This document shows positions 1 to 41,725 of a stretch of 41,725 bases of DNA, one piece after another. The translations under genes were made by a program, and so were the position numbers. The notes beneath the pieces were generated by a model. That model had not been told where the DNA came from, did not search any database, and worked only from the letters and a program-made list of their open reading frames with translations. Position 1 is the first letter of the stretch; each line of letters opens with the position of its first letter. Origin of the DNA: an uncultured Candidatus Saccharibacteria bacterium (lineage in GTDB: Bacteria > Patescibacteriota > Minisyncoccia > Minisyncoccales > JANBVM01); the NCBI GenBank assembly GCA_964548875.1, contig CAZJSP010000001.1, positions 1 to 41,725 of the forward strand, read 5' to 3'.

Positions 1-888
1 AATAGAAGGAATTCCCGTTATCTTCCTACTAAATAAAGGCATAACAATATTAGCCTCTATTTGTTGTATTAAAGTAAAAATAATAATAATTAAGAAAGAT
101 TTTTCCCAAGAATCTAATAAAGCTAAAAAACCGATAAGAAAAGCTGTAATAATAGGACCAATAATAGGAATAAAGTCAGCAAGGCCAGCAAAGACAGACA
201 AAGCAAAAGAATACCTTATCTCAAAAAAAGATAAAGCTATATAAGAAATTATACTAATGAAAAAACCACTTAAAAGTCGGGAAGTAAACCAACCAACAGT
301 TTTGGTTTGACACCTGCTCCATAAATCAAAAAATTGTTTTTCTTTATCTTTAGGAACAATTAATTTTACTATCCCTTTAATTTCTTTTTTCTCTATTGAG
401 AAAAAAATTGAAGAAGTTAAAACCGTCATTGTAAGTAATAAGCTACCAAAAAAATTAAAAATAATACTAAAAAAATTAGAAGAAATACCCAATAAACTAT
501 TCTGAACAGGACTAATAAAAGAGTCTATATTATTAAAAGAGTGGAATCCTCTCTCCTTTAAAAATAAAGAGAAATCTTCAAAGTGTTGAGGAAACAATCT
601 AATAAATTGTTGCACTTCTATAACAAAAATTGGCACAACCCAATAAATTAAAAAACCTGAAAGAATAAAAAATATAAGATAAATAGTAAGAGCAACCAAA
701 GATCTTGGTATTTTTTTGTTTTCAAAAAAAGAAATAAGAGGTTCAAGTAAAATCGCAATAACGGCTGAAAAGAGCAAACCAATAAAAACATCTTTAGCTA
801 AATAGAGAACATAACAAATAAAAAAAACAAATAAAACTTTTGCAATAGCCCTCCAAGAAATGTCAATTTGGCCTTTTTTTATTTCCAT
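1..888 (-). CDS. AI-2E family transporter (PerM-like permease), 3' end cut by the window edge
   Basis: This ORF is not in the ORF track because it has no stop inside the window. I checked the minus-strand frame from ATG (888..886) by hand and found no stop codon down to base 1 (296 codons). The translation starts MEIKKGQIDISWRAIAKVLFVFFICYVLYLAKDVFIGLLFSAVIAILLEPLISFFENKKIPRSL and is multi-TM. It ends ...QQIEANIVMPLFSRKITGIPSI, which resembles the conserved Q-x-x-E-x-N-x-x-x-P region of AI-2E/PerM proteins. The start overlaps the stop of the upstream M16 gene. Confidence 0.6.
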   Translation of the reverse strand, partial: MEIKKGQIDISWRAIAKVLFVFFICYVLYLAKDVFIGLLFSAVIAILLEPLISFFENKKIPRSLVALTIYLIFFILSGFLIYWVVPIFVIEVQQFIRLFPQHFEDFSLFLKERGFHSFNNIDSFISPVQNSLLGISSNFFSIIFNFFGSLLLTMTVLTSSIFFSIEKKEIKGIVKLIVPKDKEKQFFDLWSRCQTKTVGWFTSRLLSGFFISIISYIALSFFEIRYSFALSVFAGLADFIPIIGPIITAFLIGFLALLDSWEKSFLIIIIFTLIQQIEANIVMPLFSRKITGIPSI

Positions 889-2147
889 GAACTTAAAATT
901 TGTTTTATTTTATTTTTATTTTTATTCGGCCCTATCATTGCCAAATTTAGCTTTTCCTTTTTAAAAATATCTTGGGCTACTCTTAAAATATCTTTTGAGG
1001 TAACAGCATCTATTTTTTTGAATATTTCTTCAGGAGTTAAAATATTGTTTTCTAATATTTCTTGATTGGAATAAAAGGAGGCTTGAGCATTAGATGACTC
1101 TAACATTAAAGCTGTTTTCCCTTTAATATATTCTTTAGCCTTATTTAATTCTTTAGAAGAAACCTCTTTTTCAGAAATTTTTTTGTATTCTTCTAAAATA
1201 GCGGGCAAAACTTCACTTAACCTATTATTACCAATTCCAGCTCTAGCCGCTAAATAACCAGTATCAGGGTCAGAAGACGATTCAGTTAAAACATAATAAG
1301 CTGCACCCATCTCAGCTCTTATCTTCATAAATAATCTAGAACTCATCATTCCTCCCAACATAAGAGAAAGTATTTTTTGAGCATATCTATCAGGATGAAA
1401 AATATTATAAGCTCGTACCCCTAGATAAAGATGAGATTGATCAGTTTTTCTTGATTCTAAAAGAATATTGAAATTCTCTTGACTATCCTTAACTGGTTTT
1501 TTCTTCATTGGCTTATCTTTTTTTAAACCAAAAAAGTATTTATTAACCTTTTCTAATGAAGAAGGTTTAAAATCACCAGCCAAACAAATAATAGTGTTAG
1601 GGGCAGTATATTGTTTTCCGACATAATCAATAATCTTTTCTCTTGTCATGTTTTTAATAGATTCTTTTGTCCCCAAAACATTCCATCCAGCTGGTTGATC
1701 TCCATATAATAATTTATTCCATAAAAAAGATACATGTTGAATGGGCTGGTCATGATACATATTATACTCCTCAATAATTACTCCTTTTTCTTTTTCAAGC
1801 TCCTCTTTTGGGTACTTAGAATTTAAATAGATATCAGAAACCCAATCTAAAGCAGTATCAAAGTGAGAGGAGGCTACTTTAGCATAATAGCCAGTATACT
1901 CTTGTGAAGTAAAAGCATTAAAGTCTCCACCAATGCTGTCCAGCGTTTCGCTAATCTGAATAGGAGAGGGCCTTTTTTTAGTTCCCTTAAAACACATATG
2001 TTCTAAAAAATGAGAAATACCACTAGTTTCCTTTCTTTCATATTTCGATCCTGTTCCAACCAACACTAAAACAGTCACAGATTTACTATGCTCCAAGGGA
2101 ACAGAAATAATCCTTAAGCCGTTTTTAAGGGTTGTTTTTTTATACAT
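879..2147 (-). CDS. M16 family zinc metallopeptidase (insulinase/pitrilysin-like)
   Basis: 422 aa. The inverted zinc motif HxxEH is present (HFLEHMCFKGT) near the N-terminus, and the two-domain length is typical of M16B. Confidence 0.85.
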   Translation of the reverse strand: MYKKTTLKNGLRIISVPLEHSKSVTVLVLVGTGSKYERKETSGISHFLEHMCFKGTKKRPSPIQISETLDSIGGDFNAFTSQEYTGYYAKVASSHFDTALDWVSDIYLNSKYPKEELEKEKGVIIEEYNMYHDQPIQHVSFLWNKLLYGDQPAGWNVLGTKESIKNMTREKIIDYVGKQYTAPNTIICLAGDFKPSSLEKVNKYFFGLKKDKPMKKKPVKDSQENFNILLESRKTDQSHLYLGVRAYNIFHPDRYAQKILSLMLGGMMSSRLFMKIRAEMGAAYYVLTESSSDPDTGYLAARAGIGNNRLSEVLPAILEEYKKISEKEVSSKELNKAKEYIKGKTALMLESSNAQASFYSNQEILENNILTPEEIFKKIDAVTSKDILRVAQDIFKKEKLNLAMIGPNKNKNKIKQILSSWK

Positions 2148-3517
2148 TATTTTTGATTTTTAAATTTCTCTCCTTTTAAAATATTTTGAATGATTTCTTG
2201 AAGATTATTAACTTTAACCCTAATTTGTTTCATTGAGTCCCTGTCTCTTAAGGTAACAGTATTGTCTTCTAATGAATCAAAATCAACAGTGATACAAAGA
2301 GGAGTACCGATTTCGTCCTGCCTTCTATATCTTCTTCCAATCGATCCTGTCTCATCATATTCAACATTAAATTCTTTTTTAAGAGAATTATAAATGTCTC
2401 TAGATTTTTTCACTAACTTTTCTTTATTCTTTAACAGAGGAAAAATCGCTACTTTAACTGGAGCAATATCTGGTCTGAACTTAAGAAAAACTCTCTTTTC
2501 TCCCTTAACTTCTTCCTCTCGATAAGAATCTAGCAAAACAAATAAAAATGTTCTATCTACTCCTCCTGAAGTTTCAATAATATAAGGAATAAACTTTTTT
2601 CCATTATCATCGCTATAAGTAAAATCATTACTAGAATATTCGCCATGACGAGATAGATCCCAATCCCCTCGCCAGTGTATTCCTTCCCATTCTTTCCAGC
2701 CAATACCTGTTTCGTACTCAATGTCTAAGGCTATCTTAGCATAATGAGCTAATTCGTCCTTCTTGTGCTCCCTCATCCTAATTTTATCAGGATTATTTAA
2801 TAGTTTTTTATACCAATTAAGTCTTTCTTTTTTCCAATACTCAAACCACTTTTCCGCCTCATCAGGATTAATAAACCACTGCATTTCCCATTGTTCAAAT
2901 TCTCTCTGTCTTAAAAGAAAGTTTTTAGGGGTAACCTCATTACGAAAAGCTTTACCTATTTGGGCTATACCAAAAGGTATTTTCTTCCTAGAGGTTTGCA
3001 AAACATTGTAATAATTTAAATAAATACTCTGACAAGCCTCTCCTCTTAAATAGGCCTTGTCTTTTTCTCCTTCAATAACACCTAATTTAGTTTCCATTAA
3101 AAGATGGAAAGGGCGAGGCTCTGTTAATTCTCCCTGACATTCTGGACAACGAACCCTATTTAAAAGTTTTTTCAATTCAGAAAGCTTATGAGCTGTTTTA
3201 CCTATATCCTCAATTAAATGATCAGCTCTAAATCTTTTTTTACATTTTTTACAATCAACCATTGGATCACTAAAGCTTTCTATATGACCAGAAGCTTCCC
3301 AAACCCGAGGATGAGTAATAATGGATCCATCGATTCCAACAATATCCTCTCTTAACTGCACCATTTCTTTCCACCAGGCCTTTTTTAAGTTGTTTTTTAG
3401 TTCTACCCCTAAAGGACCATAATCGTAGAAGCCTGCTACTCCCCCATAAATATCTGAGGAAGGAAAAACAAAGCCCTTTCTTTTAGACAATGAAATAATT
3501 TTTGATATTTGATTCAT
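2147..3517 (-). CDS. glyQS: Glycine--tRNA ligase (dimeric alpha2 type)
   Basis: 456 aa. The N-terminus RKGFVFPSSDIYGGVAGFYDYGPLGVELKNNLKKAWW and the class II motifs are typical of GlyQS-type GlyRS. Confidence 0.9.
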   Translation of the reverse strand: MNQISKIISLSKRKGFVFPSSDIYGGVAGFYDYGPLGVELKNNLKKAWWKEMVQLREDIVGIDGSIITHPRVWEASGHIESFSDPMVDCKKCKKRFRADHLIEDIGKTAHKLSELKKLLNRVRCPECQGELTEPRPFHLLMETKLGVIEGEKDKAYLRGEACQSIYLNYYNVLQTSRKKIPFGIAQIGKAFRNEVTPKNFLLRQREFEQWEMQWFINPDEAEKWFEYWKKERLNWYKKLLNNPDKIRMREHKKDELAHYAKIALDIEYETGIGWKEWEGIHWRGDWDLSRHGEYSSNDFTYSDDNGKKFIPYIIETSGGVDRTFLFVLLDSYREEEVKGEKRVFLKFRPDIAPVKVAIFPLLKNKEKLVKKSRDIYNSLKKEFNVEYDETGSIGRRYRRQDEIGTPLCITVDFDSLEDNTVTLRDRDSMKQIRVKVNNLQEIIQNILKGEKFKNQK

Positions 3518-3519
3518 AA

Positions 3520-5151
3520 TTAATTTTCTTCTAATAAATCTTCAATTAAATTAGACGTAAAAACAGGATGAGTTAAGCTTAAATTAGACTCAACCCAGGA
3601 ATCATAGCCTGTTATGATCGTCTCTTCTAAAAGAATGTTTTCTTCTTTATATTCTTCAGGTGTTATTTTAATTTGAAAGGCTATACTTAAATTCTCTTCT
3701 CCTCTTTCTAAATCTCCAGCTGACCAAACAATTTCTCTGGTTTCAGAATCAAAAGTAAAATTTGATAATTCCGTTTCTGGAAAAATTTCTCCAGTTAATT
3801 CAACATTATCAGGTAAAAAAGTTCTTACTTTCACGTTTTGAACATCCGAATAAATAGTTTTAGGATTCCAAATAATAGTATAGGTGGTTTCTTTCCCTTC
3901 TTCAGGTTCAATAGGCCCTTTATTGCCAAAAACCTCATCCTCATAATAGCCCCTTTGATTAATTTGTAATTTAGATTTTACTTTCGTACTAAAAGTTTGA
4001 GTTGTTTGACCAATAAAAATAGTATTTTGAATAAGGGGATTTTTAACATTTCCTAAGTCTTCTCTAACTCTAATCCAAAATTCTACCTTGCCCTCTTCTA
4101 AAGGAGATAAATATTGTAACTTAGGAATGTTTTTCCAATCAAAAACAATAGAATTGCCCCCTTCTTGATAGTCCCCATCATTAGATTGTGTAGTTGTAAA
4201 ATCAAGAACAGAGTCTTCAAATTGATTTACCATAAATAAATTGGTTAGGCTTTTGTCTCCGATATTCTTAAAATAGATTTTGTAGTGCAATAGCTCTCCA
4301 ACCGAAGTAACATGCTCAGGATTACCATTTATTTCTTGCTGCAAATAAATAGAAGATTTAACTATTTCTATTCCTTTAGAAGTCTCTTTTAAAACAATAA
4401 ACTGGCCATCTTTCCAAATTCCTATTTTAGCTTTAAAAATCTTAACATCACCAATACTACCAGAAAGACTTCCCGTAATATTAATTCCTCCCCCCTCCGA
4501 TTTATTTAAAACAGAAATGTCCCATTCAACATTTTCCATGCCATAGGGAGAAGAACTAATAAATTCAAAACCAGAAGGATAGTCTATCTGACACCTTAAA
4601 TCAATTAAGGGGTATTCAACATTAGAAAAATAATTTAATTTAAAATCAAAGTTCTTGTCTTCATTAACATTAGAAGGTAAATCAAAGCTTAAGGTTAAAG
4701 GAACAGAGCTAATTCTGGTCGAAAAAGAAGATGAAGATTCGTACCTAGCCTTTAAATCTTTAGGCTTATAAGAAATAGAGGCTTTAGCTATTTTAGTATC
4801 CCCCTCCTTGCCAAACAACCTAACTCGAATTGAAATATTTCTTTCTTCTCCTGGATAAATAGTACCTCCTAATTCTTCTGAATCAAAAACCTTAATATGA
4901 AATATTTCCTCGTCTCTTAGGGTATTTTCTGGAGCTTCAAAGACCAATTCGGGTTCTTCCAATCTAAAATCACCATTATTCTTGTATTTAATAATGTATT
5001 CTACTTCTTCGGCCAAAGTGACTTCTGTAGGACCTAATATTTCTATTCTTAACGCTTCTTTAGAATAGGTCCCTGTTTGCCACTGATAAACACCGAAAGC
5101 AACTACCAAGATAAAAATAATAATTAAAAATCTATTCATATTAATTGACAA
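3520..5151 (-). CDS. Membrane-anchored hypothetical protein with about four repeated beta-sandwich (DUF11/CARDB-like) modules
   Basis: 543 aa with an N-terminal TM/signal anchor (FLIIIFILVVAFGVYQW). Recurrent modules include EVEYIIKYKNNGDFRLEEPELVF and GELLHYKIYFKNIGDKSLTNLFMV. I recognise no catalytic motif. Confidence 0.6.
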   Translation of the reverse strand: MSINMNRFLIIIFILVVAFGVYQWQTGTYSKEALRIEILGPTEVTLAEEVEYIIKYKNNGDFRLEEPELVFEAPENTLRDEEIFHIKVFDSEELGGTIYPGEERNISIRVRLFGKEGDTKIAKASISYKPKDLKARYESSSSFSTRISSVPLTLSFDLPSNVNEDKNFDFKLNYFSNVEYPLIDLRCQIDYPSGFEFISSSPYGMENVEWDISVLNKSEGGGINITGSLSGSIGDVKIFKAKIGIWKDGQFIVLKETSKGIEIVKSSIYLQQEINGNPEHVTSVGELLHYKIYFKNIGDKSLTNLFMVNQFEDSVLDFTTTQSNDGDYQEGGNSIVFDWKNIPKLQYLSPLEEGKVEFWIRVREDLGNVKNPLIQNTIFIGQTTQTFSTKVKSKLQINQRGYYEDEVFGNKGPIEPEEGKETTYTIIWNPKTIYSDVQNVKVRTFLPDNVELTGEIFPETELSNFTFDSETREIVWSAGDLERGEENLSIAFQIKITPEEYKEENILLEETIITGYDSWVESNLSLTHPVFTSNLIEDLLEEN

Positions 5152-5842
5152 ATAAAGAGAGATAATCTTTTGAAACTTTTTTTAATTCTTTGAAATGTTC
5201 TTTTTCAATTTTTAAGTTAAAAAACTGATTTTGATCTGTTAATAAAACTCTCAGTATTTTAATTAAATCGGGATTAATTTTAACACCCTTCTTCTTTTTC
5301 CTAAAACAATTAGGACAAATAATCCCCTCTTCTAAATGAAGGAAGTTCTCTTTGTATTCTAACTTGCTTTGACAAAGAGAACAACTGTAAAGATTAGGAG
5401 AATAACCTAAAATAGAAAATAATTTCCAAAGAAAATAATAAGAAACAACCTTGTAGTTTTTTTGACTATTTAAATTATTTAAAAAATCCAAAATTAAATT
5501 CCAAACCCTATCATCTTTTTCCTCTCCTTGAATAAGGTGATCAAAAATATCTATCATTTTAAAAGCAACTGCAGTCTTTTTTAAGTCTTCTCCTGTCTGA
5601 TTAAATCCCGCAATAGAAAAGGAATCAACTAGCGTTTTATAGTTCTTGCCCTGAATAAACTCTATTCGAGAAAGAGAAAACAATTTCATCCCCGACCTTA
5701 GTTTGGCATCAATTTTTCTAATACTTCTCCCTAAAACCTTAATTTTTCCAAAATCCTGAGTATAAACAGTAAAAAATCTATCAGCCTCTTTCCAATCCTC
5801 ATGCTTTAAGATAATTCCTTTTGTTTTATAACGAGTAAACAT
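5141..5842 (-). CDS. recO: DNA repair protein RecO
   Basis: 233 aa. It has an N-terminal OB-fold signature (KTKGIILKHEDWKEADRFFTVYTQDFGKIKVLGRSIRK) and a C-terminal CxxC...CxxC zinc motif (CSLCQ...CPNC). Confidence 0.85.
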   Translation of the reverse strand: MFTRYKTKGIILKHEDWKEADRFFTVYTQDFGKIKVLGRSIRKIDAKLRSGMKLFSLSRIEFIQGKNYKTLVDSFSIAGFNQTGEDLKKTAVAFKMIDIFDHLIQGEEKDDRVWNLILDFLNNLNSQKNYKVVSYYFLWKLFSILGYSPNLYSCSLCQSKLEYKENFLHLEEGIICPNCFRKKKKGVKINPDLIKILRVLLTDQNQFFNLKIEKEHFKELKKVSKDYLSLFVN

Positions 5843-5843
5843 T

Positions 5844-8693
5844 CTATTCTTTCAAAAAAACTTGAATTTTGTTTTCTCCCAATTTAAATTCTTTTTCTAT
5901 TAAAAAATCTTCTTTTTGTTTAATTTTTTCTAAATCTTTTGCTTTTGTAATTTCCGTAATATCTTTCTTGTTCTTTAATAATAGATCTTCAGAATAAGAA
6001 TCTCCAATAAACTGAACGGTAACTAAATCTTCTGGAGTAAGGCCTGCCTTCTTTCTCATCATTTGAACCTTTCGAATAAAGTCTCTTAATTCCCCTTCTT
6101 TTTTTAATTCAGGAGTAATTTTAGTATCTAGCTTCATTTCTTCGCCAAAAGAAACATTCTTAACGTTAACTTCTTTTTTAATAATTTCTAACAACTCCTC
6201 TTCTTTTTCTAGTTCTTTATTAGAAATTTCTAAATTATTAAGAGGTTGACGAACCTTAATACCTAATTCTGATCTTTCAGCTAAAACCTTGTTAACAATC
6301 TCTCTTACCTCATCCATCTTATTTTCTAGCTTATTATCAATCCTGCTTTCTTCATATTTAGGCCAATCAAACAAATGAATTGATTCTGGCATCTCTTCTT
6401 TTTTCAATTCTAAATACATTTCTTCAGCTAAAAACGGCATCATTGGAGCTATTATTTTACATAAATTTAAAAGGATGTAGTAGAATGTTCCAGTTATTTC
6501 CTTTTTTTCTTTTTCATTTTGAGGCCTCTGCAATCTTCTTCTTGATCTTCTAATATACCAAAGAGACAAATCTTCAATAAAAAAATCTTCTATAGCCAAT
6601 GCTGACTTATAGATATTATAACTATCAAGTTTTTCAGTAACATTTTTAATCAAACTATTAAACCGAGAAATAATCCATTGATCTAAAATATTGTCTGACT
6701 TCAAAAAAGCCTCTTCAATCTTTTTAATATCTTCTTTAGAAGTGTAAATTTTAAAGAAATTGTAACTATTCCATAAAGTTAAAACTTTTCTTTTAGTTTC
6801 TCGGGCAACATTATAGCCAAATTTTAAATTCATAGATGGGTTCTTACGAATATACATCCATCTTGCTATATCAGCCCCTATCTTCTCAATAGCCTCATCA
6901 AACCAAATAGCATTACCCTTAGATTTGTGCATTTCCTCCCCCTTTTCATCAACAACAGTTGCATAACCAAATATTGTTTCAGAAGGAACGCTTTCTTCTA
7001 AAATAGTACTCATGACAATTAAAGAATAAAACCAATTTTTAAATTGTCCTGGAAAAGATTCACAAATAAATTTAATTGGAAACCATTTCTTCCAATATTC
7101 CTTGTCTTCAAAATATTTAATAGTTGAAAAAGGAACTATCCCAGCATCTAACCAGGGATTACCAACATCAGGAATACGAGAAATAATTTCTCCACATTTA
7201 GAACATTTAATTTTAATTTTATCTACTTGGGGGCGGTGAGGAGATTTACTCTTAAATTCATCCCATCCTTCAACCGCTCTCTCCTTAAGCTCCTCCTTAG
7301 ATCCAATAACGTCAAAATTACCACATTGACATTCATAAATAGGTAGAGTCAGCCCCCAATATCTTTTTTTAGAAATTAGCCAATCATCCATATGACCCAA
7401 CCAATCTAGCTCTCTTTCTAAACCAAAAGAAGGAATCCATTTAATTTTTTTAGCAGTCACCATTAATTTATCTCTCATTTTATCCATAGAAATATACCAT
7501 TCATCCACTAATCTAAAAATCAATTCCGATTTACATCTCCAGCAAGTAGGATATCTATGAGTATAATTTTCTATTCTTAAAACAAGCCCTTTTTTCTCCA
7601 AATTTTCAAAAATTAAACTATTAACTTCAGAAACTAGTTTTCCGCTTAAGGGGCCAAAACCCTCTACATATCTGCTTTCATCATTAGTCGGATTAACAGC
7701 CGGCAAATTTAACTCTTTACTTAATTGAAAATCTTCTTGCCCACAACCAGGAGCAATATGAACAATTCCTGTTCCTTCTTCAGTGGTAACCTCCTCCCAA
7801 AGAACAACTTTGTGAGGGTAACCATCAATTGATTTTTTAGCTTCAGGAAGATTATCAAACATTCCCTCGTATTCTAACCCTTCTAATGATTTACCCTTCA
7901 TTTTTTTAACCACTTCTCCAGATATTAAATCTTTCTTTTCTTCTAAAAGAATAAATGAGCCTTCCTCGTTTTTAATTTCAACATAATCTAAATCAGGATT
8001 AACGGCCAAGGCAACATTAGCCGGTAAAGTCCAAGGAGTAGTGGTCCAAGCAACAAAAAACTTATTTTTTTCTCCCTTTATAGGCAGTTTAATAAAAATA
8101 GATTGATGAGTAATCTCCTTATATTCTTCAGTTAATATTTCATGCTGAGAAATAGCAGTACCGCATCTCGGACACCAAGGAACAACATCTCTCCCCTTGT
8201 ATAATAAATTTTCTTCTTTACACTTTTTTAAAAAATACCAAATAGCATAATTATTTTCGTCTGACATTGTAAAGTAGGAATTATCCCAGTCCATCCATTG
8301 CCCCAGCCTTATAGATTGATTAGTTTGAATTTCAGAATATTTTTTAACTCTTTCTTTACATTTTTGAACAAATTTTTCTATTCCGTATTCTTCAATGTCT
8401 TTTTTATTTTTAAATCCTAATTCTTTTTCAACTTCTACCTCTACCCATAATCCCTGACAATCAAAACCATTCTGAAATCTTTCATCAAAACCTTGCATAG
8501 CCTTATACCTCTGCATTAAATCTTTATAGGTTCTACCCCAAGCATGATGTACCCCCATTGGATTATTAGCTGTAATAGGACCATCTAAAAAAGACCAAGG
8601 TTTTTGACCTTTTATTTTTTTCTGTAATTTTTGGAAAACATTGTTTTCTTTCCAAAATTTTAATATTTTTTCTTCGTATTTATCTGGAAACAT
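5844..8693 (-). CDS. ileS: Isoleucine--tRNA ligase (type 2, archaeal/eukaryote-like)
   Basis: 949 aa. It has a HIGH-region variant (PITANNPMGVHHAWGRTYKD), a KMSKS variant (EMHKSKGN) and an inserted CP1 editing domain. Confidence 0.9.
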   Translation of the reverse strand: MFPDKYEEKILKFWKENNVFQKLQKKIKGQKPWSFLDGPITANNPMGVHHAWGRTYKDLMQRYKAMQGFDERFQNGFDCQGLWVEVEVEKELGFKNKKDIEEYGIEKFVQKCKERVKKYSEIQTNQSIRLGQWMDWDNSYFTMSDENNYAIWYFLKKCKEENLLYKGRDVVPWCPRCGTAISQHEILTEEYKEITHQSIFIKLPIKGEKNKFFVAWTTTPWTLPANVALAVNPDLDYVEIKNEEGSFILLEEKKDLISGEVVKKMKGKSLEGLEYEGMFDNLPEAKKSIDGYPHKVVLWEEVTTEEGTGIVHIAPGCGQEDFQLSKELNLPAVNPTNDESRYVEGFGPLSGKLVSEVNSLIFENLEKKGLVLRIENYTHRYPTCWRCKSELIFRLVDEWYISMDKMRDKLMVTAKKIKWIPSFGLERELDWLGHMDDWLISKKRYWGLTLPIYECQCGNFDVIGSKEELKERAVEGWDEFKSKSPHRPQVDKIKIKCSKCGEIISRIPDVGNPWLDAGIVPFSTIKYFEDKEYWKKWFPIKFICESFPGQFKNWFYSLIVMSTILEESVPSETIFGYATVVDEKGEEMHKSKGNAIWFDEAIEKIGADIARWMYIRKNPSMNLKFGYNVARETKRKVLTLWNSYNFFKIYTSKEDIKKIEEAFLKSDNILDQWIISRFNSLIKNVTEKLDSYNIYKSALAIEDFFIEDLSLWYIRRSRRRLQRPQNEKEKKEITGTFYYILLNLCKIIAPMMPFLAEEMYLELKKEEMPESIHLFDWPKYEESRIDNKLENKMDEVREIVNKVLAERSELGIKVRQPLNNLEISNKELEKEEELLEIIKKEVNVKNVSFGEEMKLDTKITPELKKEGELRDFIRKVQMMRKKAGLTPEDLVTVQFIGDSYSEDLLLKNKKDITEITKAKDLEKIKQKEDFLIEKEFKLGENKIQVFLKE

Positions 8694-8717
8694 TCTATTA
8701 AAATTATCTTAAATTTT

Positions 8718-9266
8718 TTATAAATATTTTAGCATAATAACCTCATCAAAAGTTCCTATTCGATATCTTACTTGTTTAGGAACTCTAGCTATTTCTTCAA
8801 ATCCTTCTTTTTTATATAAAGAAAGGGCTACTTCGTTAGCTGAGGCAACGCTTAATCTTATCATTTCTGGTCTAGGAGCTATTTCCTTTTGAGCTAATTT
8901 TATAATTTCTTTTAAAAGATATCGGCCCACACCCTTCCCTCTATAATCTTTTAAAACAGCTATCCCTAAACCTGCAACATGACTTTCAGTTCCCTCTTTT
9001 AAACTAATACCAGCCTTACCAACAATTTTTTCTCCATCCTCAACTATTAAGCCAACCCCTTGAGACTTTTTTATTTTTTCCCAATTTTCCTTTAAATATT
9101 CTTTTTCCTCTTCCAAAGTTTTCTTTTTTTGAAAAGAAAGATAAGCATCATCATCTTCCGCCAACTTGTTGGCATAATCCTGAAATTTCACAGCGTCTTT
9201 AATGTCTTCTTCTTTTTCGGTCCTTATTTTTAATTCAATATCTTTAAATTTTTTAATTATTTCCAT
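8718..9266 (-). CDS. GNAT family N-acetyltransferase
   Basis: 182 aa with the acetyl-CoA binding motif A (VLKDYRGKGVGRYLLKEII). Confidence 0.8.
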   Translation of the reverse strand: MEIIKKFKDIELKIRTEKEEDIKDAVKFQDYANKLAEDDDAYLSFQKKKTLEEEKEYLKENWEKIKKSQGVGLIVEDGEKIVGKAGISLKEGTESHVAGLGIAVLKDYRGKGVGRYLLKEIIKLAQKEIAPRPEMIRLSVASANEVALSLYKKEGFEEIARVPKQVRYRIGTFDEVIMLKYL

Positions 9267-9270
9267 TTTT

Positions 9271-9924
9271 TTATCGAAAGTTTATTTTTCTTAATTCTCC
9301 CGGCTGAATAATCGGAGTATTATATCTTGCCTGGGCCATTTTTTGAAGATTCTGTTTTTGAGCTATTCCTTTTTCTAAAAGCCAAAGAGGATCTCCATGA
9401 CTTACAATTAAAATATTTTTATTTTTGTATTTCCTTTCAAGATCTTTAATAACTTCTCCCACTCTTTGCATGCAATTAAGCCAAGACTCTCCTTCCGGAA
9501 CCCCTTCTTCTAACATAATTTGAGGATCTACTTCATCGTAAAACTTCTGTTTTTCTCCTCCCTCATAAACTCCCAAATTAACATCTCTCAACCTTTTATC
9601 TGAAGTAATTTCAATTCCCAACCCTTTAGCTACAAGTCGAGCTGTAATCTGAGTTCTTAAAAAATCTGAAGCAACAATAATATCTATTTTTTCTTTTTGA
9701 AGCTGAGGAATTAAATTCTTTACATCTTTTTCTCCTTCTTCGGTAATTCCTAATTCAAATCGAGTTGATTTCGGATAAATGGTATTTCTTAAGCCCGCCG
9801 TATAAAGAGTTTCTCCATGTCTTAAAATAAAATAATTATTATTAACTTTTTTAATCGAAAAACGTTCTTTTTTAGTTTTAAAAAAATTAAAAGCTTCTTT
9901 CAACCTTAAAAAAAGAGTTTTCAT
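9271..9924 (-). CDS. Histidine phosphatase family protein (phosphoglycerate mutase-like)
   Basis: 217 aa with the RHG catalytic motif (FILRHGETLY) and a downstream SHG (IVSHGDPLW). Confidence 0.75.
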   Translation of the reverse strand: MKTLFLRLKEAFNFFKTKKERFSIKKVNNNYFILRHGETLYTAGLRNTIYPKSTRFELGITEEGEKDVKNLIPQLQKEKIDIIVASDFLRTQITARLVAKGLGIEITSDKRLRDVNLGVYEGGEKQKFYDEVDPQIMLEEGVPEGESWLNCMQRVGEVIKDLERKYKNKNILIVSHGDPLWLLEKGIAQKQNLQKMAQARYNTPIIQPGELRKINFR

Positions 9925-9965
9925 ACTATTAAAATTATCATTTTAAGCCAAGTTTATCAAATTTT

Positions 9966-11528
9966 TTACATCTGCTCAGGAGCGCTCACTTCCATTATTT
10001 TTAAACAATCTCTTAAAACGATCCTACTCCCTATCACTAAAGCTATTCTTGCTTTCTGTAATTCCTTGTCTTCAATTAAAACGTGGCAATCTCGATAAAA
10101 TTGACTAAAGGCCTTAGCTAAATCAACGGCATATTGAGGAATTCTCTGGATCTGATAATCTTGGCTGGTTTTCTCAATAATTTCAGGATAGCAAATTAGC
10201 TCTTTGATTAATCCTAGTTCAGAAGAGTGTTGGAGCTTAGAAAAATCAAGATTATTAATATTTTTTCCTGCTTTTTCTAAAATACTACACATTCGAGCAT
10301 GAGCATACTGAACATAGTAAACAGGATTCTTATCAGACTTTTCTTTAGCTAAATTTAAATCAAAATTTAAATGTTTATCAGCCGATCTTTGTAAAAAGAA
10401 AAATCTAGCCACATCAACTCCTACTTCTTCTAATAATTCATCAACTGTCACATAAGTTCCAGCCCTTTTAGACATTTTCATTTTTTCTTTGCCTTGAAAA
10501 AGAGTTACAAACTGCAAAATAAGAGTTTCTAGTTTACCCTTAAAACCAATTGCTTCTACCCCCGCCCCTAAACCAGGAACATCTCCATGATGATCTGATC
10601 CCCAAACATTAATAACCCTATCAAAACTCTTCTCTTTAAATTTATAATAATGATGAGCTATATCTCCAGCCAAATATGTTTTGTCTCCGTTACTTTTAAT
10701 TAAAACTCTGTCTCTTTTATCTCCAAACTGAGAAGACTTAAACCAAACAGCTCCATCTTTCTTAAAGGTTAATTTTTTTTCTTCCAAAAGTTTAATAATC
10801 TTATCTACTAGGCCCGACTCATAAAAATCTTTTTCTGAAGTCCATTCATCATATTTAATTCTCATTTTATTAGTTGTCTTCTTAATCATTTCCTCCAGAA
10901 TAATTTGAGCTGCTCTTTCTCCAGCCCTAAAAGGGTCTTTTTCTTTTATTCTCTGACTTAATTCTTCAATATAATCTCCTTTATAAGCCGCTTTTTCATT
11001 TTTTAAAACTGAATGCCCTAAGGCAAGAATTTGGTTACCGCAATCATTAACATAATAGGCCTTTTCTGTTTGATAGCCTGCTTTAATTAAAATATTAGCT
11101 AAAGTATCTCCTAAAAAACCGCCCCTTGCGTTTCCAATAGTTAAGGGTCCAGTTGGATTGGCTGAAATAAATTCAACTTGTACTTTTTCTTCTTTCTTCT
11201 GTAAAGAACCAAAATTATCTTTTTTATTTAAAATTTTATTAATTTGATTATGCAAATAATCAGGAGAAAGGAAAAAATTAACAAATCCAGGTTTCTTAAT
11301 TTCTATTTTTTCAAATAATTGACCTTTCTTAATTTCTGCAACTAAAGCTTGAGCTATTTCAAGAGGGTTCTGTTTAATCTGATTAGCTAAAGACATGGCC
11401 ACATTAGTGGCATAATCTCCATGAATTTCTTCTTGGGGATATTCAATCTCAATTTCAAAATTTTTTACTTCCGGAAAAGCTTTTTGAATTGCTTGTTCTA
11501 TTAGATTCTTAATTTTATTTTTGGTCAT
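9966..11528 (-). CDS. argS: Arginine--tRNA ligase
   Basis: 520 aa. It carries SANPTGPLTIGNARGG (HIGH region), MSKRAGT (KMSKS-like) and the C-terminal DALR anticodon-binding region. Confidence 0.9.
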   Translation of the reverse strand: MTKNKIKNLIEQAIQKAFPEVKNFEIEIEYPQEEIHGDYATNVAMSLANQIKQNPLEIAQALVAEIKKGQLFEKIEIKKPGFVNFFLSPDYLHNQINKILNKKDNFGSLQKKEEKVQVEFISANPTGPLTIGNARGGFLGDTLANILIKAGYQTEKAYYVNDCGNQILALGHSVLKNEKAAYKGDYIEELSQRIKEKDPFRAGERAAQIILEEMIKKTTNKMRIKYDEWTSEKDFYESGLVDKIIKLLEEKKLTFKKDGAVWFKSSQFGDKRDRVLIKSNGDKTYLAGDIAHHYYKFKEKSFDRVINVWGSDHHGDVPGLGAGVEAIGFKGKLETLILQFVTLFQGKEKMKMSKRAGTYVTVDELLEEVGVDVARFFFLQRSADKHLNFDLNLAKEKSDKNPVYYVQYAHARMCSILEKAGKNINNLDFSKLQHSSELGLIKELICYPEIIEKTSQDYQIQRIPQYAVDLAKAFSQFYRDCHVLIEDKELQKARIALVIGSRIVLRDCLKIMEVSAPEQM

Positions 11529-12789
11529 TTAATTCTTTAGCTCTTTTTATATTAATATTTTTCTCTTTAATCATTTGTTCAATAACTCTTTCTCTTTTAT
11601 TTTGATCTACTCTGGCCGATCTTGCAACATTTTCAGCCCAAACCTTTTTATGACCCTTTGAAATCCCTTCTGAAGCTAAAGCTCTTAAGGCGGCTAGGTT
11701 TTGAGCTAATCCAACAGCTGCTATTATTTCAGCAAGCTCTTGAGCTGTCTGAACGTTTAAGATCTTAAGAGAAATCTTAGATAAAGGATGAGAATTAATT
11801 ATTCCTCCAATAGTTCCAACTACAACTGGAACAATCATTTCTCCAACTAATCCTCTTTTATCTTTCTTCCAATCAACTAAAGGTTGGCCCTCTTTTTGAA
11901 AAGAATAACCATAAACTCCTGCTTCTAAAGCCCGCCAATCATTTCCAGTCGCTAAAGCTACCGCTCCCATTCCATTTAAAATCCCCTTATTGTTAGTTAC
12001 CGCTCTATAAATATCTTTTTTGCCAAGAGAATGAATTTGTAAAATATTCTCTATAACTTCCTCTGTTTGAAAACCCTTCTTTTGTAAGGCTTTTTCAGTA
12101 ATTAAAGCTTTAACTTTAACTAGTCTTCTATCCGCTAAATTAGAAACAATTTTTAAAACAGGTTTTTTCCCCGTTTTTTCTTGAATAAAGGAGGCCGCTT
12201 TTTCGCTAAAAGAGCTAGCAATATTAGCTCCCATTGCATCTTTAACATCTATAATTAAATGAATTCTTAAAGCAGAACCGATCTTTTCGCCCTCTATTAG
12301 TTTAACTTCTAAATCTTTAACCCCACCCCCTATCTTTCGTAAGGTTGAGTCTTCTTGATTGGTAGAATTAATAATCTCTTCTTTAATTTTTAAAATTTCT
12401 TGTTTAAAAGACAAAGAATCTTTTAATTGTGTAAAATAAATTTGCCCAATCATTAAATTTTCCAAACTTTCAGAATTAATCCCTCCTCCATCTCTAGTTA
12501 ATTTAGCTCCATAAGAAGCAGCTGCCACTACTGAGGGCTCTTCTGTTACCATCGGAATAAAATATTCCTTTTGGTTAATTAAAAAATTATTAGCTACTGA
12601 ATAAGGAAGAGAAAAAGAACCAATTACATTTTCAGAAATTGCATTTCTGTCTTCTTTTTTTAAAAAACCTTTTTCAATTAATAAAATTTCTTTATCATTT
12701 AAACCAGCAAAGGTTCTAATAATCTTTCTTTTTTCTTTTTCATTTAATTTAAAAAAACCAGAAATATTGCTTTGTTTTTTTATTTTCAT
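11515..12789 (-). CDS. mvaA: Hydroxymethylglutaryl-CoA reductase, class II
   Basis: 424 aa. The motifs EEPSVVAAASYGAKL, DVKDAMGANI, NNKGILNGMGAVALATGNDWRA and AAVGLAQNLAALRALASEGISKGH match class II HMGR as I recall it from the S. aureus and P. mevalonii enzymes. The 3' end overlaps the argS start by 14 nt. Confidence 0.85.
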   Translation of the reverse strand: MKIKKQSNISGFFKLNEKEKRKIIRTFAGLNDKEILLIEKGFLKKEDRNAISENVIGSFSLPYSVANNFLINQKEYFIPMVTEEPSVVAAASYGAKLTRDGGGINSESLENLMIGQIYFTQLKDSLSFKQEILKIKEEIINSTNQEDSTLRKIGGGVKDLEVKLIEGEKIGSALRIHLIIDVKDAMGANIASSFSEKAASFIQEKTGKKPVLKIVSNLADRRLVKVKALITEKALQKKGFQTEEVIENILQIHSLGKKDIYRAVTNNKGILNGMGAVALATGNDWRALEAGVYGYSFQKEGQPLVDWKKDKRGLVGEMIVPVVVGTIGGIINSHPLSKISLKILNVQTAQELAEIIAAVGLAQNLAALRALASEGISKGHKKVWAENVARSARVDQNKRERVIEQMIKEKNINIKRAKELNDQK

Positions 12790-12808
12790 TGAATATTATT
12801 TAATTTTC

Positions 12809-12837
12809 ATTCTATCCAATTTTCTCCTTAATATCAA
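12809..12837 (-). promoter_or_regulatory. Candidate sigma70-type promoter for the HMG-CoA reductase gene
   Basis: On the minus strand: TTGATA (12837..12832), a 17-nt spacer, then TAGAAT (12814..12809). It lies about 19 nt upstream of the ATG at 12789, directly after the terminator of the upstream small gene. Confidence 0.5.
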
Positions 12838-12875
12838 AATAATAAAAAGCAGCTCCATCAATTGGATGGAAGCTG
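12838..12875 (-). terminator. Rho-independent terminator of the 106-aa ORF
   Basis: On the minus strand: CAGCUUCCAUC-CAAUU-GAUGGAGCUG (10 bp with one bulge), followed by CUUUUUAUUAUUUU. The stop codon of the 106-aa ORF lies inside the stem. Confidence 0.6.
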
Positions 12876-13178
12876 TGTTTCAATAGTAACTTGAGGGATG
12901 CTTTCTTTGAAATCTTTAATCTCCTGACTCTCTTCTTTTAAAATAAGAAGGATTTTTTCTAAAGAATAATATATTTTATTCTTAAGAATAATTTTTAGAA
13001 ATGATAAACCTAAATGGATGTTTTTTGGATTAATAAAGACTTTTTCATCAAAAACCTCTACCTTTCTTAAATCTTTCTTGGAAAGATTAACAAATACAAC
13101 AACCATAGTCTTAACCTCTTGCTTAGGTTTTTCTTTTTCAAAGAATACCCACCGTCTGCTATTTATTATAGTTCTCAT
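12858..13178 (-). CDS. Hypothetical small protein
   Basis: 106 aa with no recognisable motif. It is supported only by context: it has its own terminator immediately at its stop and a separate promoter follows for the next gene. Confidence 0.45.
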   Translation of the reverse strand: MRTIINSRRWVFFEKEKPKQEVKTMVVVFVNLSKKDLRKVEVFDEKVFINPKNIHLGLSFLKIILKNKIYYSLEKILLILKEESQEIKDFKESIPQVTIETQLPSN

Positions 13179-13274
13179 AATAACTCATTGTTCAAGTGCT
13201 ATATTTATTTTAACACTTCCCAATATAATAACAATTATATTTTAGTTTATTATTCTTTCTGCTAATATAAAAAT

Positions 13275-13727
13275 ATGCCTATTTATAGTAAAAATAAAAA
13301 AGCTTATCATAACTATTTTGTCCTCGAAGAATTCGAGGCGGGTATTTCTTTGTTTGGTCATGAAGTAAAGGCAATTAAAAATCATAGAATTAGCATTAAA
13401 GGATCTTATGTCAGCATTAAAAACGGAGAAGCCTATTTAATTGGAGCAACAATTCCTCCCTATCAACCTAAAAATACTCCCCGTAATTACAATGAAAAAA
13501 GAGAAAGAAAATTACTTCTAAAGAAAAGGGAGATACAATATTTGGCCAGTAAAATAGAAAAGAAAGGGTTGACAATAGCCCCTTTAAAGGTCTATAGTGT
13601 AGAAGGAAAAGTTAAGATTAAAATTGGATTAGTAAAGGGAAAAAGGAAATTTGACAAAAAAGCTAAAATAAAGAAAGAAGAAACAGAAAGAGCAATGAAA
13701 AGACAAATGAAAGCATTTAATAAGTAA
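13275..13727 (+). CDS. smpB: SsrA-binding protein SmpB
   Basis: 150 aa. It has the typical N-terminus (NKKAYHNYFVLEEFEAGISLFGHEVKAIK) and a basic C-terminal tail, and tmRNA follows 9 nt downstream. Confidence 0.9.
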   Translation: MPIYSKNKKAYHNYFVLEEFEAGISLFGHEVKAIKNHRISIKGSYVSIKNGEAYLIGATIPPYQPKNTPRNYNEKRERKLLLKKREIQYLASKIEKKGLTIAPLKVYSVEGKVKIKIGLVKGKRKFDKKAKIKKEETERAMKRQMKAFNK

Positions 13728-13736
13728 GTTGTCTTT

Positions 13737-14087
13737 GGGGATGCAATTAAGCTTCGACAAAGATTTAACTGGAATAAGGCAAGTCGAGTATTCTCTAATC
13801 TCGTAAAACTTGGAGAAACACAAATAATTGCTAAAAATAAATTATTTGAACCCGCATTGGCTTTAGCCTAATGCCGCTTATCCTATTGATTCTCGATAAA
13901 TAGGAATAGGCGTCATACATCGAGATAGATTTTTCGCTTGGTTTGATGAAAAATTGAAATAATAAAACCACAATATAGAAAGATTTTGCTCAATTTTACT
14001 TTCTATTATTACCCAATTGAGCTATACTTGTAGAATTGTTTTAGATTAAATTTTTGGACAAGGGGGCAGAACCCTTCATCTCCACCA
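13737..14087 (+). ncRNA. ssrA: tmRNA (SsrA), about 351 nt
   Basis: The 5' end GGGGATGCAATTAAGCTTCGAC pairs with the 3' end ...CATCTCCACCA. The acceptor stem is GGGGATG/CATCTCC with the G3:U wobble that specifies alanine, followed by a terminal CCA. A T-arm-like GGACAAGGGGGCAGAACCCTT is present. The tag reading frame GCT AAA AAT AAA TTA TTT GAA CCC GCA TTG GCT TTA GCC TAA (13830..13871) encodes AKNKLFEPALALA, and the stop codon sits in a helix (GCATTGGC/GCCTAATGC). Confidence 0.85.
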
Positions 14088-14101
14088 TAAATTAAAAAAA
14101 A

Positions 14102-14608
14102 TTGCCTAAGAAAAAAATAAGAGCAAACAATCAAATAAGAGCCAGTAAGGTTAGAGTTATCGGCCAGGATGGAAAACAAATAGGAATTTTTCCAATAAAA
14201 GAGGCTTTAAAGAAAGCAAAGGAAAAAGGTCTTGATTTAGTTCAAATTACAGATAAGGCTACCCCTCCTGTCTGCAAAATAACAGAATATGGGAAATATT
14301 TATATAATATTCAGAAAAAAGAGAAGACTCAGAAAGGGAGCGAAACAAAAGGAATAAGGTTAAGATTTAATATTTCTGATCATGATATGGATGTCAGAAT
14401 TAAAAAAGCAGTTAAATTTTTAAAAGAAGGAAACAAAATAAAAGTAGATATGGTTTTAAGGGGAAGAGAAAGAAGATTATCTGATTTTGCTAAAGATAAA
14501 GTTAATCAATTTTTAGAAAAATTAAGCAATGAAGTTCCCATTAAAAAAGAAGGAAAATTAAGTAAAAGCCACCGAGGGTTTTCAATTATAGTAGTTAAAT
14601 CAAATTAA
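14102..14608 (+). CDS. infC: Translation initiation factor IF-3
   Basis: 168 aa. It has the IF-3 N- and C-domain signatures (IRASKVRVIGQDGKQIGIF..., DLVQI...PPVCKI). It uses a non-ATG start (TTG at 14102), which is consistent with the known non-canonical start used for infC autoregulation. Confidence 0.9.
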   Translation: MPKKKIRANNQIRASKVRVIGQDGKQIGIFPIKEALKKAKEKGLDLVQITDKATPPVCKITEYGKYLYNIQKKEKTQKGSETKGIRLRFNISDHDMDVRIKKAVKFLKEGNKIKVDMVLRGRERRLSDFAKDKVNQFLEKLSNEVPIKKEGKLSKSHRGFSIIVVKSN

Positions 14609-14611
14609 AAT

Positions 14612-14803
14612 ATGCCAGCTAAAACAAGAAAAGCAATTAAAAAAAGATTTAAAATTACCAAGTCTGGTAAGGTTCTTAGACGTCAATCAGGATTAAATCA
14701 TTTCCGAGCTAAGAAAAGCGGAAAATACAAAAGAAAAAAAAGAAAACTAGTAGAAGTATCAAAACCTGAAGCTAAATTAATAAAGAAACTATTAAAATAC
14801 TAA
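14612..14803 (+). CDS. rpmI: 50S ribosomal protein L35
   Basis: 63 aa and basic (MPAKTRKAIKKRFKITKSGKVLRRQSG). It sits in the canonical infC-rpmI-rplT order. Confidence 0.9.
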   Translation: MPAKTRKAIKKRFKITKSGKVLRRQSGLNHFRAKKSGKYKRKKRKLVEVSKPEAKLIKKLLKY

Positions 14804-14804
14804 A

Positions 14805-15164
14805 ATGACAAGAGTAAAAGGAAGTTCAACCACAAAAAAAAGAAAGAAAAAGGTAATTAAGCAGGCAAAGGGTTATAAGTGGGGTAGAAATTCTAAATTC
14901 AAATTAGCGAAAGATGCCTTACGCCATGCCTGGACTCATGCCTTCCAAGACCGAAGAAAAAAGAAAAGAAAATTTAGAGCTGCCTGGCAAGTCCAGATTA
15001 ATGCTGCCTCTAGAAAACACGGTCTTTCCTACAGCAAACTTATTCACGGACTAAAAAAGAGTAAAATAGAAATCAATAGAAAAATGCTAGCCGAGCTAGC
15101 AATTAATCATCCTGAAATATTCCAGGAAATAGTAGAAAAGGCAAAAACAAGCCTTAAAGCTTAA
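14805..15164 (+). CDS. rplT: 50S ribosomal protein L20
   Basis: 119 aa containing KGYKWGRNSKFKLAKDALRHAWTHAFQDRRKKKRKFRAAWQVQINAA, which is typical of L20. Confidence 0.95.
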   Translation: MTRVKGSSTTKKRKKKVIKQAKGYKWGRNSKFKLAKDALRHAWTHAFQDRRKKKRKFRAAWQVQINAASRKHGLSYSKLIHGLKKSKIEINRKMLAELAINHPEIFQEIVEKAKTSLKA

Positions 15165-15570
15165 GAAATTCATGAGCTTTTTTTAAAACCTTTTTTGTTT
15201 GATCAAAGGTTATTTTTTCTATAGCCTGATGATAAGAAAGCCATCTAAAATCTCTATGCTCCTCAGAAAGATGAATTTCATCTTTTTTTGTTTTGGCTAA
15301 AAGAATATGGTTAATTTTAAATATTTTTTTCCCATCTCTTTCAAAAAAATATTCTGTTTTTTCTTTAAAGCCATCAATAAACTTTAAATCACTTATTCCT
15401 GTTTCTTCCCCGGTTTCTCTTATAATTGTTTTCTTAAAGGTTTCCCCTCCTTCAATATGGCCTTTCACTAGCCCCCAATGACCAGCATTGTAATGTAAGA
15501 TAAGGTAATAAATATTACTCTCTTCTTTTTTAAAAATAATTGCTCCTGCTGAACTTTCAATCGGTATCAT
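15154..15570 (-). CDS. Nudix hydrolase (Ap4A-hydrolase-like, short form)
   Basis: 138 aa with a canonical Nudix box, GHIEGGETFKKTIIRETGEETGI (G-x5-E-x7-REUxEExGU). The 3' end overlaps the rplT 3' end by 11 nt in convergent orientation. Confidence 0.85.
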   Translation of the reverse strand: MIPIESSAGAIIFKKEESNIYYLILHYNAGHWGLVKGHIEGGETFKKTIIRETGEETGISDLKFIDGFKEKTEYFFERDGKKIFKINHILLAKTKKDEIHLSEEHRDFRWLSYHQAIEKITFDQTKKVLKKAHEFLKL

Positions 15571-16543
15571 AAAAATATTTCTTTAAAAAAGAACCTCCTA
15601 TTCTGAAAAACAAAACAAAACCCAATAAGGAAATTAAAACTCCTGCCCCTCTTAAAAGCATTGCAAAAGCAACAGCGGAAGACGATTTTAATCCCAAAGA
15701 ACTAAAAACAAAAATTTGAATTGCTTCATGAGTCCCCAAACTAGCGGGCAAAGGAATAACAACGATTAAATAGGTAAACCCTAAAATAAAGAGGGCAGCT
15801 AAAAAAGAAATTTTAATCTCCAAGAAGAACATTAAAAGCCAAATTGTTATGACCATAATTAAGTCTTTTACCGCCGAGATTAAAAAAGGTTTTATCATTT
15901 TTCTTCCAGGCAAATTAAAAAAACCAAAAACATCTTTTTCTATTTCTTGGGAGGCAACTCTCATGTCACTGTTAAGAAATCGATAAAAAATTCTAACAAT
16001 ACTGCTCTTGTTAAAAACCTTAAAGTAAAAAACAGCCAAACAAATAGTAAAGAATCCAAAGAACCAACTAATATTAATTAATAAGTCATGGGGAATAGCG
16101 TTGGTTTGATAAAAAAACAAGAAAACACTTACCACAATAATAATAATATTAACTGTCCAACCAACAATTCTATCAATTACAATTGATGAACTAATTTTAG
16201 TAACTAAATAATCTTTTTTTCTTTTTAAAAAATAACCCCTAAAAAACTCAGTTAAACCAAATAAGGCGGGAAAAAGAAAATTAATAGCAAAAGCAATAAT
16301 TCCAAGCTGAGAACTATCTTTAAAAGATATCTTCTTTTTTTGAGTTTTTAAAATTTCTTTCCATCTATAACCCTCTAAAATAGGAACCAATAAGTAAATC
16401 AAGAAAAGAGTAGCAATCTGCCAGACATGAATAGCGGAAAAAATAGATTGAATTTCTTCCCAACCAACAGTTTGAATAATCCAAGAAAAAATGACCCCTC
16501 CAAAAATAAAAGATAAAACTAATAATAGAAATTTCTTTATCAT
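15557..16543 (-). CDS. Flippase-like membrane protein (lysyl-phosphatidylglycerol synthase TM-region / UPF0104 family)
   Basis: 328 aa with about 8 predicted TM helices. The N-terminal pattern (...W..I.......W...LL...) and overall topology resemble LPG_synthase_TM family proteins. The family call is tentative. Confidence 0.55.
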   Translation of the reverse strand: MIKKFLLLVLSFIFGGVIFSWIIQTVGWEEIQSIFSAIHVWQIATLFLIYLLVPILEGYRWKEILKTQKKKISFKDSSQLGIIAFAINFLFPALFGLTEFFRGYFLKRKKDYLVTKISSSIVIDRIVGWTVNIIIIVVSVFLFFYQTNAIPHDLLINISWFFGFFTICLAVFYFKVFNKSSIVRIFYRFLNSDMRVASQEIEKDVFGFFNLPGRKMIKPFLISAVKDLIMVITIWLLMFFLEIKISFLAALFILGFTYLIVVIPLPASLGTHEAIQIFVFSSLGLKSSSAVAFAMLLRGAGVLISLLGFVLFFRIGGSFLKKYFYDTD

Positions 16544-16549
16544 AAAAGT

Positions 16550-17560
16550 TTAAATTATCTTAACACCCTCTACTCCAATATTACCAATCAACGAATTATA
16601 ACCTTTTTTTAAAAAAATTTCTTGCATCCTCTTCAACTCCTCTTCTTTAGTTAAAACCAAACAACATCCTCCTCCCCATCCTCCTGTTGGTTTTGCTCCT
16701 AAAGCTCTATTATCCAAGGCAATTTCTATGATTTCATCAAGCTTGTCTGTAGAAAGATCAAGTTTGCTAAGCTCCCAATAATATTTATTCATTAATTTTC
16801 CCAACTCAATAAACTTCTTATTCCTTAATTCATTTAAGGCTCTTTTAGATAAATCATCTAAATTATCTAAAACAAAATTAACGGTCTGAGCAAATTTCTT
16901 CTTTTTTTCTCTTAAATAAGAAACCATTTCCCCTGTCTGGGCATCTTCACCACTATCAACAATTAAAAGAGGAATGCGAAAATCAATATCTAAAATTTTA
17001 ATGCCTTTTGATTTTTGATATTGCAAATATCCTCCGTAAGTCACAATGTTATTATCTATTCCTGAGGGAGTTCCACCATGAGCAATAATATCTCCCAAAT
17101 AAGCGAAATTAGAAATTTGATCTTTAGATAACCCTTTTTCAAGAGCCGTTGTTACGGATAGAGCCAGAGAAGCAAAAACCGCAGAACTAGAACCTAAGTT
17201 TTTAGGGATTTCTGATTCAATTTCAATTTTTAGTCCCTGAAAACCATATTTATTTAAAATACTAGCAACAACAAAAAAACTAGGAGCAAGAAAATTATCC
17301 TTACTTAACTTGTTAATGCTATTAAAATCATCTTTTTTAATAAAACCCCTTATTTCTTTTAAAAATAAAAACAAATCTTCCTGATCAAAAGATTTGTGAA
17401 TCTTTAAACTATTACAGCCAATACTAATATGGTCTTCATCAGTTAAAGAAGTTCGAACCCTACATCTTTTATCGAAAGTGCAAGCAATTCCTAGTTTATC
17501 ATAAACAACAGCATGCTCGCCAAATAAAATGACTTTACCAGGAGCAGAAGCGGTAACCAT
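16550..17560 (-). CDS. mvk: Mevalonate kinase (GHMP kinase family)
   Basis: 336 aa. It has the N-terminal APGKVILFGEHAVVY, GHMP motif II (PKNLGSSSAVFASLA) and the C-terminal KPTGGWGGGC. Confidence 0.8.
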   Translation of the reverse strand: MVTASAPGKVILFGEHAVVYDKLGIACTFDKRCRVRTSLTDEDHISIGCNSLKIHKSFDQEDLFLFLKEIRGFIKKDDFNSINKLSKDNFLAPSFFVVASILNKYGFQGLKIEIESEIPKNLGSSSAVFASLALSVTTALEKGLSKDQISNFAYLGDIIAHGGTPSGIDNNIVTYGGYLQYQKSKGIKILDIDFRIPLLIVDSGEDAQTGEMVSYLREKKKKFAQTVNFVLDNLDDLSKRALNELRNKKFIELGKLMNKYYWELSKLDLSTDKLDEIIEIALDNRALGAKPTGGWGGGCCLVLTKEEELKRMQEIFLKKGYNSLIGNIGVEGVKII

Positions 17561-17570
17561 TTGGATTTAT

Positions 17571-17825
17571 TTAGATTTTATAAATCTTATAGCCCTCTCT
17601 TACCTTTTGCTCAAACTTCAAACCAACTGCATCTCCTTTCTTCGCTTTTTCAATCTTCTCTTTATCTTGTTCCATTGATTCAACCACTTGATCAAATTCT
17701 TTCTCTCCTCCTATTATTCTAATCTTATCTCCCACTTTTAATTTATCAAACAACTTAATAACTCCTACTTTTAAGTTGCCATAAAAATGGGTTACTTCTC
17801 CTATTTTTTTACCTTGTTTAGGCAT
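17571..17825 (-). CDS. Small EF-Tu-domain-2-like beta-barrel protein
   Basis: 84 aa. The pattern IGEVTHFYGNLKVGVIKL...LKVGDKIRIIG...KGDAVGLKF resembles stand-alone translation-factor domain II barrels. It is the first gene of the mevalonate-kinase operon. Confidence 0.5.
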   Translation of the reverse strand: MPKQGKKIGEVTHFYGNLKVGVIKLFDKLKVGDKIRIIGGEKEFDQVVESMEQDKEKIEKAKKGDAVGLKFEQKVREGYKIYKI

Positions 17826-17880
17826 AAAATGAAAATTAATTAATATTAGTTATATTTTAATATTTAGAGACAGAAAATCA

Positions 17881-17920
17881 AATAAAAAACTAAAAGACAG
17901 GAAGTAAAACGTCCTGTCTT
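17881..17920 (-). terminator. Rho-independent terminator (possible attenuator) upstream of the mvk operon
   Basis: On the minus strand: AAGACAGGA-CGUUUUACU-UCCUGUCUU (9 bp), followed by UUAGUUUUUUAUUU. Confidence 0.65.
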
Positions 17921-18044
17921 AAAGCGAGAAAGAGATAATTCTCACAAAATTGACATAAGTTCGAATTCATTTCTGAAGAATTCCTTATCTCTCCTTTGCT
18001 CAAATTATCCTGTTAACAGAAAAAATTCTGCACCCTCTCAATGC
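17921..18044 (-). ncRNA. Candidate structured leader RNA or small RNA of unknown class
   Basis: The element is bounded by a perfect promoter (18050..18078) and the terminator (17881..17920). It contains a 5' hairpin, CAGAA-UUUU-UUCUG (18017..18030). It also contains a long imperfect stem in which 17977..18001 pairs with 17922..17942 (about 18 bp); two of those pairs are G.U and form only on the minus strand. There is no ORF of 60 aa or more. Confidence 0.45.
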
Positions 18045-18049
18045 TCTTA

Positions 18050-18078
18050 ATTATACACGAAATAAATATTTTTGTCAA
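18050..18078 (-). promoter_or_regulatory. Consensus sigma70-type promoter
   Basis: On the minus strand: TTGACA (18078..18073), exactly 17 nt (AAAATATTTATTTCGTG), then TATAAT (18055..18050). It lies 12 nt downstream of the Trm9-like stop codon. The predicted TSS is about 18042..18044. Confidence 0.65.
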
Positions 18079-18090
18079 AAAAACAAATTG

Positions 18091-18786
18091 TTATTTCTTT
18101 TGGGCTATGATATAAAGATTTTGACGGCTCTTGTCATCACTTTCAACAATCCCCTCTTTAACTACTTTAAAGCCGGCTTTTTTGACTAATTTCCTTAATT
18201 CTTTTTGAGAAAAGAAGTGATAATAGCGATCTACCTTGTCGCCCCAAGGAACAAGGATGTCTCTATAATCTAGCTTTGTCTTTCCTAAAATTTTTAAAAA
18301 TAAATTTTTAATGATAGAAATAATGTGCTCAATTTTATAAAGTTTCCAAACTGTTAAAATCAATAATCCCTTAGGCCTTAAAACTCTTTTAGCCTCGTTT
18401 AAAAATTGCAATCTTAAATCTTTAGATGGAATTTGATGTAAAACAGCTATACTATAAACCTTATCAAAAAAACGATCTTTAAAAGATAAATTTAAAGCAT
18501 TATCTACTCTAAAGTTTTTTTGAGGGTATTTTTTCCTAGCTTCTTTAATTAATTCAACTGAGATATCAGCCCCATAATAATCAGCCAGTTTCTCATCAAA
18601 ATATATTATATTACGACCATTACCACATCCTAAATCTAATACTCTGTCTCCTGCAAACAAATAATCACTAAACAAAAACCTAATTTCATACCAAGGATTA
18701 CTCCTGGTTCTAGAAAAATCTTTTGCAATTAAATCGTAATTACGATTAACTCTGTCTAATAAATATTTTGCGTATTCTTTATCCAT
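18091..18786 (-). CDS. Class I SAM-dependent methyltransferase, Trm9/ALKBH8-MT-like (putative tRNA cm5U34 methyltransferase)
   Basis: 231 aa. Its motifs are FSRTRSNPW, VLDLGCGNGRN (SAM motif I), SIAVLHQIPS, ILVPWG and RYYHFFSQKELRKLVKKAGF. These parallel yeast Trm9 as I recall it (FSQTRYKPW, DVGCGNGKY, SIAVVHH, VFVPW, RYYHLYREGEL..AG). It is divergently adjacent to Elp3. Confidence 0.7.
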   Translation of the reverse strand: MDKEYAKYLLDRVNRNYDLIAKDFSRTRSNPWYEIRFLFSDYLFAGDRVLDLGCGNGRNIIYFDEKLADYYGADISVELIKEARKKYPQKNFRVDNALNLSFKDRFFDKVYSIAVLHQIPSKDLRLQFLNEAKRVLRPKGLLILTVWKLYKIEHIISIIKNLFLKILGKTKLDYRDILVPWGDKVDRYYHFFSQKELRKLVKKAGFKVVKEGIVESDDKSRQNLYIIAQKK

Positions 18787-20368
18787 GAAACATAAAAAAC
18801 AAATAATTCAAAGTCTAATCCAAAGCGAAATTAAAAATTCGCAAGATTTAGATTCTTTTAAGCGAAAAATAGCTAAAAAATATAAAATAAAACTATTTAC
18901 AAACGTTCAGCTACTTAAAGCCTATCATAAACTATTAAACAATAGGGAAATTCAAAAGTCAAGGAAGATAGAAGGCCTTCTAAAAACAAGCCCTGTTCGT
19001 TCTTTATCTGGAATAGTTAATGTTTCAGTCTTAACAAAAGAATATGAATGCCCCGGAAAATGTATTTATTGCCCTAAAGAAGAAGGGCTTCCAAAAAGCT
19101 ATCTATCGGGAGAACCAGCAGTAGAAAGAGCAAAATCTCTAGATTATGATCCTTACAAACAAACAAAAGAAAGAATTATAATGTTAAAAGAACAGGGGCA
19201 TCCAGTCGACAAAATAGATTTAAGAATTATAGGAGAAACATGGTCTCACTACCCAAAAAAATATCAAACTTGGTTTATTAAAGAATGTTTTAATGCTTGC
19301 AATAAAAAGAAAAGCAAAACCTTAAAAGAAGCTCAAAAAAGAAATGAAAAAGCAGAAAACAGAATTGTTGGGCTTTCGATTGAAACAAGGCCTGATTTTA
19401 TTGATAAAAAAGAAATTAAAAGATTAAGAAGATTAGGGGTAACTAAAGTAGAAATAGGAGTTCAAAGCATTAATGATAGAATTCTTCGTTTAAATAAAAG
19501 AGGGCATAAGGTCAAAGCGACTATTCAAGCTACAAAATTATTAAAAGATGCTGGATTTAAGGTCTCCTACCAAATCATGCCTAATTTATTTGGCTCAACC
19601 CCTAAAAAAGATTTAAAACAATTTAAAGAAATATTCCATAACCCTAATTTTCAACCTGATTTTATTAAAATATATCCCTGTGCCCTACTAGAATCAACTC
19701 CTCTGTTTAAATTGTATAAAGAAAAGAAATATAAACCTTATTCTAAAAAAGAGCTAATTGATTTAATTAAAAATATTAAAAAAATAACTCCTTTCTATAT
19801 CAGAATAGTAAGAATTATTAGAGATATCCCTGCCCAACAAATTATAGCTGGTCCAGCTAAAATATCTAACTTAAGACAAATTATTCAAAAAGAAATGGAA
19901 GAAGAAGGTTGGCAATGTCGATGCATCAGATGTAGAGAAGTTAAAGATCAATTTAAAAAAGAAGAAAAACCTTTCTTTTTTAGAGAAGATTATGACTCTT
20001 CAGAAGGAAAAGAGATATTCTTAACTTTCGAAAACAAAACAAGAAGCAAACTTTATAGTATTTTAAGATTAAGGATTCCTTCTTATTCTTTAAAGAAAGA
20101 AAAACATTTTTTAAAAACCTTAAACAATAGTTCTATTATTCGAGAACTGCATACTTATGGACAACTCACTCCAATTTCCAAGAAAGGAAAATCTTCTCAA
20201 CACAAAGGATTAGGTAAAAAGCTCATTAAGAAGGCTGAAAAAATCACTCAAAAAGAATTCCATCTTGATAAAATAGCAATAATATCAGGTATTGGAGTCC
20301 GCCAGTATTATCGCAAAATAGGATATAAATTAGACGACACCTACATGGTTAAAAAAATAACCAAATAA
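18785..20368 (+). CDS. elp3: Elp3-family radical SAM / lysine-acetyltransferase-fold protein (tRNA uridine-34 carboxymethyl synthase homolog)
   Basis: 527 aa. Elp3 hallmarks are present: SPVRSLSGIVNVSVLT, the Fe-S cluster motif CPGKCIYCP, LPKSYLSGEPAVERA, YDPYKQ and GHPVDKIDLRIIGETWS. The C-terminal GNAT/KAT domain carries RELHTYGQ...QHKGLGKKLIKKAE...ISGIGVRQYYRKIGY. Confidence 0.85.
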   Translation: MKHKKQIIQSLIQSEIKNSQDLDSFKRKIAKKYKIKLFTNVQLLKAYHKLLNNREIQKSRKIEGLLKTSPVRSLSGIVNVSVLTKEYECPGKCIYCPKEEGLPKSYLSGEPAVERAKSLDYDPYKQTKERIIMLKEQGHPVDKIDLRIIGETWSHYPKKYQTWFIKECFNACNKKKSKTLKEAQKRNEKAENRIVGLSIETRPDFIDKKEIKRLRRLGVTKVEIGVQSINDRILRLNKRGHKVKATIQATKLLKDAGFKVSYQIMPNLFGSTPKKDLKQFKEIFHNPNFQPDFIKIYPCALLESTPLFKLYKEKKYKPYSKKELIDLIKNIKKITPFYIRIVRIIRDIPAQQIIAGPAKISNLRQIIQKEMEEEGWQCRCIRCREVKDQFKKEEKPFFFREDYDSSEGKEIFLTFENKTRSKLYSILRLRIPSYSLKKEKHFLKTLNNSSIIRELHTYGQLTPISKKGKSSQHKGLGKKLIKKAEKITQKEFHLDKIAIISGIGVRQYYRKIGYKLDDTYMVKKITK

Positions 20369-21174
20369 CCAATAATAGAGAAAAGGGCAATAGGAGGAAG
20401 AGCTGGAATAGCTCTTTTTTCTTTTTGAAGAACAAAAATAAAAAAACTGAATAAAATCCCTAAGAAAGAAAATGTCATTACAAAAAGAGACCCTCTTAAT
20501 CCATAAGGAATTAAAGAACAAATTAACAGAAGAGGAAAGGCTATATCTCCTCCTCCAAAAACAAAGGCCCAACCCTTACTAAAATTGCTTGCTTTTCTTT
20601 TAAAATCATCGAAACGATAAGGAATAATAAACCCTAGAATAGAGCCAGTTTCTATCATCGATTCGGCCATTTTAACCATGTGCTTAGTTTTGTAAACTGC
20701 AATAAAATCATAAACAGAAAACAAAACAAGAAGAAGAAGAACTTGGTAAGGAGTAAAATTAAAAGCAGAAAAGCTTACTACTCCTCCTAGCCCCAACACC
20801 ATACATAAATTATGAATGATGATATTTTTAGTTTTTTTCCAAACTAAAATTAAAAGAGCTATTACTATGAAAGAGTATAAATCAGGCAACCAGAGATTTA
20901 AAACAGAAAACCCCCCTAAAAAAACAGGCAAAATAAATAAAAAATCAAAAACATATCTTTTCTTTTTCCCCTTTTTAAAAAATTTAACTAATAAAAGAAT
21001 TAATACTGTTAAAATCAAAAATTGGACTAAAAAACTCTCAATAGAAATAGGGGCTACTACAGGCCTTTGAGATACCTCTAATCTTTTTAATGTCCCAGTA
21101 ATCCCTATAAAAGCAGTTAAAAAGAATAAAAAAGACTTAAAACAAAAAACCTGAATAATGTTTTTTTTATTCAT
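20341..21174 (-). CDS. Presenilin/signal-peptide-peptidase-like intramembrane aspartyl protease (A22 family, archaeal PSH-like)
   Basis: 277 aa and polytopic. All three family signatures occur in the expected order: YD (LFSVYDFIAVYKTKHMVKMAE), GxGD (FVFGGGDIAFPLLL) and PAL (RAIPALPPIAL). Confidence 0.7.
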   Translation of the reverse strand: MNKKNIIQVFCFKSFLFFLTAFIGITGTLKRLEVSQRPVVAPISIESFLVQFLILTVLILLLVKFFKKGKKKRYVFDFLFILPVFLGGFSVLNLWLPDLYSFIVIALLILVWKKTKNIIIHNLCMVLGLGGVVSFSAFNFTPYQVLLLLVLFSVYDFIAVYKTKHMVKMAESMIETGSILGFIIPYRFDDFKRKASNFSKGWAFVFGGGDIAFPLLLICSLIPYGLRGSLFVMTFSFLGILFSFFIFVLQKEKRAIPALPPIALFSIIGYLVIFLTM

Positions 21175-22114
21175 TGCGAGAAATTCTAATTAGTCCAGAA
21201 CAAGGAATTATTTCAATCCCCTCTCTTTCTAGATCATCTAAAAACAAATTCATGCCTATTGAATCTGAACTCATATGTCCAGCAATTACTACATTTAAAC
21301 AAGAATGTTCAGCTTCTTTTTTATGCTCTTCAGAAATATGCATACCAAGAATAGTACCAATACCAGAAATAGACATTTTCTGATAAAGCTTAGGAGAACC
21401 TTCCGCTCCCCCTGTTATTTCAGTCACGGCTATTTTGCCACAATGGTTTTCTTTGTTCCCGACAAATATTTTAGGACCTGCTCCTAGTTTAGCTGCTGCT
21501 TGATATTCAGGTATTGTATGAAGAAATTTCATTAAATCACCAATTCTATCAAAATCATTTTCTTCTACCTTATTCTTTAAAAAAGAGGCAACTAAATTAT
21601 CGCAAGCTGTATGAAAACAGGCCAAATTAAATCCCAATATTTTGGCTGTATCAACAGTTCTTTGATGATTGTAGGAGTTAATCCCTCTCGCTACTTCAGA
21701 GATTCTTTTTTTCATAAGGCCTTCCGCAATATTAATCGGCACTCCATACTGACTTAAAACTTCGGCTTGTAAATCCATTACTTTGTCTAGATTAGACAAA
21801 GCCTGACCAGAAGGGTGGTGAGCAATAATTAAATCAATGTCGCCTAATTCCTTAGCCAATAAAACTTCAGCCGGACCAATATCAATCCCAGCTAGAACCT
21901 TTTTGACTTCTCTGTTTTTTTCTAAATGAAGAATCCTAGAGTCAAGATAAGGATTAGTCAAAGATTCTTTATCAAAAAAAATCTTTTTTTCTTTGCTCAA
22001 CCTCTTGTATTTTTCTTTTATTCTTTTCATTTCCTTCTTAACTTTTTCTTCTCCTCTTAAATCAGCTTTAATTCCTTTTTTAATGGATAGACTGTAAATG
22101 TCTTTAATTGTCAT
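21167..22114 (-). CDS. NIF3 family (dinuclear metal centre) protein
   Basis: 315 aa with DLIIAHHP (the NIF3 HHP motif) and a C-terminal VIAGHMSSD. It overlaps the downstream presenilin-like gene by 8 nt. Confidence 0.6.
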   Translation of the reverse strand: MTIKDIYSLSIKKGIKADLRGEEKVKKEMKRIKEKYKRLSKEKKIFFDKESLTNPYLDSRILHLEKNREVKKVLAGIDIGPAEVLLAKELGDIDLIIAHHPSGQALSNLDKVMDLQAEVLSQYGVPINIAEGLMKKRISEVARGINSYNHQRTVDTAKILGFNLACFHTACDNLVASFLKNKVEENDFDRIGDLMKFLHTIPEYQAAAKLGAGPKIFVGNKENHCGKIAVTEITGGAEGSPKLYQKMSISGIGTILGMHISEEHKKEAEHSCLNVVIAGHMSSDSIGMNLFLDDLEREGIEIIPCSGLIRISRNE

Positions 22115-22253
22115 CTTTTTTAATTTTAATGTTTTTATCCAAGTAGAGTTTTTGAATTAGTTTTTCTTGTTCTTTTTCATCATCCACTTTTCGACGAATT
22201 TTAGATTTTTGTTTACGAAAATATTTACGTAAAGATTTAGTGATTTTTCTCAT
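22104..22253 (-). CDS. Candidate small basic protein (49 aa), unannotated in the ORF track
   Basis: My own translation is MRKITKSLRKYFRKQKSKIRRKVDDEKEQEKLIQKLYLDKNIKIKKDDN. The ORF fills the otherwise empty 143-nt gap: its ATG is 4 nt after the murE-like stop and its stop overlaps the NIF3 start (ATGACAATTAA). No homolog is recognised. Confidence 0.3.
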   Translation of the reverse strand: MRKITKSLRKYFRKQKSKIRRKVDDEKEQEKLIQKLYLDKNIKIKKDDN

Positions 22254-22257
22254 ATTC

Positions 22258-23526
22258 TTAATTGTTTAATTTATTAAATTCTTCTTTTACAATTTTCCTA
22301 TCATCCCAAGGCTCTTTTCTGTTATTTTTAAAGCAAATAGATGGTTCCGATCCCTTACCGGTAATTACTACTACATCTCCTTTTTTAGCTTCTTGTAATG
22401 CTTGGTAAATAGCTTCTCTTCTATCAATTATTTTTTTTCCTCGAGCCCCTACTCCTTCCAACACTTGGTTAATAATTGTTTCTGGATCTTCATCATAGGG
22501 ATCCTCATTAGTTACAATAATCTTCTGACAATTATTTTTAGCTATTTCCCCCAAAACAGGTCTTTTCCATTTATCCCTTCCTCCTCCACAAGATCCTAAA
22601 ACACAAATTAAGTTATTAGGTTGAAAGTTTTCCTTAATATTATTGTAAACTCTCTCAAGAGCATTGGGAGTAAAAGCATAATCAACTATAACCTGAAAGG
22701 GTTCATTAATAATTACCTCCATTCTCCCTGGTATCCCCTTAACATTTTTTAAGGCTTGAGAGCTTAATTCTAAATTAATGTTTTGAGATAGACCAACACA
22801 AATAGCAGCTAAAGCATTATCAATATTAAAAGATCCTAAAAGAGGAATTTCAAATTCTACTCCTTCTATTGTAAATCTGGATCCTTTCTGATTAGAAACA
22901 ATATTTTGAGCAATAATTTCTTCATCTTTACCAGAATATTTTTTTCCATAATAATATTTCTTATTAGCTGGAAAATCAAAATAATCAATATTTTTGTCTT
23001 CTAAATTTAATATATGAACATTTTTAGTGGCCTTGAATAGTTCTTGTTTGGCTGCACGATAATTTTCAAAACTTCCATGAGATTCAATGTGTTCTGGACT
23101 TAAATTAGTAAAAACAGCAATATTAAAATCTATAAACTTGTGCCTATACTGTTTAATTCCTTCAGAAGTAACCTCAAGAATAACATAGCGACATTGAGCC
23201 TCTAAACATTTCTTAAGAAATTTTTGAAGAGATAGACGGCCTGGCATAGTCATCCTTAAATTATTTTCCCAGGCCTGATCTCCAATCCGAGATTCAATTG
23301 AGGAGAAATAGGCAGTTTTATCTTTTTCTTTTAAAATTTCAAATAACATTCTAATAACCGTAGATTTTCCATTTGTTCCTGTGACCCCAATAATAGTCAT
23401 TTCTTTAGAAGGAAAACCATAAATAAGGGCCCCCATTAAAGGCTGAACAAAATAATAAGCCTCCATTAAAAAAGATGGGATTATTTTTTTAACTATTTTT
23501 TTGAATTGAAATGTCATAAGATCCAT
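22258..23526 (-). CDS. murE: Mur ligase family protein, MurE-like (UDP-MurNAc-tripeptide synthetase)
   Basis: 422 aa. It has the P-loop GVTGTNGKST, DNALAAI, PGRMEV and the MurE-like C-terminal motif VTNEDPYDEDPETII. The N-terminal domain is short. Confidence 0.7.
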   Translation of the reverse strand: MDLMTFQFKKIVKKIIPSFLMEAYYFVQPLMGALIYGFPSKEMTIIGVTGTNGKSTVIRMLFEILKEKDKTAYFSSIESRIGDQAWENNLRMTMPGRLSLQKFLKKCLEAQCRYVILEVTSEGIKQYRHKFIDFNIAVFTNLSPEHIESHGSFENYRAAKQELFKATKNVHILNLEDKNIDYFDFPANKKYYYGKKYSGKDEEIIAQNIVSNQKGSRFTIEGVEFEIPLLGSFNIDNALAAICVGLSQNINLELSSQALKNVKGIPGRMEVIINEPFQVIVDYAFTPNALERVYNNIKENFQPNNLICVLGSCGGGRDKWKRPVLGEIAKNNCQKIIVTNEDPYDEDPETIINQVLEGVGARGKKIIDRREAIYQALQEAKKGDVVVITGKGSEPSICFKNNRKEPWDDRKIVKEEFNKLNN

Positions 23527-23541
23527 TTTAAAATAAATAAC

Positions 23542-23570
23542 TTGATAAATAAAGGAAAATAATTTAAGAT
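23542..23570 (+). promoter_or_regulatory. Candidate promoter of rpsT
   Basis: TTGATA (23542..23547), a 17-nt spacer, then TAAGAT (23565..23570). The ATG lies only 9 nt downstream of the -10 element. Confidence 0.4.
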
Positions 23571-23579
23571 ATTCTTATT

Positions 23580-23843
23580 ATGCCTAATACGAAATCAGCA
23601 AAAAAATCTATTCGTCAAGATAACAGAAGAAGAATTAAAAACCGAAAAAGAAAAGATAGGCTTAAATCTATTCTTAAGGAAGTTTATGCCTTAATCGCAG
23701 AAGGCAAAATAAAAGAAGTGAAAGAAATGATGCCTCAAGTCCAGAAAATAGTAGATAAGTCAGTTAAAACAAAAACAATTAAGGCAAATAAGGCGAAAAG
23801 AATTAAATCAAGAATAGAAAAGGCAATATCTAAATCTCAATAA
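23580..23843 (+). CDS. rpsT: 30S ribosomal protein S20
   Basis: 87 aa with MPNTKSAKKSIRQDNRRRIKNRKRK, which is typical of S20. Confidence 0.9.
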   Translation: MPNTKSAKKSIRQDNRRRIKNRKRKDRLKSILKEVYALIAEGKIKEVKEMMPQVQKIVDKSVKTKTIKANKAKRIKSRIEKAISKSQ

Positions 23844-24765
23844 TAAGGAGATCTATTGCTGTTCGAGGTTCAATTTTTCCCGTCTTAACTCCCGCATCTA
23901 TTTCAAGAATTTTCTGATAGATTTTTTTTAAATCAGAAAAAGTAAATTTATCCGCCAAGGGGCGGCTTTTTTTAATTACAAAAGGATGTAACCCTGAATC
24001 TTGAAAAGGAGAAAGACCTCTTTTCATTAAATCTTTAATAATTAAAAGAACTCTGAATTGATAAGCAATCATTGAAAGAATATAGGGGACCTGGGCCCCC
24101 TCCTCTAAGTGTGATTGAAAAAGTTGCAAGGCTTGTTTTTTATCCTGGTTAGCAATAGCCTCAATGGTTTTAAAAATATTAGTTTCGGTTTTTGGCTTAA
24201 CTAATAAGCGAACATCTTCAACTGTTACCTCCTCCTCTTTTTTAAAATTATTAAGTTTCATAATTTCACTTTCCATCTGCCAAAGATTATCCCCCACAAA
24301 ATTAATTAATTCGTTAATAGCAGAATAAGATATCTTTCCTCCTATTTTATGAAACTGAATTTTAATCCATTTTCTTAAATTATCTTTTTCCAATAATTTA
24401 AATTCTTGAAAATCTTGATTGCTATTTTTTTTCCTTAAAAATTTATAAAAAGCGCTTCTTTTAGAAAAATCATTATTTTGATGAAAAACAAGAATATTGT
24501 CTGTTTTAAGAAAGTTTTTCTTTTTAGACAAGAATTTTTCAGAAAAATCTTTATTATTTAAAACATTTTTTAAAATAATTAGTTTTTTTTCTTTAAACAT
24601 AGAAACTTGTTCAAATCCTGTCTGTAAATCATTAAAATCAAAATTATCTTCCTCGAAGATTTTTAAATCTAAACTCTCCTTATTTTTCTCCTGATATTTG
24701 CTAATTATTGTTTGGAGTTTTTTTTGAGACCTGTATGTATCAGGTCCATAGAAAAAATAAATCAT
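23830..24765 (-). CDS. holA: DNA polymerase III delta subunit
   Basis: 311 aa. It has the N-terminal IYFFYGPDTYRSQKKL and an overall HolA-like layout. The sequence is divergent. Confidence 0.65.
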   Translation of the reverse strand: MIYFFYGPDTYRSQKKLQTIISKYQEKNKESLDLKIFEEDNFDFNDLQTGFEQVSMFKEKKLIILKNVLNNKDFSEKFLSKKKNFLKTDNILVFHQNNDFSKRSAFYKFLRKKNSNQDFQEFKLLEKDNLRKWIKIQFHKIGGKISYSAINELINFVGDNLWQMESEIMKLNNFKKEEEVTVEDVRLLVKPKTETNIFKTIEAIANQDKKQALQLFQSHLEEGAQVPYILSMIAYQFRVLLIIKDLMKRGLSPFQDSGLHPFVIKKSRPLADKFTFSDLKKIYQKILEIDAGVKTGKIEPRTAIDLLIIEI

Positions 24766-24766
24766 T

Positions 24767-25642
24767 TTATGATTGACATTTAGGGCAGAAAAAAGTTGAT
24801 CTGCCCGCTATTTTATCTCTTTTAATTTTTGTTTTACATTTAAAGCACTTTTTTCCGTCTTTCTGATAAACTTTTAAAAATTTTCCAAAAGAACCCCTAG
24901 TTCCATCGCTCTGTCTAAAATCAGAAACACTACTTCCCTTTAACTTAATAGCTTTTTTTAAAATAATTTTCGTGTTCTTGTAAATTTTTTTTAACTCCTT
25001 TTCAGTTAAATCATTTAAGTCTTTAAAGGGGTCGACTTTTGATTCCCAAAGGATTTCACTAGCATAAATATTGCCAATACCAACAATAACTTTTTGATCC
25101 ATAAGAATTTGTTTTATCTTTCCGCCTCTTCTTCGATTTAAGGTTTCTTCAAATTTTTTAAAAGTAAAATCCTCCTTTAAGGGTTCAGGGCCTAAATATT
25201 TTAAACTTTTAGATTTGTAAAGATCCTCTTGGTCCCAAAGTTCAACCTTAGCAAACTTTCTCAAATCAGATAGGGCTAGCTGGTTATCATTATCAAAAAA
25301 AATTAATAAGTGTAAATATTTGTTCCAGGGATCATTAGATAGGGCCCCCTTAACTTCAGACATCCATTTATTGTTTTCTTGTTTCCATTTACCATATAAT
25401 AAGTGTCCGCTAATCTTCTGATGAATTAAAATTGTTTTATTGTTAGATAGGTGGATTAAAATATACTTTCCTCTTCTTTCAATATCTTTTATTTTATTTC
25501 CCTTAATTGTTTTTTTAAACTGATCAAAAGTCGGTTTTTTAATTATTTTTTTAGAGTCAGACCAAACATCCTTAATGGTTAAATTAAGTATTTTTTCTCT
25601 TAGTCCGCGAACAATGGTTTCAACTTCAGGCAATTCAGGCAT
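24767..25642 (-). CDS. mutM: Formamidopyrimidine-DNA glycosylase (Fpg/MutM)
   Basis: I moved the start to the internal ATG at 25642 so that the protein begins MPELPEVETI. Fpg needs Pro2 as its catalytic nucleophile. The new start also removes the overlap with the upstream gene. A C-terminal zinc finger is present (CFKCKTKI...FFCPKCQ). Confidence 0.85.
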   Translation of the reverse strand: MPELPEVETIVRGLREKILNLTIKDVWSDSKKIIKKPTFDQFKKTIKGNKIKDIERRGKYILIHLSNNKTILIHQKISGHLLYGKWKQENNKWMSEVKGALSNDPWNKYLHLLIFFDNDNQLALSDLRKFAKVELWDQEDLYKSKSLKYLGPEPLKEDFTFKKFEETLNRRRGGKIKQILMDQKVIVGIGNIYASEILWESKVDPFKDLNDLTEKELKKIYKNTKIILKKAIKLKGSSVSDFRQSDGTRGSFGKFLKVYQKDGKKCFKCKTKIKRDKIAGRSTFFCPKCQS

Positions 25643-25643
25643 T

Positions 25644-26546
25644 TTATAAAAGTTTAAGTAAACTATTTTTTTCTTGCATTTTATCAAATCTTTTAATAAG
25701 GCTTTTAAAACCTATTTTTTTTAGGAAATCTCTTACTTCCTCAGGCTTATATTCTCCCCACTTCATGTTTTGATAATTGATTTTTAAGGGGACATCCTTT
25801 TTAATTTCAGCTAACTCTCTACTTAAAAAAGCTTTTTCTTTTTCTTCTAAAAGTAATTTTCTAATTCTTTTGTTAATTTTATTTTTTTCACAGGCCTTGT
25901 AAACATTTTCAAGATCATGAAATTCATTCAATAATTTAATGGCTGTTTTTTGACCAATTCCTGATACTCCTGGAATATTATCAGAAGGATCGCCTCTTAA
26001 ACCTCTGTAATCAGCCAATTGACAAGGTAATAATCCTGAATATTTCTTCTGAACTTTTTCTTTATTATACAACAAAGAATTGTTTTTGGTTTTTAAAATA
26101 TAAACTTGAACATTCTTTTCAATTAATTGAAGAATATCTAAATCTCCACTTAAAATAACAACTTCTTTTTTTGGTTTTAGGCTTTGGGAATGACGGCTAA
26201 TTGTTCCAATTAAATCATCAGCTTCAAATCCTTTTTTTTCAAAAATAGGTATTTTTAAAACTCTTAAAAGGTCTTTAATAATTGGTTCTTGTTCATACAA
26301 CTCTTTAGGGGTGGGCGGTCTCTGACTTTTATATTCCTTAAACTTTTTATGACGAAAGGTGGGTTCAGGTAAATCAAAACAGGTAGCTATAAAATCAGGA
26401 TCAAGCTCTTGGACACTTTTTAAAAGAACAGAAAAAAATCCATAAACAGCATTAACTAATTTCCCTTCCTTATTCTTGAAGGGAGGAAGAGCATGAAATG
26501 TTCTATGAATAATTGAACTGCTGTCAATAATAATGAGTTTTTTCAT
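25644..26546 (-). CDS. 5'-3' exonuclease (stand-alone Pol I N-terminal / FEN-like domain)
   Basis: 300 aa with IIDSSSIIHRTFHAL, FEADDLIG, SGDLDILQL and the H3TH motif GDPSDNIPGVSGIGQKTAIKLL. Confidence 0.85.
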   Translation of the reverse strand: MKKLIIIDSSSIIHRTFHALPPFKNKEGKLVNAVYGFFSVLLKSVQELDPDFIATCFDLPEPTFRHKKFKEYKSQRPPTPKELYEQEPIIKDLLRVLKIPIFEKKGFEADDLIGTISRHSQSLKPKKEVVILSGDLDILQLIEKNVQVYILKTKNNSLLYNKEKVQKKYSGLLPCQLADYRGLRGDPSDNIPGVSGIGQKTAIKLLNEFHDLENVYKACEKNKINKRIRKLLLEEKEKAFLSRELAEIKKDVPLKINYQNMKWGEYKPEEVRDFLKKIGFKSLIKRFDKMQEKNSLLKLL

Positions 26547-26983
26547 TGAATTGTAATAATTCTTTCTTGAGAATTATTCATTTTAAAATTAATAACTATT
26601 TTATTTTTTGGTAAAATGCTTTTTATTTTTTTAGGCCATTCAATAGCCACAATGTTAGGTTGGTTATTAATAAAATCATTAAATCCTAGAGATAATAATT
26701 CCTTTGCATCATTAATCCTATAACAATCGATATGATAAAAAAAGCTAAAATCAGAATTAGGAATATTAAATTTTTTAAAAATAATAAAAGTAGGACTTAA
26801 AATTTTCTCTTTAATTCCTAACCCCTTAGCAAGTCCTTGCAAAAAAGTTGTCTTTCCAGCCCCTAATTCTCCCTCCAAAGCTAAAATTTTAGTCTTTTCT
26901 TTGTAGCCTTCTTGGATAATTTTTTCTCCTATTTTTTTACCTAAATTTCTAGTTTCTGACGCACTTTTAGTAATTTTTTTCAT
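26543..26983 (-). CDS. tsaE: tRNA t6A37 biosynthesis protein TsaE
   Basis: 146 aa with the Walker A motif LEGELGAGKTTFLQGL, SPTF and HIDCYR. Confidence 0.85.
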   Translation of the reverse strand: MKKITKSASETRNLGKKIGEKIIQEGYKEKTKILALEGELGAGKTTFLQGLAKGLGIKEKILSPTFIIFKKFNIPNSDFSFFYHIDCYRINDAKELLSLGFNDFINNQPNIVAIEWPKKIKSILPKNKIVINFKMNNSQERIITIQ

Positions 26984-27042
26984 AATTGACTTTTCAATAC
27001 AAATAAGATAGATTAGAATAATTGCTTATATTTTAACTTGTT

Positions 27043-28380
27043 ATGAACACTATTTCAAAACGTATAACTGGAGAGACCCAACTCTCATCGGATCTTTTCC
27101 TAAAAATTCAAGAAAGAATTAAAAATATTCCTACTTTCCGTGAGGAAATTAAAGACTCTTTAGAAAACAGAACAACAGAAACCTTACAAATTATTTTAGG
27201 AGGATCAATTCATTTAGGAACTTCTGATATTCATTTTGAACCCAAGAAAAAAAACTCAATTATTAGAGTTAGATCTGATGGAATGCTCCAAGAATTAGTG
27301 ACTCTTGATTTAAAAACTTATAATAAACTCATTTCTAGAATTAAGCTTCTCTCTAGATTAAAACTCAATATTAAAGATCGTCCTCAAGACGGAAGGTTTT
27401 CTATTGGTGTACCTGAAGACCCTAGCACTAGCATCACGAAACTCTTTACTATAGAAACAAGAGTTTCTGTTTTACCTTCTGAATATGGAGAAACTTTAGT
27501 CTTAAGAATATTAAACCCTCAAAATTTAGTTAGTTTTAATAAGTTAGGATTAAGACCAGACCTTTTAAGATTATTTGAAAAAGAAATGAGTCAGCCAAGC
27601 GGTATGGTTATTGTTACTGGTCCTACTGGTTCTGGTAAAACTACTACTCTTTATGCTTTTTTAAAAAAAATACAAAGTCCAGAGAACAAAATTATTACCA
27701 TTGAAGACCCAATTGAATATCACTTATCAGGAATATCTCAAACTCAAGTTAAGCCCGACAAACAATACACTTTTGCTAACGGTTTAAGATCGGTAATGAG
27801 ACAAGACCCTGATATTATCCTTGTTGGAGAGATTAGAGACTTAGAAACAGCCAGCATTGCCCTTCAGGCTGCATTAACCGGCCATTTAGTATTCAGTACT
27901 CTTCACACTAACGATGCAGCCGGAACAATAGCTCGATTACAAGCTTTAGGAGAAAAACCAGTTAATATTGCCCCAGCCATTAATTTGGCTATTGCTCAAA
28001 GATTAGCTAGAAAAGCCTGTAAATATTGCAAAAAAGAAAAAAAACCTTCTCCTGAAGAATTTAAAAAAATTAAAGAAGCTTTAGAAAATTTACCAAAAGA
28101 AATCAAAAGACCTAAGGTAGATGATAAATTAAAAATAGTTGAAGTGGTAGGATGTAAAGAATGCAACTCAACTGGTTACAAAGGAAGAGCAGGTATTTTT
28201 GAAGCTTTTCCTGTAGACGACGAAATGGAGCAATTTATTTTAACTTCGCCTTCAATAGGGGCATTAAATAAAAAAGCAAAAGAAAAAGGAATGACAACAA
28301 TTTATCAGGATGGAATGATAAAAGTAGCTGAAGGGATTACAACTATTGAAGAAGTGGAAAGAGTCGCAGGTCAAAAATAA
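27043..28380 (+). CDS. pilB: GspE/PilB family secretion ATPase (type IV pilus assembly ATPase-like)
   Basis: 445 aa. It has Walker A (VTGPTGSGKTTTL), an Asp box, Walker B (PDIILVGEIRD), a His box (TGHLVFSTLHTND) and a tetracysteine motif (CKYC...CKEC). No pilC/pilM/pilN neighbours are present in this window. Confidence 0.85.
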   Translation: MNTISKRITGETQLSSDLFLKIQERIKNIPTFREEIKDSLENRTTETLQIILGGSIHLGTSDIHFEPKKKNSIIRVRSDGMLQELVTLDLKTYNKLISRIKLLSRLKLNIKDRPQDGRFSIGVPEDPSTSITKLFTIETRVSVLPSEYGETLVLRILNPQNLVSFNKLGLRPDLLRLFEKEMSQPSGMVIVTGPTGSGKTTTLYAFLKKIQSPENKIITIEDPIEYHLSGISQTQVKPDKQYTFANGLRSVMRQDPDIILVGEIRDLETASIALQAALTGHLVFSTLHTNDAAGTIARLQALGEKPVNIAPAINLAIAQRLARKACKYCKKEKKPSPEEFKKIKEALENLPKEIKRPKVDDKLKIVEVVGCKECNSTGYKGRAGIFEAFPVDDEMEQFILTSPSIGALNKKAKEKGMTTIYQDGMIKVAEGITTIEEVERVAGQK

Positions 28381-28403
28381 AAAGCCCCTAGGTCGGGGGT
28401 TTT
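28376..28403. terminator. Bidirectional hairpin terminator at the pilB stop
   Basis: AAAAAGCCCC-TAGGTC(G)-GGGGGTTTT has A- and T-tracts on both sides. On the minus strand the stem is followed by CUUUUUAUUUUU. Confidence 0.5.
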
Positions 28404-28510
28404 AATACTCATATATTAGTCACATAAGTTTAGATTCTTTCCGAGGAGTAATTTCGCCTAAGCCAAACTATCCAACTAAGAAAAATTCCAACAACCCCCA
28501 ACCTAGAAGC
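28384..28510 (-). ncRNA. Candidate rod-like structured RNA element (class unknown)
   Basis: A GC-rich long-range stem pairs 28388..28401 (CTAGGTCGGGGGTT) with 28493..28506 (AACCCCCAACCTAG). That gives 13 Watson-Crick pairs plus one position that is C.A on the plus strand and G.U on the minus strand. The stem encloses about 91 nt. It stands out in otherwise AT-rich DNA. Confidence 0.3.
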
Positions 28511-28550
28511 TTTTACTATATTTCTATTATAATATAATCAAATAAAATGT

Positions 28551-28576
28551 CAAGGGTAAAAATCCCTTGTTTTTTA
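28551..28576 (+). terminator. Terminator-like hairpin
   Basis: CAAGGG-TAAAAAT-CCCTTG followed by TTTTTTATT. It lies in a non-coding spacer, so its function is unclear. Confidence 0.4.
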
Positions 28577-28745
28577 TTAAACAAAAAGGAGACAGTAATA
28601 ATCTATTTATTACCGTCCAATAAAATAAAATTGTTTTTTTTCAATTCTTTAAAAATCTTTTTAAATACCCTCATGGGTATTTTTGGGCAACTCAAACAGA
28701 GTACCCTTCTTTCTTCTCTTTTGTTAATCATATAAACCAATTGCC

Positions 28746-28774
28746 ATTGTAAAACATAATAAAAAAACAGTCAA
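28746..28774 (-). promoter_or_regulatory. Candidate minus-strand promoter firing into the pilB-LTD spacer
   Basis: On the minus strand: TTGACT (28774..28769), a 17-nt spacer, then TACAAT (28751..28746). It is divergent from the LTD-gene promoter. Confidence 0.45.
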
Positions 28775-28787
28775 AAATTAATATTTT

Positions 28788-28796
28788 TGCTATAAT
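28788..28796 (+). promoter_or_regulatory. Extended -10 promoter element of the LTD gene
   Basis: TGcTATAAT at 28788..28796, with the ATG at 28802 only 5 nt downstream. Confidence 0.45.
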
Positions 28797-28801
28797 AAAT
28801 T

Positions 28802-29959
28802 ATGTCTTTAATACTAGTTATTCTATTATTTTTTATATTATCTCCCCCTCTCCAAGCGGCAGAACCTCTAGACGTAGTTATCAGTGAAATAGCTTGGATG
28901 GGAACAAAAGCTAGTAGTAATGATGAATGGATAGAGCTTTACAACAACACAAACTATAATATTGATTTAAATGGTTGGGGAATATATGAGGAAGAAACAT
29001 TAATTGTTGCCCTAACTAATATTATAGAACCTCATTCTTACTATTTAGTTGAAAGAACCGATAACACAACAGTTAAAAATATAGAGGCAAGTCAAGAACC
29101 TGTTGGTTGGGGAGGTTATGGCTTAAATAATAAGGGGGAGAATTTAAAATTATTAAATCAAGAATTAAAAATAATAGATGAAATAGATTGTACTTCTGGA
29201 TGGTTTGCAGGAATAAAAGAATCTTACAAAACCATGGAAAGAATTATTTTGCAAGGATTAGGTTCAGATCCAAACAATTGGCATTCTAATACCTTATCAA
29301 ATCAAGCCTTAGATTCAGATAATAATTTTATTCAGGGCACGCCTAAATCAGTAAACAGTTCAGTAGAAATCCAAATTCAAGAGCAAATTATTTATTCTTC
29401 TAATATCTCCATTAATGAGCTACTACCCTATTCTCAAGAATCTGATAGTGAAAATGAATGGATTGAATTAAAGAATAATTCAAATGAAGATGTTGTTCTG
29501 TCTAATTGGAAAATAAGAGATATAGAGGGAAGAACTAAAACCTATAACTTTCCAGAAGAAACTATTATTTTAGCCAATGATTTTTTAATTTTAAATAGGC
29601 CAGAAACAAAAATTACCCTCAATAATGACAAAGACGGACTAGAATTAATAAATCCTAATGATGAAGTTGTTAGCTCAGTTTCCTATACTAACGCTTTAAA
29701 AGAAGAATCTTATGCTTTTTGGGAAAAAGAATGGCATTGGACTCGAAAATTAACCCCAGGAGAAGAAAATATTGTTTTTCAAAATCCAGTCCAGAACGAT
29801 AAAAACCAAGTCATTAGTATAAATCATAAAGAATTTGGCCCTAAAAAAGACAATTTCTTTGTAGTGTTGATTAAGGGATGTCTAACTGCTACTTTATTTT
29901 CTTTAATAGCAATAAGATTAAAAAAAACAAAAATAAATTTGATTTTCAAAAAAAAATAA
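28802..29959 (+). CDS. Secreted/membrane-anchored protein with two lamin-tail domains (LTD)
   Basis: 385 aa. It has a signal peptide (LILVILLFFILSPPLQA), two LTD repeats (VISEIAWMGT..SNDEWIELYNNTNYNIDLNGW and ISINELLPYS...NEWIELKNNSNEDVVLSNWKI) and a C-terminal TM anchor (CLTATLFSLIAIRLKK). Confidence 0.8.
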   Translation: MSLILVILLFFILSPPLQAAEPLDVVISEIAWMGTKASSNDEWIELYNNTNYNIDLNGWGIYEEETLIVALTNIIEPHSYYLVERTDNTTVKNIEASQEPVGWGGYGLNNKGENLKLLNQELKIIDEIDCTSGWFAGIKESYKTMERIILQGLGSDPNNWHSNTLSNQALDSDNNFIQGTPKSVNSSVEIQIQEQIIYSSNISINELLPYSQESDSENEWIELKNNSNEDVVLSNWKIRDIEGRTKTYNFPEETIILANDFLILNRPETKITLNNDKDGLELINPNDEVVSSVSYTNALKEESYAFWEKEWHWTRKLTPGEENIVFQNPVQNDKNQVISINHKEFGPKKDNFFVVLIKGCLTATLFSLIAIRLKKTKINLIFKKK

Positions 29960-29998
29960 GTTAATCTGAAAAATATATCATAAATTTTTAATAGAAAA

Positions 29999-30733
29999 AT
30001 GTCAGGACACTCGCATGCAAAAAATGTAAAAAGTACTAAGGAGGCCAGTGCAAAGAAAAGAAGCAAGAATTTTTCAAAAGTTAACAGATTAATTCTTGTA
30101 GCCGTTAGAGAAGGAGGGCCTAATCCAGATGTTAACGCTCAATTAAGAGCAGCTATCGACAAGGCACGTGATTACAATATGCCTAACGATAATATTGAAA
30201 GAGCTATTAAGAGAGCATCTGGAGACTTAAATAAGGATAAACTAGAAGGATTTATTTTTGAAGCTTACGGACCAAGTAAGGTGGCTATTATGATTGAAGG
30301 AATTACCGATAATAGAAATAGGTCATTAGGGGAAATTAAAAAAATTCTTAGTAAATATAATGGAAAACTAGTCCAAAAAGGATCAATTAACTGGATGTTT
30401 GAAAGAAAGGGTTGCTTAATTATTAATTTAGAAAAACAAGACGATAAATTTAAGGAAAAAGAAGCTTTAGAGCTATTATCTATTGAAGCAGGAGCGGAAG
30501 ATTTAAATTGGCAAGAAGGATATCTTGATGTTTATACCGACCCTCAAGAAACAAAACAAGTGAGAGACAATCTAGAAAAAGAGGGGGTTAAAGTTAAATC
30601 TAGTAGCTTAGAATGGAAACCAAAAAACTTAGTTCAAGTCAGCGAAAAAGAAAAAAGTTCTTGTCTTAAATTATTCGACGAATTAGATGATAATGATGAC
30701 GTTCAAGAAATTTATTCTAATTTAGACGAATGA
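29999..30733 (+). CDS. yebC: YebC/PmpR family DNA-binding transcriptional regulator
   Basis: 244 aa with MSGHSHAKNVKSTKEASAKKRSKNFSKV, which is typical of the YebC/TACO1 family. Confidence 0.9.
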   Translation: MSGHSHAKNVKSTKEASAKKRSKNFSKVNRLILVAVREGGPNPDVNAQLRAAIDKARDYNMPNDNIERAIKRASGDLNKDKLEGFIFEAYGPSKVAIMIEGITDNRNRSLGEIKKILSKYNGKLVQKGSINWMFERKGCLIINLEKQDDKFKEKEALELLSIEAGAEDLNWQEGYLDVYTDPQETKQVRDNLEKEGVKVKSSSLEWKPKNLVQVSEKEKSSCLKLFDELDDNDDVQEIYSNLDE

Positions 30734-31203
30734 TTATTCTAGGAATAGATCCAGGAACAGCCAATACTGGTTACGGAATAGTTAGCTGTAAAAGATCTAT
30801 AAAATATCTTCACCATGGGGTAATTCAAACTAGCCCGGAAGATAGTCCAGGAGAACGTCTCAGACAAATTAATAATAGTATAAGAAAGGTTATAAGAGAT
30901 TATAGGCCAGACATCTTAGCAATAGAAAGAGTTTATTTTTTTGTTAATTCAAAAACAGCAATGCCCGTCTCTCAGGCTAAAGGAGCAATTCTTTTGGCAG
31001 CCGCTAAAAAAAGAATACCAGCTCAAGAATTTAGCCCTGTTACAATTAAGTCTATTATTACGGGGAATGGAAGAGCAAAGAAAAAAGAGGTTCAAAAATC
31101 TGTTCAAAAAATATTAAAACTTAAAAAAATACCAAAACCAAATCACGCTGCTGATGCTCTAGCTGTTGCGATTACTTGCCAAGTAAAAATGCAAGAATCA
31201 TAA
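30730..31203 (+). CDS. ruvC: Crossover junction endodeoxyribonuclease RuvC
   Basis: 157 aa with IILGIDPGTANTGYGIV, LAIERVYF and NHAADALAVAI. An ATGA start/stop overlap links it to yebC. Confidence 0.9.
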   Translation: MIILGIDPGTANTGYGIVSCKRSIKYLHHGVIQTSPEDSPGERLRQINNSIRKVIRDYRPDILAIERVYFFVNSKTAMPVSQAKGAILLAAAKKRIPAQEFSPVTIKSIITGNGRAKKKEVQKSVQKILKLKKIPKPNHAADALAVAITCQVKMQES

Positions 31204-31215
31204 TCGTTAAAAAAA

Positions 31216-33126
31216 ATGGGAAAGAAAAAGAAGAACAAGATTAAAATTTTTTTAAAAATTATTCTTTCTGTAATTTCAGTAGGAATAATTATTTTTTTAT
31301 TTCTATTCCTTTATTACGCAAAAGATTTCCCTCGACCTGAAGTATTTATAGAAAGACAATTAATCCAATCAACTAAAATTTATGACCGAACAGGAGATAT
31401 TCTTTTGTATGAAATTTATGGAGAAGAAAAAAGATCCTGGGTTCCACTAGAAGATATGCCCGATCATCTCCAAAAAGCAGTTATCGCGACAGAAGATGCT
31501 CACTTTTATAATCATATCGGAGTAGATTTAAGAGGAATTATTAGGTCTGTTTTAATTAATTTAGAAATAGGAAAACTTTCAGTGGGAGGATCAACCATTC
31601 CCCAACAGTTAATCCGATCAACTTTTCTTTCTCCAGAAAAAACAATTGAAAGAAAATTTAGAGAAATTATTTTATCAATAGAATTAAATAGAAGATATTC
31701 TAAAGATAAAATACTAGAGTGGTATTTAAATCAAGTCCCCTTCGGACAAAATGCTTACGGAGTAGAAGCAGCTAGTCAAACATATTTTAAAAAAAATATT
31801 TCGGAGATTACAATTCCAGAAGCTGCTGTTTTAGCTAGTTTAATTCAGGCTCCTTATCGGTATTCTCCTTACGGAGAAAACATAGATCTTCTTTTAACAA
31901 GAAAAGATTTTGTTTTAGAAAAAATGTATCAAGAAGGCATTATTACAGAAGAAGTCTTAGAAGAAAGCAAAAATGAGGAAATTATTTTTGAAAAACAAAC
32001 TGAAAACTTTAAGGCTCCCTATTTTACTCTTTGGGTTAAACAACAATTAGAAGAAAGGTATAGTCAAGAATTTTTAATGAAAAAAGGATTAAAAATTTAT
32101 ACTTCTTTAGATTGGGAAATTCAAAAAATAGCTGAGGAAGAAACCAAAAAGGGAGTTTTAAACAATCATTCTTTTAATGCTTATAACGCTGGAATAGTTG
32201 CAATTAATCCCCAAACAGGCGAAGTTTTAGCTATGTCAGTAGGAACAGGAAACTATTACGACAAACCTCTTCCAACAGGATGTAACCCTGGAGTAGATTG
32301 TGCTTTTGATCCGCAAATAAATATTGTTTTAGGAACAAAAAACAATCCAGGTAGACAGCCTGGATCAGCCTTTAAATCTTTTATTTATGCGACAGCTTTT
32401 AACCAAGGATTTAACGATGAAGATACTGTTATCGATGAAGAAACAAATTTTGGAGTTTGGGGGGGAGAGGAATACATTCCTCAAAACTATGATGAAAAAT
32501 TTAGGGGAGAAGTAACATTAAGAGAAGCATTAGCTCAATCTCTTAATATTCCATCTATCAAAGTTTTAATTGATTTAGCTGGTCTTGAAGAAAGTGTTAA
32601 GCTAGCTGAAGATCTTGGTATTACCACTCTTAGACCTCCTTATGGACCTTCTATCGTTCTAGGAGGTTGGGAAACAAAATTAATAGAAATGACTTCCGCA
32701 TATGGGGTTTTTGCAACTAACGGATTAAAAATTTCCCCTGTTTCTATTTTAAAAATAGAGGATTTAGATGGAAATATAATTGAAGAAAATAAAAGAACTC
32801 CAAAAAGAATTATACCTCAAAACACAGCATCACTAATCAATAGTATCCTCTCCGACAATGAGGCTAGAGCGCCCATGTTTGGCGAATATTCAATGCTCTA
32901 TATCCCTACCTATCAAGTCGCAGCAAAAACAGGGACAACTCAGAATTATAGGGATGCCTGGACTATTGGATATACTCCTTCTATAGTAACGGGAGTTTGG
33001 GTTGGGAACAACAATGATGAATCAATGGAAGAAAAGCCCAGCGTTGTCTTAGCTGGACCTATTTTTAATAACTTTATGAGAAAAGTTTTGCCACTCTTAC
33101 CCCAAGAAAATTTTAGTTCGCCTTAA
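31216..33126 (+). CDS. Class A penicillin-binding protein (PBP1A family; glycosyltransferase plus transpeptidase)
   Basis: 636 aa. It has an N-terminal TM helix, GT51 motifs (ATEDAHFYNHIGVD, GGSTIPQQL, REIILSIELNRRYSKDKILEWYLN), a transpeptidase SxxK (GSAFKSF) and KTGT (AKTGTT). Confidence 0.85.
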   Translation: MGKKKKNKIKIFLKIILSVISVGIIIFLFLFLYYAKDFPRPEVFIERQLIQSTKIYDRTGDILLYEIYGEEKRSWVPLEDMPDHLQKAVIATEDAHFYNHIGVDLRGIIRSVLINLEIGKLSVGGSTIPQQLIRSTFLSPEKTIERKFREIILSIELNRRYSKDKILEWYLNQVPFGQNAYGVEAASQTYFKKNISEITIPEAAVLASLIQAPYRYSPYGENIDLLLTRKDFVLEKMYQEGIITEEVLEESKNEEIIFEKQTENFKAPYFTLWVKQQLEERYSQEFLMKKGLKIYTSLDWEIQKIAEEETKKGVLNNHSFNAYNAGIVAINPQTGEVLAMSVGTGNYYDKPLPTGCNPGVDCAFDPQINIVLGTKNNPGRQPGSAFKSFIYATAFNQGFNDEDTVIDEETNFGVWGGEEYIPQNYDEKFRGEVTLREALAQSLNIPSIKVLIDLAGLEESVKLAEDLGITTLRPPYGPSIVLGGWETKLIEMTSAYGVFATNGLKISPVSILKIEDLDGNIIEENKRTPKRIIPQNTASLINSILSDNEARAPMFGEYSMLYIPTYQVAAKTGTTQNYRDAWTIGYTPSIVTGVWVGNNNDESMEEKPSVVLAGPIFNNFMRKVLPLLPQENFSSP

Positions 33127-34243
33127 TAGGCATAATAATATAAAGGTATTCATCCTTACTATTAACTGAACTAAGAGTTGCTGGACCCTCCTTAGAGGTC
33201 AATTTAAACTGAACCTTATCTCCTTGAATTTCAGATATTCCATCAATTAAAAACCGATAATTAAAATTGATTTTAATATTATTTCCTTTAATTACTCCCT
33301 TTAAAGAACTCTTATACTCCCCCAAATCAGAATGTTGACTAGAAATCTCAATATTCTTTTCTTTTTGGTTTATTTTAATTTTAACCTCATTAATCTTGCC
33401 ACTAAAAAGACTAGCTGATTTAACTTGATTTAAAAATTCCTCTTTGTTTACTTGAATAGTAGTCTTGTATTTATCAGGAATAATTTCTTCGTAATTAGGA
33501 TACCTCCCCTCAATTAATCTAGAAATAAATTTTATTTCTGATTGAGAAGTTTTATCAATTAGATGTTGGAATAAAATTAAATTAGGAGAAATTTTAATTT
33601 TCAAATCTCCTTTTTTATCAGTTAAAACTCCTAATAATTCTTTAGCCGCCATCTGAGGTAAAATTAAAGAATATTCTTTTTTTAAATTGGACTGAATATT
33701 GATCTTCTTTTCTGCTAATCTAAAACTATCAGTAGCTACCATTTTAATTTCTTTTCTCTTAAAAACAAAATAAATTCCTGTAATTTCAGGTTTAGTACTA
33801 GAAGAGGTGGGAATACTGATAACTTGATTTAAAGCTTCACAGAATTTTTTAGAATTAATTTTGATTTCTTCTTTTGATTCAACTTCAGGGGTAACAGGAA
33901 AATCCTCAGGATCTAATCCTTTAATTTTAGTTTTATAATTTCCACATTCTATTTTTAAACTATTATTTTTACTAGATTCTATGGTAATTGTTTTATCTGG
34001 TAAAGAACTAATAAAGCCAGATAATATTTTAGTTGGAATACAAATAGAGCCTTCTTTTTTGACTTGAGCCAAGCTTTGCCAATTAATGCTTGATTCTAAA
34101 TTAGTAGTAGAAAGTTTTAAAATATTCTTTTCTGTTTTTAATAAAATATTTTGTAAAATTGGTAACTTAAGAGACTTTTGAGAAATCTTTTCAACAGTTT
34201 TTAACCCCTCTTTTAATTTCTCTTTTAATATAATTAATTTCAT
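33113..34243 (-). CDS. dnaN: DNA polymerase III beta sliding clamp
   Basis: 376 aa with a three-domain clamp layout. It lies immediately downstream of dnaA. Confidence 0.9.
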   Translation of the reverse strand: MKLIILKEKLKEGLKTVEKISQKSLKLPILQNILLKTEKNILKLSTTNLESSINWQSLAQVKKEGSICIPTKILSGFISSLPDKTITIESSKNNSLKIECGNYKTKIKGLDPEDFPVTPEVESKEEIKINSKKFCEALNQVISIPTSSSTKPEITGIYFVFKRKEIKMVATDSFRLAEKKINIQSNLKKEYSLILPQMAAKELLGVLTDKKGDLKIKISPNLILFQHLIDKTSQSEIKFISRLIEGRYPNYEEIIPDKYKTTIQVNKEEFLNQVKSASLFSGKINEVKIKINQKEKNIEISSQHSDLGEYKSSLKGVIKGNNIKINFNYRFLIDGISEIQGDKVQFKLTSKEGPATLSSVNSKDEYLYIIMPIKAN

Positions 34244-34419
34244 TGTTATTGTTATTGGTCTTAATTTTTTTAAATGTATTTTATCTTATTTAAACTGGGC
34301 ATTACTTGTTAGTTTGTTATGGATAAGATGATGAAAAAAGTGTTAATTAGTAGCTTTTTTATTTTGCTGATTTTTTATTCACTATTTATTAATACTTTTT
34401 CCACTATGTTTTCCACTGA
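34244..34419. promoter_or_regulatory. Candidate oriC / DnaA-box cluster in the dnaA-dnaN spacer
   Basis: There are four DnaA-box-like 9-mers: TATGGATAA (34318..34326, the reverse complement of TTATCCATA), TTATTCACT (34375..34383), TTTTCCACT (34397..34405) and TTTTCCACT (34409..34417). An AT-only tract at about 34262..34300 could act as an unwinding element. Confidence 0.4.
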
Positions 34420-35769
34420 TTAAGAACAAATAATATTGTTTTTAATTAGTTCAATTTCCTCTTCCAATTTTTCATTATTTTTTATTTCTTTAGATATTTT
34501 TCTGCAAGAATGGATTGCAGTTGTATGGTCTTTTCCTCCGAACTTTCTTCCAATAAAAGGGAAGGAAGATTTTAATTCATTTCTTAATAAATACATGGCC
34601 ACCTGTCGAGGTTTTACTATTTCTTTTTTTCTAGAGGAAGACGCTATTTCTTTAATGCTTAAGTTATAGAAGTTAGCAACAGCATGAATTATTTTTTTAG
34701 AATTAATATTTCTTTTAGGAGAATTAATTATATTCTTGAGTAATAGCTTGGTTACTTTAAGATCGGGAGTTTTTTTATTGAGTTGTTTGTGGGCGACAAT
34801 AATATTTAAGGCGCCTTCTAATTCTCTAATATTTCTTTGAATTTTACTTGCTACATAATCTAAAACCTCTTCTGAAAGTTTAATTTTTCTTTCCTGACAT
34901 TTTGTTTTTAAAATTGCAATTCTAGTTTCTAGCTTAGGGCTAGAAATATCGGCAATCATTCCTCCTTCAAAACGAGATCTTAATCTTTCAGTTAAGGTTG
35001 CGATTGATTTTGGAGATCTATCAGAGGATAGAATTATTTGCTTGTTTTCTCCGTAAAGAGAATTAAAGATAAAGAAAAACTCTTCTTGAGTTTTTTCTTT
35101 GCCTGATAAAAATTGAACATCATCGACTATAAGAGTATTAATTTCCTTGTATTCCTTTCTTAGTTTTTCTACTTTTCTGTTTCTAATTGCAGAAATAATA
35201 TTAGAAACAAATTTTTCAGTTGGAACATATTTTACCTTATTATTTTTTTCCTGTTGAGCAATACTATTACCAATAGATTGAAGAAGGTGGGTTTTTCCTA
35301 ATCCTACCCCCCCATATATAAACAAGGGATTGTAAACCTTTCCAGGTTTTTGAGCCACAGCTGAAGATGCAGCATGAGCCAATTCATTAAAAGGACCAAT
35401 AACAAAATTATCAAAACTATATTTGGGATTTAAATTAGTATCTTTTTGTTTTTGAAAATTATCAAAATCTAGTTGATCTTCTTCCGAGGTTGTATTAATT
35501 GCTTGTTCTAAAATTTGAAAATCAGAACTTTGGACTTTGTACTTAATATTTTTGATACCACGATCAATATCTCTTAAAATTTTTAAAATGTTTTTATTAT
35601 ACTTTTTTAAAAACCAGTTTTTAGCGAAAGCGCTAGGAACAGAAACAGTTACAGAGCTATTATCTCTAGAAACAATATTTGTGTCTTGAAACCAAGTGTC
35701 AAAGCTTGCATTAGATATTTGTAATTGCATTTGGGCTAAAACAGCCTGCCAAAGTTCTTGTTGAGTCAT
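34420..35769 (-). CDS. dnaA: Chromosomal replication initiator DnaA
   Basis: 449 aa. It has Walker A (GGVGLGKTHLL), Walker B (LIVDDVQFL), sensor motifs and the C-terminal DNA-binding signature (FGGKDHTTAIHSCRKI). Confidence 0.95.
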   Translation of the reverse strand: MTQQELWQAVLAQMQLQISNASFDTWFQDTNIVSRDNSSVTVSVPSAFAKNWFLKKYNKNILKILRDIDRGIKNIKYKVQSSDFQILEQAINTTSEEDQLDFDNFQKQKDTNLNPKYSFDNFVIGPFNELAHAASSAVAQKPGKVYNPLFIYGGVGLGKTHLLQSIGNSIAQQEKNNKVKYVPTEKFVSNIISAIRNRKVEKLRKEYKEINTLIVDDVQFLSGKEKTQEEFFFIFNSLYGENKQIILSSDRSPKSIATLTERLRSRFEGGMIADISSPKLETRIAILKTKCQERKIKLSEEVLDYVASKIQRNIRELEGALNIIVAHKQLNKKTPDLKVTKLLLKNIINSPKRNINSKKIIHAVANFYNLSIKEIASSSRKKEIVKPRQVAMYLLRNELKSSFPFIGRKFGGKDHTTAIHSCRKISKEIKNNEKLEEEIELIKNNIICS

Positions 35770-35797
35770 AAGACTTTTTAATTAATTTTATACGTTA

Positions 35798-35827
35798 ATT
35801 ATACATTAAAAAAACAAAGAATGTAAA
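35798..35827 (-). promoter_or_regulatory. Candidate dnaA promoter
   Basis: On the minus strand: TTTACA (35827..35822), an 18-nt spacer, then TATAAT (35803..35798). It lies about 28 nt upstream of the dnaA ATG. Confidence 0.4.
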
Positions 35828-35897
35828 ATAAGAACAAAGCCTCTTTTTTTGTTAACAACCTGGGTAAAAACTGTGGATTCTTTTTTTGAAAAATAAA

Positions 35898-35927
35898 TTG
35901 ACTTGATTATTTTTTTATGGTTAAAAT
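35898..35927 (+). promoter_or_regulatory. Candidate rpmH promoter
   Basis: TTGACT (35898..35903), an 18-nt spacer, then TAAAAT (35922..35927). The rpmH ATG at 35935 is 7 nt after the -10 element. Confidence 0.45.
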
Positions 35928-35934
35928 GATAGAT

Positions 35935-36069
35935 ATGGCAATTACAAAAAAACCTAAAAAAAGGAAAAGGAAAAGAAAGCACGGCTTCCTCAAAAGAAAA
36001 TCAACAAAGGCGGGGAAGAATGTTGTGAAAAAGAGACGGAAAAAAGGGCGCAAAAAATTAACTGCGTAG
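35935..36069 (+). CDS. rpmH: 50S ribosomal protein L34 (below the ORF-track size cutoff)
   Basis: My own translation is [44 protein letters not shown] (44 aa). It carries the L34 core HGF..R..T..G..V...RR.KGRK.L and sits in the canonical rpmH-rnpA-yidC-jag order. In-frame ATGs also exist at 35917 and 35926. Confidence 0.85.
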
Positions 36070-36074
36070 TTTTT

Positions 36075-36413
36075 ATGCTACCCCTTAAAAATCGTTTAAA
36101 AAAGAAGAAAGATTTTGAAAGGATATTTAACCAAGGCAAATCTTTTAAACACGATTGTTTGGTTCTAAGAATTCTTGAGAATGATTTAGGTTATAATAGA
36201 TTTGGATTTGTTGTTTCTAAGAAAGTTTCTAAAAAGGCAGTTGTACGAAATAGAATAAAGAGAATGTTAAGAGAAATTGTTAGACAGGGTGATGTTAAAA
36301 TAAAAGAAGGATTTGATATTGTAGTTATTGCTTTAATTGGAATTGAAAACAAGAAATTTCAAGAAATTAAAAAAGAATTTTTAAATCTTATTTTAAAAAC
36401 AAAAATATTATGA
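36075..36413 (+). CDS. rnpA: Ribonuclease P protein component
   Basis: 112 aa with LKKKKDFERIF, RFGFVVSKKVSKKAVVRNRIKRMLRE (the RNR motif), plus its gene context. Confidence 0.85.
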   Translation: MLPLKNRLKKKKDFERIFNQGKSFKHDCLVLRILENDLGYNRFGFVVSKKVSKKAVVRNRIKRMLREIVRQGDVKIKEGFDIVVIALIGIENKKFQEIKKEFLNLILKTKIL

Positions 36414-37084
36414 TAGGTGATTTTTTCAATCAATTTTTATATCGTCCCCTTCTCAACATATTAGTAATAATTTGTTTATTAATTCCTGGTCAAAATTTTG
36501 GCCTAGCTATTATTGCGACCACTGTTCTTTTAAAAGTTATATTATATCCTTTAACTAAAAAAAGTCTTAAGAATGGTAAAAGCCTTCAAAAAATTCAGCC
36601 AGAATTAAAAAAAATTCAGAAAAAATTTAAAGGAGATGAAATGAAACAAGCCGCAGAAATTAAAAATCTTTATGAAAAGCATGATATCAACCCCTTTAGT
36701 GCTTTTGTTCCTCTTCTAATTCAATTTCCTGTTTTAATTGCTCTTTATAGAGTTTTCTTAAAGGGAATGAATGAAGGGGCTTTGTATGATTTTGTGCCTT
36801 CTCCAACAGATATAAGTTTTTCTTTTTTAGGGATTAATCTGACTAATCCTAGTGTTGTTATGACAATGATTGCTGCTATTATTTATTTTTTCCAAATGAA
36901 AAATACCTCGAAGGTCAAAGGTAAAAGCAAAAAAGGATTTCAGGATAAAATGCCCTACTTTTTTAGTGTCTTCACTTTCTTTATTCTAGTAAAATTCCCA
37001 GCTGCAGTTTCTCTTTATTTAGCTGTTTCTTCACTATTTCTTGTTACTCAAAATTATTTTTTACATAAAAATGAATCTCAATAA
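36410..37084 (+). CDS. yidC: Membrane protein insertase YidC (short Oxa1-like form)
   Basis: 224 aa with FGLAIIATTVLLKVILYPLTKKS, KIQPELKKIQKKFKGD and PLLIQFPVLIALYRVF. Confidence 0.85.
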   Translation: MIGDFFNQFLYRPLLNILVIICLLIPGQNFGLAIIATTVLLKVILYPLTKKSLKNGKSLQKIQPELKKIQKKFKGDEMKQAAEIKNLYEKHDINPFSAFVPLLIQFPVLIALYRVFLKGMNEGALYDFVPSPTDISFSFLGINLTNPSVVMTMIAAIIYFFQMKNTSKVKGKSKKGFQDKMPYFFSVFTFFILVKFPAAVSLYLAVSSLFLVTQNYFLHKNESQ

Positions 37085-37526
37085 TTTAGAAAAAATTAAA
37101 AAAGAAATAAGGGATTTTTTTAAAAAAACAACCTTTGATTTAGATATTAATATTTCTTTGAGAGAAGACTCTACTATTGCCATAGATATTACCAGCTCAG
37201 AACCTCAGATTTTAATAGGTGAAGGAGGATCAACCTTATCAGATATGCAAAAATTATTAAAAATTATTATTAAGAAAAAGATTAAAGAAAATATTTACGT
37301 TGATTTAGATGTTAATAATTACAAGAAAAAGAAGATTTCTCACTTAAAAGACCTCGCTCAAAAAACAGCCGATGAAGCAGTTTTAATGAACGAAGAAAAA
37401 GTGTTGACTTCAATGAACCCTTATGAAAGAAGAGTGGTTCATCTAGAGTTAGCGAAAAGACTGAATGTTTCTACTGAAAGTACAGGAGAAGATCCTAATA
37501 GAAGAATAATTATTAAGCCCTGTTAA
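37071..37526 (+). CDS. jag: Jag/KhpB-like RNA-binding protein (KH plus R3H domains)
   Basis: A C-terminal R3H signature is present (YERRVVHLELAK...STESTGEDPNRRIIIKP). I prefer the ATG at 37071 (MNLNNLEKIKKEI) over the track start at 37041, which would overlap yidC by 44 nt. Confidence 0.75.
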   Translation: MNLNNLEKIKKEIRDFFKKTTFDLDINISLREDSTIAIDITSSEPQILIGEGGSTLSDMQKLLKIIIKKKIKENIYVDLDVNNYKKKKISHLKDLAQKTADEAVLMNEEKVLTSMNPYERRVVHLELAKRLNVSTESTGEDPNRRIIIKPC

Positions 37527-37536
37527 ATTAATAATT

Positions 37537-37570
37537 AAAAGCCCTCTTTTTCAAGAGGGCTTTTTATTTT
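37537..37570. terminator. Bidirectional rho-independent terminator between convergent jag and the T4SS pilin-like gene
   Basis: AAAA-GCCCTCTT-TTTC-AAGAGGGC-TTTTTATTTT is a perfect 8-bp GC-rich stem (37541..37548 / 37553..37560) with A- and T-tracts on both sides. Confidence 0.8.
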
Positions 37571-37582
37571 TATTTTTTAATT

Positions 37583-37966
37583 TTAAAAAGAAGGGAATTC
37601 AAAAGTTGTTAGCTCAGGATTAATGACTTGCAAAATAAGGTAAGCTGATAAAATAACAATCAATCCTATTGCCGCTGCCTTTATTCTGTCTTGTGCCTCT
37701 TTTATTTTACTTGGGTTGCCCATAGATGATGTCCATTCAAAACCTCCCCAAACAAACATAAAAAAAGCTGAGAATCCAGAAATCCCTATAATAAAGTAAT
37801 AAAGCCAAGCAATAAGCTCATCAGGCGTAGTAGAGCCTTCTAATTTAATTCCTCCGAATTCGGGATATTCTAAATTTAACTCCAAATCAGCTCTTACTTT
37901 TTGAAAACTAAGAAGTAGAACCGACAAAATAGAAAACAATAATATTATTTTAATTCTTTTTTTCAT
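37583..37966 (-). CDS. TrbC/VirB2-like T4SS pilin candidate
   Basis: 127 aa. It has a signal peptide (cleavage probably after VRA), then two hydrophobic helices (YYFIIGISGFSAFFMFVWGGF and AAAIGLIVILSAYLILQVI) separated by a short basic loop. This is the VirB2/TrbC topology, and the gene lies directly downstream of VirB4. Confidence 0.55.
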   Translation of the reverse strand: MKKRIKIILLFSILSVLLLSFQKVRADLELNLEYPEFGGIKLEGSTTPDELIAWLYYFIIGISGFSAFFMFVWGGFEWTSSMGNPSKIKEAQDRIKAAAIGLIVILSAYLILQVINPELTTFEFPSF

Positions 37967-37984
37967 TTTTATATTATAACATAA

Positions 37985-39859
37985 TTATTCTTCTTTTGTA
38001 TTTTCTTTAATACTTTTTTCTTTGCTTTCCTCTCTTAATTCTTCAATAGATTTATAGGCTTTCTTATCTTCTACTTCTTTTTTAGTTTTTTCTTTAATTC
38101 TAGCAGTAGTTTCTTCAGGATTAGTAGTAATAATTTGATCTTCTGTATAAGAGGCTATTGCTTTCATGGCTACATGTTTTTGTCCAGCAAAAAATATCCC
38201 CTCCCCAACAGCAGATTCTAATAGAAGCATTTTTTCTTGTTCGGTTAAATCAAAAGTTTTTTGAACTACATCCAAGGTCGCTGGGGACTGTTTCATTAGA
38301 ATTTGTAAGGCTGAATTAGTAATAATAGGTTGACCATAAGAAGAAGTCATAAAGTCATTTACATCTTGAGAAATAGTAGTTACTCCTAACCAATATTTTC
38401 TTGCTCTTTTGCACATTCCATATAAGAAAGAAGCACCATCTTCATTTTGCATAATCCACCAGGCCTCATCAACAACCAATACCCTTTTCTTTAGCTGAGA
38501 TCTAACCTTGTTCCAAATATATCTCATAATAATAAACATGGCCATTGGTCTTAATTCATCTTCAATGTCTCTAATACCGAAGACAACAAAATTCTTTTCC
38601 ATTTTAATATTGGTTGGATTATTGAAGAATTGAGCATAAGTTCCAGTTGTAAATTTTCTTACCCTTCTTACTAATGAATCAGCTCCTTCCATTCCTTCTA
38701 GGACTGATTCAAAGTCTTCCATTAAAGGAATTCTTTCATGCCAAGTGGAGGGATCACTGTCAGGAGTAATATCACGAGCGGCATATGTTTCTCTTAAGGC
38801 CTGATCTACAATAGCGTCTTCCTCAGCGGTTAATCCTCCTAACATAATTCTTAATAGGCCAACTAGATTAATAATATTTGATCTTAAAACATCAGCTAAT
38901 TCTTCATTTTTTCTTGGTTTTGGTAAATCAAAAGGATTAATATGGCTAGAGGAAGATAGGGAAATATTAAAGAAAGAACCTCCAACTGCATTTGCTAGAT
39001 ACTTGTATTCATTTTCAGGGTCTATAGTAATAACATCAATTCCGGTCATTAAAGATCTTAAAATATCTAATTTAACAGCATAACTTTTACCTGAACCTGT
39101 GGTTCCAAAAACTACTTGGTTAGCATTAGGCAGGCTAAATCTATCAAACAATATTAAAGAATTATTGTGCCTATTAATTCCATATAGAATTCCTTCATTA
39201 GAACTTAAATCAAAAGAAACAAAAGGGAAGGTTGAAGAAAGAGGAGCAGTATTCATAGCAGTATGATGTCGGATCTGATCTAATGCGTAAGGAGCAGTGC
39301 TGTTAAACCCCTCTTTCTGCTGATAAACAGCAGGTTTAATGTAAACCATCTTTGCTTCTAAAATAGACCTTAAACTGGATTCTACATCGTCTATCTCCTG
39401 CAGATCATTACCATAAATAGTTAAATAAATTCCTAATTGAAACATTTTTTCCTGAGCAGTTTGTAGTTTATCTCTCAAGTTTTCAATATCTCTGTATGCT
39501 ATTTCTAATTCTGGGTCTCGGATATAGCCCTTTTCTCTCCTTTCGCTAATTTCAACACTTGTTTCAGTTAATTTTTTTCTTAATTTTTTTAAAATTAAAG
39601 AAGTATCAACGGGGAAGATATGAATTCCTATATCCATAGGAGTATCAATGTTAATAATTGGAGAAAGCCAGTCTGTATCCAAATAACGAGGATAAGAAAA
39701 AATGAAAAAAGATTTAGCAAATCTTTTACCTAGAGCTAAATGATCAGATTTTATCGCAATTAATGAAGAGGGAGCGACAATATCTTTTGCCGTTATTGGT
39801 TCTTGTTCAAATATTTTTTCCTCCTCTTTCTCTTTCTTTTTAAAAAAGGGTAGTTGCAT
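37985..39859 (-). CDS. virB4: VirB4/TrbE-family type IV secretion ATPase (C-terminal two thirds)
   Basis: 624 aa with Walker A (VVFGTTGSGKSYAVK), Walker B (RVLVVDEAWWIM) and the downstream motif GVTTISQDVNDF. The region before the P-loop (FFIFSYPRYLDTDWLSPII) is typical of Gram-positive-type VirB4. Confidence 0.85.
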   Translation of the reverse strand: MQLPFFKKKEKEEEKIFEQEPITAKDIVAPSSLIAIKSDHLALGKRFAKSFFIFSYPRYLDTDWLSPIINIDTPMDIGIHIFPVDTSLILKKLRKKLTETSVEISERREKGYIRDPELEIAYRDIENLRDKLQTAQEKMFQLGIYLTIYGNDLQEIDDVESSLRSILEAKMVYIKPAVYQQKEGFNSTAPYALDQIRHHTAMNTAPLSSTFPFVSFDLSSNEGILYGINRHNNSLILFDRFSLPNANQVVFGTTGSGKSYAVKLDILRSLMTGIDVITIDPENEYKYLANAVGGSFFNISLSSSSHINPFDLPKPRKNEELADVLRSNIINLVGLLRIMLGGLTAEEDAIVDQALRETYAARDITPDSDPSTWHERIPLMEDFESVLEGMEGADSLVRRVRKFTTGTYAQFFNNPTNIKMEKNFVVFGIRDIEDELRPMAMFIIMRYIWNKVRSQLKKRVLVVDEAWWIMQNEDGASFLYGMCKRARKYWLGVTTISQDVNDFMTSSYGQPIITNSALQILMKQSPATLDVVQKTFDLTEQEKMLLLESAVGEGIFFAGQKHVAMKAIASYTEDQIITTNPEETTARIKEKTKKEVEDKKAYKSIEELREESKEKSIKENTKEE

Positions 39860-39860
39860 T

Positions 39861-40493
39861 TTATTTTATTAATTCAGGTGGAATATTAGGATATTGGCCC
39901 ATCTCTTCCTTTTCTGGATGATATAGGCCCCATAATAATTCTATTATTTCTGCTGTGCTTAAAGAATTACATTGTAATCCACACCTTTTTAGTCCCATAG
40001 CTAAAAACTGCATTCTTTGGATTAATTGAGATCTAGCTCTTTGGAACCTTTTATCGCTTAATTCTTGTTTTTCCTCCTCTTTCTCTTTCTTTGTAGGTAT
40101 TTCTCTTAGTTCTCCAAAATTAAAAGGGATAACAACATAAAAGCTTTTTGACATAATTGATCCTCCTCTAATTATTTCTCTTATAAAATTACCATATTCT
40201 CTAATTTGAGTTTTTAATAAATTATTTGTTTCTCTTTCGGCCAATTCTTTTAATTTATCTAAATAGCTTGAAATATTAAGCTTTCTTGACTGGACAACTA
40301 TTTCTGCTGAAAAATCTAAAGAATTTAAAAAACTTTGGAATTGATGGATAATAATTCTTTTCTCTTCTTCAGCCTTTAAAGCAAAATTCATTGAAGAGAC
40401 CATTAAAATACCTCTCAGTGTTTTATTCTTTAAAACTATCACCCCTTCTTTAATTTCATCAAATTCTAAAAATTGTTGAGTTGCTCCCTTCAT
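39861..40493 (-). CDS. VirB4 N-terminal-domain-like protein (separately encoded)
   Basis: 210 aa. The pattern FDEIKEGVIVLKNKTLRGILMVSSMNFALKAEEEKRIIIHQFQSFLNSLDFSAEIVVQSR matches the N-terminal module of full-length (about 800 aa) Gram-positive VirB4/TrsE/PrgJ-type ATPases as I recall them. Its stop is separated from the ATPase ATG by 1 nt (TAA-A-ATG). Confidence 0.5.
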   Translation of the reverse strand: MKGATQQFLEFDEIKEGVIVLKNKTLRGILMVSSMNFALKAEEEKRIIIHQFQSFLNSLDFSAEIVVQSRKLNISSYLDKLKELAERETNNLLKTQIREYGNFIREIIRGGSIMSKSFYVVIPFNFGELREIPTKKEKEEEKQELSDKRFQRARSQLIQRMQFLAMGLKRCGLQCNSLSTAEIIELLWGLYHPEKEEMGQYPNIPPELIK

Positions 40494-40888
40494 TTAGTTT
40501 TTGTTTCTATTTTTGTTTTAATATTTTTTAAATTACTTTTTCCTCCGACAACTAAAGCGTCTTCTTTGTCATGCATTTGCGTTTCTCCTTGTAAATTTAA
40601 TCCTTTTGATCCCTTTCTGTGCCAAATATAGTTTTTAGGAGAAATATTATACTTAAAAAAATTCCATAGGAATTTTGAAAGAGGAAATCCATCAATTTTT
40701 AAAAAGGCAAAAGCTGAAGATATTGTTCCTAAAACAGCAACGGAAATAATAAAAATATCGAAAGGGAAGCTAAAATAAATGATAAAGCAAATTAAACCAG
40801 CTGAACCGACATAAAGAAATTGTTGGAAAGTCAAAGGTCCGATTAATTTAGACTCTCTCTCAATAAATTGTGGAACTGTAAACCTCAT
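40490..40888 (-). CDS. PrgI-like (VirB3-analogous) small membrane protein
   Basis: 132 aa. The N-terminus MRFTVPQFIERESKLIGPLTFQQFLYVGSAG is followed by two TM helices. This is the PrgI family pattern and its usual position upstream of VirB4. Confidence 0.55.
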   Translation of the reverse strand: MRFTVPQFIERESKLIGPLTFQQFLYVGSAGLICFIIYFSFPFDIFIISVAVLGTISSAFAFLKIDGFPLSKFLWNFFKYNISPKNYIWHRKGSKGLNLQGETQMHDKEDALVVGGKSNLKNIKTKIETKTK

Positions 40889-40889
40889 A

Positions 40890-41345
40890 CTATTCTATAG
40901 GTTCTCTGTATGTATCCCCTTGGACCTTTTTTTCTTTTTCTATTTGTTTTTTTATTTTTTTTCTTTCTGTGGAAGCTATAATGTCTTTTGTCTGAACAGG
41001 CTTTTTTCTATTCATTTGGGCCATTGGAGCTATCTCCATATTATAGAGGTCTTCTAATAAAGATTTGACCGGATAAAAAATAAATCGATTAATTTCTTTT
41101 GTAATATTTTTTGCTTTTTCTTTGCTTAATCCTAAACCTTCTTGGACTGTTTTTTGAAATTCGTCGGGAGGCAGTAATCCTAAAATTGCTTTTCCTACAT
41201 ATTCGTGTACAGAGGACAAATAATGAAAAACTTCATGTTTTTTACAAATACTTTCTAAACTTTCATGCATTTCTGTCGAAGACAATAATTTTTGTAGATT
41301 TCTAGGTAAATTCTTTTTTAATTTAAGGTATTCTTTTCTGTCCAT
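40890..41345 (-). CDS. Hypothetical protein, first gene of the T4SS-like operon
   Basis: 151 aa and soluble, with a lysine-rich C-terminal tail. I cannot name any motif in it. Confidence 0.55.
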   Translation of the reverse strand: MDRKEYLKLKKNLPRNLQKLLSSTEMHESLESICKKHEVFHYLSSVHEYVGKAILGLLPPDEFQKTVQEGLGLSKEKAKNITKEINRFIFYPVKSLLEDLYNMEIAPMAQMNRKKPVQTKDIIASTERKKIKKQIEKEKKVQGDTYREPIE

Positions 41346-41429
41346 ATTTTTATAATTATATATTTAATAATATTATACCAGAATTAATACGATTTAAAAG
41401 AAATAATATCGATATTTTTTTTAAAAGTG

Positions 41430-41458
41430 TTGACAAGTTGTTTATATCTCTGTATAAA
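41430..41458 (+). promoter_or_regulatory. Near-consensus sigma70-type promoter
   Basis: TTGACA (41430..41435), a 17-nt spacer, then TATAAA (41453..41458). The ATG at 41464 is 5 nt after the -10 element. Confidence 0.5.
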
Positions 41459-41463
41459 TAGAA

Positions 41464-41725
41464 ATGATAGAAATGAGTAGTCAGCTCTTTGAAATAATAG
41501 AAATAGCAGAAAAAAATCAACCTGAACCATTCCCCCAGCGTATAATTTTGCCCTCAAGGTGGAAGAAAGTAAACACCCTAGAATTAATTGCTCGAAAAGA
41601 GTATTTTTTTAAAGTATTATTTTCTTTAGAAAACTCTATTTCAGAAAAAAGCGATAATCTGGAAAGAGATTGGGAAAAAGTAGAAAAATTCCAACAACAA
41701 TTTCAAAATAAAATAAAAAAAAATT
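41464..41725 (+). CDS. Hypothetical protein, 3' end cut by the window edge
   Basis: My own translation is MIEMSSQLFEIIEIAEKNQPEPFPQRIILPSRWKKVNTLELIARKEYFFKVLFSLENSISEKSDNLERDWEKVEKFQQQFQNKIKKN..., and the frame stays open to the window end. It is not in the ORF track because no stop is present. Confidence 0.45.
   Translation, partial: MIEMSSQLFEIIEIAEKNQPEPFPQRIILPSRWKKVNTLELIARKEYFFKVLFSLENSISEKSDNLERDWEKVEKFQQQFQNKIKKN

Follow-up and report, generated by a model that had tools for sequence, protein, structure and literature searches.

The Locus and Its Features

The window (the whole 41,725-nt stretch of DNA that was analysed, positions 1 to 41,725 of contig CAZJSP010000001.1) carries, 12 nt past the stop codon of a methyltransferase (Trm9-like) gene, a minus-strand promoter which, as claimed in the original prediction, matches the consensus at 12/12 positions with a 17-nt spacer. 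It is the sole 12/12 match (TTGACA-17-TATAAT) within the 10–26 kb (16 kb) scanned. Downstream of it lie a structured region, an intrinsic terminator and the operon that begins with an 84-aa gene, as listed below in the order of transcription.

18073..18078, minus strand: −35 box TTGACA of the RNA gene; consensus match, near-invariant in homologues
18050..18055, minus strand: −10 box TATAAT, 17 nt past the −35 box
17885..18043, minus strand: structured RNA, predicted transcript of ~155–160 nt; covariance-model matches
18033..18039, minus strand: 5′ strand of P1, GAGAGGG, pairing with 17926–17932
18016..18031, minus strand: P2 hairpin, GCAGAA UUUU UUCUGU, supported by covariation
18011..18015, minus strand: junction J2/3, UAACA; in most homologues AAGGAC, pairing with the apical loop
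17995..18010, minus strand: 5′ strand of the long helix P3/P4, pairing with 17933–17949
17991..17994, minus strand: GGAG; internal loop (GGA) and first base of P5 (G)
17984..17991, minus strand: 5′ strand of P5, pairing with 17952–17959
17978..17983, minus strand: palindrome 1, GAAUUC, at a position that is palindromic in homologues
17960..17968, minus strand: palindrome 2 region, UUCGAA (17965–17960) overlapping a second GAAUUC (17968–17963)
17952..17959, minus strand: 3′ strand of P5, supported by covariation
17949..17951, minus strand: AAU, the strand facing GGA in the G/A internal loop, with A17950 in 100/100 copies
17933..17949, minus strand: 3′ strand of P3/P4, continuing straight into the 3′ strand of P1
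17926..17932, minus strand: 3′ strand of P1, CUUUCUC, covarying helix 1
17885..17920, minus strand: intrinsic terminator, stem 17920–17894 followed by a U tract; from the sequence and the homologue helix
17854..17881, minus strand: promoter-like site of the downstream operon, TTGATT-16 nt-TAAAAT, 9/12 match
17571..17825, minus strand: 84-aa gene; product a beta-barrel resembling domain II of EF-Tu and the C-terminal domain of U32

The transcript limits were set by the −10 box (5′ end) and the U tract (3′ end); all promoters and terminators are sequence predictions, and every sequence comes from metagenome assemblies. In 114 homologous copies, the −35 TTGACA is essentially invariant and at the same position, while the −10 box, at an equal distance, reads TAAACT, TAATAT or TAAAAT and stands ~7 nt before helix P1. 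The terminator stem proposed earlier (AAGACAGGA/UCCUGUCUU at 17920–17894, followed by the U tract) was confirmed on the minus strand; it had been overlooked by the scan tool solely owing to its 9-nt loop. In the homologues, this helix is 93% paired, with compensatory changes at 12/13 pairs, and its sequence varies freely. In summary, the comparison shows an RNA gene with its own predicted consensus sigma-70 promoter and its own predicted intrinsic terminator, and the assignment of the RNA to the minus strand was correct.

Homologues and Genomic Neighbourhood

Conservation in related genomes, on which the original prediction depended, was found together with strong covariation: the RNA is present as a single copy per locus on 122 Parcubacteria/Nealsonbacteria contigs. 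There was one copy each in 55 of the 83 searched sources (the window, its closest relatives L001 and L005, and 80 genome-scan loci) and in 67 of the 80 loci retrieved by the RNA pattern alone; the remaining 13/80 metagenome pattern matches, unconfirmed by the covariance model and not matched by model R2 either, were discarded. The window copy, which scores 112.5 bits with model R1 and 92.9 bits with R2, is the shortest of the family (155 nt versus a median of 166). The family occurs in Parcubacteria (Nealsonbacteria, Minisyncoccales, Paceibacteria). The RNA pattern gave 0 matches in viral contigs and the RNA is therefore not phage-borne, unlike GOLLD or ROOL.

Membership in a known RNA family was not borne out. 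Rfam 15 gave no match to the window region at gathering scores and nothing credible at E ≤ 10, and 4227 Rfam models searched against five canonical copies gave nothing on the RNA at E ≤ 1. Relaxed thresholds yielded only chance-level matches (rli61, the PyrG leader and a miRNA). The best of these, Listeria rli61 (RF01485, 27.8 bits against a gathering score of 50), aligns through a hairpin followed by a terminator-like hairpin; the alignment is mostly terminator hairpin and ignores P1–P3, the canonical copies do not match, and we treated the match as chance. Literature searches on Parcubacteria/Patescibacteria RNA motifs turned up no account of the RNA family, and the window copy is the first-seen member of a previously undescribed RNA family of tiny groundwater Parcubacteria. 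Genomes of CPR (candidate phyla radiation) bacteria are tiny and can spare little space for non-essential parts, and the non-coding RNAs of these bacteria are almost unstudied.

The downstream neighbourhood is constant: in 62/62 pattern-found copies with room downstream, the RNA is followed either by a SLOG-family gene and then the 84-aa gene, as is often the case, or by the 84-aa gene alone. The upstream neighbour varies, and in 47/113 loci it is a tRNA-Arg gene directly adjoining the RNA, which therefore points to a stable-RNA neighbourhood. At ~21 loci with enough upstream sequence, the tRNA, the SLOG gene and the 84-aa gene are present and the RNA is not nearby. Model R2, applied to 28 genome loci with the 84-aa gene but no RNA match, gave three matches at E 0.09–1, which were not accepted.

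The Covariation-Supported Fold

The region has a folding energy of −52.9 kcal/mol (z = −4.4), which beats 200/200 shuffles. Across 100 sequences, 94.4% of the cells of the covariation fold are paired, compared to 42–55% in slid controls, and 45/50 pairs show compensatory changes, with the observed values reached by 0/500 shuffles; a structure-blind MAFFT alignment gave compensatory changes at 28/36 pairs. The constraint spans the whole RNA core of ~125–126 nt. In P1, 7/7 pairs are 100% paired and compensatory in the 100 homologues, and P2, which is the 5′ hairpin recognised earlier (18031–18016), is real and covaries in the relatives (99.8% paired, at most five pair types per position). The long helix P3/P4 has 15 pairs, 14 of them compensatory, and is 90.5% paired. 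P5 is 91% paired family-wide, and within the window lineage a G/G opposition becomes C-G or U-A and a U-A pair becomes C-G.

Taken together, these comparisons show a predicted architecture in which P1 closes the 5′ and 3′ ends, and P2 and a long arm (P3/P4, the G/A loop and P5) leave a three-way junction. The GGAG in the arm contains the most conserved nucleotides of the RNA family (97–100% identity in the 100 homologues) and faces the invariant A17950, an arrangement for which sheared G-A geometry may be assumed. A kink-turn at the GGA loop was considered and rejected: the A-U pairs on either side of the loop covary, which leaves no 3-nt bulge.

In most members, the arm extends through a large internal loop to a further helix, P6, whose loop pairs with the junction. 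This GGAC/GUCC loop-junction pairing is paired in 99.5% of cells in the homologues and has the compensatory variants GGGC/GCCC, GGCC/GGCC and GGAU/AUCC, the compensatory changes that underlie its support being few. The window lineage has neither the junction GGAC motif nor its loop partner. Hence, the window copy is a trimmed variant in which both P6 and the loop-junction pairing have been lost; the SLOG gene is gone at its locus as well.

A different stem of ~18 bp, 17977–18001 with 17922–17942, had been proposed from the window alone. It can form in the window sequence (−14.1 kcal/mol), but only 59% of its cells are paired in the 100 homologues, which is the level of the slid controls and far from the 94% of the supported fold, and it cannot coexist with helices P1, P3 and P5 of that fold.

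A Probable Independent RNA Gene Rather than a Leader

The layout of promoter, structure, terminator and gene had been read as a riboswitch or attenuator of the mevalonate-kinase operon, that is, a ligand- or protein-sensing leader whose terminator would gate read-through into the 84-aa gene or the SLOG operon. A cis-regulatory element would look alike in several respects: the RNA always lies upstream of the same genes and is co-oriented with them, its fold is complex (a three-way junction to which a loop pairs, with unpaired purines that do not vary), the terminator comes immediately after the fold, and many genomes have only 19–30 nt between the U tract and the next start codon. SAM-I-type riboswitches have a similar architecture: several helices meet at a junction, the terminal loop of one arm pairs with a strand of that junction, a terminator lies just 3′ of the closing helix, and the element has a fixed place upstream of a gene set. 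No Rfam class was matched, however, and P1 (columns 14–20/220–228) and the terminator (233–248/327–340) do not overlap and are 100% and 93% paired, so that, unlike in SAM-I-type riboswitches, the closing helix and the terminator do not compete. The freely varying terminator sequences have no conserved complementarity to the fold, and reading 55 aligned copies revealed no conserved antiterminator or alternative pairing. In the window itself, pairing of the junction ACAGGA with the 3′ half of the terminator was considered as an antiterminator and rejected, as it is absent in L001 and L005.

The downstream genes moreover have promoter-like elements of their own. The TTGATT/TAAAAT site at 17854..17881, which we predict to promote the downstream operon of the window, is kept in 7/7 aligned spacers, where the TTGATTTT box is invariant and the second box reads TAAAAT, TAGAAT or TACAAT; these seven include two spacers whose immediate upstream sequence is unrelated to the RNA. 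In 46/76 copies, an extended −10 (TGnTAnnnT) stands 6–9 nt before the start codon of the SLOG gene, and it tracks the gene and not the terminator, which is 19 or ~120 nt distant. Read-through from the RNA promoter would give the downstream genes a leader without a ribosome-binding site, and the RNA is missing from the ~21 otherwise syntenic loci. As for the mevalonate-kinase gene as the regulated target, its place after the 84-aa gene is confined to the closest relatives of the window. We therefore regard a sensing leader as unlikely. The downstream promoter-like elements and the non-competing terminator argue instead for a stand-alone RNA gene, in line with the alternative put forward earlier, a discrete sRNA of ~160 nt, which the own promoter, the terminator and the conserved fold support.

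A second leader mechanism was based on a 26-codon ORF (17970..17890), translation of which through the terminator stem would control termination. The ORF is present and AAGGAG precedes it, but it is not conserved: an ATG occupies the start-codon columns in only 12/100 homologues, a 1-nt indel puts the window ORF out of frame with L001 and L005, and the longest closed ATG ORF is shorter than 15 codons in 47/100 copies, with lengths varying widely. Codon positions 1 and 2 take the substitutions, which preserve base pairs instead, and the AAGGAG coincides with the invariant GGAG of the RNA fold, which contributes to both loop and helix. The comparative data on start codon, frame and ORF length thus refute the leader peptide, to which we give practically no credence.

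Hence, the stretch very probably is a gene in its own right, encoding a structured RNA of a family not described before. In this reading of the homologues, ~18043–17885 (minus strand) would be a stand-alone structured non-coding RNA gene of an undescribed Parcubacteria family, and the RNA would act in trans and not as a leader. A promoter-structure-terminator-gene layout, though textbook, is not necessarily a riboswitch, which is a lesson for annotation. Since the strong promoter is perfectly conserved and the fold is constrained, the RNA is probably abundant and important to its host bacteria.

An Unlikely Alternative: A Divergent Housekeeping RNA

An independent gene could also encode a highly divergent housekeeping RNA (6S, SRP, Y-RNA-like, tRNA-like or minimal RNase P) that the Rfam models fail to recognise. 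The strong consensus promoter, which resembles that of the tmRNA gene in the same window, is consistent with this, as are the closing helix that joins the 5′ and 3′ ends, the single copy per locus and the adjoining tRNA gene; the contiguous 3′ strands of P1 and P3 also recall what we take to be the acceptor/T-arm stack of a tRNA-like domain. Against it stand the 4227 Rfam models, none of which matched at the thresholds given above, 6S included (E ≤ 1). The fold, a three-way junction with a fold-back arm and a loop-junction pairing, is not the 6S rod with a central bubble, and the consensus, when read for them, shows no SRP GNRA/AGCA motif and no RNase P P4 sequences. The ~21 related loci without the RNA would be odd for an essential RNA, which could lie elsewhere in the genome. 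We consider such an origin very unlikely. Ideas of a CsrA sponge, a tRNA-like RNA, SRP and RNase P were also set against consensus motifs, and none fitted.

Among stand-alone RNAs, the raiA motif RNA of Firmicutes and Actinobacteria (~200 nt; PMC10861870, PMC12968392) is an abundant orphan ncRNA. The present RNA resembles it in being mid-sized, stand-alone and rich in covariation and in having a conserved set of neighbouring genes, and differs from it in phylum and fold and in matching no model.

The Proteins Encoded Downstream

Pfam matches of the 84-aa protein are weak. Its AlphaFold model (pLDDT 91.5) was matched by Foldseek to the U32 C-terminal domain (4he5/4he6, TM 0.87), to EF-Tu and IF2 chains (TM about 0.7–0.78) and to Pbp11 (7anu, 0.70), which binds tRNA in vitro (PMC9540759). 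In EF-Tu and IF2 this fold contacts RNA, the present likeness being at the level of the fold only. Literature searches on LDcluster4/TIGR00725 turned up no account of the SLOG family. PADLOC, run on the neighbouring proteins, gave only a weak SLOG-type match (ShosA, E = 3e-4), and a defence-system reading was rejected.

The constant 84-aa/SLOG neighbour suggests a protein partner. Our tentative proposal is that the RNA may work with the downstream-encoded 84-aa protein, plus the SLOG protein where present; it would then be the partner or scaffold of an EF-Tu-domain-II-like protein. The genes of the OLE partner proteins adjoin the OLE RNA gene. From the ~21 loci without the RNA it follows that the proteins are not strictly dependent on an adjacent RNA gene. 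Two uncharacterised protein families, the free-standing EF-Tu-domain-II/U32-C-like barrels and the SLOG proteins of LDcluster4/TIGR00725, hereby obtain a first functional handle.

Loop Palindromes and Predicted Self-Association

At the position of palindrome 1, 70/100 homologues have a perfect palindrome of at least 8 nt, compared to 4% of shuffles, and more than 25 different palindromes occur among the 100 homologues. The central adjacent pair covaries (GC 41, AU 22, UA 14, CG 8), and the Watson-Crick fraction is 0.75–0.91 in register versus 0.08–0.63 when shifted. Palindrome 2, of at least 8 nt in 34% of homologues versus 4% of shuffles, is weaker than palindrome 1, and many copies share one sequence (ACUUAAGU). 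There is no complementarity between the two palindromes, which occupy opposite strands of a single internal loop.

As adjacent central nucleotides cannot pair inside one chain, their covariation predicts intermolecular pairing. The same argument, applied to OLE and GOLLD, was validated by cryo-EM (PMC12286853). In the mechanism that we propose, each of the two self-complementary loop strands would pair with its own counterpart in another RNA copy, so that a symmetric homodimer or a larger assembly arises. On this comparative evidence, we lean slightly towards an RNA that self-associates through its loop palindromes as a predicted homodimer or oligomer. Dimerisation is least certain for the window copy, which has 6-nt palindromes only and in which, alone, the two GAAUUC could pair intramolecularly.

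The palindromes also bear on whether the RNA could be a base-pairing trans sRNA that targets mRNAs through the unpaired GGAG/AAGGAC, with neither self-association nor a dedicated protein partner. It is sRNA-sized, forms an independent promoter and terminator unit, and has conserved single-stranded purine-rich segments. However, covariation constrains the whole 126-nt core, which exceeds what a seed would need, and the palindromes vary in sequence yet stay self-complementary, which no fixed mRNA target explains. Inspection by eye found nothing in the RNA that would pair with the AAAGGUCG motif conserved in the leader of the neighbouring 84-aa gene. An RNA of this kind is quite unlikely here.

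OLE, GOLLD and ROOL are orphan bacterial ncRNAs that form RNA-only homo-oligomers, as seen by cryo-EM (PMC12286853). Like them, the present RNA is stand-alone and highly structured, with a loop-junction pairing that is possibly tertiary or quaternary, and like OLE and GOLLD it has adjacent-nucleotide covariation in loop palindromes. It is, however, 3–5 times smaller (a core of ~125 nt versus ~600–800 nt), belongs to a different phylum, is unlike them in sequence and structure (no Rfam match), and has 8-nt palindromes across one internal loop where theirs are of 2–4 nt in hairpin loops. The HYER1/HYER5 ribozymes and others are natural RNA homodimers formed by palindromic base-pairing, a recognised dimer motif (PMC12990946), and the short oligomerising motifs manA and EGFOA illustrate that RNAs of <200 nt can form defined oligomers (bioRxiv 10.64898/2026.07.01.735769). 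The present RNA has no homology to any of these, and its oligomerisation is predicted from sequence only.

As a whole, the explanation that we favour, and hold to be probable, is a trans-acting RNA gene of a new family whose product would pair with itself and work with the protein or proteins encoded downstream. In a more specific version, which we put forward as a possibility somewhat short of an even chance, the locus would be the founding example of a family of ~165-nt RNAs restricted to ultra-small Parcubacteria, assembled into symmetric dimers or larger arrays by their palindromes and forming an RNP with EF-Tu-domain-II-like and SLOG (nucleotide-binding-type) proteins, the window copy being a naturally minimised version from which the apical domain has disappeared together with the SLOG gene. 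Natural multi-copy RNA assemblies have been recognised only lately and are mostly very large RNAs. With dozens of different 8-nt palindromes at a single position, the self-pairing signal is unusually clear, and the family offers a small, sequence-diverse and easily synthesised test case for RNA assembly.

A promoter, a terminator and a stable fold in the window

The original prediction had placed a consensus promoter 12 nt past a stop codon, and a clean terminator (a 9-bp stem and a U-tract) downstream of the predicted start site. Both were borne out, the promoter as a 12/12 match on the minus strand, and the elements are arranged as follows:

18091-18786, minus strand: class-I methyltransferase gene (Trm9-like), adjoining the RNA promoter
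18078-18073, minus strand: −35 box TTGACA (sigma-70 match), 17 nt from the −10 box
18055-18050, minus strand: −10 box TATAAT (sigma-70 match)
17920-17912 with 17902-17894, minus strand: 9-bp terminator stem followed by a U tract, read from the sequence

The −35 box begins 12 nt past the methyltransferase stop codon, TTGACA-17-TATAAT is the sole 12/12 sigma-70 match in the 10-26 kb part of the window, and the terminator stem lies about 123 nt past the expected start site. The 176-nt region has a folding energy of −52.9 kcal/mol (z-score −4.4), a value that none of 200 shuffles equals, in a window of about 30% G+C with tightly packed genes. A 26-codon ORF is also present, as had been reported. 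Since the promoter match, the terminator stem, the fold and the ORF were all located, the physical observations of the original prediction are correct; the window observation is real and far beyond chance.

Homologues and consensus fold

The Rfam covariance-model check that had been proposed matched the region to no known unrelated family. Rfam 15 at gathering scores found the tmRNA alone in the window, and at E ≤ 10 the RNA region gave no credible match (the best, rli61, scored 27.8 bits, where its gathering score is 50). The RNA itself was also unmatched in five canonical copies at E ≤ 1, its pattern had no match in viral contigs, and literature searches found no description of it. The tmRNA gene (13737-14087, plus strand; Rfam 126 bits) was missed by ARAGORN, and its promoter (13569-13598) ranks second among the promoter matches in this part of the window (11/12).

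We also compared homologous spacers, the other proposed check. The gene order methyltransferase, spacer, 84-aa gene is retained in contigs that encode close homologues of the 84-aa protein, and the spacers of these contigs align across the promoter, RNA body and terminator, with compensatory changes. A profile of the 84-aa protein, run against a single genome from each species, yielded 80 loci. A search with an nhmmer profile first and a covariance model second, covering 83 sources (the window, the related loci L001 and L005, and the 80 scan loci), found exactly one RNA copy in each of 55, always upstream of the 84-aa gene and on its strand. To remove the synteny bias, metagenome contigs were scanned with an RNA-only pattern, which returned 80 loci, 67 of them confirmed by the model.

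A structure-blind MAFFT alignment of 16 copies, used for the first consensus, contained compensatory changes in 28 of 36 consensus pairs. A long helix from a column-pair scan was added, the model was rebuilt and 100 non-redundant copies were aligned. Standard pairs fill 94.4% of cells, against 42-55% with the partners slid by 1-3 columns; both sides change in 45 of 50 pairs, and none of 500 shuffles reaches any of the observed measures. In the family fold, helix P1 (7-8 bp) connects the two ends of the RNA. A dinucleotide (U, then G or A) separates it from hairpin P2, and the AAGGAC junction strand leads on to helix P3/P4, which is almost uninterrupted over about 15-17 bp. Past it lies an internal loop with GGA facing (A/G)A(N); its G, G and A, the G that comes next and the A on the facing strand are 97-100% invariant. 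Beyond come P5, a large internal loop, P6 (3-4 bp) and an 11-nt loop. The GUCC of this last loop pairs with the junction GGAC, with compensatory variants GGGC/GCCC, GGCC/GGCC and GGAU/AUCC. An extended terminator hairpin stands 3′ of P1 after a few nucleotides (0-4 in aligned copies). The stem of about 18 bp originally proposed for the window is mutually exclusive with this fold, and only 59% of its cells pair across homologues.

None of the other aligned copies, 100 in all, is as short as the window RNA (155 nt versus a median of 166; core 114 nt versus 126). P6, the apical loop and the AAGGAC motif are absent from the window and from L001, L005 and a further related locus, L011, and these same four loci do not have the SLOG gene found between the RNA and the 84-aa gene in most relatives. 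In summary, the window element belongs, in reduced form, to a structured RNA family that is well supported and so far undescribed, and we hold the gene and its fold to be highly probable.

A probable separate gene rather than a leader

The original prediction had mainly favoured a riboswitch or attenuator, with a leader peptide encoded by the 26-codon ORF as an alternative. All promoter statements here are sequence predictions. Each of the 114 distinct copies whose upstream sequence is long enough has TTGACA, about 17 nt, then TAAACT, TAATAT or TAAAAT ahead of the RNA. P1 starts about 7 nt past the −10 box in these copies, so the predicted transcript starts at the closing helix. P1 and the terminator share no nucleotides and both are maintained in the 100-copy alignment; terminator sequences drift freely, and no conserved complementarity of the terminator to the fold was seen in the aligned copies.

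The downstream genes carry predicted promoter elements of their own. In 46 of 76 copies an extended −10 box (TGnTAnnnT) stands 6-9 nt before the SLOG ATG, in 13 more it stands at other distances, and the arrangement holds with the terminator 19 nt or about 120 nt upstream; the SLOG mRNAs are probably leaderless, from a dedicated predicted promoter. Examples of the form TGnTAAAAT are L012:1868-1891 and L033:1160-1191, and in some relatives the SLOG promoter overlaps the U tract of the RNA terminator. Where the 84-aa gene comes first, a conserved AAAGGUCG stands 3′ of the extended −10 box, and another 20-45 nt lie between it and the start codon. This motif (sometimes AAAGGUCA) lies within about 5-13 nt of the box, further in a few loci (examples are L009:700-710, L032, L052 and L071), and is absent from the window lineage. 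The window has the following element:

17881-17854, minus strand: predicted downstream promoter TTGATT-16-TAAAAT, kept in 7/7 aligned spacers

All seven spacers carry an identical TTGATTTT box, and their −10 boxes differ at a single position; in two of the spacers the sequence upstream of the site is unrelated to the RNA.

The riboswitch and attenuator readings are thus not supported, as P1 and the terminator coexist without overlap and the downstream genes have their own predicted promoters. Neither is a leader peptide, because the ORF is not conserved among homologues. The fallback reading, a discrete sRNA, holds up: going by its own predicted promoter and terminator, conserved in homologues, the RNA is most probably a separate gene and not a leader.

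Self-complementary tracts in the P5/P6 loop

On the 5′ strand of the P5/P6 loop, directly before P6, 70 of the 100 copies carry a perfect Watson-Crick palindrome of at least 8 nt (palindrome 1), compared with 4% of shuffles. More than 25 different palindromes occupy this site, such as GCAGCUGC, GGAUAUCC, GCAAUUGC, GGACGUCC, GGAAUUCC, GUAGCUAC and UGCAUGCA. In a fixed register, the four mirror pairs conform to Watson-Crick pairing in 75-91% of copies (8-63% in shifted registers), and the central pair, two adjacent nucleotides, occurs in all four forms (GC 41, AU 22, UA 14, CG 8). Adjacent nucleotides are unable to pair within one chain. A second palindrome of at least 8 nt lies on the 3′ strand in 34% of copies (4% in shuffles); examples are ACUUAAGU, GUUUAAAC, CUUUAAAG, CGAAUUCG, GGAAUUCC, GCUCGAGC and AUCGAU. 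Complementarity between the two palindromes extends over at most 2-5 bases.

The same adjacent-nucleotide reasoning was applied to the symmetric kissing loops of OLE and GOLLD and confirmed by cryo-EM, and in that work a loop-junction pairing first taken as tertiary proved intermolecular (PMC12286853). Covarying adjacent nucleotides in self-complementary loop tracts are shared with those RNAs. Palindromic pairing is a recognised dimer motif (PMC12990946), and defined oligomers are possible for RNAs under 200 nt (bioRxiv 10.64898/2026.07.01.735769). We lean towards self-association of the family RNA, whose two self-complementary interfaces, independent of each other, could build either a closed dimer or an open array. 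The tracts of the window copy are short:

17983-17978, minus strand: palindrome 1, GAAUUC, 6 nt
17965-17960, minus strand: palindrome 2, UUCGAA, 6 nt
17968-17963, minus strand: second GAAUUC, overlapping palindrome 2 and permitting an intramolecular hairpin

Given these 6-nt tracts and the hairpin option, self-association is least secure for the window copy.

Conserved neighbours and possible protein partners

The mevalonate-kinase operon originally noted downstream is present in the window, but it is lineage-specific, since mevalonate kinase follows the 84-aa gene in the window, L001 and L005 and not in L011; the 84-aa gene is the sole conserved neighbour of the RNA. In the window, 15154-17560 (minus strand) encodes a GHMP (mevalonate-kinase-like) kinase, an LPG_synthase_TM membrane protein and a Nudix hydrolase, in a Parcubacteria-type genome. 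Five of the 67 pattern-found copies are at contig ends. For the other 62, BLASTP identified the next gene as SLOG-like in 37, with the 84-aa gene after it, and as the 84-aa gene itself in 22; a motif search assigned the remaining three to the SLOG group. On the upstream side the neighbour is not constant: it may be a Trm9-like methyltransferase, a tRNA, a hydrolase or another gene. At 47 of 113 loci a tRNA-Arg gene (anticodon CCG or CCU; e.g. L012:1600-1671, L018:1601-1672) precedes the RNA, its end 23-79 nt from the model match, so that the −35 box of the RNA nearly abuts the tRNA; this too counts towards a separate gene. In the related locus L035, the stretch from the RNA terminator (the RNA ends at 2269) to the 84-aa gene (from 2486) contains a unit of about 31 nt (GAATTTGGAATACTGCGTTTCCAAATCCTAC) in three to four tandem copies.

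The SLOG protein of about 190 aa matches Pfam LDcluster4 (SLOG cluster 4) at 4e-36, and TIGR00725 below that model's cut-off. Sequence-level matches of the 84-aa protein are weak; its predicted structure is a small beta-barrel (pLDDT 91.5), with Foldseek TM scores of 0.87 (C-terminal domain of a U32 peptidase), about 0.7-0.78 (EF-Tu and IF2 chains) and 0.70 (Pbp11). Strict neighbourhood without co-transcription is a pattern of RNA-protein partners, such as OLE RNA and the Oap proteins. Pbp11 binds tRNA in vitro (PMC9540759). Of the 80 protein-anchored loci, 28 lack the RNA within 2.5 kb, and contig ends cut about seven of the 28. Among the 14 of them that were read directly, a tRNA gene stands just before the SLOG gene in eight and a protein-coding gene in the others. 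That the RNA partners with the neighbouring small proteins is only a tentative suggestion. Overall, we commit to a trans-acting, self-associating RNA that would be a partner of these proteins, with confidence decreasing at each step.

Upstream genes and taxonomic labels

A gene for a 527-aa ELP3-like protein (18785-20368, plus strand; radical SAM, Radical_SAM_C, weak GNAT and weak ELP3_N) diverges from the Trm9-like methyltransferase gene (18091-18786, minus strand), their start codons overlapping by 2 nt. This pair, also present in many relatives, hints that these bacteria modify the tRNA wobble position to xcm5U34 in the style of eukaryotes or archaea. Another gene, at 20341-21174 (minus strand), encodes a protease of the presenilin/SPP family. 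The relatives of the window proteins carry Nealsonbacteria, Parcubacteria or Minisyncoccales annotation. Many records among the related loci L007-L086 are labelled 'uncultured Candidatus Saccharibacteria'; as their gene content and neighbours match Nealsonbacteria/Parcubacteria, these labels look generic rather than real taxonomy.

Follow-up and report, generated by a model that had tools for sequence, protein, structure and literature searches.

The locus examined here, two abutting and oppositely oriented genes in 41.7 kb of DNA from an uncultured, ultra-small Candidatus Saccharibacteria bacterium of the CPR (the whole stretch analyzed, hereafter the window), raises the question of whether a bacterium can possess a wobble-uridine modification pathway of the eukaryotic and archaeal type. 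According to reviews, mcm5U occurs in eukaryotes only or has no known occurrence among bacteria (PMC4615748), and homologs of the Trm112-dependent methyltransferases are undetectable in bacterial genomes (PMC5372719). An earlier note on this DNA had recognized an Elp3 next to a Trm9-like methyltransferase and proposed that the two constitute an mcm5U-type pathway. Both reading frames lie where that note placed them (see the table), and every Elp3 and methyltransferase motif it quoted is found in the translations, including FSRTRSNPW, VLDLGCGNGRN, SIAVLHQ, ILVPWG, and RYYHFF in the methyltransferase. In the window the start codons of the two genes share 2 nt. The NCBI gene call for the methyltransferase (P0001) drops 37 N-terminal residues, and R28, which figures prominently below, falls inside the dropped part.

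Features of the Elp3/Trm9-like locus, with positions in the window
Feature	Position	Strand	Remarks
84-aa beta-barrel protein, EF-Tu domain 2 / Peptidase_U32_C-like (sub-threshold)	17571..17825	-	downstream of the methyltransferase
Trm9-like class-I SAM methyltransferase, 231 aa	18091..18786	-	predicted cm5U34 carboxyl O-methyltransferase (to mcm5U)
H117-Q118 (yeast H115-H116; carboxylate/uracil positioning)	18433..18438	-	Q118 in place of the essential His
R28 (yeast Trm9 R29, Yarrowia R40)	18703..18705	-	proposed cm5U carboxylate binder
CATG, overlapping divergent start codons of both genes	18784..18787	.	junction without intergenic DNA
Elp3, 527 aa, radical-SAM and KAT/GNAT domains, long form with basic N-terminal extension	18785..20368	+	tRNA U34 cm5U synthase family
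Elp3 N-terminal basic region, aa 1-75	18785..19009	+	19 Lys/Arg vs 5 Asp/Glu
Radical-SAM [4Fe-4S] cysteine triad CPGKCIYC, aa 89-96	19049..19072	+	aligns with the M. infernus and D. mccartyi Elp3 motif
CRCIRC cysteine cluster in the linker, aa 378-383	19916..19933	+	Zn site kept in bacterial and archaeal Elp3 (PMC6367351)
KAT-domain acetyl-CoA binding loop QHKGLG, aa 472-477	20198..20215	+	aligns with QHxGxG of solved Elp3 structures

By its sequence, the 527-residue protein is a full-length member of the Elp3 family. Residues 7-525 align with positions 2-522 of the 522-position curated NCBIfam model TIGR01211 at 563 bits (cut-off 350; E=5.5e-169), bearing out the complete Elp3 architecture claimed earlier; Pfam Radical_SAM (PF04055, 61 bits) and Radical_SAM_C (PF16199, 80.9 bits) both exceed their cut-offs, ELP3_N matches residues 5-73 below threshold, and GNAT is slightly below (21.5 bits against a cut-off of 23.6). 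Solved Elp3 structures are matched at E-values from 1e-131 to 1e-98, with archaeal M. infernus best (1e-131), D. mccartyi at 1e-119, and eukaryotic Elp3 at 1e-101, and the alignments extend to residue 524, QHKGLG included. Other family motifs are found at residues 121-124 (YDPY), 138-143 (GHPVDK), 453-459 (RELHTYG), and 502-509 (GIGVRQYY), and the archaeal counterpart of the window's CPGKCIYC, CPHGKCIFC, is longer by one residue. Bacterial and archaeal Elp3 are known to act alone as tRNA-dependent acetyl-CoA hydrolases and cm5U synthases (PMC6367351, PMC13315578), formation of cm5U34 having been shown for the M. infernus enzyme and supported for that of D. mccartyi (PMC13315578, PMC6367351); the extended N-terminus of archaeal Elp3, a stand-alone protein with a basic extension like that of the window, is needed for tRNA binding (PMC6367351).

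The family of the methyltransferase is less sharply delimited by available models, as neither Pfam nor NCBIfam holds a curated Trm9 model. Pfam matches are to generic families only (Methyltransf_11, 75.4 bits), and the leading NCBIfam matches (DVU_1556-family, UbiE/MenG, and CpaM) are each far under the curated cut-off. The earlier note had named UbiE and other small-molecule methyltransferases as the alternative grouping, and no UbiE/MenG cut-off is reached, either for TIGR01934 (54.5 bits against 158.35) or for the PRK00216 sub-models (28-49 bits against 216-351). In PDB searches the best match is the Trm9 subunit of the Yarrowia Trm9-Trm112 complex (5cm2_Z), both for the single sequence (8e-14; 55 bits, next 43.5) and for the family profile (2e-21; 79.8 bits, next 67.5), and 5cm2_Z is the sole match that aligns through the VPW...RYYH insert. 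The AF2 model (pLDDT 94.4) has a Rossmann-type fold, and Foldseek places 5cm2_Z at rank 1 (TMt 0.82); the lead of Trm9 over generic methyltransferases by bit score is modest at about 12 bits, and generic enzymes score near Trm9 by fold, a search which is unable to tell class-I methyltransferases apart. Trm9 is therefore the best solved relative by sequence, profile, and fold, in keeping with the earlier view that the protein is more specific than a generic methyltransferase. The family comprises 267 representative clusters at E<=1e-30, and automatic names for it are mixed: many database records call it UbiE, and several JGI records call it TRM9 or ALKBH8.

A comparison of individual residues is more telling. 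Mutation of R29, D72, H115/H116, W145, W168, R241, Y243, or N271 inactivates yeast Trm9 (PMC4678810), and the corresponding residues of the window protein are R28, D74 (placed by Yarrowia numbering), H117, W147, W181, R187, Y189, and N223. In an alignment of 145 family representatives, pairwise identical at most to about 50%, this set is conserved as a whole; its columns are i) R in 140/143 for R29; ii) D in 143/143 for D72, so that the beta-2 acidic D74, like D51 of motif I (D.GCGNG), is invariant; iii) H in 133/145 for H115; iv) W in 143/144 for W145; v) W or F in 136/143 for W168, with Phe in 28/143; vi) R in 126/145 for R241; vii) N in 138/145 for N271; and viii) variable for Y243. The exception in the window is the essential His at yeast position 116 (Yarrowia H127), where the window protein carries Q118; the H116A mutant of yeast Trm9 is inactive (PMC4678810), and across the family this position is H in 133/145 and Q in 7/145, with Gln in about half of the closest relatives. 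The Trm9 motif line-up in the earlier note is borne out, but it overlooked that SIAVLHQ has Gln at H116. We conclude that the methyltransferase, as aligned, is Trm9-like at the residue level.

The divergent linkage of the two genes is near-universal across CPR bacteria and Dehalococcoidia. A divergent, abutting pair was found at 11 of 12 Elp3-seeded genome loci and at all 26 testable methyltransferase-seeded metagenome loci, so that the adjacency the earlier note wished to see checked is kept in essentially all testable relatives; the paired loci fall into about 30 distinct lineages when grouped at 95% identity, and into 12 when grouped at 60%. The 2-nt CATG overlap of start codons recurs in 17/40 loci, and in 28/40 the junction lies between a 6-nt overlap and an 8-nt spacer. 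The next most conserved neighbor is present in only 16/34 loci, and the pairing persists through complete turnover of flanking genes, across two distant phyla. We considered whether the CATG junction might carry a promoter for a leaderless mRNA, and do not claim one: the candidate TATTCT at -12..-7 of the Elp3 start is the antisense of conserved K-E-Y codons, variable synonymous sites show no added constraint, and nothing comparable to TATTCT was found on the methyltransferase side of the junction.

Nor does the 84-residue protein downstream of the methyltransferase appear to be a third subunit. Its profile scores (23 and 22 bits) are under the cut-offs; of the 27 loci whose flanks are long enough, 16 carry its gene, in every case co-directional, and it is missing from all divergent loci; and in the window a perfect sigma-70-like site of its own lies at 18078..18050. 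The 84-residue protein is a lineage-restricted neighbor and not a core part of the module. At the canonical position after rnpA-yidC-jag, where we looked for them in the window, mnmE and mnmG were not found.

The best-known bacterial Elp3 turns out to be paired as well. The Dehalococcoides protein had been cited in the earlier note as an isolated homolog, but in D. mccartyi a divergent Trm9-like methyltransferase, 32% identical to that of the window, lies 43 nt upstream of Elp3, and 5/6 testable Dehalococcoidia-type loci, D. mccartyi among them, have the divergent pair. Since the Dehalococcoides Elp3 has the same neighbor, the Elp3/Trm9-like pairing characterizes bacterial Elp3 in general and is not specific to the lineage of the window. 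The D. mccartyi methyltransferase retains all Trm9 functional residues, although it has RHR where the window has RTR..PW, and when it is searched alone Trm9 ranks 7th in the PDB. The corresponding Elp3 (DmcElp3, PDB 5L7J), the structural model for bacterial Elp3, is stand-alone like that of the window, but it is a short form of 459 aa without the N-terminal extension (PMC6367351), whereas the window Elp3 is a long form. We found no mention of the methyltransferase neighbor of Dehalococcoides Elp3 in the literature searched, which excluded the 2016 DmcElp3 paper.

One point against the proposed pathway is that eukaryotic Trm9 without Trm112 is inactive and insoluble. A scan of gene-gap ORFs for CxxC...CxxC confirmed the earlier statement that no Trm112 is visible in the 41.7-kb window: no small ORF with paired CxxC was found, and the candidates that came up were ribosomal proteins (L35, L34, and S20) or ORFs of low complexity. 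We were unable to find a Trm112-like ORF at the CPR loci either. In Dehalococcoidia loci a conserved 4-Cys zinc-ribbon ORF of 72-75 aa follows the methyltransferase; it gave no Trm112p match (PF03966) at E<=1 and no PDB profile match, and its AF2 model (pLDDT 80) gave only insignificant matches to LysW-type folds. In the absence of Pfam, PDB-sequence, or fold support, and as the ORF is absent from CPR loci, we rejected it as a Trm112 analog. The methyltransferase itself lacks the hydrophobic Trm112-binding surface of Trm9: at the Trm112-contact positions V59 and F78 the family carries Lys/Arg and Asp/Glu/Asn, respectively, with a hydrophobic residue in 7/144 and 13/143, and contact V102 is R93 in the window protein, a change like the complex-breaking ScL91R in kind. 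The charged residues in place of the hydrophobic patch, together with the lack of a Trm112 in the window, suggest that the methyltransferase works as a stand-alone enzyme.

In our judgment the two proteins probably form a two-step wobble-uridine module of the eukaryotic and archaeal type in a bacterium, leading from cm5U34 to mcm5U34; the Elp3 model, the Trm9 residues, and the conserved adjacency all support the pathway that the earlier note proposed, whereas what the two enzymes catalyze, what they make, which tRNAs they act on, and that they can do without Trm112 are inferred. Elp3 would bind tRNA via its basic N-terminus and, drawing on acetyl-CoA at the KAT domain together with a 5'-deoxyadenosyl radical derived from SAM at the [4Fe-4S] cluster, would place a carboxymethyl group on C5 of U34 to give cm5U34; the methyltransferase, probably active without a Trm112 partner, would then use SAM to form the methyl ester of the cm5U34 carboxylate, giving mcm5U34, with R28 and H117/Q118 positioning the carboxylate, N223 reading the uracil, and W147 stacking on it. 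Even in yeast the sequence of the steps has yet to be fully settled, since trm9 mutants build up ncm5U and not cm5U (PMC3110198).

Three other readings deserve consideration. The methyltransferase could be tied to Elp3 but yield another end product, for example by acting on another intermediate or at another atom of the xm5U side chain, or by methylating Elp3-modified tRNA elsewhere. In archaea, the products formed at U34 downstream of Elp3 are either heterogeneous or unknown (PMC2584109, PMC5372719), and the Gln at H116 in the window, the Phe found at W168 in part of the family, the variability of Y243, and the divergent N-terminal substrate-binding segment of the Dehalococcoides homolog could all be read in this way; yet the set that positions the cm5U carboxylate and uracil (R29, H115, R241, N271, and W145) is conserved, and carboxyl methylation would be the simplest chemistry for a Trm9-like site beside a cm5U synthase, so that we regard a different product as unlikely. 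It is quite unlikely, in our estimation, that the methyltransferase is a generic SAM enzyme for small molecules or other substrates (UbiE/MenG-, ArsM-, or BioC-like), brought next to Elp3 by shared regulation or inherited synteny. The purely generic Pfam matches, the identity of the top NCBIfam matches, the many UbiE names, and the closeness of generic methyltransferases in the fold search are what such an enzyme would lead one to expect; but all of the NCBIfam matches are far under cut-off, Trm9-specific catalytic residues are conserved beyond the SAM-binding core, and the pairing outlasts turnover of its flanks in two distant phyla. Moreover, CPR bacteria are reported to be without electron transport chains (PMC7507113), and a quinone methyltransferase would therefore have no obvious substrate there.

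That Elp3 might instead be an acetyltransferase for proteins or other targets, the pair modifying something other than tRNA, strikes us as very improbable. Elp3 was once annotated as a histone acetyltransferase, a name which persists in PDB entries, but acetyl-CoA hydrolysis by bacterial, archaeal, and eukaryotic Elp3 is triggered by tRNA only, histone and tubulin peptides being without this effect (PMC6367351), and the window protein has kept intact both its basic, putatively tRNA-binding N-terminus and its radical-SAM site.

The module from cm5U34 to mcm5U34 would thus be a bacterial member of an already known pathway, with its activity predicted. Eukaryotic Elongator with Trm9-Trm112 or ALKBH8-TRMT112 (mcm5U34, mcm5s2U34) has the same two catalytic families, acting in the order predicted here; the Elp3 of Elongator has the domain architecture of the window Elp3, and the Trm9 residues defined by mutagenesis are kept. 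Unlike the eukaryotic pathway, the window genes are head to head, H116 is Gln, and the host is bacterial; Elongator also has Elp1, Elp2, and Elp4-6, whereas the window module is without these and without a visible Trm112. Archaeal Trm9 orthologs have been reported from Sulfolobales and Halobacteriales only (PMC5372719, PMC6144793), whereas the window family is bacterial and very widespread, and Haloferax volcanii Trm9 (HVO_1032) partners with Trm112 (PMC5372719, PMC6144793), whereas the window methyltransferase is apparently partner-free. The canonical bacterial pathways, MnmE-MnmG-MnmC for (c)mnm5U and CmoA-CmoB-CmoM for (m)cmo5U, have the same target, position 5 of wobble U34, and CmoM also methyl-esterifies a U34 side-chain carboxylate, but neither their enzyme families nor their chemistry is related to that of the Elp3/Trm9-like module. 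The earlier note knew of no bacterial Elp3-Trm9 pair, and we found no description of one in the literature searched; clustering of the two genes as such was, however, known earlier from the archaeon Sulfolobus solfataricus (PMC2584109).

We wish to stress that the broadest form of the proposal is tentative: it is possible, if somewhat doubtful, that at least two remote bacterial lineages, Patescibacteria/CPR and Dehalococcoidia, make "eukaryote-only" modifications of the mcm5U34 family by means of a minimal two-gene module, with the first partner-independent Trm9 and with expression from a shared CATG junction. Such a junction, if true, would imply leaderless or mutually embedded divergent promoters coupling the expression of both genes. 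The prediction can be tested directly, as D. mccartyi can be grown in culture and the two proteins are small. A widespread bacterial Elp3/Trm9-like pair would contradict the reviews on both points, the distribution of mcm5U (PMC4615748) and that of the methyltransferase homologs (PMC5372719), and would give all three domains a wobble pathway of the Elongator type; the bacterial Elp3 best studied structurally, that of Dehalococcoides, would gain its missing downstream enzyme; a methyltransferase that is truly Trm112-free would provide a simple and soluble system in which to study Trm9/ALKBH8 catalysis and the contribution of Trm112; and the translation apparatus of CPR bacteria would gain a concrete archaeal or eukaryote-like trait.

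The methyltransferase gene and the Elp3 gene were recovered just as an earlier note had described them (coordinates, strands, and sizes in the table), on a 41.7-kb stretch of ~30% GC that corresponds to one entire NCBI contig and whose gene content (dnaA, dnaN, rpmH, rnpA, yidC, genes for ribosomal proteins and for type IV secretion, and a mevalonate kinase-like gene) is that of a CPR/Patescibacteria genome. There is no doubt that the 527-aa protein belongs to the Elp3 family, as that note had read it. Specifically, i) it matches NCBIfam TIGR01211 over its whole length with 563 bits (curated cut-off 350); ii) Radical_SAM and Radical_SAM_C domains are both present above Pfam cut-offs; iii) solved Elp3 structures from M. 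infernus (1e-131), D. mccartyi (1e-119), and eukaryotes (~1e-100) align with it from one end to the other; and iv) its cofactor motifs are intact. Residues 1-75 are strongly basic (19 K/R vs 5 D/E), resembling the N-terminal extension that archaeal Elp3 requires for tRNA recognition and unlike the Dehalococcoides enzyme, which lacks the extension (PMC6367351).

Pfam and NCBIfam, neither of which contains a Trm9 model, match the methyltransferase to generic class-I SAM methyltransferase families only, the NCBIfam matches all falling far under their cut-offs (e.g., 54.5 vs 158 for UbiE/MenG TIGR01934). Among solved structures, the best match is Yarrowia Trm9 from its complex with Trm112 (5CM2, chain Z), whether by single-sequence search (55 bits; runner-up 43.5), by a profile from 40 relatives (79.8 bits; runner-up 67.5), or by Foldseek with an AF2 model (pLDDT 94.4; rank 1, TM 0.82 on target). 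These margins over other methyltransferases are modest, and class-I methyltransferases are not separable by fold search; we therefore checked the residues that define Trm9 function. In yeast Trm9, activity is lost or strongly reduced by R29A, D72A, H116A, W145A, W168A, R241A, Y243A, and N271A, and in a model R29 and H116 are placed at the cm5U carboxylate and N271 and H115 at the uracil, with W145 stacked on the base (Létoquart et al., PMC4678810). Conservation at these positions was counted over 145 representatives of the family that share no more than ~50% identity (see table); the sole departure of the window enzyme from the yeast set is Q118 for H116, a position occupied by His or Gln in close relatives. 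JGI record names for the family are split, several being KO-derived "TRM9" or "alkB family protein 8" and others "UbiE". Taken together, the structure ranking, the conserved residues, and the TRM9/ALKBH8-type names argue that the family is Trm9-like in its active site, beyond mere fold likeness. Two family representatives, P0217 (500 aa) and P0260 (492 aa), appear by eye to fuse the Trm9-like domain to a C-terminal domain resembling the WecG/TagA glycosyltransferase family.

Linkage was surveyed from two independent seeds: Elp3, searched in contigs from one genome per species, and the methyltransferase, searched in contigs from metagenomes. The methyltransferase divergently abuts Elp3 in 11/12 Elp3-seeded loci, the lone exception (L012) having an Elp3 shorter at its N-terminus, and Elp3 lies head to head in 26 of the 30 real methyltransferase-seeded loci, the other 4 having <250 nt of upstream sequence, too little to show the neighbour. 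At 95% identity the loci resolve into ~30 distinct sequences, and at 60% into 12 groups; they are labelled Parcubacteria/Paceibacterota, Nealsonbacteria, Magasanikiibacteriota, and others, with one complete 661-kb Nealsonbacteria genome among them. The genes on either side of the pair vary between loci, and the best conserved of them occurs in only 16/34. The pair is split in locus L024 alone, by ~1.6 kb between start codons. Locus L010 (CAZSCF010000001.1) is labelled "uncultured Bdellovibrionales bacterium", a label that may be wrong; its Lys/Ile/Asn-rich proteins and CATG-overlapping pair resemble CPR loci, and in its methyltransferase RFHH replaces RYYH and ~45 aa are inserted after beta-3. 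In the complete Nealsonbacteria genome (L045, CP061210.1), RNA repair genes, an MJ0043_C-family gene, and a benzoyl-CoA reductase/2-hydroxyglutaryl-CoA dehydratase-like cluster all lie <10 kb from the pair.

The earlier note had cited the Dehalococcoides Elp3 as an isolated bacterial homolog, a description that does not hold: when the D. mccartyi Elp3 sequence was taken from the PDB alignment and located in a complete genome, a divergent 224-aa Methyltransf_11 gene was found 43 nt upstream. Its product is 32% identical to the window methyltransferase (E=1e-26) and in a multiple alignment retains every functional position of Trm9 (RHR, D, FHH, TVWN, VPW, RYY, RN); searched alone against the PDB, it finds Trm9 only 7th. 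Further Dehalococcoidia-type loci include 4 with the same divergent arrangement, 1 without it, and 1 that is not assessable. We conclude from these divergent Trm9-like neighbours that pairing is a general property of bacterial Elp3, D. mccartyi Elp3 included. Four of the loci (L047, L048, L050, and L051) share a RuvB - QueH - GNAT acetyltransferase block upstream of the methyltransferase; QueH is epoxyqueuosine reductase, another wobble-base tRNA enzyme. In 5/5 Dehalococcoidia-type loci with the pair, the methyltransferase is followed by a conserved four-cysteine zinc-ribbon ORF (72-75 aa; KI.CP.C...GS.SL.D..Y.GPY.CWKCR), listed in databases solely as a Dehalococcoides hypothetical protein and without a counterpart in the CPR loci. 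Neither Pfam nor PDB sequence or fold searches support it as a Trm112 analogue, the only matches being weak and LysW-like.

The geometry of the pair is unusual. The two ATGs overlap as CATG in 17/40 loci, the junction ranges from a 6-nt overlap to an 8-nt spacer in 28/40, and this tight geometry is kept down to 32% methyltransferase identity. When the window junction was compared with L001, L004, L005, L010, L013, L014, L020, L021, and other related loci, the DNA antisense to the first ~12 methyltransferase codons proved highly conserved (TCtAATAaATATTT.GC.TATTCTTTaTC/CATG), with a -10-like TATTCT at -12 to -7 relative to the Elp3 ATG; neither start is preceded by a Shine-Dalgarno sequence. 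Such a junction could represent leaderless or mutually embedded divergent promoters; protein conservation combined with AT bias is an equally good explanation. The NCBI gene call for the window methyltransferase (P0001, 194 aa, 84% coverage) omits 37 conserved N-terminal residues, catalytic R28 among them, probably because the true ATG overlaps that of Elp3; alignments with relatives begin at residue 1.

As the earlier note had said of the window, we found no Trm112-like ORF in its 41.7 kb, nor in the CPR loci. In Yarrowia Trm9, Trm112 buries a hydrophobic core (V59, F78, V102, A110, P112, F116), and Trm9 is insoluble alone because that core needs Trm112 cover; the yeast N89K/L91R mutations disrupt the complex. 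The bacterial family, in contrast, is charged or polar at the V59 position (Lys/Arg in 102/144, hydrophobic in only 7) and at the F78 position (mostly Asp/Glu/Asn/Lys, hydrophobic in 13/143), and the window equivalent of yeast L91 is R93. Yarrowia F116 and D117 are retained, both being part of the generic Methyltransf_11 "FD" motif. From alignment to this one eukaryotic reference structure, and from the Trm112 search of the window and CPR loci, we infer that the window methyltransferase would be a stand-alone enzyme.

Downstream of the methyltransferase, an 84-aa beta-barrel protein with sub-threshold Peptidase_U32_C and EF-Tu domain 2 matches is encoded just after a perfect TTGACA-17-TATAAT site; the gene is co-directional in 16/27 related loci and absent from divergent ones. 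A GHMP-kinase (mevalonate kinase-like) gene follows directly, and a second gene upstream may, by eye only, belong to the mevalonate pathway as well; mevalonate-type isoprenoid genes are unusual for most bacteria. Near the origin, jag (KH/R3H) is followed on the opposite strand by type IV secretion genes (T4SS pilin, TraG/VirB4-like ATPase, PrgI-like). In many bacteria mnmE-mnmG follow the rnpA-yidC-jag cluster; they are not at that position in the window.

Features of the gene pair, its neighbourhood, and related loci (coordinates refer to the window unless a locus is named; residue counts are over family representatives)
Feature	Location	Strand	Observation
Methyltransferase ORF	18091..18786	-	231 aa
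First 37 methyltransferase codons	18676-18786	-	outside NCBI call
Elp3 ORF	18785..20368	+	527 aa
CATG	18784-18787		start codons share two bases
Junction compared	18740-18790
Radical-SAM cysteine triad CPGKCIYC	Elp3 aa 89-96		intact
Linker cysteine cluster CRCIRC	Elp3 aa 378-383		intact
Acetyl-CoA loop QHKGLG	Elp3 aa 472-477		intact
Yeast R29	R28		R in 140/143
Yeast D72	D74		D in 143/143
Yeast H115	H117		H in 133/145
Yeast H116	Q118		H in 133/145, Q in 7
Yeast W145	W147		W in 143/144
Yeast W168	W181		W 108 + F 28 of 143
Yeast R241	R187		R in 126/145
Yeast Y243	Y189		aromatic or aliphatic throughout
Yeast N271	N223		N in 138/145
84-aa beta-barrel gene	17571-17825	-
TTGACA-17-TATAAT	18050-18078	-
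GHMP-kinase gene	16550-17560	-
Possible mevalonate-pathway gene	11515-12789	-
dnaN-dnaA / rpmH-rnpA-yidC-jag, then type IV secretion genes	33113-37526, 37583-41345
Split pair	L024:787-2397
RtcB, RtcA (RNA 3'-phosphate cyclase)	L045:3536-4975, 18489-19535
Zinc-ribbon ORF	L047:4423-4650	-
Zinc-ribbon ORF	L048:4387-4605	-
Zinc-ribbon ORF	L050:2967-3185	-
Zinc-ribbon ORF	L051:2691-2909	-
Zinc-ribbon ORF	L052:3002-3226	-

The Elp3 family match, the Trm9-like active site, and the conserved linkage support the Elp3-Trm9 pathway proposed at the outset. In the pathway that we infer, with its two activities, product, substrates, and partner independence, Elp3 would use radical chemistry with acetyl-CoA and SAM to form cm5U34, a synthesis established for the archaeal enzyme and supported for that of Dehalococcoides (PMC6367351, PMC13315578); the Trm9-like enzyme would then methyl-esterify the cm5U34 carboxylate to give mcm5U34, probably on tRNAs that read the A- or G-ending codons of split boxes. 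No tRNA genes lie in the window.

Clustering of Elp3 with Trm9 in Sulfolobus solfataricus has been on record since 2008 (PMC2584109), and archaeal Trm9 has been thought restricted to Sulfolobales and Halobacteriales (PMC5372719). Bacterial Elp3, described as rare (PMC6367351) or as present in "numerous bacteria" (PMC13315578), has always been treated alone in this literature, and a review of Trm112 states that homologs of its partner methyltransferases are undetectable in bacterial genomes (PMC5372719). Our literature search found no paper joining Elp3 with CPR, and nowhere the phrase "Bacterial Trm9"; papers naming both Dehalococcoides and Trm9 merely cite the structure paper, which itself (2016) fell outside the search. 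The pair thus adds a bacterial member to a pathway that, like its two enzyme families, is already known, with partner independence and overlapping divergent starts as possible variant features. The bacterial Elp3/Trm9-like pair is at odds with explicit claims in the literature of the field, but as a prediction it extends known chemistry and introduces no new mechanism.
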